This document shows, piece by piece, positions 1 through 64,000 of a stretch of 64,000 nt of DNA; positions within the stretch are counted from its first letter, which is position 1, and every line of letters starts with the position of its first letter. Under the pieces are notes generated by a model that searched no databases, was not told the DNA's origin, and saw only the letters and a program-made list of their open reading frames with translations. A program made the translations under genes and the position numbers. Source of the stretch: Macrostomum hystrix. Its lineage: Eukaryota > Animalia > Platyhelminthes. Where the stretch lies: positions 744,001 through 808,000 of the forward strand of contig CATNEN010000041.1 of the NCBI GenBank assembly GCA_950097015.1, given 5' to 3'.

Positions 1-450
1 TGGTGTGGAGTTCGCATGTTCATGGTGTGGGGTTCGCATGTTCATGGTGTGGGGTTCGCATGTTCATGGAGTGGGGTTCGTTTGTTCATGGAGTGGGGTT
101 CGTTTGTTCATGGATTGGGGTTCGCATGTTCATGGTGTCGGGTTCGCATGTTCATGGTGTGGGGTTCGTATGTTCATGGTGTGGGGTTCGCATGTTCATG
201 GAGTGGGGTTCGTTTGTTCATGGAGTGGGGTTCGCATGTTCATGGATTGGGGTTCGCATGTTCATGGTGTCGGGTTCGCATGTTCATGGTGTGGGGTTCG
301 TATGTTCATGGTGTGGGGTTCGCATGTTCATGGAGTGGGGTTCGTTTGTTCATGGAGTGGGGTTCGCATGTTCATGGAGTGGGGTTCGTTTGTTCATGGA
401 GTGGGGTTCGCATGTTCATGGAGTGGGGTTCGTTTGTTCATGGTGTGGGG
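1..450. repeat. Minisatellite, 22-bp unit (TGGWGTGGGGTTCGCATGTTCA), about 20 copies, runs off window start
   Basis: Direct tandem periodicity; the ORFs in all three + frames are repeat translations. Confidence 0.95.
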
Positions 451-1639
451 TTTTTGCCCCTGGCATGGGTTTGTTTGTTCATTCTGTGGGTTTTTACCCT
501 ATCACAGATTTTCGTCTTCATATTTGCCCAAAAGCCCAACTTACGTGCTACAGTAGTATATAATGAATATTTATAGTTTTCAAGCGCAGGAAAGGTTTCA
601 CTGCATCCAATGCCAATGCTAGTCATGCAGATTTCACCATCCCGCTAGCGCGCAAATCGCATCCGCCTTGTTCTCCGGCACGGATTTGCAGTGCATGCAA
701 TCTGAGATAGACTGCTCAACGCTGTGGAGTACACTTCTGCCCATCTCCCATCTCTCCCTGCGACAATGCGCTTCCCAAAAAATGATAGGAAGAAATTGGA
801 GGAGGCGTTGGGGACGGAAGGAAAGTGGAATGTGGGCCATTGAAATTCGCAGCAGTGAGGGGAGTGCCTTCGCTACCCAGCCGTGAGGCTGCAGCTGCGG
901 AGGCGTCTCAGCCACTTGACAAGTCTAGAGTGGCCTAAATTGACTTCCGCGGAGCCCGTCGTGTCAGCTGGCACTTCAGCCGCCTTCGGCTGCCAGACCT
1001 TCTCAGCCGCATCGTCCGCTGCGCCTGCGGAAGATAAAAAGTGGCCTGTTGGACTTTTTCTCATTCTTCTCACACTTCTCACTGTTCTCAAACTTTTCTC
1101 TGGCTCATTTTCAATCCTTGCTTCGCCCCGCTGTCAAGGGGTTCCAGGGCTTTCTGTTGGACATTGTGCTGTACTTTTGAGCCCTCCTATTGCGGGACTG
1201 ATTCGCATTTGCAGCAATCGATGGGAAATTTGACTGCCGTTTTCGTGTTTTGGGGATTTTTAATAGCGAGCCGATTAAATTGGAGAGATTTCAAATCCCA
1301 GCGGCTCATCGAGCTCCATCATTCGATGACGCAATCGTCACCTGCTGCGCTGCAGAAGCTCGGCCCGGGCAAGTTTGCCCTACGCGGACCAGCTGTAGGG
1401 GGGGGGAATGACAAGCATTCGGAAATGCCTGCAGCCCCTCCCCGCCTGTCCATTAGCGCGGAATGGGCCTTCTCCCACCCTGGGATCCGGCCCAGCCTCG
1501 CGCACCTGTGATTCTGCCCGCGCATCTGCTGACATGCGACCTGCGGGTCCACGAAATTCAAGCTGGCTTTTAATAACCTTGGATAGATGGACAACAGGAA
1601 TAACAAGATGAGATTGTAGGAAATAGAGAAGAAAGGGCA

Positions 1640-2205
1640 GGAGAGAAATGGAGAGGGGAGGAGAGAGATGGAGAGGGGAGGAGAGAGATGGAGAGGGGAG
1701 GAGAGAGATGGAGAGCGGAGGAGAGAGATGGAGAGGGAGGAGAGAGATGGAGAGGGGAGGAGAGATGGAGAGGGAGGAGAGAGATGGAGAGGGAGGATAG
1801 AGATGGAGAGGGGAGGAGAGAGATGGAGAGGGAGGAGAAAGATGGAGAAGGAGGATAGAGATTGAGAGGGGAGGAGAGAGATGGAGAGGGAGGAGAGAGA
1901 TAGAGAGGGAGGAGAGAGATGGAGAGGGGAGGAGAGAGATGGAGAGGGAGGAGAGAGATGGAGAGGGGAGGAGAGAGATGGAGAGGGAGGAGAGAGATGG
2001 AGAGGGAGGAGAGAGATGGAGAGGGAGGAGAGAGATGGAGAGGGGAGGAGAGATGGAGAGGGAGGAGAGAGATGGAGAGGGAGGAGAGAGATGGAGAGGG
2101 AGGAGAGGGGAGGAGAGGGAGGAGAGAGATGGAGAGGGGAGGAGAGAGACGGAGAGGGGAGGAGAGAGATGGAGAGGGGAGGAGAGAGACGGAGAGGGGA
2201 GGAGT
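1640..2205. repeat. Polypurine minisatellite, 19-20-bp unit GGAGAGAGATGGAGAGGG(G)A
   Basis: Direct tandem periodicity; + strand almost entirely G/A. Confidence 0.95.
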
Positions 2206-2391
2206 GAGAATTAAAGAGAATAAGAGGGCTAGAGATAATATGCAGTCTTAGAGACGGACTCACAAGGAGCTGAACCTTTATTGCGATTACAGCGATCCCA
2301 AACTGCTCAGTCTGGTCTATCGGGCCATCTTTTGCTGGCTTAACAGTCTGGCAGTGGACTCAGGCAGACTCATAAGGGGGATTGGCGAGCA

Positions 2392-2392
<1 letters not shown>

Positions 2393-2425
<33 letters not shown>

Positions 2426-2440
2426 GCTGCTGCTGCTGCT
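2393..2440. repeat. (CTG)n microsatellite
   Basis: Direct; one CCG interruption. Confidence 0.9.
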
Positions 2441-5400
2441 GTTATCCCTAGAATTAAAGCACTGCTTTAATAAAATAATTTCCCATGTATAAAAATATGC
2501 TTTTCCCACACCCTGTACCAGCATGCGGCCCCATTAATTTGGCGTCGGGAATCGCGAATGCGGAGGTGCAGCACACCCAGCTCCGCCTCCCACTGACCCC
2601 AGGGCAGCTCCCTGGCCTCCCAGATCCCCAGTTGGAAGAGTTGGAGCCGGGGAAGCTGTCCCGATGGCCCATTCAGATTGCGGAAGTCTTATAAGAGCCC
2701 CAGTCATTCGCGCAGCCTCTGTAAGTCCAGCCGAGGGGCAGCTTTCTGGTTCCCGCGGTGGGCCGCCTGGGCGCACGAGGGATGCCCGCTGCCTGGCCTG
2801 CAGCCGCGGAGCTGCGATCTCCACGAAGGCCAGATAAGAGAATAGAAACCAATCAACAATAGCAGCAATTAGTGGCCGGGCAGCGATGACTCGGTCCTGA
2901 CTCACCGAGGACTTCTTCCGCGAAATTGGCGGGCGCCGCGTCGTCCAATTAATTACGGCACAGGCGGCAGCATCTGTGTCCATTTTTAGCAGCTGAAATC
3001 TGACTTGGGCGCGGCGCCCAGGCAATTGCCGTTGTTAGGCAAATTTTTGTGACTGAGAAAAAGTGCTTTGATTCTGCAGCGCTATCCGTGGCCATCGGCT
3101 GTTATCTTTGACTCCGCCGAGTCCCAATTTCCTCTCAGCTGCGGAAGTGCTGGCTGGAGATGCCGCTGAGTTTGCACTGATGAGGCTGTAATTTTCCACG
3201 CGGCTGACTTTCACCGCATTAGCCTACCAGCAGCTCCACTGTGGGGATGGCATGGCGCTGGGGTGAGGACTATCGATTCCCAGCAGCTGGCAGGCAGACC
3301 ACCCCCTGCTGCTGATGCGCCTCAACGACATGCTGGCAGCTGAGAACTGCCGCTTCGATTTAGGTCGCGACAGCTCCTTGAGATAGCTTGAGATTAAAAC
3401 TGGTTCTGGGAGACATTTTGACAAAATGGGAGAGTCTGGTAGAGTTCATTAATCTATCAGAGTCTGGGAAATTATAGAAGAGACTGGGAGATTGATGGAG
3501 ACTGGGAGATACGGTGAAAAGCCAGAAATGACGGGCAGTTGCTACTTGTGCGAGATGAATGCACTAAATGCCAGCTATTCCTAGCAGCATTGTTAGGCAA
3601 GGGCAGACTCAGAGGGGCTGATGCCAGAATTCTCAGGCGAAAGTCAATAGTGCACAAATCTCTAGCGGGCCGCGCCATGCTTGAGTGAGCAGGCCCTGGC
3701 CTGGCTACATTCACAGTGAATACCGTGAGCCGCCCAGCACTTGTGCTCACAATCAGATGAGCAGTGAGCACTGGTGCCGTGAGTCCAGTAGCTCTGATTG
3801 CAGGAGTGAGGAGTGCAGCTGGCTGATAATAATAATCAACATTATCAGCGCAATTGTCCTGGCCCCAGGTCATTGTTCCTAGGCACAATTGCCCCGAATT
3901 TCTGCAGATCTATCCCAGGTCGCCACGCACTGCCTCTGTCTCCATGCGGCATTCTCGACCGCGTATACTCCATCAAACCCTGCCCCAGGTGCGCAGCTGG
4001 GAGGGGGGGCATCCATCAATGCCAGCTGTGCTCAGACCTGCCATTGGGAGGCCGAGAGGCTCCGAAGCCATAGAATTTCACAGCCTGTTCACAGCTCTGT
4101 GACAGTCTCAGATGAGAGCTGAGGAGGAATGCTAGGTGACCGGGTGCTAGACATATCCTCATCGATTGTCCGTCTCGCGCTGTCTCCGCCACCGCCCTAC
4201 CTCTGGCCCGGCTGCCCGGGTCAGTCAATAAAATGCCGGGGCCATCACCAGTCATTGAATCGCATATCTCCTTCAAGCCCCTCATCAGGTCACGGATCTA
4301 GAGTTTCACTGTTTGGGCCGGGTCTGCAGTGAGCCATTCTGCTGTGGGCACCCGTCCCAGTCAATCAGACGGCTCTCAGAGGATCCCAGGCCGGCTCGAA
4401 CCCTGGCTGAACCGGGCACACGTTGGCTGCAGATGCCCAGGGCGTGACTGACAGGCCGGGCCGCGTGGGAGGCGATCCGGGGCCTCGGTGATTGGGTGTG
4501 ACTTTTCGATTTCCCAAAAATGACGGCGGTGAAGTCCATGCGGCCCCCCAGAGGGTCCGCGCCGCTGCACTGCGAGCGGACAGGCAAAGCTGGAAGCAAT
4601 TTTTGTCATCAGTGGAATGAAGGCGTGGGCGAATCTCTTGAACTCCGCGGCTATGTCAGGTCCAATTCAGAATTTTTGCCTGCCAAGGTCACTCCAAGGT
4701 CACTTCAAGGTCATTCCAACTGTGCAGCCATTAAAGGAGATTATATTGGATGCCTAGTGCAAACTTGTCGCGGTAATTTGCTGCTACCTGAACACTTTCC
4801 CTTTAAACTTTGCAGTACCTCACGGCAGGTTAGAGTGAGTAGCTCAGGGCTGCTCCTTGTCCCCTCACTCCGGGACACGCGGAACAAAGACACTCAACTC
4901 GCACTGCATGGGCGCGGCTCACTGGGCTGCTCATATGAGTACCTCCCCTCCAGCTGTTGGGGGAGATGTACATGCAGGCAGGGGAGAATTGTGAGCTGCC
5001 AGGTAGCTGGGCCCCCTGAGCTCCACAGCTCACAACACAGACTGTGGGGGTCTTGATACCCGGGCTGCCTGTGAGCACCTGTGAGTCACACCCTGACCTG
5101 GCCGGCTTCCTTCAGTGAACGCACAGGGCACAGTCATGAGCCTGAAATGCAGTGCATTGCCGGTGAGTGGGCTGAACACGGGGAATAATGTAGCATTTTT
5201 AAGCAGTAAATTCCCATTTTATGACTCAATGCTGTGTCACTTTAGCGACTGCTCAGGCCAGGCATGTTCTCAAATCCTGTTACAAATTTTAGCACTTAAA
5301 CTTTATAGACTGAGAGAGCAGAGGGAGGGGGAGTTGAAATCGCGGTGCAGGAAAGTGGCAGAAACAACACAGCCAAACTGATTAAGTATTAAATTTTGCA

Positions 5401-8400
5401 TTTTCTGTCTCTGGAGCCTCCACCGCCTGCGTATCACGCAAAGCTCATTCCGTCTGAGCACAGACTTAGCTTAGGGCGGCAACTCCCGCGGGACAGCGGG
5501 TGGGGACAGAGATGGGATTTGGGTTCATGGGAAGCTGGAGCGGAGATCCCGGCACGGGAAGGTGGGTGAAGGTGGCCGCCGCAGTAGCTGCCCAACGGCT
5601 GATGTGGTCGATGGGACCAGCTTGGCCAGCAGTGCAGCAGCAGCCAGAATCTACAACAATCAGCTTAGAGTGCGATAAAAGGGCCCAAACCGCTTAGCGG
5701 TTATCGAGTGAGCCGCCGCCCATTGTGCAGCTGATTGATCCGCATGTTGTGGGGCAAATCCCGATAACAAGACATTGGAAGGCGGAGGACTTCGATAATG
5801 GACCTTTGGAGGCTTCGCGCATTGGCTGAAGTTGGCGCTGGGGTGGCTGGCGCTGGGGTGGCTGGCGCTGCCTTGGCCCGGCACTGCAATTGGTCATGCG
5901 TGCCCTATTAGTATGGGGGATTCTGGGGATCCCATGTTCACAGCCTCTTCCCCAGCCGATCTTCACCGCTGCGTCTCCCTGATGTGAAGCTGCTGCAGCC
6001 GATTGTCGCTGACGCCATTCAGCACTGAGTCGCATTGCGCCACAGCCCTGAGCGGAGGAGCTCAGCGCCTGAGTAGACTGGGCCGCAGACAGGCAGACAG
6101 GTAAGGCCAAAGTACACAAGGCCTGAGACACCCTGCAATGCGAGTCTCCACTCGGACCACCCCTCACGCAACCCTTCACAGACCTGGTCAGATTAAGCAG
6201 GGCAGTTTGCAGTCCATAAAATTGCTTTGCTTTGCCTGCCTGGCTGGGCTGTTTTCTCTTAGCTACAATGGGAGGGGGCGGTGCAGGCCTGGTGATGAGA
6301 TCTGAGAAGCTTGCACGGCTCGCTCTATTTTTTTGGTGAGCTCGGCCTCCTTATTTTTTTTCTAATAGAATGAATGCCACGGGGCGGCTGAGCTGGGGCT
6401 CGGGGTGGCAGCACTTTCTGCGTGGCGCTGCCCCACAGACACAAACGGCAAGCAGCCCAGAGATCACACACTCTACGCAGCCACCCCCGGCCCTTTCTCA
6501 CAGTCGCTCGGGTAAGTTTTTTAGCCATTAGCCACCCGGCCTATCAGCTTTGGGGTGGCGCGCCCGCCAGTCTCCGAGCGGCCGAGCTCGGCGCCCAGCC
6601 CCGCCCCCGCGCAACGCCTCCCAGACTGCTGGCAATAAAGCTAGCGATGTGCTTTATTGGCGCGCCTGCTCACTGACACTGCTCAGAGACACAGCCTGAC
6701 AGCAGCTCTCACCGTCTTCCTTCTTCCCAACTCCGACAGGGGCAACTTCTGCTTCTAGAAGGTGAGCGGCGCTCAAAGTTGTCTGCAGTTTTCAACTTTT
6801 TTGCGGGATCCGTGATTGCAGGTTTGCAAGCGGATCTCGGCTGCTCGGGAGCGCGCACGTGACTCGCTCGTGCGTGCCGTCCCGGGCGCGCAGGAAGCAG
6901 GTTTCAGGCTAAAAAACATTTGAGCCCCTTTTGAGCCTCGGGAAAGCCCGCCCGCTCAAAGAGGTGAGGCTGCACACACACACACACACAGAAAGCCCGC
7001 TGTGTCCGGAGAGTTGCTTCTGTCTCGAATTAGTCGACTAACTAATAGCTGCCACAGAGCGCAGCTGCCGCAGGCTCCCCGAGTGGATTTTCCGACTCGC
7101 ACTCGACTTTCCCCAAGTTTCATTTCCCCCACAGCCCGGTTTCGGCCGCCCCCTGCCTGGCAACATCGCGCGGAGTGTTGCGTGTCTAAGGCTCGGCCGA
7201 TTACGCAATCAGTCAGTGGACTGCCAGACAGTCGTCGCACTGGGGATTCGCCGCTGCAACCCCTCTCGAGCTAGTTTAATCTCTTGTTACTGGACTGATG
7301 GAGCCCCGGACACCGCCCGCTCTGCGAGACTGGGGGGGGGTCTCGCGTATTCGACTGCGGCCCTCCTTGACACCTGAAACTCGAAGCGCGGTTTGACCCG
7401 AAGCCTCTCCGGTGAGGGTGAGAGCGGGGCGCCCGAGCAACAACAAATACGGCCTGGGGAGGAGGGGCAGGGACAGCTCCGATGGGAAGGAACTAAGTTC
7501 CGTAAAACACACACATGCGGCTCCCGCCCCATCTCGCACTCTCTGCTTCCTTCTCGCTACCTGAGCCCAACTAATTGCTACACGGGCGCCATGGGGCATC
7601 CCCCGCTGGGAAATCTGGGACTGTCTGGGGATAGCGCGCGAGTCTTGTATCCAGGCGAATTGTCCGGTTGCCGGATTAAATGGGCCGAGCTTGAAAGGTG
7701 AAATGAATAGGCCAGGTGAGAGACAGTGCGAGAGCAGCCCCGGAGTGTTCACTGCCTGCGAATGCAGCCAGGTGGAGGTGTTGGCAAGCGGTGGCGCTGG
7801 TTGCAAATGGGCTGCTCACACTTTCTCCAGTCTCCTCAGCGCCTGTGCCCGCTGCCTCGCGGCCAGCTGTCTGACTGACGGCTTGAAGTGGCCCTGATGG
7901 CCCAGGGCTGGCCGGCGGGGCAGGTGAGGCCGCTGCGGGAGGCCCGCGCTGAGCTGCTTCCAGCCGGTTGCTTCATCAGCAAGTCACTCTCCGACAGGTA
8001 GACTTGGGGGGGCTGACATTTTCCTGTTTCCTCTTTTCACCTGTTGCCGTTTTTTCAAGGGCCCAGGCTGTTAAGAAATTACTGTTGCCTAAATCCCGCC
8101 CCGCGCCTCTGCGTTTAGAAATGAGTGAAAGCACAGGAACTCGTCTTTTCCGTGCTAATCCTAATCACACATTCGACAGCTCGCCCAGGTGCTGGGGCCC
8201 AGGGGGCAAGTTTCAAGCTTAGGAGGAAATTAAATATCCTTCCACGTGAGAGACAAAATCCCGCTCAAATTAAAGCATTGATGACAAATGATGACTGGGG
8301 GGATACAGCCCTGCCCAGATGCCACTTCAACTGACCGCGCGGCAGGCCTAGAAAAAACCACAATGGCCTTATGCAGCTGTCAGTCATTGTGCGGCACCCT

Positions 8401-9198
8401 TGAGTCAAGAGCTCCTTTGTTCTCTCTGCCCCATGGAGCTGCGAATGGCGCATAGTCTATGGCCAATATCGATCGCCCGCACTCGCTGTCTTCAGTTTCG
8501 TTCATTCGAAATTGAGACCTGAATTGTTTGTCGGGCGAAGCCACGCGGACCTCGCCGCCAGTCGCAGCTGCTCGCCCTGGGGATTCGGCGGGGGCGGCCG
8601 AAGCCGATAAGAGAACTTGGCCATGGTCGGTTCGCCGCTTCTCTCGCACCTGGCGCATCCTGGCCCGATGTCCCTGGGGTGACAGGGTGAGACTGTCAGG
8701 CTGTTGTTAGCGCCGGCTCATGCATAATTCAAGCCTTGTTCCTGCAACGGAACTGTGCGAGCAGTGCGCTCAGGATTCATTGCGGCCACAGCAGCCCAGG
8801 TGGTCACGGGTCTGTTGTGGCGCAGTCGCTGTTTAATGAAATTCTAGCGGAACTCAACTTTGATCCGAGCTCCATTAGCCCTGAAATATCCTTTGTGAAG
8901 GCGCTGGCACGCAGTCTTGGTGGACACCGCTGCTCAAAGGGTCAATTAGAATTTTGGCGGAATTTGAAATTCCGGTCATCAGGCAGCTCGCTTTCATCAG
9001 CTGCTGCTCTGCTGCTAAGCTTTGATTTCATTCGCGACTCAAATGAGACTCGCATAGTGCTATTTGAGCAATAGTTTTTTGTCCAGGTTAGAAAACACTG
9101 TTTGTAGCTAAACTTTGTTTTTTTCATGTTATACTATAGTCTGCGTTGTCTCGAGAGTGGAGTCCTTCTTCCTTCTATTTTGCTTGTTTCATTGTGCA

Positions 9199-9200
<2 letters not shown>

Positions 9201-9243
<43 letters not shown>
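9201..9243. repeat. (AC)n microsatellite
   Basis: Direct. Confidence 0.95.
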
Positions 9244-9246
<3 letters not shown>

Positions 9247-10013
9247 TCAGGGTTAATTAGCCATTGCTCAAGAATGCTGCAGAGCTGCGTGAGGCGCAGA
9301 CAATGCCAGACAGCTGCCTCCCTCCTTCCAATGCTCCCTTCGAGGCACCCTCAGTCTGATAGCTGATTAAACTGCATTACTCCTATGGCACATTCATTGT
9401 GCCCAGCATGCTGATCGGCTGCTCAAGGCCTGACCACAGTGTCTGAGTTAATTTACCGTCAACACCTTCCCTTCTTCATCAGCCGCCTGTGGGGGTGGGC
9501 GCCGTCGGCCTTCGCTCTGAAGTGCTCAGTCCAGGAAGTGCCGGCAGGTCCTAGAGTCGCAGTAGGTGAGAACTGCACCACGCGAAGGAAGCCTTTTAGC
9601 GGGTTGGGAGGCTCAGAGGAGGCTGGCAAAACCTGCTCAGTGCGGCCGTGGCGTGACTGAATTAGCTGTCGTCCCACGCTGCTTTTTTACGCAAAGAAAT
9701 TTTCCACCTTCAAGAAATCCCCCCCCTGTGCCCGACGGACAAAACACGCGGGCGACGCGCCTCAGCTTCCATTTGTGCCCCAACTGCCACTGGGAGCAGC
9801 AAGTGGGAAATTGTGAACTATCCCAGCCTTTAATGAGATCTTTACTGCAGGTGCCGAGACGGCATCTGGGGCTGTCCGGCTGTAACTGTATCTGGGGCAG
9901 CTGCGATGCTCGAGATTATCTGCCTATTGGCTTGCGGCCCCCCTCTCCGCTGTCCGCCAAGCATTCCGTGCCTGCTGCTCGCAATGAGCCACTGGCTCAC
10001 TAGCGCTATCTAG

Positions 10014-12215
10014 CTACCCTGCACACTCTGCCCACTGTACCCTTCTGTAACAACTCTGCCCACTGTACCCTTCTGTAACAACTCTGCCCACTGTACCCTT
10101 CTGTAACAACTCTGCCCACTGTACCCTTCTGTAACAACTCTGCCCACTGTACCCTTCTGTAACAACTCTGCCCACTGTACCCTTCTGTAACAACTCTACC
10201 CACTGTACCCTTCTGTATCAACTCTATCCACTGTACCCTTCTGTATCAACTCTATCCACTGTACAGGGTACCCTTCTGTAACAACTCTGCCCACTCTACC
10301 CTTCTGTAACAACTCTGCCCACTGTACCCTTCTGTAACAAGTCTGCCCACTGTACCCTTCTGTAACAACTCTGCCCACTCTACCCTTCTATAACAACTCT
10401 GCCCACTGTACCCTTCTGTAACAACTCTGCCCACTGTACCCTTCTGTAACAACTCTGCCCACTGTACCCTTCTGTAACAACTCTGCCCACTGTACCCTTC
10501 TGTAACAACTCTACCCACTGTACCCTTCTGTAACAACTCTGCCCACTGTACCCTTCTGTAACAACTCTGCCCACTGTACCCTTCTATAACAACTCTGCCC
10601 ACTGTACCCTTCTGTAACAACTCTGCCCACTGTACCCTTCTGTAACAACTCTGCCCACTGTACCCTTCTGTAACAACTCTGCCCACTGTACCCTTCTGTA
10701 TCAACTCTATCCACTGTACCCTTCTGTATCAACTCTATCCACTGTACAGGGTACCCTTCTGTAACAACTCTGCCCACTGTACCCTTCTGTAACAACTCTG
10801 CCCACTGTACCCTTCTGTAACAACTCTGCCCACTGTACCCTTCTGTAACAACTCTACCCACTGTACCCTTCTGTAACAACTCTGCCCACTGTACCCTTCT
10901 GTAACAACTCTGCCCACTGTACCCTTCTATAACAACTCTGCCCACTGTACCCTTCTGTAACAACTCTGCCCACTGTACCCTTCTGTAACAACTCTGCCCA
11001 CTGTACCCTTCTGTAACAACTCTGCCCACTGTACCCTTCTGTATCAACTCTATCCACTGTACCCTTCTGTATCAACTCTATCCACTGTACAGGGTACCCT
11101 TCTGTAACAACTCTGCCCACTGTACCCTTCTGTAACAACTCTGCCCACTGTACCCTTCTGTAACAAGTCTGCCCACTCTACCCTTCTATAACAACTCTGC
11201 CCACTGTACCCTTCTGTAACAACTCTGCCCAGTGTACCCTTCTGTAACAACTCTGCCCCCTCTACCCTTCTGTAACAACTCTACCCACTCTACCCTTCTG
11301 TAACAACTCTGCCCACTGTACCCTTCTGTAACAACTCTGCCCACTGTACCCTTCTGTAACAACTCTGCCCACTGTACCCTTTTGTAACAACTCTGCCCAC
11401 TGTACCCTTCTGTAACAACTCTGCCCACTGTACCCTTCTGTATCAACTCTATCCACTGTACCCTTCTGTATCAACTCTATCCACTGTACAGGGTACCCTT
11501 CTGTAACAACTCTGCCCACTGTACCCTTCTGTAACAACTCTGCCCACTGTACCCTTCTGTAACAAGTCTGCCCACTCTACCCTTCTATAACAACTCTGCC
11601 CACTGTACCCTTCTGTAACAACTCTGCCCACTGTACCCTTCTGTAACAACTCTGCCCACTGTACCCTTCTGTAACAACTCTGCCCACTGTACCCTTTTGT
11701 AACAACTCTGCCCACTGTACCCTTCTGTAACAACTCTGCCCACTGTACCCTTCTGTATCAACTCTATCCACTGTACCCTTCTGTATCAACTCTATCCACT
11801 GTACAGGGTACCCTTCTGTAACAACTCTGCCCACTGTACCCTTCTGTAACAACTCTGCCCACTGTACCCTTCTGTAACAAGTCTGCCCACTCTACCCTTC
11901 TATAACAACTCTGCCCACTGTACCCTTCTGTAACAACTCTGCCCAGTGTACCCTTCTGTAACAACTCTGCCCCCTCTACCCTTCTGTAACAACTCTACCC
12001 ACTCTACCCTTCTGTAACAACTCTGCCCACTGTACCCTTCTGTAACAACTCTGCCCACTGTACCCTTCTGTAACAACTCTGCCCACTGTACCCTTTTGTA
12101 ACAACTCTGCCCACTGTACCCTTTTGTAACAACTCTGCCCACTGTACCCTTTTGTAACAACTCTGCCCACTGTACCCTTCTGTAACAACTCTGCCCACTC
12201 TACCCTTCTGTAATA
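10014..12215. repeat. Minisatellite, 28-bp unit ACTCTGCCCACTGTACCCTTCTGTAACA, about 78 copies, with higher-order structure
   Basis: 28-bp period; variant cassette TATCAACTCTATCCACTGTACAGGGTACCC recurs near 10250, 10735, 11080, 11475 and 11790. Confidence 0.95.
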
Positions 12216-13141
12216 ACTCTATCCTCTATCCACTCTATCTACTATATACTCTATTCTGTATCTACCGTCCGTATTCATTCACCGACCTATTGCTCAAAAC
12301 TACACGTCTCAATGCTCAATCCAATCCACTCCAGTAAGTTTCGAAATGGCATAATTCGCACCCAGCAACCAGTATTCACCTGCGCCAGTGTCTCCCCTCA
12401 CCTGCTACTCACAATCTCACCGGGCGCCACAGGCTGCCAAGTGCAAAAGCTCCGGGTTCCCCTGACCAGCCTTTCCTCAGTCGGACAGCCCGTCTCAAGA
12501 GTCAAGAGTGCAGGCCGGCTGCGGGCAGCTCTATGGGCTCAAGAGCTCGCGAGCTAGTGCTCAGCTGCCAACACTGGCCGCCCCGGCAATTGATTGTCCG
12601 CTGCCACTGGGCCGCCAGCCTCTCCAGCGTCGCCCTCTCTCGCTCGCCCTCCTCACCAGCCCATTCTTGCCGTCATGAAAACAGTTTCCCGGCTGCGCAC
12701 ACAAAGCCCGCCACTCAACTACCGCCTTTGGGGGCCCGCGCCTGCCGAAAATTCAATTTCTCAATGCGCTTGTCGACAAAGAGGAATGCAAAACTGCCGT
12801 ATCCGCCACCGGCTCCGACTCTGTTGACACCGCGGACTACGGCCAACTATGTCAATAGCTCCCTCCTCCCCGCCATTGCTCCCGCAGGTACTTTAACTTC
12901 CTAGCTTGCCCAACTCCTCACACAAGTCCTCAGCTCCATGTCCTGCTCGTCTAACGATATCCCCGCTGCTGCTCCGGCCGCGGGTCTCATTGCGCTTATC
13001 CATTTTGGCATCTAAAAATCGATTAATTTATGTTTCTCGGGGTGCCATTGGCAGTGGGAAAGTCGGGGCAGATTTGCACCCCTGGGCTGTCGGGATGTCC
13101 TCAAACAAGCCAGAGAAAGTGCAAGAAGCCTGGCGAATTCA

Positions 13142-16100
13142 GAATTTTCCCACCGATCTCGACCCCGCCAGGCGCCAACGGGCGGGTGACCTACTCAATC
13201 GAGCCTCCGCCTGCGGCAGCCAGCTCGCCCGACAGCTTCCGCGTCGACGCGCTCACCGGAGCCATCAGCCTGCGGCTCGGCCACCGACTCGATCGCGAGA
13301 CCCGGCCGGTGCACCAGCTTCTCCTGGTTGCAAGGGACTCTGGCAATCCTGTCAGCCGCAGCTCCAGCCTCACTCTCAGCCTCAGCCTCATGGACGTCAA
13401 CGACAACCCACCGAGGTTCGCTAACGCCAGCCTGGAGGCGGCACTGTCCGAACTGACACCGGTCGGTCATCGTATCCTGCGCCTGCGCGCCAGCAGCAGC
13501 GACGCCGGCGCCAACGCCGACATTCGCTACCGCCTGCTGGATCACGATGGACTGTTCAGCGTGGACGCTGTGACTGGTACGAGTGCGGCCAGAATTTAAG
13601 GAAATTCTGGATTTGAGGTGGAAATACCTTGATTTGAAGGGTGGATTTATCTTAATTGGATGGGCGGATTTACCTTGACCTGAGGAGCGGATTTACCTTG
13701 ATTTGAGGGGCGGATTTATCTTAATTGGAGGGGCGGATTATCTTGACCTGAGGAGCGGATTTATCTTGATTGGAGGGGCGGATTATCTTGATTTGAAGGG
13801 TGGATTTATCTTAATTGGAGGGGCGGATTTACCTTGACCTGAGGAGCGGATTTACCTTGATTTGAGGGGCGGGTTTACTCGGATTAGCGTTGAGGATGTG
13901 ATTTCGGGAATCAAAGTGGCACAAAAATGGTGCATGCCTTGATCAGTTATGAAGGCGCCATAGCGACCAAGGTGCCAGGCCTTTTGTGACCGAGCACTTT
14001 GGGGTTGACGATCGATGGTGAGTTGTGCCAGATTTCTGTCATTGCATCGCCTGGCCTATCATTTTTGGCCGATCTGCTCAACTCTATGCTCGATGGACTC
14101 AATCTCTCGAGCCATAAAGCAGTGAGCTGCAGGCGGAGACAGATCAGAACTCTCCGAGCCCGCTCCCCGAGGGCGGCTTCCGCGCAGGAAATCCGCGGCC
14201 CGGCTGCAGGCGCGATCGGCCGTGTTGCCTGAACAGGGATCTGCTTGCAGGCTTCAATCGAATTCCTCAGAGCTCCTGGCTGATGTCGCTGGCCGGTGAC
14301 TGGCCGGATCAATGCTTGGCAGCGGCCTGGGGCGGGGGGAAGTGCGGCCCACCGGGCCTGTTTGCTCTCGGCTCGGCTCAGAATCAATTTTTGTGAGCTG
14401 TTTTTCAGCAAGCCAAATTAGCCGCTGGGAGCTGCGGGCGGGCAGTGCGGCCGCTTCCTGGCTCTGCATCTGTGTGCTCACTTTTTGCTTTCCTCTGCGG
14501 TGACTGCCTCCCACAGTCCGGTCATGAATTTGCGGGACTGCAGAGGCGCGAGGATTAGAAGGGGATGCGGGGGTTACTAATGGGTGCCAAGTTGGGGGTG
14601 GTGGGAAAATTGCCCCACCGATGCGGCGGGCCATGTCTGCAACAGGTGCAACGGGGGCATTGTTGCCGGGTGAGAAGCCAGCGGAGCTGCTGCGGGAAGC
14701 TGGGGGGGCAGCTTTGAAAAGCCTGACTGACTGACAGCTGTTTCTGGAGGCTGTCTTGGCCTTGGGGAATTCGGCAATGATGGTATTTGTAGTGCAAAGC
14801 GGGGAAATATTCCCTCAGAATTCCCGATGCGATTTTCTGAGCTCACTTGACGAGATCGCGGCGTGTTTAGAGCAGATTTTAGACTTTTTAAGAGCATATT
14901 CTCAGTTTAGGATTCCAGTAATTCTCACGCTGGAATGGCACTTCTTAGTGCCATTAGGATTTCATCCCCATTTCGTAAATTAGGGATTTCCGTTTCCTCG
15001 TGAGATTATCTTCTCGATTAGGATTACATCCCATACCATATCTCTCGTCTAGGAATTTTTTCCGTATTTGAGATTTCACCCCATTTTGGATTCTTCCCAT
15101 TTAGAATTTTATACCCTTTTCGGGTTCTTCCCATTTAGAATTTTATCCCCATTTTTGGTTCTTCCCATTTTGGATTCTTCCCAAATATAATTCTATCCCC
15201 ATTTGAGAATCTTGTCAGTTTATGAGATTTGCTACTCACCAGGAATCTTTCAGTTTAAATTGCATGTTTTTCAAACCCATCGTGAATCTTTCTGATTTCA
15301 AATCCCATCACTGCTCACCGCAGGCGAGCTCAGCCTGAAATCCCCTCTGGACTACGAGCGCCGTCGCGAGTTCCACCTGACGGTCCGTGCCTTTGACACC
15401 AGCGCCCGGCCGCTCAGCGCCACAGCGGTTGTCACCGTCCGCGTCCTGGATGAGAACGACAACGCGCCGGAGTTCCCGCCGGGTGGCTTCAATGTCACCA
15501 CCCGGGAGAACGCCGACCCCGGCACCCGCCTGCCAGTGGACATTGTGGCCAGGGACGCGGACTCCGGGGACAACGCCAGGCTGGCCTACAGCATCCAGGC
15601 CGGGGATCCCGACGGCATGTTCACCCTGGACCCCGCCTCCGGCAGCTTCTACGCCCGACGTCGACTTGACCGCGAGACGCAGAACAGCTACAGCCTGACT
15701 GTCACGGCCGCTGACCACGGCAGGCCGCCGCTCACAGCCACCACCACCGTGCGGGTGGCCGTGCTGGACCAGAACGACTGCAGGCCGCAGTTTGACCGGC
15801 CGGAGCTCAACTTTATCGTGCAGGTGCGGGCTGCGCTGTCTTCATTCTAGCTGCTTCGGAGTCCACTGGTTTAGTCCCTCCTGCTTCCCACTCACTGCCA
15901 CGAGTTTCGCCTTCACAGTCTCATATCCGCTACCTCGGTTCCGGATTGCTGCCATTTCCACTCCCTCGCTGCCATTTCCACTCCCTCGCTGCCATTTCCA
16001 CTCCTATACTCTCAGACCTCGTCTGTAAATTGTAAGCAGCAATCTCTGCCCGAGCAGTTCCGTATCAGTCTGTTCAGAGGCAACCGAAATTGCTGCCGCA

Positions 16101-19100
16101 AATTCACTGCCACAAGAAGAAATTTTTAATTCCGCGGCACCTGCGGCTCAAGCAATTCAAATTTCTAAACGTAGCCTCAGTCCCAGAACAAGCAAAATTT
16201 GTTTTTCCCTGACTTTCGCTCCTCGCAAAAATTGCAGGTTGATGACGCCGGCAATGTCACACAGCAGCCGTACCTGGTGAGTTGCCGGGGCGGGCGTCCA
16301 CCCCCACTCACTGTTGCTGCTGCAAAACTGATTAAATTATGCTTCGAAAACAATGAACACGGATTTGGAGCCACGCGCAAATAGTACTACTGCGATGCTT
16401 GTTGTTAGTAGACTAAGTGCGCTGTTCTATTGAATAGTCTCATCAATGTAAAGCTTGATTAAATCGAACATAATATGCTAACTTGACTACTGACAAGTTG
16501 CATTTGTTCAGTAGCTTGACTGCGCCGTTCGCCCGAAACAACCCCTGTCCAGGAGGACACAGACCCGGAGGATCCGAGCGCCGCCGTCATCCACGTGACC
16601 GATTGCGACGCGCCGCCAAACGGCGGTCCGTTCGTCTGGTCGGTGGTGGAGGGCAACAGCGTGAAGTACACGGTGAACTCCGGCCGCCTGCGGCTCAGCG
16701 AGGGCTTCCCGCAGACACCCGGCACTGAGCGCCTCCAAGTTCAGGCGTGCGACGGGGGCGAGGTCATTCTGTGAGTTGGCGCTGGAGGACGCATTGGGCT
16801 GATTCCTTAGTTGCTTCGCCTCGGATTGATTTTTTAGCTGATTCCAACGGGGAATTTTCCAGGCGGATTCCTCCCCAATTGAGCCGCTAGGATTCTTCTG
16901 CTTCTAAATATTAATAATAATTGCAGGTGGGCTGCGGGCAGTGCCACTTCATTTGGTGACACTAGACCCGCAGCCAGCGAGGAGGCAATTCTGCCCATTC
17001 CGCTGACTCCTGAGCACACACACACACAGATACCGTACGCAGGCACACGCTCACACAGGGGTGTACATCTGCCCTGACTTTCTCATCTCTTCTGCTCTGG
17101 CAGTGTGCACTTCACTGTGCCTTGGAGGCTGGCCCTCAAGGACTTAAATCGCACGACAAGCCCCCAAGCCTTCTCTCCGCGGCTGCACCCCAAATGAATG
17201 CGGAATCGAGCTCAGGGACCTTGGAGCGAGAGGCAAGCGCGTTAGACCGCTCTGCCACTCAGCCCTCTTGTGTTTTGGAAATCCCATTTGATCAAAGTTC
17301 CGTAGAATCAGAGTTGTCGTCTCCACCTCATCCCCAGCTGCAACAGCGCCCGCGTGAACGTCCGCACGGTGCGCGCCCAGGCCGCACCTCCCCGGGTGCT
17401 GCCGCAGAACATCACCGCCGTGTTCACCGAGCCCCCGGCGACCGGCCTTCGCCTAGGCGGCGTCGCACTCGCCGGCGGGCGCCAGGCCGACGACTCGGCG
17501 GTGCGGCTGCGGCTGGCCAGCCACGCGGATCGGTTCCAGCTGCAGCGCTCCGGCGATCTGCTGGTTGCCAATGGCAACCTAGCCGCGTCCAGGTCCGACT
17601 ATCGGCTGCGGGTGCGGGCCGAAACTTCCGATGGGCTGCGTTCCTCGCAGGAGCTGCGACTGCGCGTCGTCATGGTTACCGACGACATGCTGCAGAGCGC
17701 CGTTGGACTGAGGCTGCCCAATGAGAGCAGCTTTACCTACGTGTACGGCGGCATGGAGTTTGCGACCAGGGAGGAGGTGGGGGCTCAGTTAGCTAGCCAT
17801 CGAATAGATCATTCAATAAGCAGATTTTGTGCAATGCCGATTGACTTTCGTTCAAACCGCACGCAGATCGCTCAGCAGCTGGCAGTCGATCCTGACGACG
17901 TCTTCGTCCTGGGCGTGCAGAGCACCGATGAGACAGTCGAAGGCGACGCCAGAGGGAGCGTCAGTGAGGGCGACGACCTGATGGTGGCTGTTGCTGTGTA
18001 CAATCGCCGCGATCGACGCTTCCTCAGCCGCGCCGAGCTGGCGGCTCGACTTATCTCCGAACGATTGTCTTCGACGCTCGGTAGTGGTCGCAGAGTTGTC
18101 ATAGCGACCGCTGACGCTGCCGGCCGTTGCTCACTGGAGGCCCGCTTGTCGACGCCGCCGACGCCGGCCGCCAATCGGCTGGCCACCGCGCGCGCCTCCT
18201 TCCTCGGTCCGCGGCTTCGAATGCGCGCCCCGCCCGCCACCGACGCCTGCTGGCGAGGCGCCGCAATGTTGCCCTCCCACGGGGCGACGGAACTGCCTAC
18301 GTCGGCTACTTTTCACGCGCTTGGCGAGGCACGCGCTGTCTGGAGTCTCAACGGCGGCCTGCAGCGGCTGCGGCTGGAGCTGCGCACCGTCCAGACCCAG
18401 CCGGGCCCGGTGTTGACCGTCCGGTCAGCCAGTGGGCAGCGGACGGTGTTGCAGCTACGCCTGCAGTCGGACGGCCGGCTGTCCGTTGGTCCGGCTGACG
18501 CCAACGCCGTCTGGGCCACCTCCGTAGCGCCGGTCACCGATGGTCGATGGCACAGCGCCGAAGTGCGCATCCTGAGGCCGCCTGCTGTCTCCACTGCTGA
18601 CGGGTGAGCGATTAGTGGAGCCTCTGTTGCTTCATTGGGGTGTCAGTTCCTTCAAGGGGTTTCAGTTGCTTTAGCGGAGTCTTCATCCCCATCATGACCT
18701 TCATCAGTAGCAGCTCCAGCGCCATCGTGGAGCTCCTAGTGGACTCGATAGATCCTCAGTTCGGCAGCCCCCCTGCCGACTCGACGCTGGCCTCGCCCTC
18801 GTCTGACACACACGAAGTCGCCCTGGGGCCCGGCTTCACCGGCTGCTTGCGCGATCTCCGCGGACCGACTGGGGCGCCGCGCCTCCGGCAGACCAGCGCG
18901 TCCGAAGGCCTCCGGCCGGGCTGCTCGGACAGCCTGCTGGCTGAGCCCTGCGCACGGACTCCCTGTCAGAACGGCGGAGCCTGCGAGAGCGCCAACCCCG
19001 CCAACCCAGCAAACGGCGGGTCGGCGTTCACCTGCCGCTGCCCCAGTCCCTATGTCGGCTATCGCTGCGAGGTAAACGCGGAGCCCTGCTCGACCGCCTC

Positions 19101-22100
19101 CGTCGCCGCTGGCCGCTGTCGCAACGGCGGCCGCTGCCGCAGCGGGCCAAGCCTCGGTCAGGCCGACTGCGACTGCTCCGGCACCGGCTTCGAGGGCGAC
19201 ACCTGCGAGCGCGACATCGACGAATGCCGACTGGCGCCGCCGCCCGGCCTCTGCAACGGCCGCGGCGTCTGCCTGAATCTGCCCGGCAGCTTCCACTGCA
19301 ACTGCACGAGAGGCTTCGTCGGCCCGTCCTGTGTTGGTCAGCCCGGACTCTCCACTGACGGCAGCTCAGGGGGAGTCACCACTGCCTCCTTCAGCCCGCT
19401 GGCGGTGGCCACCGTGGCCGGCTCCGCCCTGCTGCTGGTCGTGCTGGCCTTCGTTGTCTTCCTGTGCGTCTCCTGCCTGTGCAGGCGGCACGGCACTGGA
19501 AGCGCCGCCAACGGCGTCAACGGTCGGCGCAGGAAGTCGCGCGGTCGCCATGGTAACGGCCACCACTGCAACGGAAACGGGTCGCCAGCCTCGGCCTACG
19601 GCTGCGAGCTGCTGCACGACCCGGCCGAGGCGGTGGCCCTCGTCACCCTGGCCAGCGGGGAGACCCGCTTGGTGCCGCAGAAGGAGCTGGGCTCGCTCGG
19701 CGTCAGCCTCGGCCCGCTGCACTCCGCCGGCCCTAGCCCGACCTACGCCTGCTACGAGCGACCCCGGCCGCCGTCTTCCGTTGCCACTACAGCCATCGGC
19801 AACGGCCGCTACGCCGCCCACCTACCCGCCGCCGAGTCGATGTCCGGCACTCCGACACGCTGTGTGACTCCGCGCGGCAACGGCGGCGGCTACCCGCCGA
19901 GATTCCCCGCCCGCCTGCCTTCTGCGTCGGCCGCCGGAACTTTGGGTGACTTCCTGGTTGACGAGCAAGGTAAATTACGGTTCAAGCATGCTTGCAGACT
20001 ACTTATACTCACGTTACACAAGTAGACTATGCCGGGCATGCTTCCTTATTTTATGATCGTTTATCGATATTGCTTAACTGTACTGGCTATTGTCCTGCGT
20101 ACTTAATATACCCGAGGGCTTCTCGACTTAACTGGACTGTCAACTGATAGACTGTGCTGTCAGCTGATAGACTGGACTGTCAACTGATAGACTGGGCTGT
20201 CAACTGTCAAACTGGGCTGTCAACTGTCAAACTGGGCTGTCAACTGTCAAACTGGGCTGTCAACTGTCAAACTGGGCTGTCAACTGTTAAACTGGGCTGT
20301 CAACTGTCAAACTGGGCTGTCAACTGTCAAACTGGGCTGTCAACTGTTAAACTGGGCTGTCAACTGTCAAACTGGGCTGTCAACAGTTTAGCGTGCCAGT
20401 TTTTTCATATCTGAGTTTTTTGTTGATCAACGGTGGGAGTAACTATGTGTTTTAGCATATAGCTCGATGCCTCATCATCTTGTTAGTTGAGCACTGGGCT
20501 CCTACTGCACTGGGCTGCACTCAAGCACTCAATCAGTGGCTGGGCGATGAAGTGCGTGGCAGATCTGGAAGAACCCGAACACGCATTTCAGGGCCGCTCC
20601 CCGCCGCTGCCCGCCCGCAGCCGGTTGTTTACCTCAGACAAGTAAAAGCATTATGAGTTCGGTGCATTAGTGTCCAGCACTACAGTAGAGTGCTTGCTAA
20701 TCATTAGCTCGCTATTATTCTATTATTGCTTTCATTTTGTGTTAATTTCTTCGACTCGAGTGCAATAGAAGTTGTGCGCCCACCCCAGTCGCAGTCCTCC
20801 CGTGCGCCTCCAGTGTTCTTCTGTTGGTCTTGTGCATTTATGTCCTATCAGTGCATTATCCAACACGCCGCTTATCTGTGTTAATCTAGATCACTAATTC
20901 TTTGTTATACTCGCCAGTGAGGCTAAGAAGCTGTTCTGCATTAAGCATTACTCTCGTCCGTTTAACCCCATTGCGGTTCCATGATGGACTCTAGGACCAT
21001 CATCTGTTAGACATTAGCCATGTCTGTTTGACATCAGCCATACCTGTTAGACATCAGCCATACACGTTAGACATCAGCCATACACGATAGACATCAGCCA
21101 TACCTGTTAGTCATCAGCCATACCTGTTAGCCATCAGCCATACCTGTTAGACATCAGCCATACCTGTTAGACATCAGCCATACCTGTTAGACATCAGCCA
21201 TACCTGTTAGACATCAGCCATACCTGTTAGACATCAGCCATACACGTTAGACATCAGCCATACACGATAGACATCAGCCATACCTGTTAGACATCAGCCA
21301 TACCTGTTAGACATCAGCCATACCTGTTAGACAGGGTGAGGATTGTTATAAAATACCCTTGGCTACTATGCTACGCAGCAAAGCACCTACAATAGAACTG
21401 TTATGAGCTAGAATGCAGGGATGAAAGGAGAAAGCCCTGCTGCCGCCATTTTCCAGGAATTCGTTTGGCCCATTGCGGACACAGCTGGCAGTGCAGCTGT
21501 TGGATGCGCAGAGGTGTGAATTTACAGTTAAATGTTTGCTGCTGCTGCTGCAGTGGCTGCTGAGTAGCGATGAATGCTTCGGTCAGTTGATTGGCTAACA
21601 CTAAGCGAATTAAAAGTGCATTTTAACTAAAACGCTGCGTGCCTCATTTCGATCCTCGGCCAGCCAGGGCGTTTCCAATCTGTCTTGTGCTAACATAATT
21701 TATAATTAACCAGCGGATTTAAGACTGCTCACGACTCATCAGCTTTGTTAGTCTTTTGTTTTGTCATAAAATCCTAGTTTGATTCGTTGGCGCCTTCAGT
21801 AATTTAATTTAACTTCGCGCATAAATCAGCTTTCTCCAGTGTTAACTGGCTTTGTTTTATAATCCTAAAACAAATGAATATATCCATGAGCTACTTATTC
21901 TACTGCTAGTAGGCCTGCTTCGAATATAACCCGAAAATGTTTATTAGACATTCGAAAAGTTGGCCTAACAAAATCGCTTTCTAGAGCAATATCTCACCAG
22001 AGTCACTGGTCCTAAACCCATCTGGCCTCGCATGTCCGATTGCAGTCCAAACATTTCAGCGAACCCAACAACCCCGCAGGCTACCACTGGGACACGACAG

Positions 22101-22756
22101 ACTGGAACTCTGCGGCCAATCCGCCGGACCTGATCCCCGAGCACAGCCCCTACTGCGTCTACTCCGGGCCCAACGGCCTGCAGTACCTTTCGCACAGCCG
22201 CTGTGGTGGCGGCTGCGGCGGCGCCGCGGGATCCTCCGGCTTCAGCTCGCCTGCCAATCACCATCAGCACCATCAGCACCATCAGCATCATCAGCACCAC
22301 CAGATGCTGCGGCCCGCCAACTCGCTGCTTCTCTCAGCCTCGGCCTCCGCCTCCGTCGCCGGAAGCCTCCGCGGTGTTGGCGGCGGTGGCTGCTGCAGCC
22401 GATGCGGTGGTGCGGGTGGCGGCGGCAGCTTCGAGTCGCTTGGAAGCGGCCTGTCCAGCCAGCCTCGGGGCTTGGCGACGCCGCGTCAGCAGCAGCTGCC
22501 CCCACTGGACGCTGATGGTGAGGCTGATGTCGTTGCCGTTGATGGCTCGCAGGTTGCGCTGCTGCCACCGTCGACAGTCGCCGCTTCGCCGTCGGCTTCC
22601 TCAACGGCGTCGCCCGCGTCAACGACCATCCCGGCAACTGTCTTCGCGAATGTGTCGTCCCCGCCGCTGATTGAATCACCGAACGAAGGCGCCAACGACG
22701 AAAACTTTGTTGCCATGGCAACATCGTCGGGTGGACAGGCGGAGACCCTGGCCTGA
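13142..22756 (+). CDS. Fat-like protocadherin (FAT1-3 / Drosophila fat2-kugelei type), 3' part. Approximate exons 13142-13576, 15324-15823, 16553-16770, 17338-17776, 17867-18603, 18720-19969, 20563-20641, ~22046-22756
   Basis: Cadherin motifs LDRE, LDYE, DVNDNPPRF, DENDNAPEF, DQNDCRPQF, DxDxxPNGxPF; LamG (LELRT, VTDGRWH, GFTGCLRDL); three EGF repeats including Ca-binding DIDEC; TM AVATVAGSALLLVVLAFVVFLCVSCLC; tail motif GYHWDTTDW resembles FAT1/3 YHWDTSDW. GT-AG junctions keep phase from 13576 to 20641; the junction into the last exon is unresolved. Confidence 0.88.
13620..13880. repeat. Degenerate ~25-bp intronic minisatellite (GGCGGATTTAYCTTGATTTGARG-like)
   Basis: Direct tandem similarity. 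Confidence 0.8.
17020..17267 (-). mobile_element. tRNA-derived SINE, family A, copy 1
   Basis: Minus-strand head GGGCTGAGTGGCAGAGCGGTCTAACGCG...GAGCTCGATTCC (A and B boxes); (TG)n-like tail; homologous to 50920-51120 and 54900-55158. Confidence 0.8.
20130..20385. repeat. Minisatellite, 20-bp unit AACTGGGCTGTCAACTGTCA
   Basis: Direct. Confidence 0.95.
21003..21332. repeat. Minisatellite, 20-bp unit TACCTGTTAGACATCAGCCA
   Basis: Direct. Confidence 0.95.
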
Positions 22757-22857
22757 GGGTGGGTCGGCTCATTCGTTCATCCAAAATCGCTCAGCTTCCA
22801 AAAGTAATCATTTACTATTAGTGAACTTGGGTAATTATGCGCCATAAGTGAATTTTA

Positions 22858-22980
22858 GGACTCTGCACTTTTAGTGAACTTGAGTGCTCGTGGACTATTA
22901 GTGAACTTGAGTACTCATGGACTATTTGTGCACTTGAGTACTCGTGGACTATTAGTGAACTTGAGTACTCATTAGTGAAG
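22858..22980. repeat. Short degenerate tandem repeat (~28 bp, TATTAGTGAACTTGAGTACTCRTGGAC)
   Basis: About 4 imperfect copies. Confidence 0.75.
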
Positions 22981-23559
22981 TTGTGCGAACTCCAGCATCC
23001 GGTATGCAGTTTGGCACGCAGGTTCGACTCCTTCTGCTTTCTGAATTTATCATTGAAGAGCTCAGATAAATTTGGAGCAGCACGGGCACTTGTGTGACCT
23101 CAGATTGAGTGCGACTGCAGAGTTTTTAGGTGTCATCAACCCAGCATGGACTGTTACTCAAGTGCTATCCAAAACGCGTTTCATTGTAAAATTACTTTTC
23201 ATTCAGCTTGTCAGATTGTAAAAAGCAAAACTTGACCAGATCTGCATGACCCGATCGATAAGCGTCATGTGATCTGGTTTGCTTGGAGATGCATGGTTGT
23301 CAGTTTTAGCTTGTTAACGTCTCGTGCTTGCATCTTTACATGCCGCTTTTGTTGAAAAATAAAAATCGGTCGATCAATGATTATTGACTCACAACTAGTG
23401 CTGATGCAATTTCATGAATGAGCTTAGTTAACTTCAATTTCAAATTTTTTTGACTTCAACAAAGCTACCTCACCCGAATATCGAGAACCTTAAAATTGAG
23501 CTAAAGCATGTTTATTTTCAATGACTTCCATTGAAGGCGAAAATGGAGAGATTTTGGTT

Positions 23560-24215
23560 GCAAAATGAAGGACCAGTGATACAAAATGAAGGACCAGTGA
23601 TACAAAATGAAGGACCAGTGATACAAAATGAAGGACCAGTGATACAAAATGAAGGACCGGTGATACAAAATGAAGGACCGGTGATACAAAATGAAGGACC
23701 GGTGATACAAAATGAAGGACCGGTGATACAAAATGAAGGACCAGTAATACAAAATGAAGGATCGGTGATACAAAATGAAGGACCGGTGATACAAAATGAA
23801 GGATCGGTGATACAAAATGAAGGACCGGTGATACAAAATGAAGGACCGGTGATACAAAATGAAGGATCGGTGATACAAAATGAAGGATCGGTGATACAAA
23901 ATGAAGGACCGGTGATACAAAATGAAGGACCGGTGATACAAAATGAAGGACCGGTGATACAAAATGAAGGACCGGTGATACAAAATGAAGGACCGGTGAT
24001 ACAAAATGAAGGATCGGTGATACAAAATGAAGGATCGGTGATGCAAAATGAAGGATCGGTGATACAAAATGAAGGATCGGTGATACAAATTGAAGGACCA
24101 GTGATACAAAATGAAGGACCGGTGATGCAAAATGAAGGATCGGTGATACAAAATGAAGGACCGGTGATGCAAAATGAAGGACCGGTGATGCAAAATGAAG
24201 GACCAGTGATAAAAA
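23560..24215. repeat. Minisatellite, 21-bp unit CAAAATGAAGGAYCRGTGATA, about 31 copies
   Basis: Direct. Confidence 0.95.
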
Positions 24216-24229
24216 AATGAAGGACAAGA

Positions 24230-24445
24230 AGTGTGGGAAACTGCCAAAACTCTCAGTAGCTCAGGGTGGGAAACTGCCAAAACTCTCAGTAGCTCAGTGT
24301 GGGAAACTGCCAAAACTCTCAGTAGCTCAGGGTGGGAAACTGCCAAAACTCTCAGTAGCTCAGGGTGGGAAACTGCCAAAACTCTCAGTAGCTCAGGGTG
24401 GGAAACTGCCAAAACTCTCAGTAGCTCAGGGTGGGAAACTGTCAA
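24230..24445. repeat. Minisatellite, 33-bp unit GTGGGAAACTGCCAAAACTCTCAGTAGCTCAGG, about 6.5 copies
   Basis: Direct. Confidence 0.95.
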
Positions 24446-24565
24446 ACTATAGGAATATTTGCAAGCCCTATATGGGTGGCAAAAGGCCGGGTGGATCGCT
24501 GTGATTCAACTTGCCTGAACAGCAACCATGCAGCGCACTTAACTGTCTGAGCATGCCAGAATTCT

Positions 24566-25273
24566 TCAGCTACCAATACCTGTAGCCGTAGTCGAAGATG
24601 AAGTCGTCTTCATGCGCGTCGCGGTGCCGGACGCGCATCTCACGAGGTCGAAGCCAAAACACTCCAGCTGGCGCACCGGCTCGATGTCGTTGTCGATAAC
24701 GAATATTCGGCTGCCGTTCTCCTGCCGCAGCAGCTGCGGCAGCCAGTCGGTGACGAAACTTGTCTTGAGCCGCACCTCGGCATAGCTCAGCAGGATCAGG
24801 TCGTAGCGACATCCGGAGTCCCACGTGGAGCTGATGTACTCCTCCATGCTGCGGCCCAGGTGAAACTGCTCTGGGAAGCTGCTGATTGGCCCCTGCAGAG
24901 CTAACGCCGCGGCTGCCTCATGGAACGGCTGGAGCGGCCAATCAAACATGTCGACACCGGTGACGCCCACCTGAAGCGGTCCCAGACCCTCCGACTTGGC
25001 CACCAGCTGGAACACGTCCATGGCGGCAAGAAGGTCGCTGCCTGAGCCGCAGCCGAGTGACAGGACCTCATAGCTGGTGCTGCTGGCGTTCGAGCCCATG
25101 ATGGCGTCATAGAGCTCGGCTTGAATCAGCCGGCGAATGGACAGCCGCTTCTTCGGGAGCTCGCACGCTGTGTATGAGGCCCTAAATTCACTAGATTGGT
25201 AGAACCCTAAGTTTCCTTTGTCGCCTGACTGAAGCCAGTTCTCATACGTATAATAGCTCAAGTTAGAGGCCAT
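24566..25273 (-). CDS. MT1: class I SAM-dependent methyltransferase-like protein, single ORF
   Basis: Motif I VLSLGCGSGSDLL, motif II VTGVD, motif IV YDLILLSY, IFVIDN; homologous to MT2, MT3 and MT5. ATG at 25273 is directly preceded by an acceptor-like TTATTTTAACCAG. Confidence 0.75.
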   Translation of the reverse strand: MASNLSYYTYENWLQSGDKGNLGFYQSSEFRASYTACELPKKRLSIRRLIQAELYDAIMGSNASSTSYEVLSLGCGSGSDLLAAMDVFQLVAKSEGLGPLQVGVTGVDMFDWPLQPFHEAAAALALQGPISSFPEQFHLGRSMEEYISSTWDSGCRYDLILLSYAEVRLKTSFVTDWLPQLLRQENGSRIFVIDNDIEPVRQLECFGFDLVRCASGTATRMKTTSSSTTATGIGS

Positions 25274-27096
25274 TGTTCTGGTTAAAATAACCAATTTATT
25301 GACAATCAATAACTAATTCACTAATTGGCCAACTAGCTGCGTTGTGGGTCTGGACTCTGGGTTCTGGGGTGCCAAAAAAGCTGAATTTGGACTGGAAGCC
25401 TAGACAATTTAAAATGGAAATCCCCGGCCTATCACTTGTTGTGTGTTGTACTCGTTCAACCATCGAATAAAGACCTATACTGGGCTAGTGGAATGAGAGA
25501 ACGAATGGATCGATTTTTTAGCCTATGTACAAATGTACATCTCCGTTGCAGCGGTCTTCTAGTTAGTGGGCCGAGGCCAAGTCCATCCGCTGGCTCCTCG
25601 CCTCTTTTCTCACCCTCACGCTAAGTACATGGCCAGCCCTTGCCAAGCCTGCGCCCTGCCCCGGGCCCGGGGAAGAGGTAAACGTTCTTTTGGCGGCCAC
25701 AGCTCAGGGCATGAGGTGGGGCCCCCAAGGCGGCGCCCCGCAAACCCGCATTTAGGGGCGTTTCACTTCTCCCCAAATTTAGCGGGTATGTGTAGGGATC
25801 GCAAAATCCCGGACTTTCGCGAATTTGGTCAATCCCGGGATCAGAAAAAAACCTGATTTTGAAGCTCTGGAATTGGAATTGGAAAATGCACGCCCATAGT
25901 AGTTATTCTTTCAAGAAGCACTAAAATCTGATGCCGTTTTGATATTTTATGTACTTATAAACTAAAGTCTAGAAGTATTATTTTCGTGTCTAACACACGA
26001 GCGTAAATTGCCAACTGGCTAGTTTGCAAATATTGTCTTTAAATTGGTCTTTTTTGCCGCAATTTTCAAGGAGTCAAGGACATCGAAATTGCTAAGCATT
26101 TATTTTTCGACCTTCTAGGAATCTAGGCTGTATGGACTCTGAGTTCTGGCGGTTATTCACAGTTTCGCTATCATTCATCGATAATTAAGAGACAAACCGT
26201 GTTTCAATGGATTCGCAGTTCGCACGCGTTAAATAAATAAATATTTATATCTATATTCACACATAAAAGTGCACAAATCACAAGTCAAAACACAATTAAA
26301 GTGAAATAATAATCATATAAGTTATTCCCGAGATGCGAGACGACGAGTCACGACTCACGAGATATCAATTTGAATTACATAAAACGCTCGAATATTCTTT
26401 TTTTCACTGCCATTGATATAAAATAAATACTTTAATATAAAAAAGTCGCAACTTCGCAAGACTACAACTAACAATGCTCACAAGAATACATAAGTCAAGA
26501 TCAAGAATCAATTTCAAGAATAAATAATTCAAAAGTTGGTATTGTGGAATCGGCGAATCGGGGATCAGGATTCAGGAATCGAGATTTTATATTTTTTAAT
26601 TTTTAGTTAGCGTTAGTAACGCTGCATTGGTGACACTGAATGCAGTATTAGCAGCAAAAAAACACAACCTAATATAGACATCATATTATTGTTAAGGTGT
26701 AAAAGTGGCCCATTTTCTTTCCTTTTTTTGTTTTAACAATATGGTTCCGAGATTTGAAATTTAGGGATTCAGTATTGCGATCTCAAGGTAAGTGCAATTC
26801 ACTGCGCGTCCCGGCCGGGGGCCGATCAGCCGTGAATTCCTCAGTTTTGTCCTAGCATAACAAACAGTTGTATATTTTTCGTAATTCGTCAGGTGTTGCA
26901 ACAAAACTTGCATTAGTTTCTTGCTAATTTTTTATTACATTTTTAGGACATAGTAAAAAACATTGTAAATTTAATTACAGCATAAAAAAAGAATATTTAC
27001 TGTTTAAACTAAAGTATAGTAGTAATTGAAACGCCTTCAAAGGATCGTAGTGAGAGAATTTTCATTTTGTTTTTATGCCAATATGTTAGTACAATT

Positions 27097-30000
27097 CACT
27101 GAGGGGTTCGAAGAGTAGCTCACTGAGGGGTTGGGTGAGTAGCTCACTGAGGGGTTGGGTGAGTAGCTCACTGAGGGGTTGGGTGAGTAGCTCACTGAGG
27201 GGTTGGGTGAGTAGCTCACTGAAGGGGTTGGGTGAGTAGCTCACTGAGGGGGTTGGGTGAGTAGCTCACTGAGGGGTTGGGTGAGTAGCTCACTAATGGA
27301 TCGAGTGAGCAGCTCACTCAGGGGTTGGGTGAGTAGCTCACTGAGAGGTTGGGTGAGTAGCTCACTGAGAGGTTGGGTGAGTAGCTCACTGAGGGGTTGG
27401 GTGAGTAGCTCACTGAAGGGGTTGGGTGAGTAGCTCACTGAAGGGGTTGGGTGAGTAGCTCACTGAGAGGTTGGGTGAGTAGCTCACTGAGGGGTTGGGT
27501 GAGTAGCTCACTGAGGGGTTGGGTGAGTAGCTCACTGAAGGGGTTGGGTGAGTAGCTCACTGAAGGGGTTGGGTGAGTAGCTCACTAATGGATCGAGTGA
27601 GCAGCTCACTGAAGGGGTTGGGTGAGTAGCTCACTGAAGGGGTTGGGTGAGTAGCTCACTGAAGGGGTTGGGTGAGTAGCTCACTGAGGGGTTGGGTGAG
27701 TAGCTCACTGAGGGGTTGGGTGAGTAGCTCACTGAAGGGGTTGGGTGAGTAGCTCACTCAGGGGTTGGGTGAGTAGCTCACTGAAGGGGTTGGGTGAGTA
27801 GCTCACTGAAGGGGTTGGGTGAGTAGCTCACTGAGGGGTTGGGTGAGTAGCTCACTGAGGGGTTGGGTGAGTAGCTCACTGAAGGGGTTGGGTGAGTAGC
27901 TCACTGAAGGGGTTGGGTGAGTAGCTCACTGAAGGGGTTGGGTGAGTAGCTCACTGAGGGGTTGGGTGAGTAGCTCACTGAAGGGGTTGGGTGAGTAGCT
28001 CACTAATGGATCGAGTGAGCAGCTCACTCAGGGGTTGGGTGAGTAGCTCAATGAGAGGTTGGGTGAGTAGCTCACTGAGAGGTTGGGTGAGTAGCTCACT
28101 GAGAGGTAGGGTGAGTAGCTCACTGAGAGGTTGGGTGAGTAGCTCACTGAGAGGTTGGGTGAGTAGCTCACTGAGAGGTTGGGTGAGTAGCTCACTAATG
28201 GATCGAGTGAGCAGCTCACTGAAGGGGTTGGGTGAGTAGCTCACTGAAGGGGTTGGGTGAGTAGCTCACTGAAGGGGTTGGGTGAGTAGCTCACTGAGGG
28301 GTTGGGTGAGTAGCTCACTGAGGGGTTGGGTGAGTAGCTCACTGAAGGGGTTGGGTGAGTAGCTCACTCAGGGGTTGGGTGAGTAGCTCACTGAAGGGGT
28401 TGGGTGAGTAGCTCACTGAAGGGGTTGGGTGAGTAGCTCACTGAGGGGTTGGGTGAGTAGCTCACTGAGGGGTTGGGTGAGTAGCTCACTGAAGGGGTTG
28501 GGTGAGTAGCTCACTGAAGGGGTTGGGTGAGTAGCTCACTGAAGGGGTTGGGTGAGTAGCTCACTGAGGGGTTGGGTGAGTAGCTCACTGAAGGGGTTGG
28601 GTGAGTAGCTCACTAATGGATCGAGTGAGCAGCTCACTCAGGGGTTGGGTGAGTAGCTCAATGAGAGGTTGGGTGAGTAGCTCACTGAGAGGTTGGGTGA
28701 GTAGCTCACTGAGAGGTAGGGTGAGTAGCTCACTGAGAGGTTGGGTGAGTAGCTCACTGAGAGGTTGGGTGAGTAGCTCACTGAGAGGTTGGGTGAGTAG
28801 CTCACTGAGGGGTTGGGTGAGTAGCTCACTGAAGGGGTTGGGTGAGTAGCTCACTGAAGGGGTTGGGTGAGTAGCTCACTAATGGATCGAGTGAGCAGCT
28901 CACTCAGGGGTTGGGTGAGTAGCTCACTAATGGATCGAGTGAGCAGCTCACTCAGGGGTTGGGTGAGTAGCTCACTGAGAGGTAGGGTGAGTAGCTCACT
29001 GAGAGGTTGGGTGAGTAGCTCACTGAGAGGTTGGGTGAGTAGCTCACTGAGAGGTTGGGTGAGTAGCTCACTGAGAGGTTGGGTGAGTAGCTCACTGAGG
29101 GGTTGGGTGAGTAGCTCACTGAAGGGGTTGGGTGAGTAGCTCACTGAGAGGTTGGGTGAGTAGCTCACTGAGGGGTTGGGTGAGTAGCTCACTGAAGGGG
29201 TTGGGTGAGTAGCTCACTGAGAGGTTGGGTGAGTAGCTCACTGAGAGGTTGGGTGAGTAGCTCACTGAGGGGTTGGGTGAGTAGCTCACTGAAGGGGTTG
29301 GGTGAGTAGCTCACTGAAGGGGTTGGGTGAGTAGCTCACTAATGGATCGAGTGAGCAGCTCACTCAGGGGTTGGGTGAGTAGCTCACTGAGAGGTTGGGT
29401 GAGTAGCTCACTGAGAGGTTGGGTGAGTAGCTCACTGAGGGGTTGGGTGAGTAGCTCACTGAAGGGGTTGGGTGAGTAACTCACTGAGGGGTTGGGTGAG
29501 TAGCTCACTGAAGGGGTTGGGTGAGTAGCTCACTGAGAGGTTGGGTGAGTAGCTCACTGAGAGGTTGGGTGAGTAGCTCACTGAAGGGGTTGGGTGAGTA
29601 GCTCACTGAGGGGTTGGGTGAGTAGCTCACTGAGAGGTTGGGTGAGTAGCTCACTGAGGGGTTAGGTGAGTAGCTCACTGAGGGGTTGGGTGAGTCGCTC
29701 TCTGAGAGGTTGGGTGAGTAGCTCACTGAGGGGTTGGGGTTAGTAGCTCACTGAGAGGTTGGGTGAGTAGCTCACTGAGAGGTAGGGTGAGTAGCTCACT
29801 GAGGGGTTGGGGTTAGTAGCTCACTGAGAGGTTGGGTGAGTAGCTCACTGAGGGGTTGGGTGAGTAGCTCACTGAGGGGTTGGGTGAGTCGCTCTCTGAG
29901 AGGTTGGGTGAGTAGCTCACTGAAGGGGTTGGGTGAGTCGCTCTCTGAGAGGTTGGGTGAGTAGCTCACTGAAGGGGTTGGGTGAGTCGCTCTCTGAGAG

Positions 30001-30560
30001 GTTGGGTGAGTAGCTCACTGAGAGGTTGGGTGAGTAGCTCACTGAGGGGTTGGGTGAGTCGCTCTCTGAGAGGTTGGGTGAGTAGCTCACTGAGAGGTAG
30101 GGTGAGTAGCTCACTGAGGGGTTGGGGTTAGTAGCTCACTGAGAGGTTGGGTGAGTAGCTCACTGAGGGGTTGGGTGAGTAGCTCACTGAGGGGTTGGGT
30201 GAGTCGCTCTCTGAGAGGTTGGGTGAGTAGCTCACTGAGGGGTTGGGGTTAGTAGCTCACTGAGAGGTTGGGTGAGTAGCTCACTGAGAGGTAGGGTGAG
30301 TAGCTCACTGAGGGGTTGGGGTTAGTAGCTCACTGAGAGGTTGGGTGAGTAGCTCACTGAGGGGTTGGGGTTAGTAGCTCACTGAGAGGTTGGGTGAGTA
30401 GCTCAATGAGGGGTTGAGTGAGTAGCTCAGTGAAGGGGTGGGTGAGTAGCTCAATGAGGGGTTGAGTGAGTAGCTCAGTGAAGGATTATGTGAGTAGCTC
30501 ACTGAGAGGTTGGGTGAGTAGCTCACTACTGGATCGAGTGAGCGGCTCACTCAGGGGTTG
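27097..30560. repeat. Large minisatellite, 25-26-bp unit GGGTTGGGTGAGTAGCTCACTGA(A)G(G/A), about 135 copies, with a 610-bp higher-order duplication
   Basis: Direct; near-identical blocks offset by 610 bp (ORFs 27975-28244 and 28585-28854); recurrent variant AATGGATCGAGTGAGCAGCTCACT. Confidence 0.95.
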
Positions 30561-30605
30561 GTGAATAAAAGAAATTATATAAAAAATTTTACCCAAATAA
30601 TTCTT

Positions 30606-31334
30606 TTACACTTTTTGAAAGGCCAGGCAGATAGTTTTTTGTGCATTTTGGACCTGCCGGAAGCCATAGCTCATGAGCTTCTTGACTGATCGAATGTTGT
30701 TATCGATCACAAAGATCCTGCTGCCCTCGTCCCGAAGCAGCTGTGGCAGTCGTCCGGTGACCAATTCTAGCAACAATTTCACCTCAGCGAAGCTCAGAAT
30801 GATGAAGTCGAACTTTTCATTTCTTGACAGCGAGTTGATGTGCTCTTCAATGCTTCGATGAAAGCGAAATCGATAGACGAAGCGGTTGCCGGATTTCTGC
30901 AAGGCAATATCGTTCTGCGCCGTTTTGAATGCATCCGTTGACCAATGGTGCAAGTCGACGCCGGTGCAATCGACATCCAGCTCAGGCAGGTCTGCTGATG
31001 ACCTGCTGGCGGATTGAAACACCAGCATGGCTGCCAGCATGTCGCTGCCAGGACCGCAGCCGAGCGACAAAACTCTGAACCGTGTTCTACCTGTTAACTT
31101 GGCAGTTGAGACGATGGCAGGCCTCATCTCCCTGCCGATGAGGCTCTGAACCAGCTTTTTCTTTTTTTGCAGCTCATGGCTTGTGTAATCTTTGCGGAAC
31201 ACTCGGCTTTGCCAGAACTCCAGGTTTCCTTTGTTCTTGGAGACTTCCCATTTCAGAAAGATCTCAGACTTATCCAACATTGTATCTAAGACCCGTAATG
31301 TCGAGCTTGAGTGTGTGGAGTGAGTTGTTCTCAT
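30606..31334 (-). CDS. MT2: class I SAM-dependent methyltransferase-like protein (start uncertain: 31334 or 31280)
   Basis: VLSLGCGPGSDML, CTGVD, FDFIILSFAEVKL, IFVIDN; N-terminal KGNLEFWQSRVFRKDYT matches MT1 KGNLGFYQSSEFRASYT. Confidence 0.78.
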   Translation of the reverse strand: MRTTHSTHSSSTLRVLDTMLDKSEIFLKWEVSKNKGNLEFWQSRVFRKDYTSHELQKKKKLVQSLIGREMRPAIVSTAKLTGRTRFRVLSLGCGPGSDMLAAMLVFQSASRSSADLPELDVDCTGVDLHHWSTDAFKTAQNDIALQKSGNRFVYRFRFHRSIEEHINSLSRNEKFDFIILSFAEVKLLLELVTGRLPQLLRDEGSRIFVIDNNIRSVKKLMSYGFRQVQNAQKTICLAFQKV

Positions 31335-31840
31335 GCCAGGACATGTTCTCCGACAATAAAAGGACAGAAAGTAACGAATTTTCCGCGGCAATGCCGGCAA
31401 CGCCACCCCAAAGGTTATTTTTAGCATCTGCTTACGTTGCTGTGGTAGCATCCGTGATTTTCCACTTCTCTGGTGAAGTAAATCTGCCCATTTATTCTGC
31501 CAAGTAAATCTGCCAAGTGGCATTAATTATTATTTTTATTTTGTCTATTTATATGAAATTGTTTATTTATATTAAAGTTTAAAAAAATACTCAAATACTC
31601 AAAAACTCAGACAAAACTGGAAAAACATAACGGCAATATCATTGTTTGTTCTTAGGGATTGTTTTTAGAAAAAGCATCTGGATAAATATTAGAATAAATA
31701 TGCTTGTTTTAGTGAGGCATATCGTCTCAACTGAATAAGCATTTCAGAAAAAAAACTTTTAACCATAAATATTAGAAAAAAACGACTGGATAAACACTTT
31801 TAAAGTACATAAATAAAGGTTATTATTTTAAGCGGCATCG

Positions 31841-32803
31841 CTAATATGGTTTAAAAAGAGTCCTACAGGAATTATTACAACATGAAGGGTCTCTAACTAA
31901 AAATATGGGAGCTTTTTCAACGCGGGGCTCGGATTCAAAATAACAGTGATTCCTAGTGAGTTCATTTCTGAGCATAGAAAACACATTATCGATGACGAAG
32001 ATGCTGCCTGGGTCGCTGAGAATCTTCGGCACGGCCTCCCTCAGCAGCCGCAGCTTTTGCATGGCCCCGGCGTAGCAGCACACCACCAGGTCGAATGTCT
32101 CCCGAGTTGCAACGCAGTGATTCACGAACTCAGTACAGTCGGCCTGATGTGTTCTCCAATAGGCTGCGAAATCGGGACTGGAGGCCTCCAGTGTGTCTTT
32201 GAACACTCTGTCGAGCTCGCTGTAGTCCCAGTGCTGCTTGTCGACTCCGACCAACTCCAGCGTGAGTGGCCAGCCGTCTGACAGATCTCTAAAGGCCCAG
32301 ACGACAGCCAGCAGGTCTGTGCCGGGCCCGCAGCCAAGAGACAGGACGCGCAGAGGCCGGAGACTCGTTGGAGTCTTGTTCTCAAGGGCTAAGAAACGCT
32401 GTAAGAGTTCTCCGACTCGAGGCTTGATCGTTTCGCAAACCAATTGCGCTCTCGGAATTAGTTTCGCTGCGGTGTACTCAGCTCGAAACTTCGAATTCTC
32501 ATAATATTCGTCCTTGTGTTTGTCCTTAGCGGTTTTCCACTGGGTGTACGAGTATTCAGCAGTGGCCTCCGATTTCCCGTTGAGGGGAAGGGCTTCGGCT
32601 TCTTCTAGTGGAAGCTCCTGAGCGTCCTTTGGCTGCACTGCGGCTCTGGTCAGAGGCGGTTGCCACGCGCTCAGTGCGAGCGTGCCATTAGTTGCAGAGC
32701 CTTCGCAGGTTAAATCCTTATTCTGCCAGGCCTGCGTCATGGCTTCTTCAGGAAGAGTTCTCTTTTCAATTGTGTTTTGCTCGTTCATTTCTCTCGTTTC
32801 CAT
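31841..32803 (-). CDS. MT3: class I SAM-dependent methyltransferase-like protein, 320 aa, single exon
   Basis: VLSLGCGPGTDLL, LVGVD, FDLVVCCY, IFVIDN; uninterrupted ORF with an upstream TATA box. Confidence 0.8.
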   Translation of the reverse strand: METREMNEQNTIEKRTLPEEAMTQAWQNKDLTCEGSATNGTLALSAWQPPLTRAAVQPKDAQELPLEEAEALPLNGKSEATAEYSYTQWKTAKDKHKDEYYENSKFRAEYTAAKLIPRAQLVCETIKPRVGELLQRFLALENKTPTSLRPLRVLSLGCGPGTDLLAVVWAFRDLSDGWPLTLELVGVDKQHWDYSELDRVFKDTLEASSPDFAAYWRTHQADCTEFVNHCVATRETFDLVVCCYAGAMQKLRLLREAVPKILSDPGSIFVIDNVFSMLRNELTRNHCYFESEPRVEKAPIFLVRDPSCCNNSCRTLFKPY

Positions 32804-32846
32804 TTTACTGCTCTCTGAATAAACGTTGCTGTCAGAAGGTGGGGAC

Positions 32847-32854
32847 TATTTATA
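32847..32854 (-). promoter_or_regulatory. Putative TATA box (TATAAATA) of MT3
   Basis: Minus-strand TATAAATA 44 nt upstream of the ATG, with an initiator-like TTATTCAG about 25-30 nt downstream. Confidence 0.45.
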
Positions 32855-33404
32855 CTTAAACTGGAGCGGCATTACACTGTTCTTGGAATATCCAACAGAA
32901 TGTACATAAAAATGATGTACTCGGGGTTAATTTTAGTTAGTCTCCGTCCGGACAATCTGTGACTCACAACCAGAGCACTACGTTTGTACGTTTCAGAGTT
33001 AAAGCTTTTGTCTCGAGAGCAGGTACAATGCAGGAATTCTAGGGGGAGGGGTGCTGGGGTTGGCGGGACAACTCATGGCTCTGCCATGGTGCAGCCGGGA
33101 AAATTGCTTGTTCCAGTCGCTGGGGGACTTAACCGGAATCAACAACAAAAGCAACAAAAATCAACAACAACAAGAAACTTTATCAACAAGGGGAAGGGGT
33201 AAAACTTACTCAGGCGTTTCACCCCCCCACCTGGACCGTACTCAAGAGGTTTGGCTCAGACCACTAGCCAATTATCATCCCAAATGGACACAACGCGGAA
33301 CGCAAGCCCGACCAACACCGCTTCACCTGGAAATGGAAGACAGTGGACTGGCCAAGCTGCCGCATTCACGTTGAGCTGCCAAGCAAAGTCAGCAAGTCAA
33401 CCAT

Positions 33405-34256
33405 TCATGTATCAGCAGCCGGGGCAGCTGCAACTGCCCATGTCGGTGACAGTATCTGACTATCCATGTATCAGCAGCCGGGGCAGCTGCAACTGCCCAT
33501 GTCGGTGACAGTATCTGACTATCCATGTGTCAGCAGCCGAGGCAGCTGCAACTGCCCATGTCGGTGACAGTATCTGTCTATGCATGTATCAGCAGCCGGG
33601 GCAGCTGCAACTGCCCATGTCGGTGACAGTATCTGACTATCCATGTATCAGCAGCCGGGGCAGCTGCAACTGCCCATGTCGGTGACAGTATCTGACTATC
33701 CATGTGTCAGCAGCCGAGGCAGCTGCAACTGCCCATGTCGGTGACAGTATCTGTCTATGCATGTATCAGCAGCCGGGGCAGCTGCAACTGCCCATGTCGG
33801 TGACAGTATCTGACTATCCATGTATCAGCAGCCGGGGCAGCTGCAACTGCCCATGTCGGTGACAGTATCTGACTATCCATGTGTCAGCAGCCGAGGCAGC
33901 TGCAACTGCCCATGTCGGTGACAGTATCTGACTATCCATGTGTCAGCAGCCGAGGCAGCTGCAACTGCCCATGTCGGTGACAGTATCTGACTATCCATGT
34001 ATCAGCAGCCGGGGCAGCTGCAACTGCCCATGTCGGTGACAGTATCTGACTATCCATGTGTCAGCAGCCGAGGCAGCTGCAACTGCCCATGTCGGTGACA
34101 GTATCTGACTATCCATGTATCAGCAGCCGGGGCAGCTGCAACTGCCCATGTCGGTGACAGTATCTGACTATCCATGTATCAGCAGCCGGGGCAGCTGCAA
34201 CTGCCCATGTCGGTGACAGTATCTGTCTATCCATGTATCAGCAGCCGGGGCAGCTG
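33405..34256. repeat. Minisatellite, 59-bp unit containing hairpin GGGCAG-CTGCAA-CTGCCC, about 14 copies
   Basis: 59-bp period; no spacers. Confidence 0.95.
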
Positions 34257-34653
34257 TTCAGTGGGATAGCCAATCTTCGAACGATCGATTTTAAATATTG
34301 AAAAAAATCGCAAGACCGACTAAAGAACACTTTTAATTTTAAGACAGCAAGTCATGAGTATCTCGTGTTTTTGTGATAAGTTCCAATCACACATAATCAC
34401 ACATTGTGATTAGAATGTGTGATTACGCATTAACAAATTAGGTTTGGTTTGGTTAACAAATTAATCAATTAATAGTTTACAAGACTAAACTATGGAAAAT
34501 TTAGCAGGACTAAAAGTTTGTTGCATAATTTGCGAGAAAGATGGGTCTCTTTGCAGTGGGCCAGCTAGACACAAAGTAAAGCAAGTCAAATGTGAGCCCA
34601 TATTCCAGATCAGCGCAGTAGTTGTCGATGACGAAGATGCTGCCTGGGTCGCT

Positions 34654-34665
34654 GAGAATCTCCGG
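34654..34665 (+). repeat. Left target-site duplication GAGAATCTCCGG
   Basis: Identical 12-mer at 38712-38723; single near-identical copy (GAGAATCTTCGG) at the empty site in MT3. Confidence 0.92.
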
Positions 34666-34736
34666 GCTTCCTCAAGTGGCCCAGCCTTCACGAGGCGGGA
34701 AGCGGACGGGGCATCAGCCCTGGCAAAAAGGACCAC
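34666..34736 (+). ncRNA. HDV-like self-cleaving ribozyme at the LINE 5' end
   Basis: P1 GCUUCCU/GGGAAGC; P2 GUGGCCC/GGACCAC (one mismatch); P3 GCC/GGC; L3 UUCACGA; P1.1 UC/GG; P4 CGGGGC-AUCA-GCCCUG; J4/2 GCAAAAA with catalytic-position C34724; G1 is the first nt after the TSD. Confidence 0.85.
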
Positions 34737-34896
34737 AACAACAGAAGGGAGATGGAAGGAGGGAGTGGGCGCAGGCCCACCCCGAATCACCAACCCTTTT
34801 TGGCAACGACGACAGGAAGTAGCCGACCCTGGCGTCGATAAAACTAAGGCCAACCAACCCTGGAGAAGAGGAGGAGAGCGGAGGACGGAGGGAGCA

Positions 34897-37800
34897 ATGT
34901 GCAACGACGACGAGAGACGGGCAGCAGGAGAAATTAAATGGAGACTGGCGACAATCGAAAAGAACCCGGGACCTAAAACGGTGCAAGAGAGAAAAGCGAG
35001 ACAGATTAGACGCAAAAAGAGGAGAGAGAGAAGGAGGACCAGACGGAAAATCACAAGGAGAAACTGGGCCGGACAAGAAAATTTTCGAATATCGACCTGG
35101 AATGTACGAAGGGCCAACATATACGACAGTCGTTTCGGGGAAATAATAAAGAAGACCATCATGGAAGGATGGCAGATCACTATGATCACCGAACTTAACG
35201 CCCGAAGCGAAGGGATAAAGACATACCACCACGGCGATAAACAAGTAAGCCTGATCCATACAAAAAAGGTGGGCATCCTATTGGACGAAGACACAGCGAA
35301 GCTGTGGAACGACTCGGGGAGATATGTGAAATTCGCAGACAGAGCAATCTTCGTTAGAATCTATGACATGAGCCTGATAAGCGTGTATTACCCAGTGCAA
35401 GGCAGCAGCACATACCATGCAGAATTAAATAACCTCTGCTTCGAGATAGAGAAATACATACACATCGAAGCGAAGAACAAGCCGCTATTGATAGGAGGAG
35501 ACTTTAATGCCCAGATAGGGCGATCACCCGAGGCAAACGGGCAACACAGGGGGAAGTTTGGCCTCCCGCAAACAAACAAACAAGGTGAGGACTTGATAAA
35601 CTGGGTAACGGAGAATGAGTTGACTTGGCTGAATTCGTTCTGTAATGCAAAGAGGCGCGGAACCTGGAGGAACCCGTCCAACCACAGGTGGTACGAGCTG
35701 GACGGCTTCATCACCAGATCGAAGGACAGAACCCGACTGATCAAATCAATCAAACTACATCAAATTGGGGACCTCTCAGACCACGCCCCCAGAACGGTCA
35801 TACTCAAAAAACTTCTTCTACAGCCAGAGACCGAGGAAGAGCGCGCAAACAGACACAAGGCAAAGAAGAAGAAACGCGCAAACATCGACTGGCAAGTCCT
35901 CCACTCCCAGGAGAAGAGAGAACAACTCCAAGATGTGATGACGAAACGCTACACAGAATCGACCGGTAAGACCTGGAAAGAAACAGCAAGGATCATAGTT
36001 GAAAGTGCTAAAGAGGTGTGTGGAACAAAAACCAAGCAAACAAATCCATGGATGATCGGGCACGAGGAAGAGTGCCAGGAGAACAACCGCGAACTAGCGG
36101 AAGCCCTGCACAGACGCAACGCGGCCAAAGAAGTCCAACCAGACAACCTAAGAAGACAAGCCCTAGAACTCGCAAAACGGACCGTACAGGAGGTTAGAAA
36201 AAGACACAAAGCAAACCTACGGAAATGGGAAGAAGAATGGTGGGACAAGCTGGCGGACGAGTGCAGAGAAGCAGCGGACCTAGGGAAAATAGGACTAGTC
36301 TATCAGAAACTAAGAATACTAGACCACAGAGGCAGCACCAACAACTGTCAGACGGACACCATATTCAGCGAAAAAGAATTTAAGGAACACATGGAAAAGG
36401 TGTCAGGTACGCGCTTTGAGAACGACCCGCAGACAATGATGGAACTGCTGAAATCGATCAAGGTGAGAAAACCAATTAACGGCGACATGACGTTGACCGA
36501 GTTAACCGCACCGATCACGGACGCGGAGATCGACAGGACAATGATGGAGATGACGGACAAGGCCCCGGGGGAAGACGAAATAAGGATAAACTACCTCAAG
36601 TACGCGCCCACGGACATCCGGGCAGCGACACGGGAACACATAAGGTACCTATATCATCACCCAGCAACCGAATGGGAAGACGAAGAGAAGTTAGGGATAG
36701 TCATACCACTTTTCAAGAAGGGCGACCGCCGGGACCCAGCGAACTACCGAGGGATCTGCCTATTACCAATGCTGAGCCGCATACTGGCCCGCATACTGGC
36801 CCGCATACTGGCGAAAAGAATCCGAAACTGGGCGGAAGCCCAAGAACTGTTTGATGACAACCAGTGTGGCTTCAGACAAGGCCGGTCCACAGCGGACAGT
36901 GCCCAGATTTTTGTCAGGCTACACGAGGATATCCGCGAGTATCTAGCGGCCAAGGAAGGAGCGATGGACCAGAACATGGAACATGAAAACATCGCAATAC
37001 TGCTGGACATCCAGAAGGCGTACCCGAGGATCTGCAAACCGCTTCTGTGGGAGATGCTAAGACGCCTGAAGATGCCAGACGCCATAATCAAGAAGCTACA
37101 AGACCTCCATGAAGAAACAGCTTACAAAGTACAAGGAAGACAAGCGACGAGCGAGGCATGGTACCCGGAGAGAGGATTAAGGGAGGGCTGCCCGACCTCA
37201 CCAGTCCTATTTAACATCTACCATCAGATATGTATCCGGAGAGCGGAAGAGATGCGGAGGGAAGCGGCGGAGGCGAAAAACACACCATGCGGAATCGCAT
37301 GGGCCTACCCTGTGGGAAACGCACTACCACCCCAACGCACAAATCAATTCAACTCCGAGATGAAACTACATCATTTCCAAACGTCCCTGTTCGCGGACGA
37401 TACTACCCTGATAGGAAATCGCGACGAACTAAGGGAAGGCCTGGAGATCACAAAAAGATGTATGTTAGATTTTGAGGAGAAGACGAACGACGCTAAGGAG
37501 GAGATCATGAGACTGGGAACGGAGGAAGGCGGCAACATCAGAATGTTAGGCAGCTGGACGGACAGGAAACGCGACATGAAAGAACGGACTCAGAGAGCCA
37601 TGAAGAGTTGGCAAGCAATCAAGAAACGGTTCTGCAGATGCAAACTGACCAAGAAAACGCAAGCCAAAGTGGTAGAGGCATGTATTGAGAGTGTGCTTCT
37701 CTTCCACGCAAACGTGCGCCCGTTCCACATTTCGGAGATGAAAGCGCTGCAAAGGAGCGTAGATAAGATATACCGCTACATATGGAGCGCAAAGGAAATG

Positions 37801-38655
37801 GAGCCCCTACGCGAGATGGAACAGCGCGGATACAACATGCAAGACATCAGGACCGAACTCAATGTAGGGACGATCAGAATGAAGATCGAAAAAGCCCATC
37901 TGATACGAATGGGACACGTCCTCAGGATGCCCGACGACCGACAGACCAAGAGGGCGGTCTTGGGTTGGTTCAAGGGCCTGGAACACCTACCGAAACCCAG
38001 AAGAAGGAAAAATTACACCATAAATTTCTGGAGAAAACTCGCGAAGGAAGGGGGACTTGAACCGACAGAAGTCGAACGTCTCGCCAAAGACAGGAAAAAA
38101 TGGAAGAGCTGGGTGGCCGAGAGGATCCGACACATTGAGAAGTGGGATCACAGCCAAGGAAAACGGAGCACCGGCCCCCCACCGGAAAGCCGGTGTGCCC
38201 CGAGGAGAGAAGAGTCGAAGACCAGCGGATTCCAATGCGAGTATGAAGGCTGTGGCAGAATTTGTAAATCGAAGGCAGGACGCGCGATACATCAAAAAAG
38301 GATGCACACACGACCGGTATCCCCGGTAAGGTTCACGTGCCCAAGATGCGCGGAATCTTTCCTACAAGAAGCCACAAGCAAGAACCACATGAAAGTGTGC
38401 AGAGGAGAGAAAGAAACATCAGATGGTAAAATGGAATGTACTAGCTGCAACAGAGAAATATCGAAGTCGAACATGGCTCGCCACAGACGAGCCTGCAAGA
38501 ACCCGATGGGACAAACGGCCGGGACACAGGCACAACCCGACAACGGAGTGGTGGCACGCAAGCACATCAGGAAGAGGAAGGACTGTGACAGGTGCGGCAG
38601 GAACCTAACGGCCACTAACATGGCCAGGCACCAGCGCACATGCACAGGAAATTGA
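34897..38655 (+). CDS. LINE polyprotein: AP endonuclease + reverse transcriptase + four C-terminal Zn fingers (first in-element ATG at 34897)
   Basis: APE: ISTWNVR, ITE, GGDFNAQIG, ELDGF, LSDH. RT: KAPGEDEI, NYRGICLL, QCGFRQGRST, LDIQKAYP, GLREGCPTSPVLF, LFADD. C2H2 CEYEGC...HQKRMH plus three CxxC...HxxxC fingers. Confidence 0.93.
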   Translation: MCNDDERRAAGEIKWRLATIEKNPGPKTVQERKARQIRRKKRRERRRTRRKITRRNWAGQENFRISTWNVRRANIYDSRFGEIIKKTIMEGWQITMITELNARSEGIKTYHHGDKQVSLIHTKKVGILLDEDTAKLWNDSGRYVKFADRAIFVRIYDMSLISVYYPVQGSSTYHAELNNLCFEIEKYIHIEAKNKPLLIGGDFNAQIGRSPEANGQHRGKFGLPQTNKQGEDLINWVTENELTWLNSFCNAKRRGTWRNPSNHRWYELDGFITRSKDRTRLIKSIKLHQIGDLSDHAPRTVILKKLLLQPETEEERANRHKAKKKKRANIDWQVLHSQEKREQLQDVMTKRYTESTGKTWKETARIIVESAKEVCGTKTKQTNPWMIGHEEECQENNRELAEALHRRNAAKEVQPDNLRRQALELAKRTVQEVRKRHKANLRKWEEEWWDKLADECREAADLGKIGLVYQKLRILDHRGSTNNCQTDTIFSEKEFKEHMEKVSGTRFENDPQTMMELLKSIKVRKPINGDMTLTELTAPITDAEIDRTMMEMTDKAPGEDEIRINYLKYAPTDIRAATREHIRYLYHHPATEWEDEEKLGIVIPLFKKGDRRDPANYRGICLLPMLSRILARILARILAKRIRNWAEAQELFDDNQCGFRQGRSTADSAQIFVRLHEDIREYLAAKEGAMDQNMEHENIAILLDIQKAYPRICKPLLWEMLRRLKMPDAIIKKLQDLHEETAYKVQGRQATSEAWYPERGLREGCPTSPVLFNIYHQICIRRAEEMRREAAEAKNTPCGIAWAYPVGNALPPQRTNQFNSEMKLHHFQTSLFADDTTLIGNRDELREGLEITKRCMLDFEEKTNDAKEEIMRLGTEEGGNIRMLGSWTDRKRDMKERTQRAMKSWQAIKKRFCRCKLTKKTQAKVVEACIESVLLFHANVRPFHISEMKALQRSVDKIYRYIWSAKEMEPLREMEQRGYNMQDIRTELNVGTIRMKIEKAHLIRMGHVLRMPDDRQTKRAVLGWFKGLEHLPKPRRRKNYTINFWRKLAKEGGLEPTEVERLAKDRKKWKSWVAERIRHIEKWDHSQGKRSTGPPPESRCAPRREESKTSGFQCEYEGCGRICKSKAGRAIHQKRMHTRPVSPVRFTCPRCAESFLQEATSKNHMKVCRGEKETSDGKMECTSCNREISKSNMARHRRACKNPMGQTAGTQAQPDNGVVARKHIRKRKDCDRCGRNLTATNMARHQRTCTGN

Positions 38656-38711
38656 CAGGTTCTCCAGGGCCCCATACCTCACGGTGACAAAGGGCGAAAG
38701 AAGAAGAAGAA

Positions 38712-38723
38712 GAGAATCTCCGG
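38712..38723 (+). repeat. Right target-site duplication GAGAATCTCCGG
   Basis: Follows the (GAA)n tail; MT4 sequence resumes here. Confidence 0.92.
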
Positions 38724-40130
38724 CACGGCCTCCCTCAGCAGCCACAGCTTTTGCATGGCCCCGGCGTAGCAGCACACCACCAGGTCGAATGTCTCCCGAG
38801 TTGCAACGCAGTGATTCACGAACTCAGTACAGTCGGCCTGATGTGTTCTCCAATAGGCTGCGAAATCGGGACTGGAGGCCTCCAGTGTGTCTTTGAACAC
38901 TCTGTCGAGCTCGCTGTAGTCCCAGTGCTGCTTGTCGACTCCGACCAACTCCAGCGTGAGTGGCCAGCCGTCTGACAGATCTCTAAAGGCCCAGACGACA
39001 GCCAGCAGGTCTGTGCCGGGCCCGCAGCCCAGAGACAGGACGCGCAGAGGCCGGAGACTCGTTGGAGTCTTGTTCTCAAGGGCTAAGAAACGCTGTAAGA
39101 GTTCTCCGACTCGAGGCTTGATCGTTTCGCAACACCCTGGCGCTTTTCGAGGTATCTCGGTGGTGTGCCGCGCTCTGAACGCCGGATTCTCATAGAAACT
39201 GATATAGTCCTTGTCCTGAGCGCTGCTCCAATCTTCGTATTTCGACTGAGCTCCGCGCTGTTTTAATCAGCCTTGGCGCCAGGTTCCTCCAGCTGTGGTT
39301 CCAGTGTGTCAGTCGGCTGCACCGCGGCGCTGGTCATAATCCCATCAGGGACAATCGTTTTTCTTGCTGGCGCAGTCTTCACCTGTGCTCAAGTTTGAGT
39401 CCTGGCACTGGACTGGATCAGTTGAGCCCTCGATGAGTGTCTCGTTAGGTGTCATTGCTTGAGTCATGGCTGCTGCTTCAAGATCGCATGTTGTTGTTTT
39501 GTGTAGGTCGCTTGTTCATTTTAAATGCCTTCTTTTGAATGCGGAATAGTGGGCTCCTGATTGGCTCGAAATTGGGCTGTCCGAGACTTTCCGCAGAATT
39601 TCCGTGCAAGATTTTGGCCATTGAGCAAGCTATTTTTAGTATACTGTCTGCGTCTGTAGTTCCATGAGCCCTACTCAAGCATCGGACAGGGAGGGGTGAC
39701 TCTGCTGGTGAAGCTAAGTGTACATTCCTGCATTCACGTCTGTGTACATTGAACTGCAGCACCCAACTCAATACCCTAACTATTGAGAACACGTTAGAAA
39801 ATCTCTACTGACGACTCCCTGCTCAGGCCTTGCTTAGATTAAAAGTGCTACACTCCTGTTTGAACGGAGGATGTTGCGTCTCAATGGGTCACGGCGCACG
39901 GCTTGGGCGATTGACCCGAGCTCATAAAAAAGATTCATGAGGAAAAAATGAAGATATTTAATAGGTTTCTTAGGAGAGTTTGTATTTTAATCAGCGTAAT
40001 TTCATGAATTTATGAGTTTATTTATAGCATAAAAAAGATTTCCAAACAAATTTCTGCAGTGATCTCGATGGGTATTCCAAGTCACATCCTCGAGCAAGAA
40101 TCTCAAAACCCAGCTCTTACCGCTGCCGCA

Positions 40131-40858
40131 TCAGGGTTTCGCTCTGGCCAGCGGCAGGCAAGACTCGAACACGGGACTGCAGGGCCATCTCGCCTTCCCG
40201 GTGCTGCGGACTCCCCGCAGAAGCATCCTGGCTGCTGAGTCATCGTGCTCGACGGATCGGCTCCGGCAGGCAGCCGGGACACGGAACACGCTCCGGTCCC
40301 TGATGCCGTCGGTCAGGTTAAAGAAGCTCTGAATACTCAGAATGTTACCTGGAACGATAGTGACGTTGGGGGGGAGGTGAAGGGGCGCACGCACAGCCTT
40401 GCGGAAGCCTTTGCTGGTGCCAGCCATGCAGCAGAGTGCTCACCGGCCTGCATTGCAGTCAGGGAGACTGGAACGCACCGCTCCTGCGACATCAACAGTG
40501 TCAAGTTGGAGTCGGGATCCGAGGCTTGGAACACCTGGCACTTGGCCTGTCCGGCGGACGGATCGCCCAGGCTAATTTTCGCCACTCTTTTGAACTCTTT
40601 AGTCTTTTGGGATGAATTTCTAACAAAGGTGACGACTCACGAGGCACGCATTGTTTTGGGACGCCCATCGGTAAGCTGGAAATCGTGCAGCGTCCAGTGT
40701 TTCCGTCGATGAAGTACACTTTCTTGGCCTTCCCCACCATCAGGACTCGCTGTGATTTGGCTGTGCCATCGGGTGATAAGAAAGTCAGGTTCTGCGACAA
40801 GAACTGCTTCGCGTAGTCGTAGGACACGCTTCCGAAGCCCAAGCAATGAATTTCGAGT
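40131..40858 (-). CDS. Ependymin-related protein (EPDR-like), 5' exon(s) not located. Approximate exons ~40858-40641, ~40586-40444, 40348-40131
   Basis: GSVSYDY, VYFIDGNTGRCTISSL...QCVP, ERCVPVS and C-terminal FFNLTDGIRDRSVFRVPAAC resemble the ependymin family pattern; the last intron is GT-AG and in phase. Confidence 0.72.
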
Positions 40859-41058
40859 ACTCACACTGAAGTGGGGCATTGTTGGATTAGGTACTCCAGA
40901 GTACTCACACTGGAGTGGGGCTTTGTGGGATTAGGTACTCCAGAGTACTCACACTGGAGTGGGGCTTTGTGGGAGTAGGTACTCCAGAGTACTCACACTG
41001 GAGTGGGGCTTTGTGGGAGTAGGTACTCCAGAGTACTCACACTGGAGTGGGGGGCTTT
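40857..41058. repeat. Minisatellite, 44-bp unit with inverted repeat ACTCCAG...CTGGAGT, about 4.5 copies
   Basis: Direct. Confidence 0.9.
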
Positions 41059-41473
41059 GTACAAAGTGGGGCTTGTAAGTGGGGCTTAGTGGGGCTTAGT
41101 GGCTTAGCTTAGTGGGGCAAAGTGGGGCTTGTAAAATTTAGCCTTTGGGGCTAACTTTTACAAGCACATGTACCTTAAGGTAGTATGAATAGGGAAAATG
41201 GGACTGCAATCTTATACACCTGGCTAACTGGCCAATTGATTATCAAATGAGGAATTTAAAAGCAACGTGCTCAAAAAAGCCTTTGTTGAGCTTGATATTT
41301 AGTTTAGATATCGCTTCTTGAAAGTTCTCGGGCGAAAGAACGGGTGTCCAGTTTGGGCCATAGACATGAGCCGCTTCTCTGCGGAATTTTCGCTTTTACT
41401 GCGTGAATTTTCGGGAACTCAGATTTCATGTCCGATTCCTTCGTGGCTGCTTTGTGAAATACAGAAATTAAAC

Positions 41474-44400
41474 ATGACCGATGAAGAACTGCTGTGAGTA
41501 GCTTGCAACCTTTTCTTTTTCGTGGGAGCATGAGACAGAATGCACAGATATTTATACTGGCTTCTATGTAGAAGGTCCTTGGGACAAATAAGCTTCAATG
41601 TTGCTCAGTCTTAGGATTTTAGGGATTGTAACGGGCAAACGGGCCCCTCCCGTCTTATCCCTACCAACTGCCCGCCTGTTTCAGTTGCGTGGACCTTCTC
41701 AAGTTGCTGATCAGCATCTGCAGCAGCCTGGGCCTCGTGTTGTTCATCAGCGCCTGCAGCTTGCTCTGCTCCACCGACAGCTTTCACAGACAGCTGGTCC
41801 GCTTTCCAGTGTTTCTGAGAATCCGGGACATCTGCGAGATGGCCACCAAGACCTGGAACACCTGGGGCAAGGTGCTGGTGAGTGACAGTGAGGGGCAAGT
41901 AGCTGGTGGGTGACAGTGTGGGACAGGGTTCTGGTGAGTGACAGTGAGGGGCAAGGAGCTGGTGAGTGACAGTGAGGGGCAAGGAGCTGGTGAGTGACAG
42001 TGAGGGGCAAGCAGCTGGTGAGTGACAGTGTGGGGCAGGGTTCTGGTGAGTGACAGTGTGGTGCAGGGTTCTGGTGAGTGACAGTGTGGTGCAGGGTTCT
42101 GGTGAGTGACAGTGTGGGACAGGGTTCTGGTGAGTGACAGTGTGGGGCAGGGTTCTGTTGAGTGACAGTGAGGGGCAAGGAGCTGGTGAGTGACAGTGAG
42201 GGGCAAGCAGCTGGTGAGTGACAGTGTGGGGCAGGGTTCTGGTGAGTGACAGTGAGGGGCAAGGAGCTGGTGAGTGACAGTGAGGGGCAAGCAGCTGGTG
42301 AGTGACAGTGAGGGGCAAGCAGCTGGTGAGTGACAGTGTGGGGCAGGGTTCTGGTGAGTGACAGTGTGGGACAGGGTTCTGGTGAGTGACAGTGAGGGGC
42401 AAGGAGCTGGTGAGTGACAGTGAGGGGCAAGGAGCTGGTGAGTGACAGTGAGGGGCAAGCAGCTGGTGAGTGACAGTGTGGGACAGGGTTCTGGTGAGTG
42501 ACAGTGTGGGGCAGGGTTCAGGTGAGTGACAGTGTGGGGCAGGTTTCTGGTGAGTGACAGTGTGGGGCAGGGTTCTGGTGAGTGACAGTGTGGGACAGGG
42601 TTCTGGTGAGTGACAGTGTGGGGCAGGGTTCTGGTGAGTGACAGTGTGGGGCAGGGTTCTGGTGAGTGACAGTGTGGGGCAGGGTTCTGGTGAGTGACAG
42701 TGTGGGGCAGGGTTCTGGTGAGTGACAGTATGGGGCAGGGTTCTGGTGAGTGACAGTGTGGGGCAGGGTTCTGGTGAGTGACAGTATGGGGCAGGGTTCT
42801 GGTGAGTGACAGTGAGGGGCAAGGAGCTGGTGAGTGACAGTGAGGGGCAAGCAGCTGGTGAGTGACAGTGTGGGGCAGGGTTCTGGTGAGTGACAGTGTG
42901 GGGCAGGGTTCTGGTGAGTGACAGTATGGGGCAGGGTTCTGGTGAGTGACAGTGAGGGGCAAGGAGCTGGTGAGTGACAGTGAGGGGCAAGCAGCTGGTG
43001 AGTGACAGTGTGGGGCAGGGTTCTGGTGAGTGACAGTGTGGGGCAGGGTTCTGGTGAGTGACAGTATGGGGCAGGGTTCTGGTGAGTGACATGCTAGGCA
43101 AGTTGCTGATTTTTCAGTCGCATGGAAATCAACGCCGTCAATTTCAGATCAGTCTGTTGAGCATCTTCAGTGTAGCCTCGTTTGGTTGTTTTGTCGCTCA
43201 CACAGTCCAGTGAGTTCTCATGAGTTATCTATGGTTCGTTGCATGATCAAGTAGTTTACTGCAGGTAGCTAGCTGTGCTCAAACTGCCATTTATGATTTA
43301 GTGTACAATCCTTACAACGGGTTAGGGTAGGTGGCTAGTTACTGTTTATGCCTGGTGAAACTGCATGGATTTGTCTAACAAGCGTCCCCACTAAAAACTG
43401 CAGGCACCGATCGCGTGTCGTATTTAAGAAGTCCGTCGCGGACGTCATTCTGGTGTCTATTGACCTAGGCTTGAATGTCTACTTTGTGATTTTCTTCTTG
43501 ATTCGAGTGAGTATTGGCTGAAACTAAAAACTCTCAGAAAATCGGACCCACCATTGATTTCAAGTCCGACCATATTTCATGTCATCAGTACATCGGTACC
43601 AACGACAAGTGGCAGTTCGTAGTGAGCTCCAGCTCATGGATTGAGGTGCTCACCGTTGGGCCGGCGATCACAGCGATCCAGGGGGATCAGAAGCAACTTG
43701 GTCAGTCGCTTTTCTTTCCATAATGTCCTCAAATACCTGAGTGAGCTTGTCACTTTTTTTTAATTTATCCCTCACTCAAACTGCTGCAGTACTAAGTTTT
43801 CTGTGCGCCCTGCGCCTAGCCAGCCTGAAGGACCTGCTGTTCGTCGTGGGCATCGTGCGCCGCCCCTACGTCAAGACCCTCGCCGACATCGTGCTGGAAC
43901 TGTTCCGCTTGTGGTGCGTCTTCGCCGGGATCATCTACCTGGTGCGTGCACTCGTGTGTTTTCCTCCAATCCATCCAGGTGGTAGCCTCACAAACCTGCG
44001 GGTGTCACGGCGATGAGGAGACAGTCATCTGGGGGAGCTGTTCGCTGCTCTTCACGAGCAGAAAGCCAGACTGGCGAGCAACTACGGTATTTTCTTCCTT
44101 TTCAGACTGAGAACATGAGCAACTACACAGCACTGCAGGGGTGGAGACTCTGTCCAGATAGTTCAAACCCAAGGAAGTCGCGAACGACCTTCTTCCAAGG
44201 CTTTTACTTTCTAATTATGACGGCATGCAGCATGGGCTACAGCAGCATCTCCCCCAAAAGTTTTCCCAGCAAAGTTGTCATCATACTCTTTATCATACTG
44301 GTCATGGTAAGCTTCGCTGTGATCAATTATCTATTAAAAGTTATATGCTAACCATAAACCCCAGAAACTGGGATGTTAACCACTCAGATATAGACCACTA

Positions 44401-47400
44401 ATTCTTCAAGTCATCAGCCAGAAACTGGGATGTTAACCACTCAGATATAGACCACTAATTCTTCAAGTCATCAGCCAACAGTAAAACAATGCCAACCCCC
44501 AGGCCACCAATCAGAAAAAGCAACAATGGTGTTGATGCTGATGACACTGCGTAGAAGTCTTTGACATAAAAGCTGATGAGTTCGTATTAAATTCGTGTAT
44601 CTCTCGAACCTCTTATGAACTGATTTCAGAGATTTTACTTAACATCAATTCCGAAGATCCTAGCGATCTTCTCCATCCCGCAAAACTTTGGAAACCGCAA
44701 GTTTAGCAAAATTTTGAACGAAGGGTAAGTCAACTTCCACTTTGAGCTTAGTCGGCTCAACTCAGAGGGATGGAGCAAGGTGCTGGTTTTCACGCTCGAA
44801 TTTTAGGCACATTATTTACTGCGGGACGTCGGAACTGAGCCGGATGAAGTCTTTTTTTTGGAACTTCCAGCACAAACTGGAGACCACGTCTAGCAACATA
44901 ATCAGGGTGTGCCTTCTGCAGAGGTGAGCCAATTCACGCTACCCGCAGTTGTGATAAGTTAACTGGTTTAACGTTAAATCTAAATCTAGATAAACTCTTG
45001 CTCACCACGGCAACCATCCGAACCCTACTCACACAGCAACAAAATCTCCGACCAGATCAGTTGGTTTCTTTGGTCATTCTGCGGTCGGGTCACATTAGTC
45101 TTTGGCAGCCCGAGCGAATGCAACTTCATGATTAAAAACTGCAAGCTGAATACGGCGGAGGCCATCATCCTCACCTCGGAGGCTGGAGGCACTCGATCGG
45201 AATTCGAAGCGGACAGGATCAACTACCTGCGCACCATCAGGCTGAAGATGTGCGCTCCCGAGTGCCGAATCATTGTGCAGATCAAGAGCAAGTATCATAA
45301 GGTCTGAAATTCAATATCTACTTTCATTTTGTGTGCTTATTCAGTTTGACGTCATTCCGCAATTGTAATGACGTCACTCAGAAAAAAAATACTTGATTAC
45401 ACCGCCCCGATTGGGCCATATGTGCAGCTACTGCGCGGCGCATCTGAAGGCTGCGTACGGCTATTCAGTCCATGGACTGGGGGGACGCCAAACCCACCCT
45501 CAATTACCCCAGCTGGTACCCACTTAACAGCTGGGTGAACTGTAGCAATGCAGAGTTAAGTGTCTTGCTAAAGGACACAAATTGTTCCAGTGGAATCGGG
45601 AATCGAACCCCGACCTTTCAGTCGTGAGTCCGACGCTCTAACCACAAGGCAACAACCTCCTGAGAAAGCTCAAGCTTTAATCTCTGAACCCGCCAACTAT
45701 CGCAGCGATCCTACCGAGCGTTGCCTCTCTGGCGCGTCAGGGCGAGCAAGCCGGGCTCTCTGCCACCGGACGCGGTCCTGTGCGACAACCAGATTCTGCT
45801 GGGCCTCATGGGTATCAACTCGTTAGCGCCGGGCATGGCCACCTTGCTAATCAACCTGCTGAGCTACCGAGAGTCGCAAAGCTCTGAGGACGACAAAAAG
45901 ACAGACGAGGATGACGCTGCAGACTGCGATTACTTACGCTGGCGTAGTGCCTACAGAACTGGCGTCAAAGTAAAATTCTACTGCGTGGGCTTCACAGCCA
46001 AGCACCGGAATCGGAGCTTCAAATCGTTGGCACTGGAAGCCTTTCAGGTTGAGTTTTTCGTTTCTCTCGTGCGAAGCTATATTGACTTAGAACCATTGCC
46101 ACAGGCAGGAGCACTTTGAAACTTTTTTAATTAAAACTTTTCTGGCCCTGAGACCAGAAGTATTCGGTTTTGAAAGATAAACGTGGGCGCCACTTCAAGC
46201 AAACTTCATCAAAATTCTGTTTTTGTCGGCGTCACAGAACAAGCGGAATTCTCTCGGCATTTCATCGAAGAGGACGCAGATGAGAACTAAGCGAGCAATG
46301 ATCTGTTTCCAACTTTTTTGTTTCGCGTCCCTGAGCTTTAGTTTTCCCTGGACACAAATTTCGTTTTACACCGCAGGCGCACAGTGTGCTCATCGTCGGA
46401 GTCTGCATGGTAGACAAGCCTACTGGCATGATGACCGGTGTCATCAACCCGGCATACGACCCTGGCTTCATCATCAACCCCAGCACCATGAAGGCTTTCG
46501 TCATCAGCCGGGATATCCAATCTGTGCGCAGGTTCGCCGCAGGGTCGGCTAACGGTTTTGGCGGCGTACTGGTTCATGGTGAGATCCAAATATAATTTCA
46601 ATCCTCTCATAGCCTGTCAATAGACAAAGTTTCTGGGCTTATTTAAAAAAATGCACGCTTACGAATGATCAAATACTCGATGAACATCTCTATTTGTTTC
46701 GATCTAAAGACAGTAAAAATAGAGTACAAGTCACAAAATGAAAGTTAAAATCCACTTCCTAAAATCCGTGTTCCTGCGAATCCGCGATCAATCCGCGATC
46801 CGCGATCATTTATAACATTGCAGAGTGGATCGAAGAACCACCCAAGCTTCAAAGACAATCCGCCTACAAGTCGACACCCGGTCTGCACACTGAGCCGCTG
46901 CAATCAACGTCGGCAATTGCATCAAACACTTCAGGGCCACAAGAGGAGCGTCGCCTGGAGGAGTGGTACCGTGACAGAATTGACGCGCGCTGCGACAGTC
47001 CGCGTGAGCTTCACGCCGCCGAGCACGAATTCAACCCGCTGCTGGACATCACCGGCACGCTGCATTGGGCGCCGAACCGTCGCTGTCGGAAGTTTACCAT
47101 CGACGAAGCGAAAACTATCAACTTCCGAGGCCACGTGCTGGTGGCCATCATCGGGCCACTGCAGCATCCAATCGGTCTGTCCTCGCTGGTGCTGCCATTG
47201 CGTAACTGCTCGATTCCGGTCGACCAGCTCAGCGACATTGTCATTCTCGGAAACGCCGAGTCCATCGAGAAGCACGAGTGGCGCGGCATTCGCAACTTTC
47301 CCTTCATCTACGTGGTAGACGGCAACGGAGTATACCCGCAACACCTGTTGTACTGTCGAGCTCAATGGGCCGCGGCGATGACTGTGATCAATTTGGCTCA

Positions 47401-48501
47401 GAGAAACAACGCGTTCTTGGACCCGTTCCTCACAGACAAGATGACGCTGCTGTGTACAGAGAATCTGCGCGGCATCGGTGCCAAGAACTGTCACGTCACC
47501 TCGGAGCTGTTCTATTCGCCCAACGCTTACTGCTTCTCGGATCCAGCAGAGCGAATGGCGGACATCTCCGCGGCTGACGTGATGGACACACAGTCGTTCG
47601 CCGAGGGCCTCGTCGTATCCTCTCCGAACCTGACTGGTCTGCTTGCCTCTGTGTTCTTCTGTCCGGAGTCGCTGGCCTTCTTGGAGTCCATCATTCACGG
47701 CTCGAACCAGCCCAGCGTCGACGACTACCTCAGCCTGGACTTTTGCATCCCAAGCTGCCTGAGTCGGGGCGACTCCACGAACCTCAATCGGGTCTTCGGC
47801 TTCCGTCTGTTGCAGCTGGGGGCCGACGACTACCCGCTGCGCGACATCTTCGAGCTCTTCGACTGCAAGGTTGGCAAAATGTTATTCTTGTTGCGCTCTA
47901 ATCGCATTTTTGCATTGTCACAAAATCTCATTCTCTTGGGACGCAGCTCTCATTGTTCAAATTTAACTATGTAGTAAAACCATGGTAGATTTTTATGGCA
48001 GAGTATGATTGATTACTCTGATATGTAGATATGTATGATATGTATGATGTAGATATGTATGATTGAGCCTTTGATTATGCTAAAAGGTGCTTAGGCTAAT
48101 GGAGATCAAAGATAACGCGACATTTCATCCTGAACGCCCGATAGGAAATGAAATGGGAGGACCTGCTGATCACCTGCATGGACAAGTTCAACATCATGTG
48201 CCTGGGCGTCTATCGCCGACGCATCATTTTGAACAAGAAATCCCAAACCTCAGCGTCTGCTGGCGGCTGGTTTGTAATGACTTTCCCGATTGCAGAGACT
48301 CGGATTGATCAAACTGACAGGGTAACTATCCGCACTATCGGTAGCTTACGCAAATAGACTATGGATCCACAGTTCTTTCAGATTTTCTTTCAGATTTTCT
48401 GTTTCGCTCCTCCGGCGCCGAGGCGGGCGCAGGTCTCCAGGACGCTGTCTGATGTCACATTCGACCGCAGAAGAAGCGCGTCTCGAAGTTTATTGCTGTG
48501 A
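41474..48501 (+). CDS. Slo-A: Slo1/BK-family (S0-S6 + RCK1 + RCK2) K+ channel-like protein. Approximate exons 41474-41493, 41685-41877, 43148-43209, 43404-43506, 43589-43700, 43790-43941, 44106-44306, 44630-44724, 44807-44923, ~45034-45301, ~45706-46047, 46377-46577, ~46823-47869, 48146-48321, 48394-48501
   Basis: IDLGLNVYFVIFFLIR (S2), FLCALRL (S4), pore FYFLIMTACSMGYSSISP, RCK1 HIIYCG and RIIVQI, RCK2 DITGTLHW, GHVLVAIIG, LVLPLRN, HEWRGIRNFP, NIMCLGVYR, IFCF are collinear with Slo1; GT-AG phases consistent where checked. Confidence 0.88.
41875..43092 (+). repeat. Intronic minisatellite, 28-bp unit CTGGTGAGTGACAGTGWGGGGCARGGWK, about 43 copies, beginning at the exon-2 splice donor
   Basis: The unit reproduces the exon end GGGGCAAGGTGCTG plus donor GTGAGT. 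Confidence 0.95.
44362..44478. repeat. Direct tandem duplication of about 58 bp (intronic)
   Basis: CAGAAACTGGGATGTTAACCACTCAG...GTCATCAGC occurs twice. Confidence 0.85.
45394..45660 (-). mobile_element. CORE-type tRNA-derived SINE, family B, copy 1
   Basis: tRNA-like head GTTGCCTTGTGGTTAGAGCGTCGGAC...GGTTCGATTCCC; central TGTGTCCTTTAGCAAGACACTTAACTCTGCATTGCTACAGTTCACCCAGCTGTTAAGTGGG resembles the MIR CORE domain; copies at 54668 and 59849. Confidence 0.8.
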
Positions 48502-49846
48502 TCTCGTGCAGCATACTTGCTACCAACAACGCGATGCGAAGAGATATTTGCTGATTTTATTCAATCTCGTGCTCGTTTCCCCCCTTACCCTTTAAGACAG
48601 CAATGAGATCTGAGCAGTGTTGATTCTGTATGCAGGTCAGATCTTGTTCTGTTTTCATAATAATCAGACAAAAAAATAAAGTGAACTTCGAGCTAGTTTA
48701 GCACTAAGGAAAGCGTGAAGGCATTTTCTTATACACTACTTAAATGTGACTACTATGATTTGCCGAATTGATTATCAATATTAGTGACGATGATATGATG
48801 ACAATGTGACGATGACGATGATTACGTTCTTAATTGCAGCTTGTTAGTCACTCTGTGTTATAATTGAACACTGTTTAGTCCGCTAAATGGAGCAAGAAAC
48901 CGTACTCCTTCCTATGTTACTCGTACAGAACTTATTGATACCTTGCAGTTTGCTGTCTGAACTAAGAAAGCTGCGAAATCTGAAACAAATATTTGCTTGG
49001 CACACATCTGCGCTGAGTCTTTGCTTAGTGATCCGTTTGGCTCCGAAAATTTTGCTTTTTGCATCGTTTTGAAGCAACACTACAATAGGGCAGAACAGCG
49101 CGTCTCAAGCCCAGAGTACGAATGGCGACGTCGGGCGCTTTGGTGAAACGAAAAACTCAGTCATGTAAGTAATTCCTGGTTAGAGGAACTAAGGCCCGGC
49201 CTTAACAGGATCAACTGCAGGAAGTTCTTACTGAGCACTGACCCCGATGCTTTCGTCAGCTTGGAAGACGGCATGCAGCGACTGTATGCGGTCTTCCAGG
49301 AATGATCCGACGCAGCCCTCTCTGCTGGACCGGAGCACACACCACGCCGCACCTATTCACCTGTTCTACTAACCCGACATAGCTAGGTCTGCAGGACTTT
49401 TGCCCAGCAGTGGTTGCCAAGTATCCTTATAGCCAAGACCTGGGTCTATCACTTCGTAAGCCAAATTCGTTATTCTCGTGTCGCAAAAAACGGTTTATCA
49501 TTGGGCATTGCGAATCGCAAAAGAGCATGGCTGAAATTATGACTCATTTTTTTACAATTATTTACCGCAGCTCATTTGTGAAATTCAGGATCGCTGCTTC
49601 CCTCAATAACAAATTTAGTTTATAAGCATTCACATGTGATACGATAAAGGCTGGCTTCTCATTTCCGGATCTTCTGTTGCGATGCTGGGTCAAGTCTGTG
49701 ACCATAGACTAAAATAGTTCACCCACAGGCTGTCATACATCTGCTATCATAGCCCTCAGCTTCTCATTTGAAATTAGCGAATATTGCAGCTTACCTGCAG
49801 ACCAAGCGATTAACTGCAAACAGTAAAACTTCATGCGGCTCTGACG

Positions 49847-52800
49847 ATGGCGGAGGATCAGCTATAGTAAGTCACTGCTTTATACTTTTATACTTCGATT
49901 CAATATATACTGGGAATCATCAAGATGACTAATCAAAAGTCATCTAGAATTAAGTCTTAGCAAGAGCAGAAGAAATAAGGTGCATATGTTCTAAGCAAGT
50001 GCACATGCTCAAGCACTGCACACAGTGCTGCAGCCAAAGCTTCTCATCGGTTTCAGCTGTTTGGACCTCCTGAAAGAAGTGATCGGCATCTGCTGCGCAC
50101 TGGGCCTCCTGCTGCTGATCGGCGCCTGCAATTTTCTCTGCTCGACCGAACTCTTCCGCAGGCAGCTGGTGCGATTCCCCGTGTTCCTGCGAATCCGCGA
50201 CATCTGCGAGATCGCCTCTAACAACTGGACAAGGTGCGGCAAGGTGTTGGTGAGTGGCTCGATTTAATCGTTTGATACTCAATTGTCACCCCAGACCGAC
50301 TAATACATGTAAAATGAGTTATTTCACAAGTCATTGTGTAGAGCTATTACTGATGGCTACTTGGTCCTGACTGAGCAACATTGCTCCAACAAAGGTGCTT
50401 GTTTTAGCCGAGTTCCGTCAATTCCAGAGCACTCTATGGAGCGTCTTCAGCGTGGCCTCTTTTTTCTTTTTCGTGGTACACACAATCACGTGAGCAGATC
50501 TTGCGGTTGTTCTTCGCGATTCGCTACTTGCGCTCATTCACAATGTCCCCTGCTGGGCAAATCCCATTCCAGCCACCCGGGACGGATCGTGTTCCAGAAA
50601 ACGAAATTAGACAGCATTCTGGTGTACCTCGACTTGGGCCTCAACGTGTTCTTTGTGATTTTCTTCATAATTCGAGTGAGTCCACAGGCCGCAGATCATT
50701 GTTGGCAGTTTTTCATTATGCATCGAATGGCAAATTACCAATGATTAGCCAAATGGGATGAAAAAAAGATGGAAAAGTTAGGCCTCATCGGTTCCTGCAT
50801 AGGTGCGAGTCTATTCATAGGTACATAAAGTCTGTAGACACGGGAGCATAAAATGCCATAGTCGACCCTCTGGTAGTGCGGAAGCGATTTCGCATGTCCA
50901 TTTCGTTGACCCTGAGCACACGCGCACAGATACCTACGCAGGCACAATAAGATGGGGTGTGCTATTCTGCCCTGACACTCCCAGTGCCTTGGAGGTTGAC
51001 CCTCGAAGGCGTAAATTGCACAACAACCCCAAGCCTTCTCTCCGCGGCTGCGCTTCAAATGAATGTGGCCTGGTCGCGGATTCGAGCTCAGGGATGCGTC
51101 ACTGCTCCGGCACTCACCGCTCACTCACGAAGAGAGCTGATGTGAATCGCACTGCAGGTTGAATACCCCATGTCAGAGACCCACAGCTGTGTCACATCCG
51201 AGTTTTGATTTTGAAAAGTAACGGGCAGAGACTAGCATTGTTTCGATGCGACCTCAGCTAAGAATGACTCTGATTTTCTAGCATAATAAGTGTTGGTTCA
51301 AGGGTGGCTTGATGTGTTGAGAAGTTTCTTTTGAAGAGGCCGGACGCCGTTGAAGGCACTGAAAGACCCTTGCAATTCGATTAGAGCGACAGTGATGCAG
51401 ATGTGACTTAATTTTCCAGTTTATTGGCACGAACGACAAGTGGAACTTCGTGGTGAGCTCAAGCACCTGGATGGAGATTCTCACAGTTGGGCCGGCGCTT
51501 ATGGCAACACAGGGGGATAAGAAGCAGCTCAGTGAGTTTCTTCAGTTCTTCAATGATGCGCATTGATTATGAGCACACCTAGTAGGAGTGAGTTTCTTCA
51601 GTTCTTCAATGATGCGTATTGATTATGAGCACACCTAGTAGGAGTGAGTTTCTTCAGTTCTTCAATGATGCGCATTGGTTATGAGCACACCTAGTAGGAG
51701 TGAGTTTCTTCAGTTCTTCAATGATGCGCATTGATTATGAGCACACCTAGTAGGAGTGAGTTTCTTCAGTTCTTCAATGATGCGCATTGGTTATGAGCAC
51801 ACCTAGTAGGAGTGAGTTTCTTTAGTTCTTCAATGATGCGCATTGATTATGAGCACACCTAGTAGGAGTGAGTTTCTTCAGTTCTTCAATGATGCGCATT
51901 GGTTATGAGCACACCTAGTAGGAGTGAGTTTCTTCAGTTCTTCAATGATGCGCATTGGTTATGAGCACACCTAGTAGGAGTGAGTTTCTTCAGTTCTTCA
52001 ATGATGCGCATTGGTTATGAGCACACCTAGTAGGAGTGAGTTTCTTCAGTTCTTCAATGATGCGCATTGGTTATGAGCACACCTAGTAGGAGTGAGTTTC
52101 TTCAGTTCTTCAATGATGCGCATTGGTTATGAGCACACCTAGTAGGAGTGAGTTTCTTCAGTTCTTCAATGATGCGCATTGGTTATGAGCACACCTAGTA
52201 GGAGTGAGTTTCTTCAGTTCTTCAATGATGCGCATTGATTATGAGCACACCTAGTAGGAGTGAGTTTCTTCAGTTCTTCAATGATGCGCATTGGTTATGA
52301 GCACACCTAGTAGGAGTGAGTTTCTTCAGTTCTTCAATGATGCGCATTGGTTATGAGCACACCTAGTAGGAGTGAGTTTCTTCAGTTCTTCAATGATGCG
52401 CATTGGTTATGAGCACACCTAGTAGGAGTGAGTTTCTTTAGTTCTTCAATGATGCGCATTGATTATGAGCACACCTAGTAGGAGTGAGTTTCTTCAGTTC
52501 TTCAATGATGCGCATTGATTATGAGCACACCTAGTAGGAGTGAGTTTCTTCAGTTCTTCAATGATGCGCATTGGTTATGAGCACACCTAGTAGGAGTGAG
52601 TTTCTTCAGTTCTTCAATGATGCGCATTGGTTATGAGCACACCTAGTAGGAGTGAGTTTCTTTAGTTCTTCAATGATGCGCATTGGTTATGAGCACACCT
52701 AGTAGGAGTGAGTTTCTTCAGTTCTTCAATGATGCGCATTGGTTATGAGCACACCTAGTAGGAGTGAGTTTCTTCAGTTCTTCAATGATGCGCATTGGTT

Positions 52801-55800
52801 ATGAGCACACCTAGTAGGAGTGAGTTTCTTCAGTTCTTCAATGATGCGCATTGGTTATGAGCACACCTAGTAGGAGTGAGTTTCTTCAGTTCTTCAATGA
52901 TGCGCATTGATTATGAGCACACCTAGTAGGAGTGAGTTTCTTCAGTTCTTCAATGATGCGCATTGGTTATGAGCACACCTAGTAGGAGTGAGTTTCTTCA
53001 GTTCTTCAATGATGCGCATTGGTTATGAGCACACCTAGTAGGAGTGAGTTTCTTCAGTTCTTCAATGATGCGCATTGGTTATGAGCACACCTAGTAGGAG
53101 TGAGTTTCTTCAGTTCTTCAATGATGCGCATTGGTTATGAGCACACCTAGTAGGTGTGAGTTTCTTCAGTTCTTCAATGATGCGCATTGGTTATGAGCAC
53201 ACCTAGTAGGAGTGAGTTTCTTCAGTTCTTCAATGATGCGCATTGGTTATGAGCACACCTAGTAGGAGTGAGTTTCTTCAGTTCTTCAATGATGCGCATT
53301 GATTATGAGCACACCTAGTAGGAGTGAGTTTCTTCAGTTCTTCAATGATGCGCATTGGTTATGAGCACACCTAGTAGGAGTGAGTTTCTTCAGTTCTTCA
53401 ATGATGCGCATTGATTATGAGCACACCTAGTAGGAGTGAGTTTCTTCAGTTCTTCAATGATGCGCATTGATTATGAGCACACCTAGTAGGAGTGAGTTTC
53501 TTCAGTTCTTCAATGATGCGCATTGATTATGAGCACACCTAGTAGGAGTGAGTTTCTTTAGTTCTTCAATGATGCGCATTGGTTATGAGCACACCTAGTA
53601 GGAGTGAGTTTCTTCAGTTCTTCAATGATGCGCATTGATTATGAGCACACCTAGTAGGAGTGAGTTTCTTCAGTTCTTCAATGATGCGCATTGATTATGA
53701 GCACACCTAGTAGGAGTGAGTTTCTTCAGTTCTTCAATGATGCGCATTGGTTATGAGCGCACCTAGTAGTTCAGAATCTTTATTAAATCAGAAAAAAAAG
53801 TTAAAAATAGATTCAGCCGTCTCAACTTTGAATAAGTGTAAAGTAATGCTTAAAAAATTCCTGCCGCGCATCTCGCAGTGTTTAGCTTCCTGCGAGCCCT
53901 GCGTCTCACATGCTTCAAGGACCTGCTTTTCGTTGTGAACATTGTGCACCGGCCAAACATGAAGACACTCGTCAACATCGTTGTGAACACTATCTGCATG
54001 TGGTTCGTCTTCGCCGGGATCATGTACATGGTGAGATGGGCAAAGTTTAGGTGGTAAAACCGTATAGAATAAAATCCTTGTGAGCCCCGAAGATACTGAG
54101 ATTGAAGCAAACAGGTTGCTCACTTGCAATATTTATATCAGAAGCATATATTCGGTTTTCACTCACTACGACCTGTATTTGTATAGTTTATCAACCTTTG
54201 AGAAACTGCAGTTTGACTTGCTTGAAACTTTTCTCTAGCTGAGAAGATTTTAACTTAACTCAACTGGCCCACGATTTTCCTATTTCAGACAGAGAATCTA
54301 TCCGAGTTCACCATCTTCACAAAGGATTTAAAACTGTGCCCCCAGGATGCGTATAACAATAAGATCGGAATGACCTTCTTCCGCAGCCTGTACTTTCTTC
54401 TGGTGACGGCCAGCAGCGTGGGTTACGGTGATATCACGCCCACCAGCATTCCCTCCAAGGTGGTCATCATAATCTTCGTGACTGTGGCTGTGGTAAGTCT
54501 CAGTACAGAGTGTATCATCCATGGCCCACAAAGACAATCATAGACTTTGAACACCAACAGAAAACTAAAGTCCCGTGCATTCGACTTGAAAATTTTCGAA
54601 CCCAGCAACTTGTCGAGCCCCTGGCCAATCGACTCCTAATCTATGGAAAATAAATTAATAACAATATATTACACCTGCCCAAATGGGGCGAGATGTGCTA
54701 CCGACAGTACAGAGGCAGCTGTTGCATCTGAAGGCTGCGTATGGCTGTTCAGTCCATGGACTGGTAAGGCGCCACAACCACCCTTAGTTACCCCGTCTAA
54801 TGCTGGTACCGTTTAACAGCTGGGTGATTTGAAGAAATGCTGAATTTTGTGTCTTGCTAAAGGACACAATTTTTCTTGGGGAGTCGCGAATCGCTGACTC
54901 CTGAACACACACGCAGACAGATCCCGTACGCAGGCACACGCTCACACAGGTGTGTACATCTGCCCTGACTTTCTCATCGTCAGGCAGTGTACACTTCACT
55001 GTGTCATCGAGGTTGGCCCTCAAGGGTGTAAATTGCGTGGCAAGCACTCAAGCTTTCTCTTGGCGGCTGCACCCCAAATGAATGTGGCCTCACCGTGGAA
55101 TCGAACTCAGGGACCTTGGTGCGAGGCTAACGCGTTAACCGCTCTGCCACGCACCCCCGTCCCTGGTCAATCGAGTAGTTGCAGCAGTCACGCGATCACC
55201 CATACCTTGCAGACATTCATAGCCTCCATAATCCCTGACATCTACGCAGTCTGCTCCGTGCCGCAAAACTTCGGCAATCGTTCCTTCTACACTGGCGCTA
55301 GTGAAAAGTGAGTATGAAGCTTCCCGCCTCGCGCTTCACTGGCTTTTTCCCTGTGCGGCCGCCGCAATTTCTCAACTGCTGCATTTTAGGCACATTATTT
55401 ACTGTGGCTCGTCACAACTGAGCAGGCTGAAGTCATTCTTCTGGAACCTTTATCACAACATTGACGATGTGACTGAGGGAATTTTCAGAGTTTGCTTTTT
55501 GCAAAGGTGAGGTGCTTTATAGAAATCTTTTTAAATATATTTATTGATGGAAAATAGAAAATGGAGCTTCGCCCCCAATCGAAAAACCTCCTTAGCTACC
55601 AGATCTCCGAGCAAATTACTTGGTTCCTACGTTCCTTCTGTGGTCGAGTCACGCTGGTCTTCGGTAGCCCCAACGAAGTTGACTTTCTGATGCAGAACTG
55701 CAAGCTCAACTCGGCGGAGGCTGTCATCCTCACCTCGGAAGCTGGAAACTCTCGATCGGAATTTGAAGCGGACAGGATCAACTACGTGCGCACCATTGGA

Positions 55801-58800
55801 CTGAAGCTGTGCGCTCCGCAGAGCAGAATCATTGTGCAGATCAAGAGCATGTATCACAAGGTCTGGCTGCTCTTTGCCCGCTTGCCACTTACTACATACT
55901 AAAATTTTCGTAACGTCGCATATTATCATAGAGACAAAACTGACGACAATAGTTGGGACTTTAAGAAGGCAAAACTAGGACTCACGATGGCAGCTCAAGA
56001 AGCACAGACTGGCATCCCTAAATCTGACAACCTTTGCAGCAATCCTTCCGAGCGTTGCCTCTCTGGCGCGCCCGCGCGAGCAAGCCGGGCTCTCTGCCAC
56101 CGGACGCGGTCCTGTGCGACAACCAGATTCTGCTGGGCCTCATGGGTATCAACTCGTTAGCGCCGGGCATGGCCACCTTGCTAATCAATCTGCTGAGCTA
56201 CCGAGAGTCGCAAAGCTCGATTGATATTGACAATGGCAGCGGAAACAGTGCCACAGGTGGGGGAAAAGGCGGAGCTAGCGAGGGTGGCGGCGAAGGGGGA
56301 GGCAACGCAGTCGGTGCTTCGCCCATTCGAGTCACAAACTGTAGCAGCTGGCGCAGCGCCTACAGCGCTGGCATCAAGGTGAAGTTCTACTGCGTCGGAT
56401 TCACGGCCAAACATCGTGACCGAAGCTTCAAGTCTTTGGCTTTGGAAGCCTTTCAGGTCATTTTAAGTGCTCGTTTGTGTAATTTGAGTTTTTTTGTATC
56501 TGGTTTTACGTCGTATTAATATTTACAATTTCTGCTAAGATAGGATCAGTTGTACTAAGAAAATGCTCTTAAAATAAGAGTCATTTTTGGTCCTTGTTGC
56601 CAGGCCCACAGTGTGCTCATGGTCGGAGTCTGCATGGTGGACAAGCTAACCGGCATGATGACCGGAGTCATCAACCCGGCATTCGACCCTGGCTTTATCA
56701 TCAACCCCAGCACTATGAGGGCCTTCATAGTCAGTCGAGATGTCGAGTCGGTGCGCAGGTTCGCTGAAGGTCTGGCCAGCGGCTTCGGTGGCGTGCTGAT
56801 TCATGGTGAGCCATCATGCCGCATTCGCCCTATGCAGTTCATGGCGGCACTTCCCACTATTCCGGTTGCGAATCAAGACTTCATTTATTCGCTGGAATGC
56901 ACAAAACTAATTTCAGTTCAATGTGTACTCCTCCGTGACTATTTAATACATTAATCTTAATGCTTCATTTCAAGGTGGCAGAAATAGAGAGCAGGAAAGT
57001 GGCGGAGATTATGGCAGTGGAGTTAACGGAGGCGGCGCAGGCGGCGCTAATACCAGCAGCGGTCCTGAAGCGGGCAGTGAAAACGTAGTAGATTTAAAAG
57101 ACGGTAACGAATACTTTGAATTCGACAAACTCATCCAGCCGAGCAGGAGCACTGGGGAGGGATACAAGCTCCAGCTTGAGAACATTGAGTAAGCCAAACT
57201 GTCAAACAAATTCATTAGTATCAAATTATATGCGAAAATAAGCTTTAAAGTGCTGACGCCCACAGCTCAAGTACCGGAGGGACTACCGAGGAGTCATCCG
57301 CAGTGGCAGGCATCAGTTTAAACTTGTCTGATGACTTTGGTATGTTTCTCAAACTAAAAACTGAATTTTTCAAAGTATTCTTCTGGGCTTTTAAAATCCA
57401 ATAATTTCGGTTTTGGCTTTAAAACATAGCAGAATGCCCCGAAGCTCAACCGCAGCTGCTAAGACCGGCGGTCCCTAAGTCCACGCATAATCAAAGAGCC
57501 AAGCCGCTGCACTCGACATTGGCGTTAGCTGCAAACACTTCAGGGCCACAAGAGGAGCGTCGCCTGGAGGAGTGGTACCGTGACAGAATTGACGCGCGCT
57601 GCGACAGTCCGCGTGAGCTTCACGCCGCCGAGCACGAATTCAACCCGCTGCTGGACATCACCGGCACGCTGCATTGGGCGCCGAACCGTCGCTGTCGGAA
57701 GTTTACCATCGACGAAGCGAAAACTATCAACTTCCGAGGCCACGTGCTGGTGGCCATCATCGGGCCACTGCAGCATCCAATCGGTCTGTCCTCGCTGGTG
57801 CTGCCATTGCGTAACTGCTCGATTCCGGTCGACCAGCTCAGCGACATTGTCATTCTCGGAAACGCCGAGTCCATCGAGAAGCACGAGTGGCGCGGCATTC
57901 GCAACTTTCCCTTCATCTACGTGGTAGACGGCAACGGAGTATACCCGCAACACCTGTTGTACTGTCGAGCTCAATGGGCCGCGGCGATGACTGTGATCAA
58001 TTTGGCTCAGAGAAACAACGCGTTCTTGGACCCGTTCCTCACAGACAAGATGACGCTGCTGTGTACAGAGAATCTGCGCGGCATCGGTGCCAAGAACTGT
58101 CACGTCACCTCGGAGCTGTTCTATTCGCCCAACGCTTACTGCTTCTCGGATCCAGCAGAGCGAATGGCGGACATCTCCGCGGCTGACGTGATGGACACAC
58201 AGTCGTTCGCCGAGGGCCTCGTCGTATCCTCTCCGAACCTGACTGGTCTGCTTGCCTCTGTGTTCTTCTGTCCGGAGTCGCTGGCCTTCTTGGAGTCCAT
58301 CATTCACGGCTCGAACCAGCCCAGCGTCGACGACTACCTCAGCCTGGACTTTTGCATCCCAAGCTGCCTGAGTCGGGGCGACTCCACGAACCTCAATCGG
58401 GTCTTCGGCTTCCGTCTGTTGCAGCTGGGGGCCGACGACTACCCGCTGCGCGACATCTTCGAGCTGTTCGACTGCAAGGTTGGGTGAATTTCGCTAAACT
58501 TTTCATATTGGGCTGAGAGTGTCCCAAACTTGTGCTAGCTTTAACCAGAAAGGACTTTTCTATAGTGCCAAAAACCAATTAATTCATATATTTTCTTAAA
58601 ATGTTAAGCAGCTCTATTTATACGCGTAGTTGTTTATTTATCTGTCGTATAAGCAATTTTACAAACAAGGGGGTTAATTCCAACAAATCTATTTTCAATT
58701 TTTTATTTTTTCTTTTTTTACTGACATCCTTGATGGGTCACAGGAAATGAAATGGGAGGACCTGCTTATCAGCTGCTTAGAAAAGTTCAGCATAATCTGC

Positions 58801-59111
58801 CTGGGTGTTTATCGTCGACGAAACGTCAGCCAAAAGAGCGCTGATTCGCCCTATACGCATGACGGCTGGTTTGTGATGACCTACCCGGACGCTGAGACCC
58901 AGATTGACACGAAGGACAAGGTAACTTTCGCTGGGGTGTCTAGCTAGATTTATAGATGTGGGCCTAGTGTCATTTTGTGTTCAAAATACTTCTTGTCCTG
59001 CTTCAAATGTCTACGGGAGCAATGCTCATTTCCCCAACTCGCTTTCAGATTTTCTGCTTTGCGCCACCCTCTCAGAGGCGAGGGACGTTGGTGTCATTTG
59101 TGAATTCGTGA
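49847..59111 (+). CDS. Slo-B: second Slo1/BK-family channel paralog. Approximate exons 49847-49866, 50057-50249, 50428-50489, ~50573-50675, ~51420-51531, 53879-54030, ~54288-54492, ~55212-55300, 55391-55507, ~55600-55860, ~56040-56456, ~56605-56806, linker exon(s) 56976-57310, ~57500-58478, 58745-58920, 59049-59111
   Basis: Same exon architecture as Slo-A, including a 20-nt first coding exon (MAEDQL vs MTDEEL); S4 FSFLRALRL; pore VTASSVGYGDITP; RCK1 and RCK2 motifs. Confidence 0.88.
50920..51120 (-). mobile_element. SINE family A, degenerate copy 2
   Basis: Aligns to 17020-17267 (CCCAAGCCTTCTCTCCGCGGCTGC, AAATGAATG, GAGCTCAGGGA). Confidence 0.7.
51532..53769 (+). repeat. Intronic minisatellite, 56-bp unit GTGAGTTTCTTCAGTTCTTCAATGATGCGCATTGRTTATGAGCACACCTAGTAGGA, about 40 copies, beginning at the S3-exon splice donor
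   Basis: Direct; the first unit's GT is the intron's first dinucleotide. Confidence 0.95.
54668..54890 (-). mobile_element. CORE-SINE family B, copy 2 (head incomplete, abutting a family A SINE)
   Basis: CAGTCCATGGACTGG, AACAGCTGGGTG, GTGTCTTGCTAAAGGACACAA shared with copy 1. Confidence 0.75.
54900..55158 (-). mobile_element. SINE family A, copy 3
   Basis: Head GGGTGCGTGGCAGAGCGGTTAACGCG...GAGTTCGATTCC; aligns with copy 1. Confidence 0.8.
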
Positions 59112-59848
59112 CTCATCAGTTTCCCGAGGTTAAATAGCAGCTGCGTCTCAGACAGGATTAGCAGTTTGACATGGAGACCGAAGTACTCTTTACCATTGGA
59201 GTGTTCACCGATAAGGTGTCCGCTTCTCTTTCTAGGCTAATTTTAGACCAATTAATTATGAAGCAAATGTATAGGAATACAGAACTCACGTCTGCGGCAG
59301 CTTTCTGTCAAACTGAGTCAAGCCTCAGTCATAGTATTTATTGAGCTTATTTTTGAAGATGAAGTGAAATAAAATCGCAACAGAGGGCATATTAGATGCG
59401 ATAGCGAAATAATGAAATCCTGATCCTCGCAACGCCATTAAAATCCTAATTTGAAATATTTGTCTCACGCTGGTCATAACCTCAGATACTGCATTATCTT
59501 ATGTAATTAACAATCAAGTTATTAAGTAAGTAAAGTAAGTAATTAATTAATTATTAGTATAGTGACTTAAGAAACTTAAGTAAAGTAAACAAGTATATTC
59601 ACAGGTCATCACCACAGCTATAATGGTATCTGTGGTCATCACCTTTAGAAAATGTCAACTACCGGAGAAGACTACTGTTAACGTCTACTGTTTCTTTTGA
59701 TCTTCTGAAATAAATACGCGGGTTTGGTGCATCAAGGACATCCTAGTATAGACTGAAAGGACTCTGAAAAGAAAGGCAGGTCTGAAATGAAGTTCCGATT
59801 GTTCGATTTGAACAAGAGTTTAGTCAAAATGAAAGAAGAGGTCAAGAA

Positions 59849-60135
59849 GAGGTTGTAGCCTAGTGGTTAGGGCGTCGGACTCACGACTTGAAGGGCGGGG
59901 GTTAGATTCCCGACTCCACTGAAACAATTTGTGTCCTTTAGCAAGACACTTAACTCTGCATTGCTTCAGTTCACCCAGCTGTTAAATGGGTACCAGCATT
60001 AGCTGGGCTAATTGAAGGTGGTTGTGGCATCCCCCCAGTCCATGGACTGAACAGCTGTACGCAGTCTTTAGATGCGCCGCGCAATAGCTGCGGCTGTGCT
60101 GTCGGCTGCACATCTGACCCGATTGGGACAGGTGT
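59849..60135 (+). mobile_element. CORE-SINE family B, copy 3 (full length)
   Basis: Head GGTTGTAGCCTAGTGGTTAGGGCGTCGGAC...GTTAGATTCCC; CORE-like block 59929-59992; 3' end GGTGTAAT shared with the other copies. Confidence 0.82.
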
Positions 60136-60754
60136 AATGAACTCAATGTAATCAATTGGTCAAAATAGGAAATAAAAACAATCAAACAATCCGTTGACTA
60201 GTGTCAAAAACCAGCAGCCCGAAGTTTCTATAACGAATCAAAAACGAATGTCAATCCTTCTCGATGCCCTGGACCTCAAGTTCTGGTTGGAGATCATTGT
60301 GCTGACGCACGAGCAGCCAGCTCCCTGGTGGCCATTGATCAAGGCGAAAGCGAAGAAACTGTTCTGAATCACCCAGTTGCTGTTGGCTGCCATCATCGAG
60401 CTGCACAGTCTCACAGGACCACGTCTGATTTGCTTCTCCTCTTGTGCTTTGTTTCAAAGTATCGGCCACCTCTTGGGCTAGCTGACTTGTGTCACATTCG
60501 TCCTTTTGGTTGTACAGAGTCTGAGCTGCCTTCACGAAGGCCGTGAGTATTATTGAGGCCGGAAAGTTGGTGCTTCTCGCAACGGAAAAGACTTTTTTGT
60601 CCACAGTTCCGCCTCGAGAACTGTAAAAAGCTTGAAACATCTCTTCTTGATCTCTTGTCTCGTCTCGTCTCGTCTCGCCCTAGAAAGCACAGTGTCGTAA
60701 ATTGATACGACACTTAATAAGGTTTCATCTGTTTATTAATATCACAATGAAATG

Positions 60755-62983
60755 TCATCTTACCCTGAGAGGCTGCTTTCGGTACTCGAAGCAAACTTTG
60801 GCTGGGAATGGGGCTTCACCAGTCTGCATATTTTGGTCCGTCCGTCCCGGCTGCGAGTCCGTGCCGTCTGCGAGCTCTTCTCCGCGGAAGTTTTCGTTCT
60901 GAACTGTCGGCTTAGCTTCTGCTGGCTGACGATCGGTAGAGAGCCACACGGCTATGGGGTGAAACCCTTCGTCCATCAGAGAAAGCACGGGGGAGACGTA
61001 GTTGTCGATAAGACATATAACACCGTCGGTCCGGAGAAGCTGAGCAAGGTCCGAGAAAAAGGCCCCGTTATTTTCCCCACCAGCGCCCACAAAGCTGAGA
61101 ACAACAAGGTCGAATGCCCCAGGCTTCATATGACAGTCCTGCATGTTACTGTGCACAAACACGCTCTTCACTAGGGCTTGGGACTCGCGTGGTTGTGTCG
61201 CACGGCTTTGCCGAATTGGCTCTTTTTTGTTCAGAAGAATGAGGCTCTGCTTGAACAGGAATGCTGCCTTCGGCCACCAGAACTTGTCAACACCAACGCA
61301 ATTGAGCGGGCGGGCTCCATGGTCCTGGTCAGCCCAGATCTCCATCACGGCCAGTAGCTCGCTGCCTGGACCGCAGCCCACAGACAGGACGCTGAAAGGT
61401 TCTCGAGCTGCTTCTTGGGTACTCATGCTCAAATCGAGCTGCTTCTTTATTATTGCTTTGAATGAAGCTTTAAACAATTCCACCTTCTGTGGCATGTGTT
61501 TCTTTATATACCCATTAAGCATATCCTGGGATTCGTAGTAGAAAACCCTATCCTTGCACACCGCTTCTTCCCAGAGTTCCAGTGCCTGCGATTCTTCGGC
61601 AGTGAGGCTACGATTTTCGAACAGCGATTTCGAACAACCTTTAAGTAGACTGTCCAGAGTGGCCTGCAGCACCTGCTGCCACTGCTTCAGGTCTCCATCT
61701 ACTGCCGCTGACCTCAGCATCCAGGAAATCAGCTCCACAACCAGCTCTTGGAGTGCAGGATTTTGCCTGCAAGCTAGCTCAATGAACCTAGGTTGTAATA
61801 AACAATAGCTCCTGAATGTTTTGTCAGATTGTGTAGTTTCCATGATCGAGTAACTCACTTGAGGCAGTCCTTACGCTCAAGTCCGTCTTCCGCGACCCCA
61901 TCTCCTGCAACAGCAGCATCGCTCCAGAGTCCCTGGCCAGTGAAGAATTCCCTGCACTGGGTCGCCAGATTCTCGATTCCTTCTGGCTTTGGATATAGCT
62001 GAAAATTAAGCCAAGTAGTTTATAATGGATTAAGCTTTTGGATTTTATGACGAGTACAATAATAAAAAAAAACCAACCCTAATTTTCTGGCAGACTTTCG
62101 TCCACTTCGTAGAAATTGACTTAAAATGTTCAAATAAAGGAGTAGGTATTTGTGTTTCGTCTCATATAAAGCCTTCATTTTAAGACGAAGCTCTTGTCTA
62201 AAGGCAAAAAATGATGGCTAGCGCACCTTGAATTCTTCGGAGCGAACTGACGAACGGAGGTCCTTAAAGAACTTCTCTGACCACTGCAATGTTTCGGAGT
62301 GGGCGAGTTACTTTTAATGTGTGCTTACTGTCAGGTGAAGGCATGACAGCTCATCGACTTACCGATGACGCTTCTAGAAGAGCTATGAGCCTGTCATCCC
62401 GGTTACAAAAGTACGCCACAATGTGCCGCCTTCTAGTTACCTGCTCCTGTAGAAAGAATGGATCGTAGCGGACGAGAAGCAATGACCAATATTTTGGTCA
62501 AGAATTACAAAAGCCTTCAAGGTAGGTCTTTTTGCCCAAAGCGTTAGCGAAAATTTACCATGAGCATCTCAAGAGTTTTCTGCAGCTCGCGGCTGCGCTC
62601 AGGGTCTGTCTCCGCTTCGCTCAGGTAGTGCAGTAGGATCCTGTGCAGGCAGCAGTAGACCCTGTCTGACAAGCAGCCAATGCGGTACAGGTGACTGAGG
62701 AATCTGGAGTGCAGATGAAGATCTCTGTAAGTTGTTGTGCCATGCTACTTCACCGGTGACAAAGTGCACAGGCGAATTGCAGCTCAACTTACAGAATGCA
62801 GTCCCGCTGTTGCAAGAGCATCGACCCATCGCATCCAGAGCATCGACATTCAAACTCCCTTCTGATAACGTCTGTAGCAATCACCTTCGCCCCTGGCTTC
62901 GAGCAGGTCAGGTCTGGCTGGTATTCGAATGCGGATCGGCACTGCTGAGCAAGGACTCGAGCCTCTTCGGAGTCTAAGGTCAG
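60755..62983 (-). CDS. MT5: multi-exon gene, MIF4G/HEAT-like helical N-terminus fused to the methyltransferase domain; 5' end not located. Exons 62983-62793, 62724-62559, 62446-62363, 62283-62227, 61998-61859, 61787-60755
   Basis: All five introns are GT-AG and keep one open frame. MT motifs VLSVGCGPGSELL, CVGVD, FDLVVLSF, ICLIDN. N-terminal DVIRREFE and SRFLSHLYRIGCLSDRVY resemble eIF4G MIF4G helices (resemblance judged by eye). Confidence 0.72.
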
Positions 62984-63010
62984 CTGCAGACGAAATTAAA
63001 TTCAAACGAG

Positions 63011-63131
63011 CTGCTATAGCCAGACTGCCATAACTATGCTGCTATAGCCAGACTGCCATAACTATGCTGCTATAGCCAGACTGCCATAACTATGCTGCTA
63101 TAGCCAGACTGCCATAACTATGCTGCTATAG
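63011..63131. repeat. Minisatellite, 28-bp unit CTGCTATAGCCAGACTGCCATAACTATG, about 4 copies
   Basis: Direct. Confidence 0.92.
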
Positions 63132-64000
63132 CGATATGGTGAGTGGGTGTGTGATATGGTGAGAGGGTGTTAGATATGGTGAGAGGGTGTTAGATATGGT
63201 GAGAGGGTGTTAGATATGGTGAGTGGGTGTGTGATATGGTGAGAGGGTGTGTGATATGGTGAGAGGGTGTTAGATATGGTGAGAGGGTGTTAGATATGGT
63301 GAGAGGGTGTTAGATATGGTGAGTGGGTGTTAGATATGGTGATTGGGTGTTAGATATTGTGAGAGGATGTGTGATATGGTGAGAGGGTGTTAGATATTGT
63401 GAGAGGGTGTTAGATATTGTGAGAGGGTGTTAGATATGGTGAGAGGGTGTTAGATATGGTGAGAGGGTGTTAGATATGGTGAGTGGGTGTGTGATATGGT
63501 GAGAGGGTGTGTGATATGGTGAGAGGGTGTTAGATATGGTGAGAGGGTGTTAGATATGGTGAGAGGGTGTTAGATATGGTGAGTGGGTGTTAGATATGGT
63601 GATTGGGTGTTAGATATTGTGAGAGGATGTGTGATATGGTGAGAGGGTGTTAGATATTGTGAGAGGGTGTTAGATATTGTGAGAGGGTGTTAGATATGGT
63701 GAGAGGGTGTTAGATATTGTGAGAGGGTGTTAGATATTGTGAGAGGGTGTTAGATATTGTGAGAGTGTGTGTGATATGGTGAGAGGGTGTGTGATATGGT
63801 GAGAGGGTGTTAGATATGGTGAGAGGGTGTTAGATATGGTGAGAGGGTGTTAGATATGGTGAGAGGGTGTTAGATATGGTGGAGGGTGTGCGATATGGTG
63901 AGCGGGTGTTAGATATGGTGAGTGGGTGTGTGATATGGTGAGAGGGTGTTAGATATGGTGAGAGGGTGTTAGATATGGTGAGAGGGTGTGTTATATGGTG
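63132..64000. repeat. Minisatellite, 20-bp unit GATATGGTGAGAGGGTGTTA, runs off window end
   Basis: Direct. Confidence 0.95.

Follow-up and report, generated by a model that had tools for sequence, protein, structure and literature searches.

A fast-turnover family of predicted small class I SAM-dependent methyltransferases in the flatworm Macrostomum hystrix

The window analysed here, a stretch of 64,000 nucleotides of Macrostomum hystrix DNA (GenBank assembly GCA_950097015.1, contig CATNEN010000041.1, positions 744,001 to 808,000), contains four intact open reading frames (ORFs) of a methyltransferase-like family, MT1, MT2, MT3 and MT5, together with one broken copy, MT4. All five lie on the minus strand, as the first-pass annotation of the window had described. 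MT1 (24566-25273) is probably a complete single-exon coding sequence of 235 residues, read from the first ATG of the ORF at 24566-25309, and its motif I is GCGSG. MT2 (30606-31523) is a 305-residue ORF in which the methyltransferase domain begins near 31298; the stretch upstream of the domain may be untranslated. The 320-residue ORF of MT3 (31841-32803) opens with an acidic extension of ~85 residues, followed by the methyltransferase domain. MT5 (60755-61858) is a large exon that carries the methyltransferase domain and forms part of a multi-exon gene, with upstream exons at ~61936-62702 according to the co-linear alignment of the Macrostomum lignano protein P0001. Its orthologue, M. lignano A0A1I8FYA5 (46% identity, E 1.6e-44), is the sole strong relative of the family among 1.84 billion proteins. 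In no copy is the methyltransferase domain interrupted by an intron.

MT4 had been taken for an intact gene, a reading that we reject. A non-LTR retrotransposon (LINE) of 4,047 bp, inserted on the plus strand at 34666-38712, splits MT4 into two parts. The element comprises an endonuclease and a reverse transcriptase, carries a (GAA)n tail and is bordered by an 11-bp target-site duplication, AGAATCTCCGG, found at 34655-34665 and 38713-38723. An HDV-like ribozyme may still be present at its 5′ end, although no Rfam match was obtained there. The 5′ part of the MT4 pseudogene (38713-39251) has three stops upstream of the domain and lacks an ATG, and a histidine replaces the invariant tyrosine of the FR..YT motif, while the 3′ part (34510-34665) contains SDPGSIFVIDN and runs as far as the stop. 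With the LINE and a single copy of the duplication taken out, the two halves share a frame. The cores of MT3 and MT4 differ at about three positions over ~470 nt (~99% identity), which indicates gene conversion. The earlier description of the copies as highly diverged therefore suits the other paralogues, whose pairwise identities are 25-48%, but not this pair.

Minisatellites are found directly 3′ of MT1 (23561-24446, with 21-bp and 33-bp units), between MT1 and MT2 (27096-30561, a 24-bp unit spanning 3.5 kb) and between MT3 and the 3′ part of MT4 (33406-34256, a 59-bp unit). Their position beside the MT copies had been remarked upon; however, 15 arrays make up 21.8% of the window, so that this adjacency is unremarkable and we discard the notion of a special link.

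To define the conserved features of the family, we used an alignment of nine paralogous domains (A2, with residue numbers following the MT3 domain). The invariant residues are W18, K24, Y39, S84, G86, C87, G88, G90, G115, V116, D117, W121, D167, L191, G195, D201 and N202. The motifs picked out on first reading, namely W..K..FY..FR..YT, VLSLGCGPGSDLL, GVD..W, FD.I.LSF and IFVIDN, coincide with these invariants, and the residues of motif I and D117 are also retained across the extended family. For the older pairs, whose dS is near saturation, pairwise dN/dS ranges from 0.29 to 0.46; the young pair C39a/C39b has 0.74.

The genome as a whole holds 11 intact copies, three pseudogenes and three members of a sister subfamily that is more distantly related, a count that the first-pass annotation had proposed as a check. 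Besides the cluster described here, copies lie on C39, C7 and C25. The cluster extends past the window, with nine loci in 64 kb and a 19-kb tandem duplication among them, the product of which, MT5′, shows 99.6% DNA identity. Pseudogenes occur on the same contig, C41, at 813017-813618 and 831789-832328. In the tree, MT1 pairs with L007 and MT2 with L006, a pattern indicating that a two-gene block was duplicated between contigs C41 and C39. A giant KDZ DNA transposon has picked up fragments of MT1, which are present in no fewer than 14 of its copies; this repeat contains only ~500 bp of MT1, and the full-length copies lie outside it. In a flatworm of the Macrostomum type, tandem, segmental and inter-chromosomal duplications have enlarged the family, copies have been lost through LINE insertion and point mutation, and sequence has been exchanged by gene conversion. 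The genome-wide copies, pseudogenes and duplications bear out the proposal of a lineage-specific expansion with birth-and-death turnover.

Two independent AlphaFold models, of MT1 (pLDDT 86.8, pTM 0.85) and MT3 (pLDDT 79.7), adopt the class I SAM-dependent methyltransferase fold. The MT1 model comprises seven strands (residues 67-74, 101-108, 135-139, 159-163, 189-194, 208-213 and 216-222) and N-terminal helices. In the models, two or three helices precede the core, constituting a conserved N-terminal cap with an invariant motif of aromatic and basic residues, W-x5-K ... Y ... F-R-x2-Y; W18, R36 and Y39 are cap residues. Within the core, S-x-G-C-G-P-G-x-D-L forms an intact SAM loop, G-V-D marks the end of strand 2, F-D belongs to strand 4 and I-D-N to strand 5. 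The class I Rossmann layout, initially read from the letters, is upheld by the seven strands, by the motif I glycines and by the acidic strand-2 residue D117, invariant in the nine paralogues; the predicted structures that had been suggested as a check do contain the Rossmann fold. Foldseek assigned a probability of 1.00 to many methyltransferases, fold searches returned hundreds of methyltransferase matches, and a structure search with the models gave Z scores of 10-15 to more than 50 methyltransferase chains. For both models the top VIA-align match was histamine N-methyltransferase (HNMT; 1jqd), with Z 12.1 (rmsd 4.1 over 186 aligned residues) and Z 15.3 (rmsd 4.0 over 176), followed by SABATH-type small-molecule enzymes. 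This ranking is flat, as the lead of HNMT amounts to just 0.4-1.2 Z units; METTL17 and Rsm22 chains score Z 12.1-12.7, and Foldseek places the tRNA enzyme MnmC2 (MnmC-type) first for MT1.

Despite this clear fold, the proteins fit no named family, and sequence comparison shows a remote similarity of their core to three groups of methyltransferases, the Rsm22-like, the PF11312-like and the CRISPR-associated C3a159. A word-based protein search with MT3 alone and with the nine-member profile returned no matches, in part owing to a length filter. PF09243 (Rsm22/METTL17) is absent from the Pfam matches of all nine copies at E ≤ 1. Methyltransf_23 is matched weakly in nine of nine, and PF11312 (Methyltransf_34) weakly in seven of nine (best E 6.7e-4), with scores of at most 19 bits, or 12-15 bits for the copies in the window, that do not reach the gathering score of 26 bits. 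MT3 alone matches PF03291 (mRNA cap guanine-N7), at E 0.04 and 13.4 bits against a threshold of 26.6. A cap-N7 methyltransferase identity was rejected, as the match to RNMT (E 0.0018 with A2) fell to E 0.18 with the deeper profile A6. NCBIfam yielded nothing of use. None of 10 domains searched by regular expression has a (D/N/S)PP(Y/F/W/H), PC or ENV motif, in keeping with the earlier observation that signatures of DNA amino- and C5-methyltransferases are absent. Among defence-system profiles in PADLOC, PDLC01079 (C3a159) matches 25 of the 31 extended-family members, with a best E of 7e-7 that lies below the curated threshold, and mad2 matches four. C3a159 is accessory cluster 159 of type III CRISPR systems (PMC6546367).

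That this is a real gene family follows from motifs that are invariant at 25-48% identity, 11 open frames, the dN/dS values, the orthologue and the models. We think it probable that these paralogues are undescribed, fast-evolving, small (about 216-250 residues) class I SAM-dependent methyltransferases that act on a small planar acceptor. SAM would be bound in the usual way, the N-terminal cap would close over the cofactor and so create an acceptor pocket, and a nitrogen or oxygen of the acceptor would be methylated. Long extra regions occur in MT5 and in the C39 copies L003 and L004, and some members are thus more than minimal. By analogy, a small molecule of the amine or phenol type, in specialised or detoxifying chemistry, is slightly more likely to be the acceptor than an RNA base, because the stand-alone copies consist of a minimal catalytic domain, the turnover is of a metabolic type and the nearest solved structures are small-molecule enzymes.

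It is possible, though we doubt it, that the paralogues instead methylate bases of rRNA or tRNA and are functionally akin to Rsm22/METTL17 or the PF11312 group, in which case the aromatic cap would stack on a flipped-out base. By sequence profile, the nearest neighbours that include any characterised members are of the Rsm22 and PF11312 types, and these are RNA-directed enzymes; PF11312 is presumably the family that holds yeast Bmt6. This last link is not stated in PMC3950682, and PF11312 is barely mentioned in the literature that we searched. With hhalign, the flatworm profile aligns to a bacterial Rsm22-like cluster at E 7e-21 and to a PF11312/C3a159-like cluster at E 3.3e-20, scores that are inflated because the clusters compared were picked by matches to the same profile. 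Both alignments take in a Y-x5-R-x2-Y motif in the cap, whereas generic methyltransferase clusters align from motif I onward only. PF11312 was found in 16 and PF09243 in 10 of the 85 weak matches from our large protein search, and the PF11312 matches of the seven copies, the METTL17 and Rsm22 chains and MnmC2 point in the same direction. Against an RNA substrate stand the unmatched PF09243, the subthreshold PF11312 scores and the missing C-terminal region of Rsm22: the stand-alone copies stop 20-40 residues past strand 7, and A2 contains no conserved C-terminal cysteines. In METTL17, the C-terminal region beyond the methyltransferase core binds an Fe-S cluster. Moreover, an rRNA enzyme is as a rule conserved and encoded by one gene, and does not normally belong to a 14-member family with 25-48% identity and pseudogenes. 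The likeness to Rsm22/METTL17 or Bmt5/6 first suggested for these genes is accordingly retained in part: profile-profile proximity to the Rsm22-like and PF11312/C3a159-like clusters and the common N-terminal motif speak for it, whereas both Pfam thresholds remain unreached and no copy has the C-terminal part of Rsm22.

A horizontal origin, which had been raised on account of the intronless domain, is improbable. Under this explanation, bacterial methyltransferases from defence islands, of C3a159 or mad2 type, would have been transferred into animals and then expanded; it draws on the C3a159 and mad2 matches, on the unnamed bacterial clusters that are the neighbours in the ESM Atlas and on the uninterrupted domain in every copy. 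However, the bacterial matches are all distant, with E no better than 1e-7 in the large search, the tree has no bacterial sister group, and the taxonomic distribution includes no bacterial or fungal protein close to the family. Closer than bacteria are the M. lignano orthologue, the sister subfamily in the same genome (C24:4195226, C4:121154 and C24:932937) and weak but real relatives, here called P0002-type proteins, on environmental contigs with eukaryote-like coding density. Homology to the P0002-type proteins and the sister subfamily covers the whole domain and the cap (hhalign probability 98.7%, E 3.6e-16, 181 columns). The ENA contigs that carry P0002-type proteins measure 155 kb to 1.36 Mb. 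One such relative is held by a contig labelled 'MAG: bacterium', which we read as mis-binned eukaryotic sequence because only one long ORF occurs in its 7.6 kb and its GC content is 37%; scans of metagenome and viral contigs with the P0002-type profile gave weak matches or none. The lack of introns within the domain is no argument for transfer either, since MT5 belongs to a gene with several exons.

Two further readings seem very unlikely to us. The first holds that the copies do nothing for the host and are either transposon cargo or relics in decay, and it takes its force from the MT1-derived fragments in the KDZ transposon, the LINE within MT4, the repeat-rich region and the three pseudogenes. 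Yet the full-length copies lie outside a repeat that has captured only a fragment, the 11 open domains keep all SAM-binding residues despite their low identity, the dN/dS of the older pairs is 0.29-0.46, and an orthologue of MT5 exists in M. lignano. The second, a speculative one, is that the family and its P0002-type relatives are a eukaryotic offshoot of prokaryotic defence methyltransferases (C3a159/mad2) recruited into flatworm genetic conflict, where they might mark or disarm transposon or virus nucleic acids or neutralise toxins; it would make sense of rapid divergence and copy turnover alike, as well as of the family's entanglement with mobile elements. Finally, we give almost no credence to the idea that the paralogues diverged from an already known METTL or HNMT-type gene of animals: both models do find their best structural counterpart in HNMT, and Methyltransf_23 is weakly matched throughout, but PDB sequence searches with two profiles gave a best E of 0.0018 and did not list HNMT (at E ≤ 10 with one profile and E ≤ 1 with the second), and the large search returned no named animal protein besides the M. 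lignano orthologue.

On our preferred reading of a family of small SAM-dependent methyltransferases, the kind of enzyme is already known and has the best-known methyl-transfer fold; what is new is a family with neither a Pfam model nor a solved relative. Our literature search on Macrostomum methyltransferases found only surveys of DNA and RNA methylation. Within one flatworm genome the copies turn over strongly: they have been duplicated in tandem and as a block, altered by gene conversion, knocked out by a LINE in one case and captured as fragments by a giant KDZ transposon. This makes the family a clean case of birth-and-death evolution of enzymes in a model genus that regenerates. A metabolite substrate would imply lineage-specific chemistry, and an RNA or DNA substrate a new modification system. 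Since both RNAi and transgenesis can be used in M. lignano, its MT5 orthologue, Mlig012580, is open to direct testing.

Several known systems can be set beside the family. With Rsm22/METTL17 it has in common Y-x5-R-x2-Y, a motif I of the LSLGCGPG type, a strand-2 TG(V/I)D and the intervals between the later motifs; Rsm22/METTL17, however, is a single conserved mitochondrial assembly factor, whereas the flatworm proteins are multi-copy, fast-evolving and small, at about 220-250 residues. PF11312 and C3a159 are the most frequent specific weak matches, and their hhalign alignment includes the cap motif. The P0002-type proteins and the sister subfamily share Y..W...Y..FR..Y, S.GCGPG.D, G.D..GW and (V/I)LV(L/I)D, but at an identity of just ~20-28%. 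HNMT is only 10-11% identical in sequence and is similar in structure alone; its alignment nevertheless takes in both the Rossmann core and the helices in front of it, and, judging from the models, HNMT and the flatworm proteins would be alike in being compact, stand-alone enzymes with an aromatic cap above the active site.

The window carries four open methyltransferase-like genes, all on the minus strand as first described: MT1 (24566-25309; 235 aa from its first ATG at 25273), MT2 (30606-31523, 305 aa), MT3 (31841-32803, 320 aa) and MT5 (60755-61858, 367 aa). In an alignment of nine paralogous methyltransferase domains, mean column identity is 35% and 17 columns are invariant, and these match the motifs that the first-pass annotation had read as shared (W..K..FY..FR..YT, GVD..W, FD.I.LSF and IFVIDN). 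MT1, MT2 and the retrieved loci L006 and L007 form a subgroup with 42-48% pairwise identity, two copies on contig C39 (L003 and L004) are 92% identical, and the remaining pairs share 25-38%. The ten domains searched contain no (D/N/S)PP(Y/F/W/H), PC or ENV motif, which bears out the earlier statement that (D/N)PP(Y/F) and PC are missing. The C39 pair (C39:1.18-1.22 Mb) (L003:1351-2667 and L004:1408-2943) has a long C-terminal Q/E/R-rich repeat of EERLQKLQ units, unequal in length between the two, and both members have a cysteine-rich end (…NCCPCC…). The minisatellite beside each gene, which the first-pass annotation had pointed out, is what chance would give, because the window holds 15 such arrays, about one per 4.3 kb, covering 21.8% of its length.

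We modelled the MT3 domain (9 alignment rows, pLDDT 79.7, pTM 0.80) and MT1 (31 rows, pLDDT 86.8, pTM 0.85). In the MT1 model, helices at residues 2-15, 22-25 and 28-60 precede seven strands arranged as in class I enzymes; the W/K/Y/FR..Y motif lies on these N-terminal helices, which form a cap ahead of the Rossmann core. Every Foldseek match was a class I methyltransferase or a related Rossmann enzyme (E 1e-4 to 6e-7, TM 0.3-0.5). In an exhaustive VIA-align search, human histamine N-methyltransferase ranked top for both the MT3 and MT1 models (Z 12.1, rmsd 4.1, 186 aligned; Z 15.3, rmsd 4.0, 176 aligned), and both alignments include the N-terminal helices. The models and fold searches thus make the class I methyltransferase fold certain, in line with the Rossmann layout originally proposed. 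The next rows, comprising SABATH-type, DsyB, catechol-type, MnmC, METTL13 and Rsm22/METTL17 structures (the last at Z 12.1-12.7), lie about one Z unit or less behind, so that the subfamily is unreadable from the modelled structures.

By sequence, close relatives are few. Pfam matches were below threshold throughout (Methyltransf_23 in all nine copies, PF11312 in seven), and profiles found no match among PDB sequences below E 0.0018. Two word-based protein searches came back empty, in part because of a length filter. Searched exhaustively with a profile, 1.84 billion representatives yielded a single strong match, the 766-aa M. lignano protein A0A1I8FYA5 (E 1.6e-44), whose cluster spans proteins of 178-1004 aa, followed by ninety weak matches at E 6.6e-10 or weaker. 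This protein shares 46% identity with MT5 (273 residues aligned) but only 29% with MT3, and its N-terminal part matches short exons at 61936-62702 co-linearly; MT5 is therefore the long, multi-exon, conserved member of the family. The next match, P0002, an unnamed 276-aa protein encoded on two ENA contigs (156 and 646 kb), has both the cap motif and the core in common with the flatworm proteins. A mixed profile gathered about 18 P0002-like proteins, all unnamed, on contigs of up to 1.36 Mb, several of them sharing one contig; in a profile-profile comparison, the flatworm and P0002-type sets matched over 181 columns (probability 98.7%, E 3.6e-16). An 8.7-kb contig (L043, CBDDTI010000303.1), labelled 'MAG: bacterium', encodes a 253-aa relative; its GC content is 37% and 7.6 kb of it hold a single long ORF, so that it is probably eukaryotic and mis-binned. 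The earlier suggestion of a horizontal origin finds no support past remote similarity to bacterial families. Within the M. hystrix genome itself, three copies (L048-L050; C24:4195226-4195681, C4:121154-121405 and C24:932937-933251) are closer to the P0002 type than to the MT1-5 type, the last within an open frame of 965 aa whose long tails are of low complexity; the flatworm thus holds two subfamilies, and the wider family to which they belong is sparsely sampled.

A profile search over the 220-Mb genome found 11 full-length open domains, five on C41, the contig carrying the window (MT1, MT2, MT3, MT5 and a second MT5 copy, MT5'), four on C39 and one each on C7 and C25, along with three pseudogenes (MT4, C41:813017-813618 and C41:831789-832328) and about 15 MT1-derived fragments. 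With the window extended by 30 kb, a 64-kb stretch contains nine family loci, every one of them on the minus strand. A 19-kb tandem duplication (52622-63132 versus window-equivalent 71869-82373, C41:815869-826373; 99.6% identity) gave rise to MT5' and the second pseudogene, and continues at window-equivalent 66411-71873 versus 85312-90574 (about 98% identity), where a methyltransferase pseudogene is doubled. A 982-bp segment, overlapping ORFs of 255-322 aa, occurs twice in the window (46893-47874 and 57502-58483, 99% identity) and recurs in the duplicated block beyond. In a maximum-likelihood tree, MT1-5-type copies group apart from the P0002 type (support 80/79), MT5 pairs with the M. lignano protein (100/99), MT1 with L007 (94/88) and MT2 with L006 (87/85), while MT3 and the C25 copy have long branches and are unplaced. 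Since MT1 and MT2 are adjacent and co-oriented, as are L007 and L006, the tree indicates that a two-gene block was duplicated between contigs. The dN/dS values, 0.29-0.46 in older pairs, whose dS is near saturation, and 0.74 in the young C39 pair, indicate genuine though relaxed purifying selection. Open copies, pseudogenes and both modes of duplication agree with the expansion and birth-and-death turnover first suggested.

MT4 is a pseudogene in two parts: on the minus strand, the 5' part extends from about 39251 down to 38713, where it meets the (GAA)n tail of a non-LTR retrotransposon, and the 3' part from 34665 to a stop codon at 34510-34512. The window has exactly two copies of the 11-bp AGAATCTCCGG (34655-34665 and 38713-38723; zero expected), one on either side of the insert; they therefore delimit a 4,047-bp plus-strand element (34666-38712) that has endonuclease and reverse transcriptase domains and a target-site duplication. 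At the 5' end of the element (34666-34736), where an HDV-like ribozyme may lie, Rfam gave no match at E <= 0.1. Upstream of the domain are three stops and no ATG, and His replaces the invariant Tyr of FR..YT. The genes had been called otherwise highly diverged, which holds for most pairs (25-48% identity) but not for MT3 and MT4, whose cores differ at about three positions in about 470 nt spanning both sides of the insertion point. Their flanks are nonetheless unalignable, a pattern that marks a recent gene conversion, after which, very recently, the LINE inserted.

The dispersed fragments, 94-95% identical to MT1 over 385 + 99 bp, sit within a repeat of at least 18.7 kb whose copies are 97-99.7% identical and which encodes a KDZ-type (Kyakuja-Dileera-Zisupton) transposase (PF18758). 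This giant, very young element (C11:6070000-6088757, L029+L032; at least 14 further copies, L014-L026 and L028) has taken up about 500 bp of MT1, and the same element holds another, shorter methyltransferase-like fragment about 11 kb away. It also contains internal 82-bp satellite arrays.

We regard the fold, intact SAM-binding motifs, sequence constraint and copy turnover as established. The proposed reaction would place a methyl group on a nitrogen or oxygen atom of an acceptor that is small and planar and is held beneath the aromatic and basic cap. We lean slightly towards a small molecule as the predicted acceptor because the domains are minimal and stand-alone, the gene dynamics are typical of metabolic families and the best structural matches are to enzymes that act on small molecules. 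The proximity to Rsm22 and PF11312 makes an RNA base almost as probable an acceptor. The recurrent specific Pfam families in 85 weak matches were PF11312 (16), Rsm22 (PF09243; 10), CheR (9) and cap-N7 (6). In PADLOC, 25 of 31 extended-family members weakly matched 'C3a159 methyl transferase' (best E 7e-7), cluster 159 among type III CRISPR accessory proteins (PMC6546367), and four matched mad2. By hhalign, an Rsm22-like cluster (E 7e-21) and a PF11312/C3a159-like cluster (E 3.3e-20) align from query column 26-27, pairing FR..Y with their R..Y motif, and two further clusters without a cap (C4 and C6; E 1e-15 to 5e-14) align from motif I only, all these values being biased upward because the clusters were chosen with the same flatworm profile. 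The label 'Rsm22-like' is hence fair as remote similarity but not as membership, PF09243 having matched none of nine copies in the Pfam scan. The family is genuine and undescribed, and it belongs to an enzyme superfamily that is very well known. It does not represent a new kind of system; what is instructive is its birth-and-death history.
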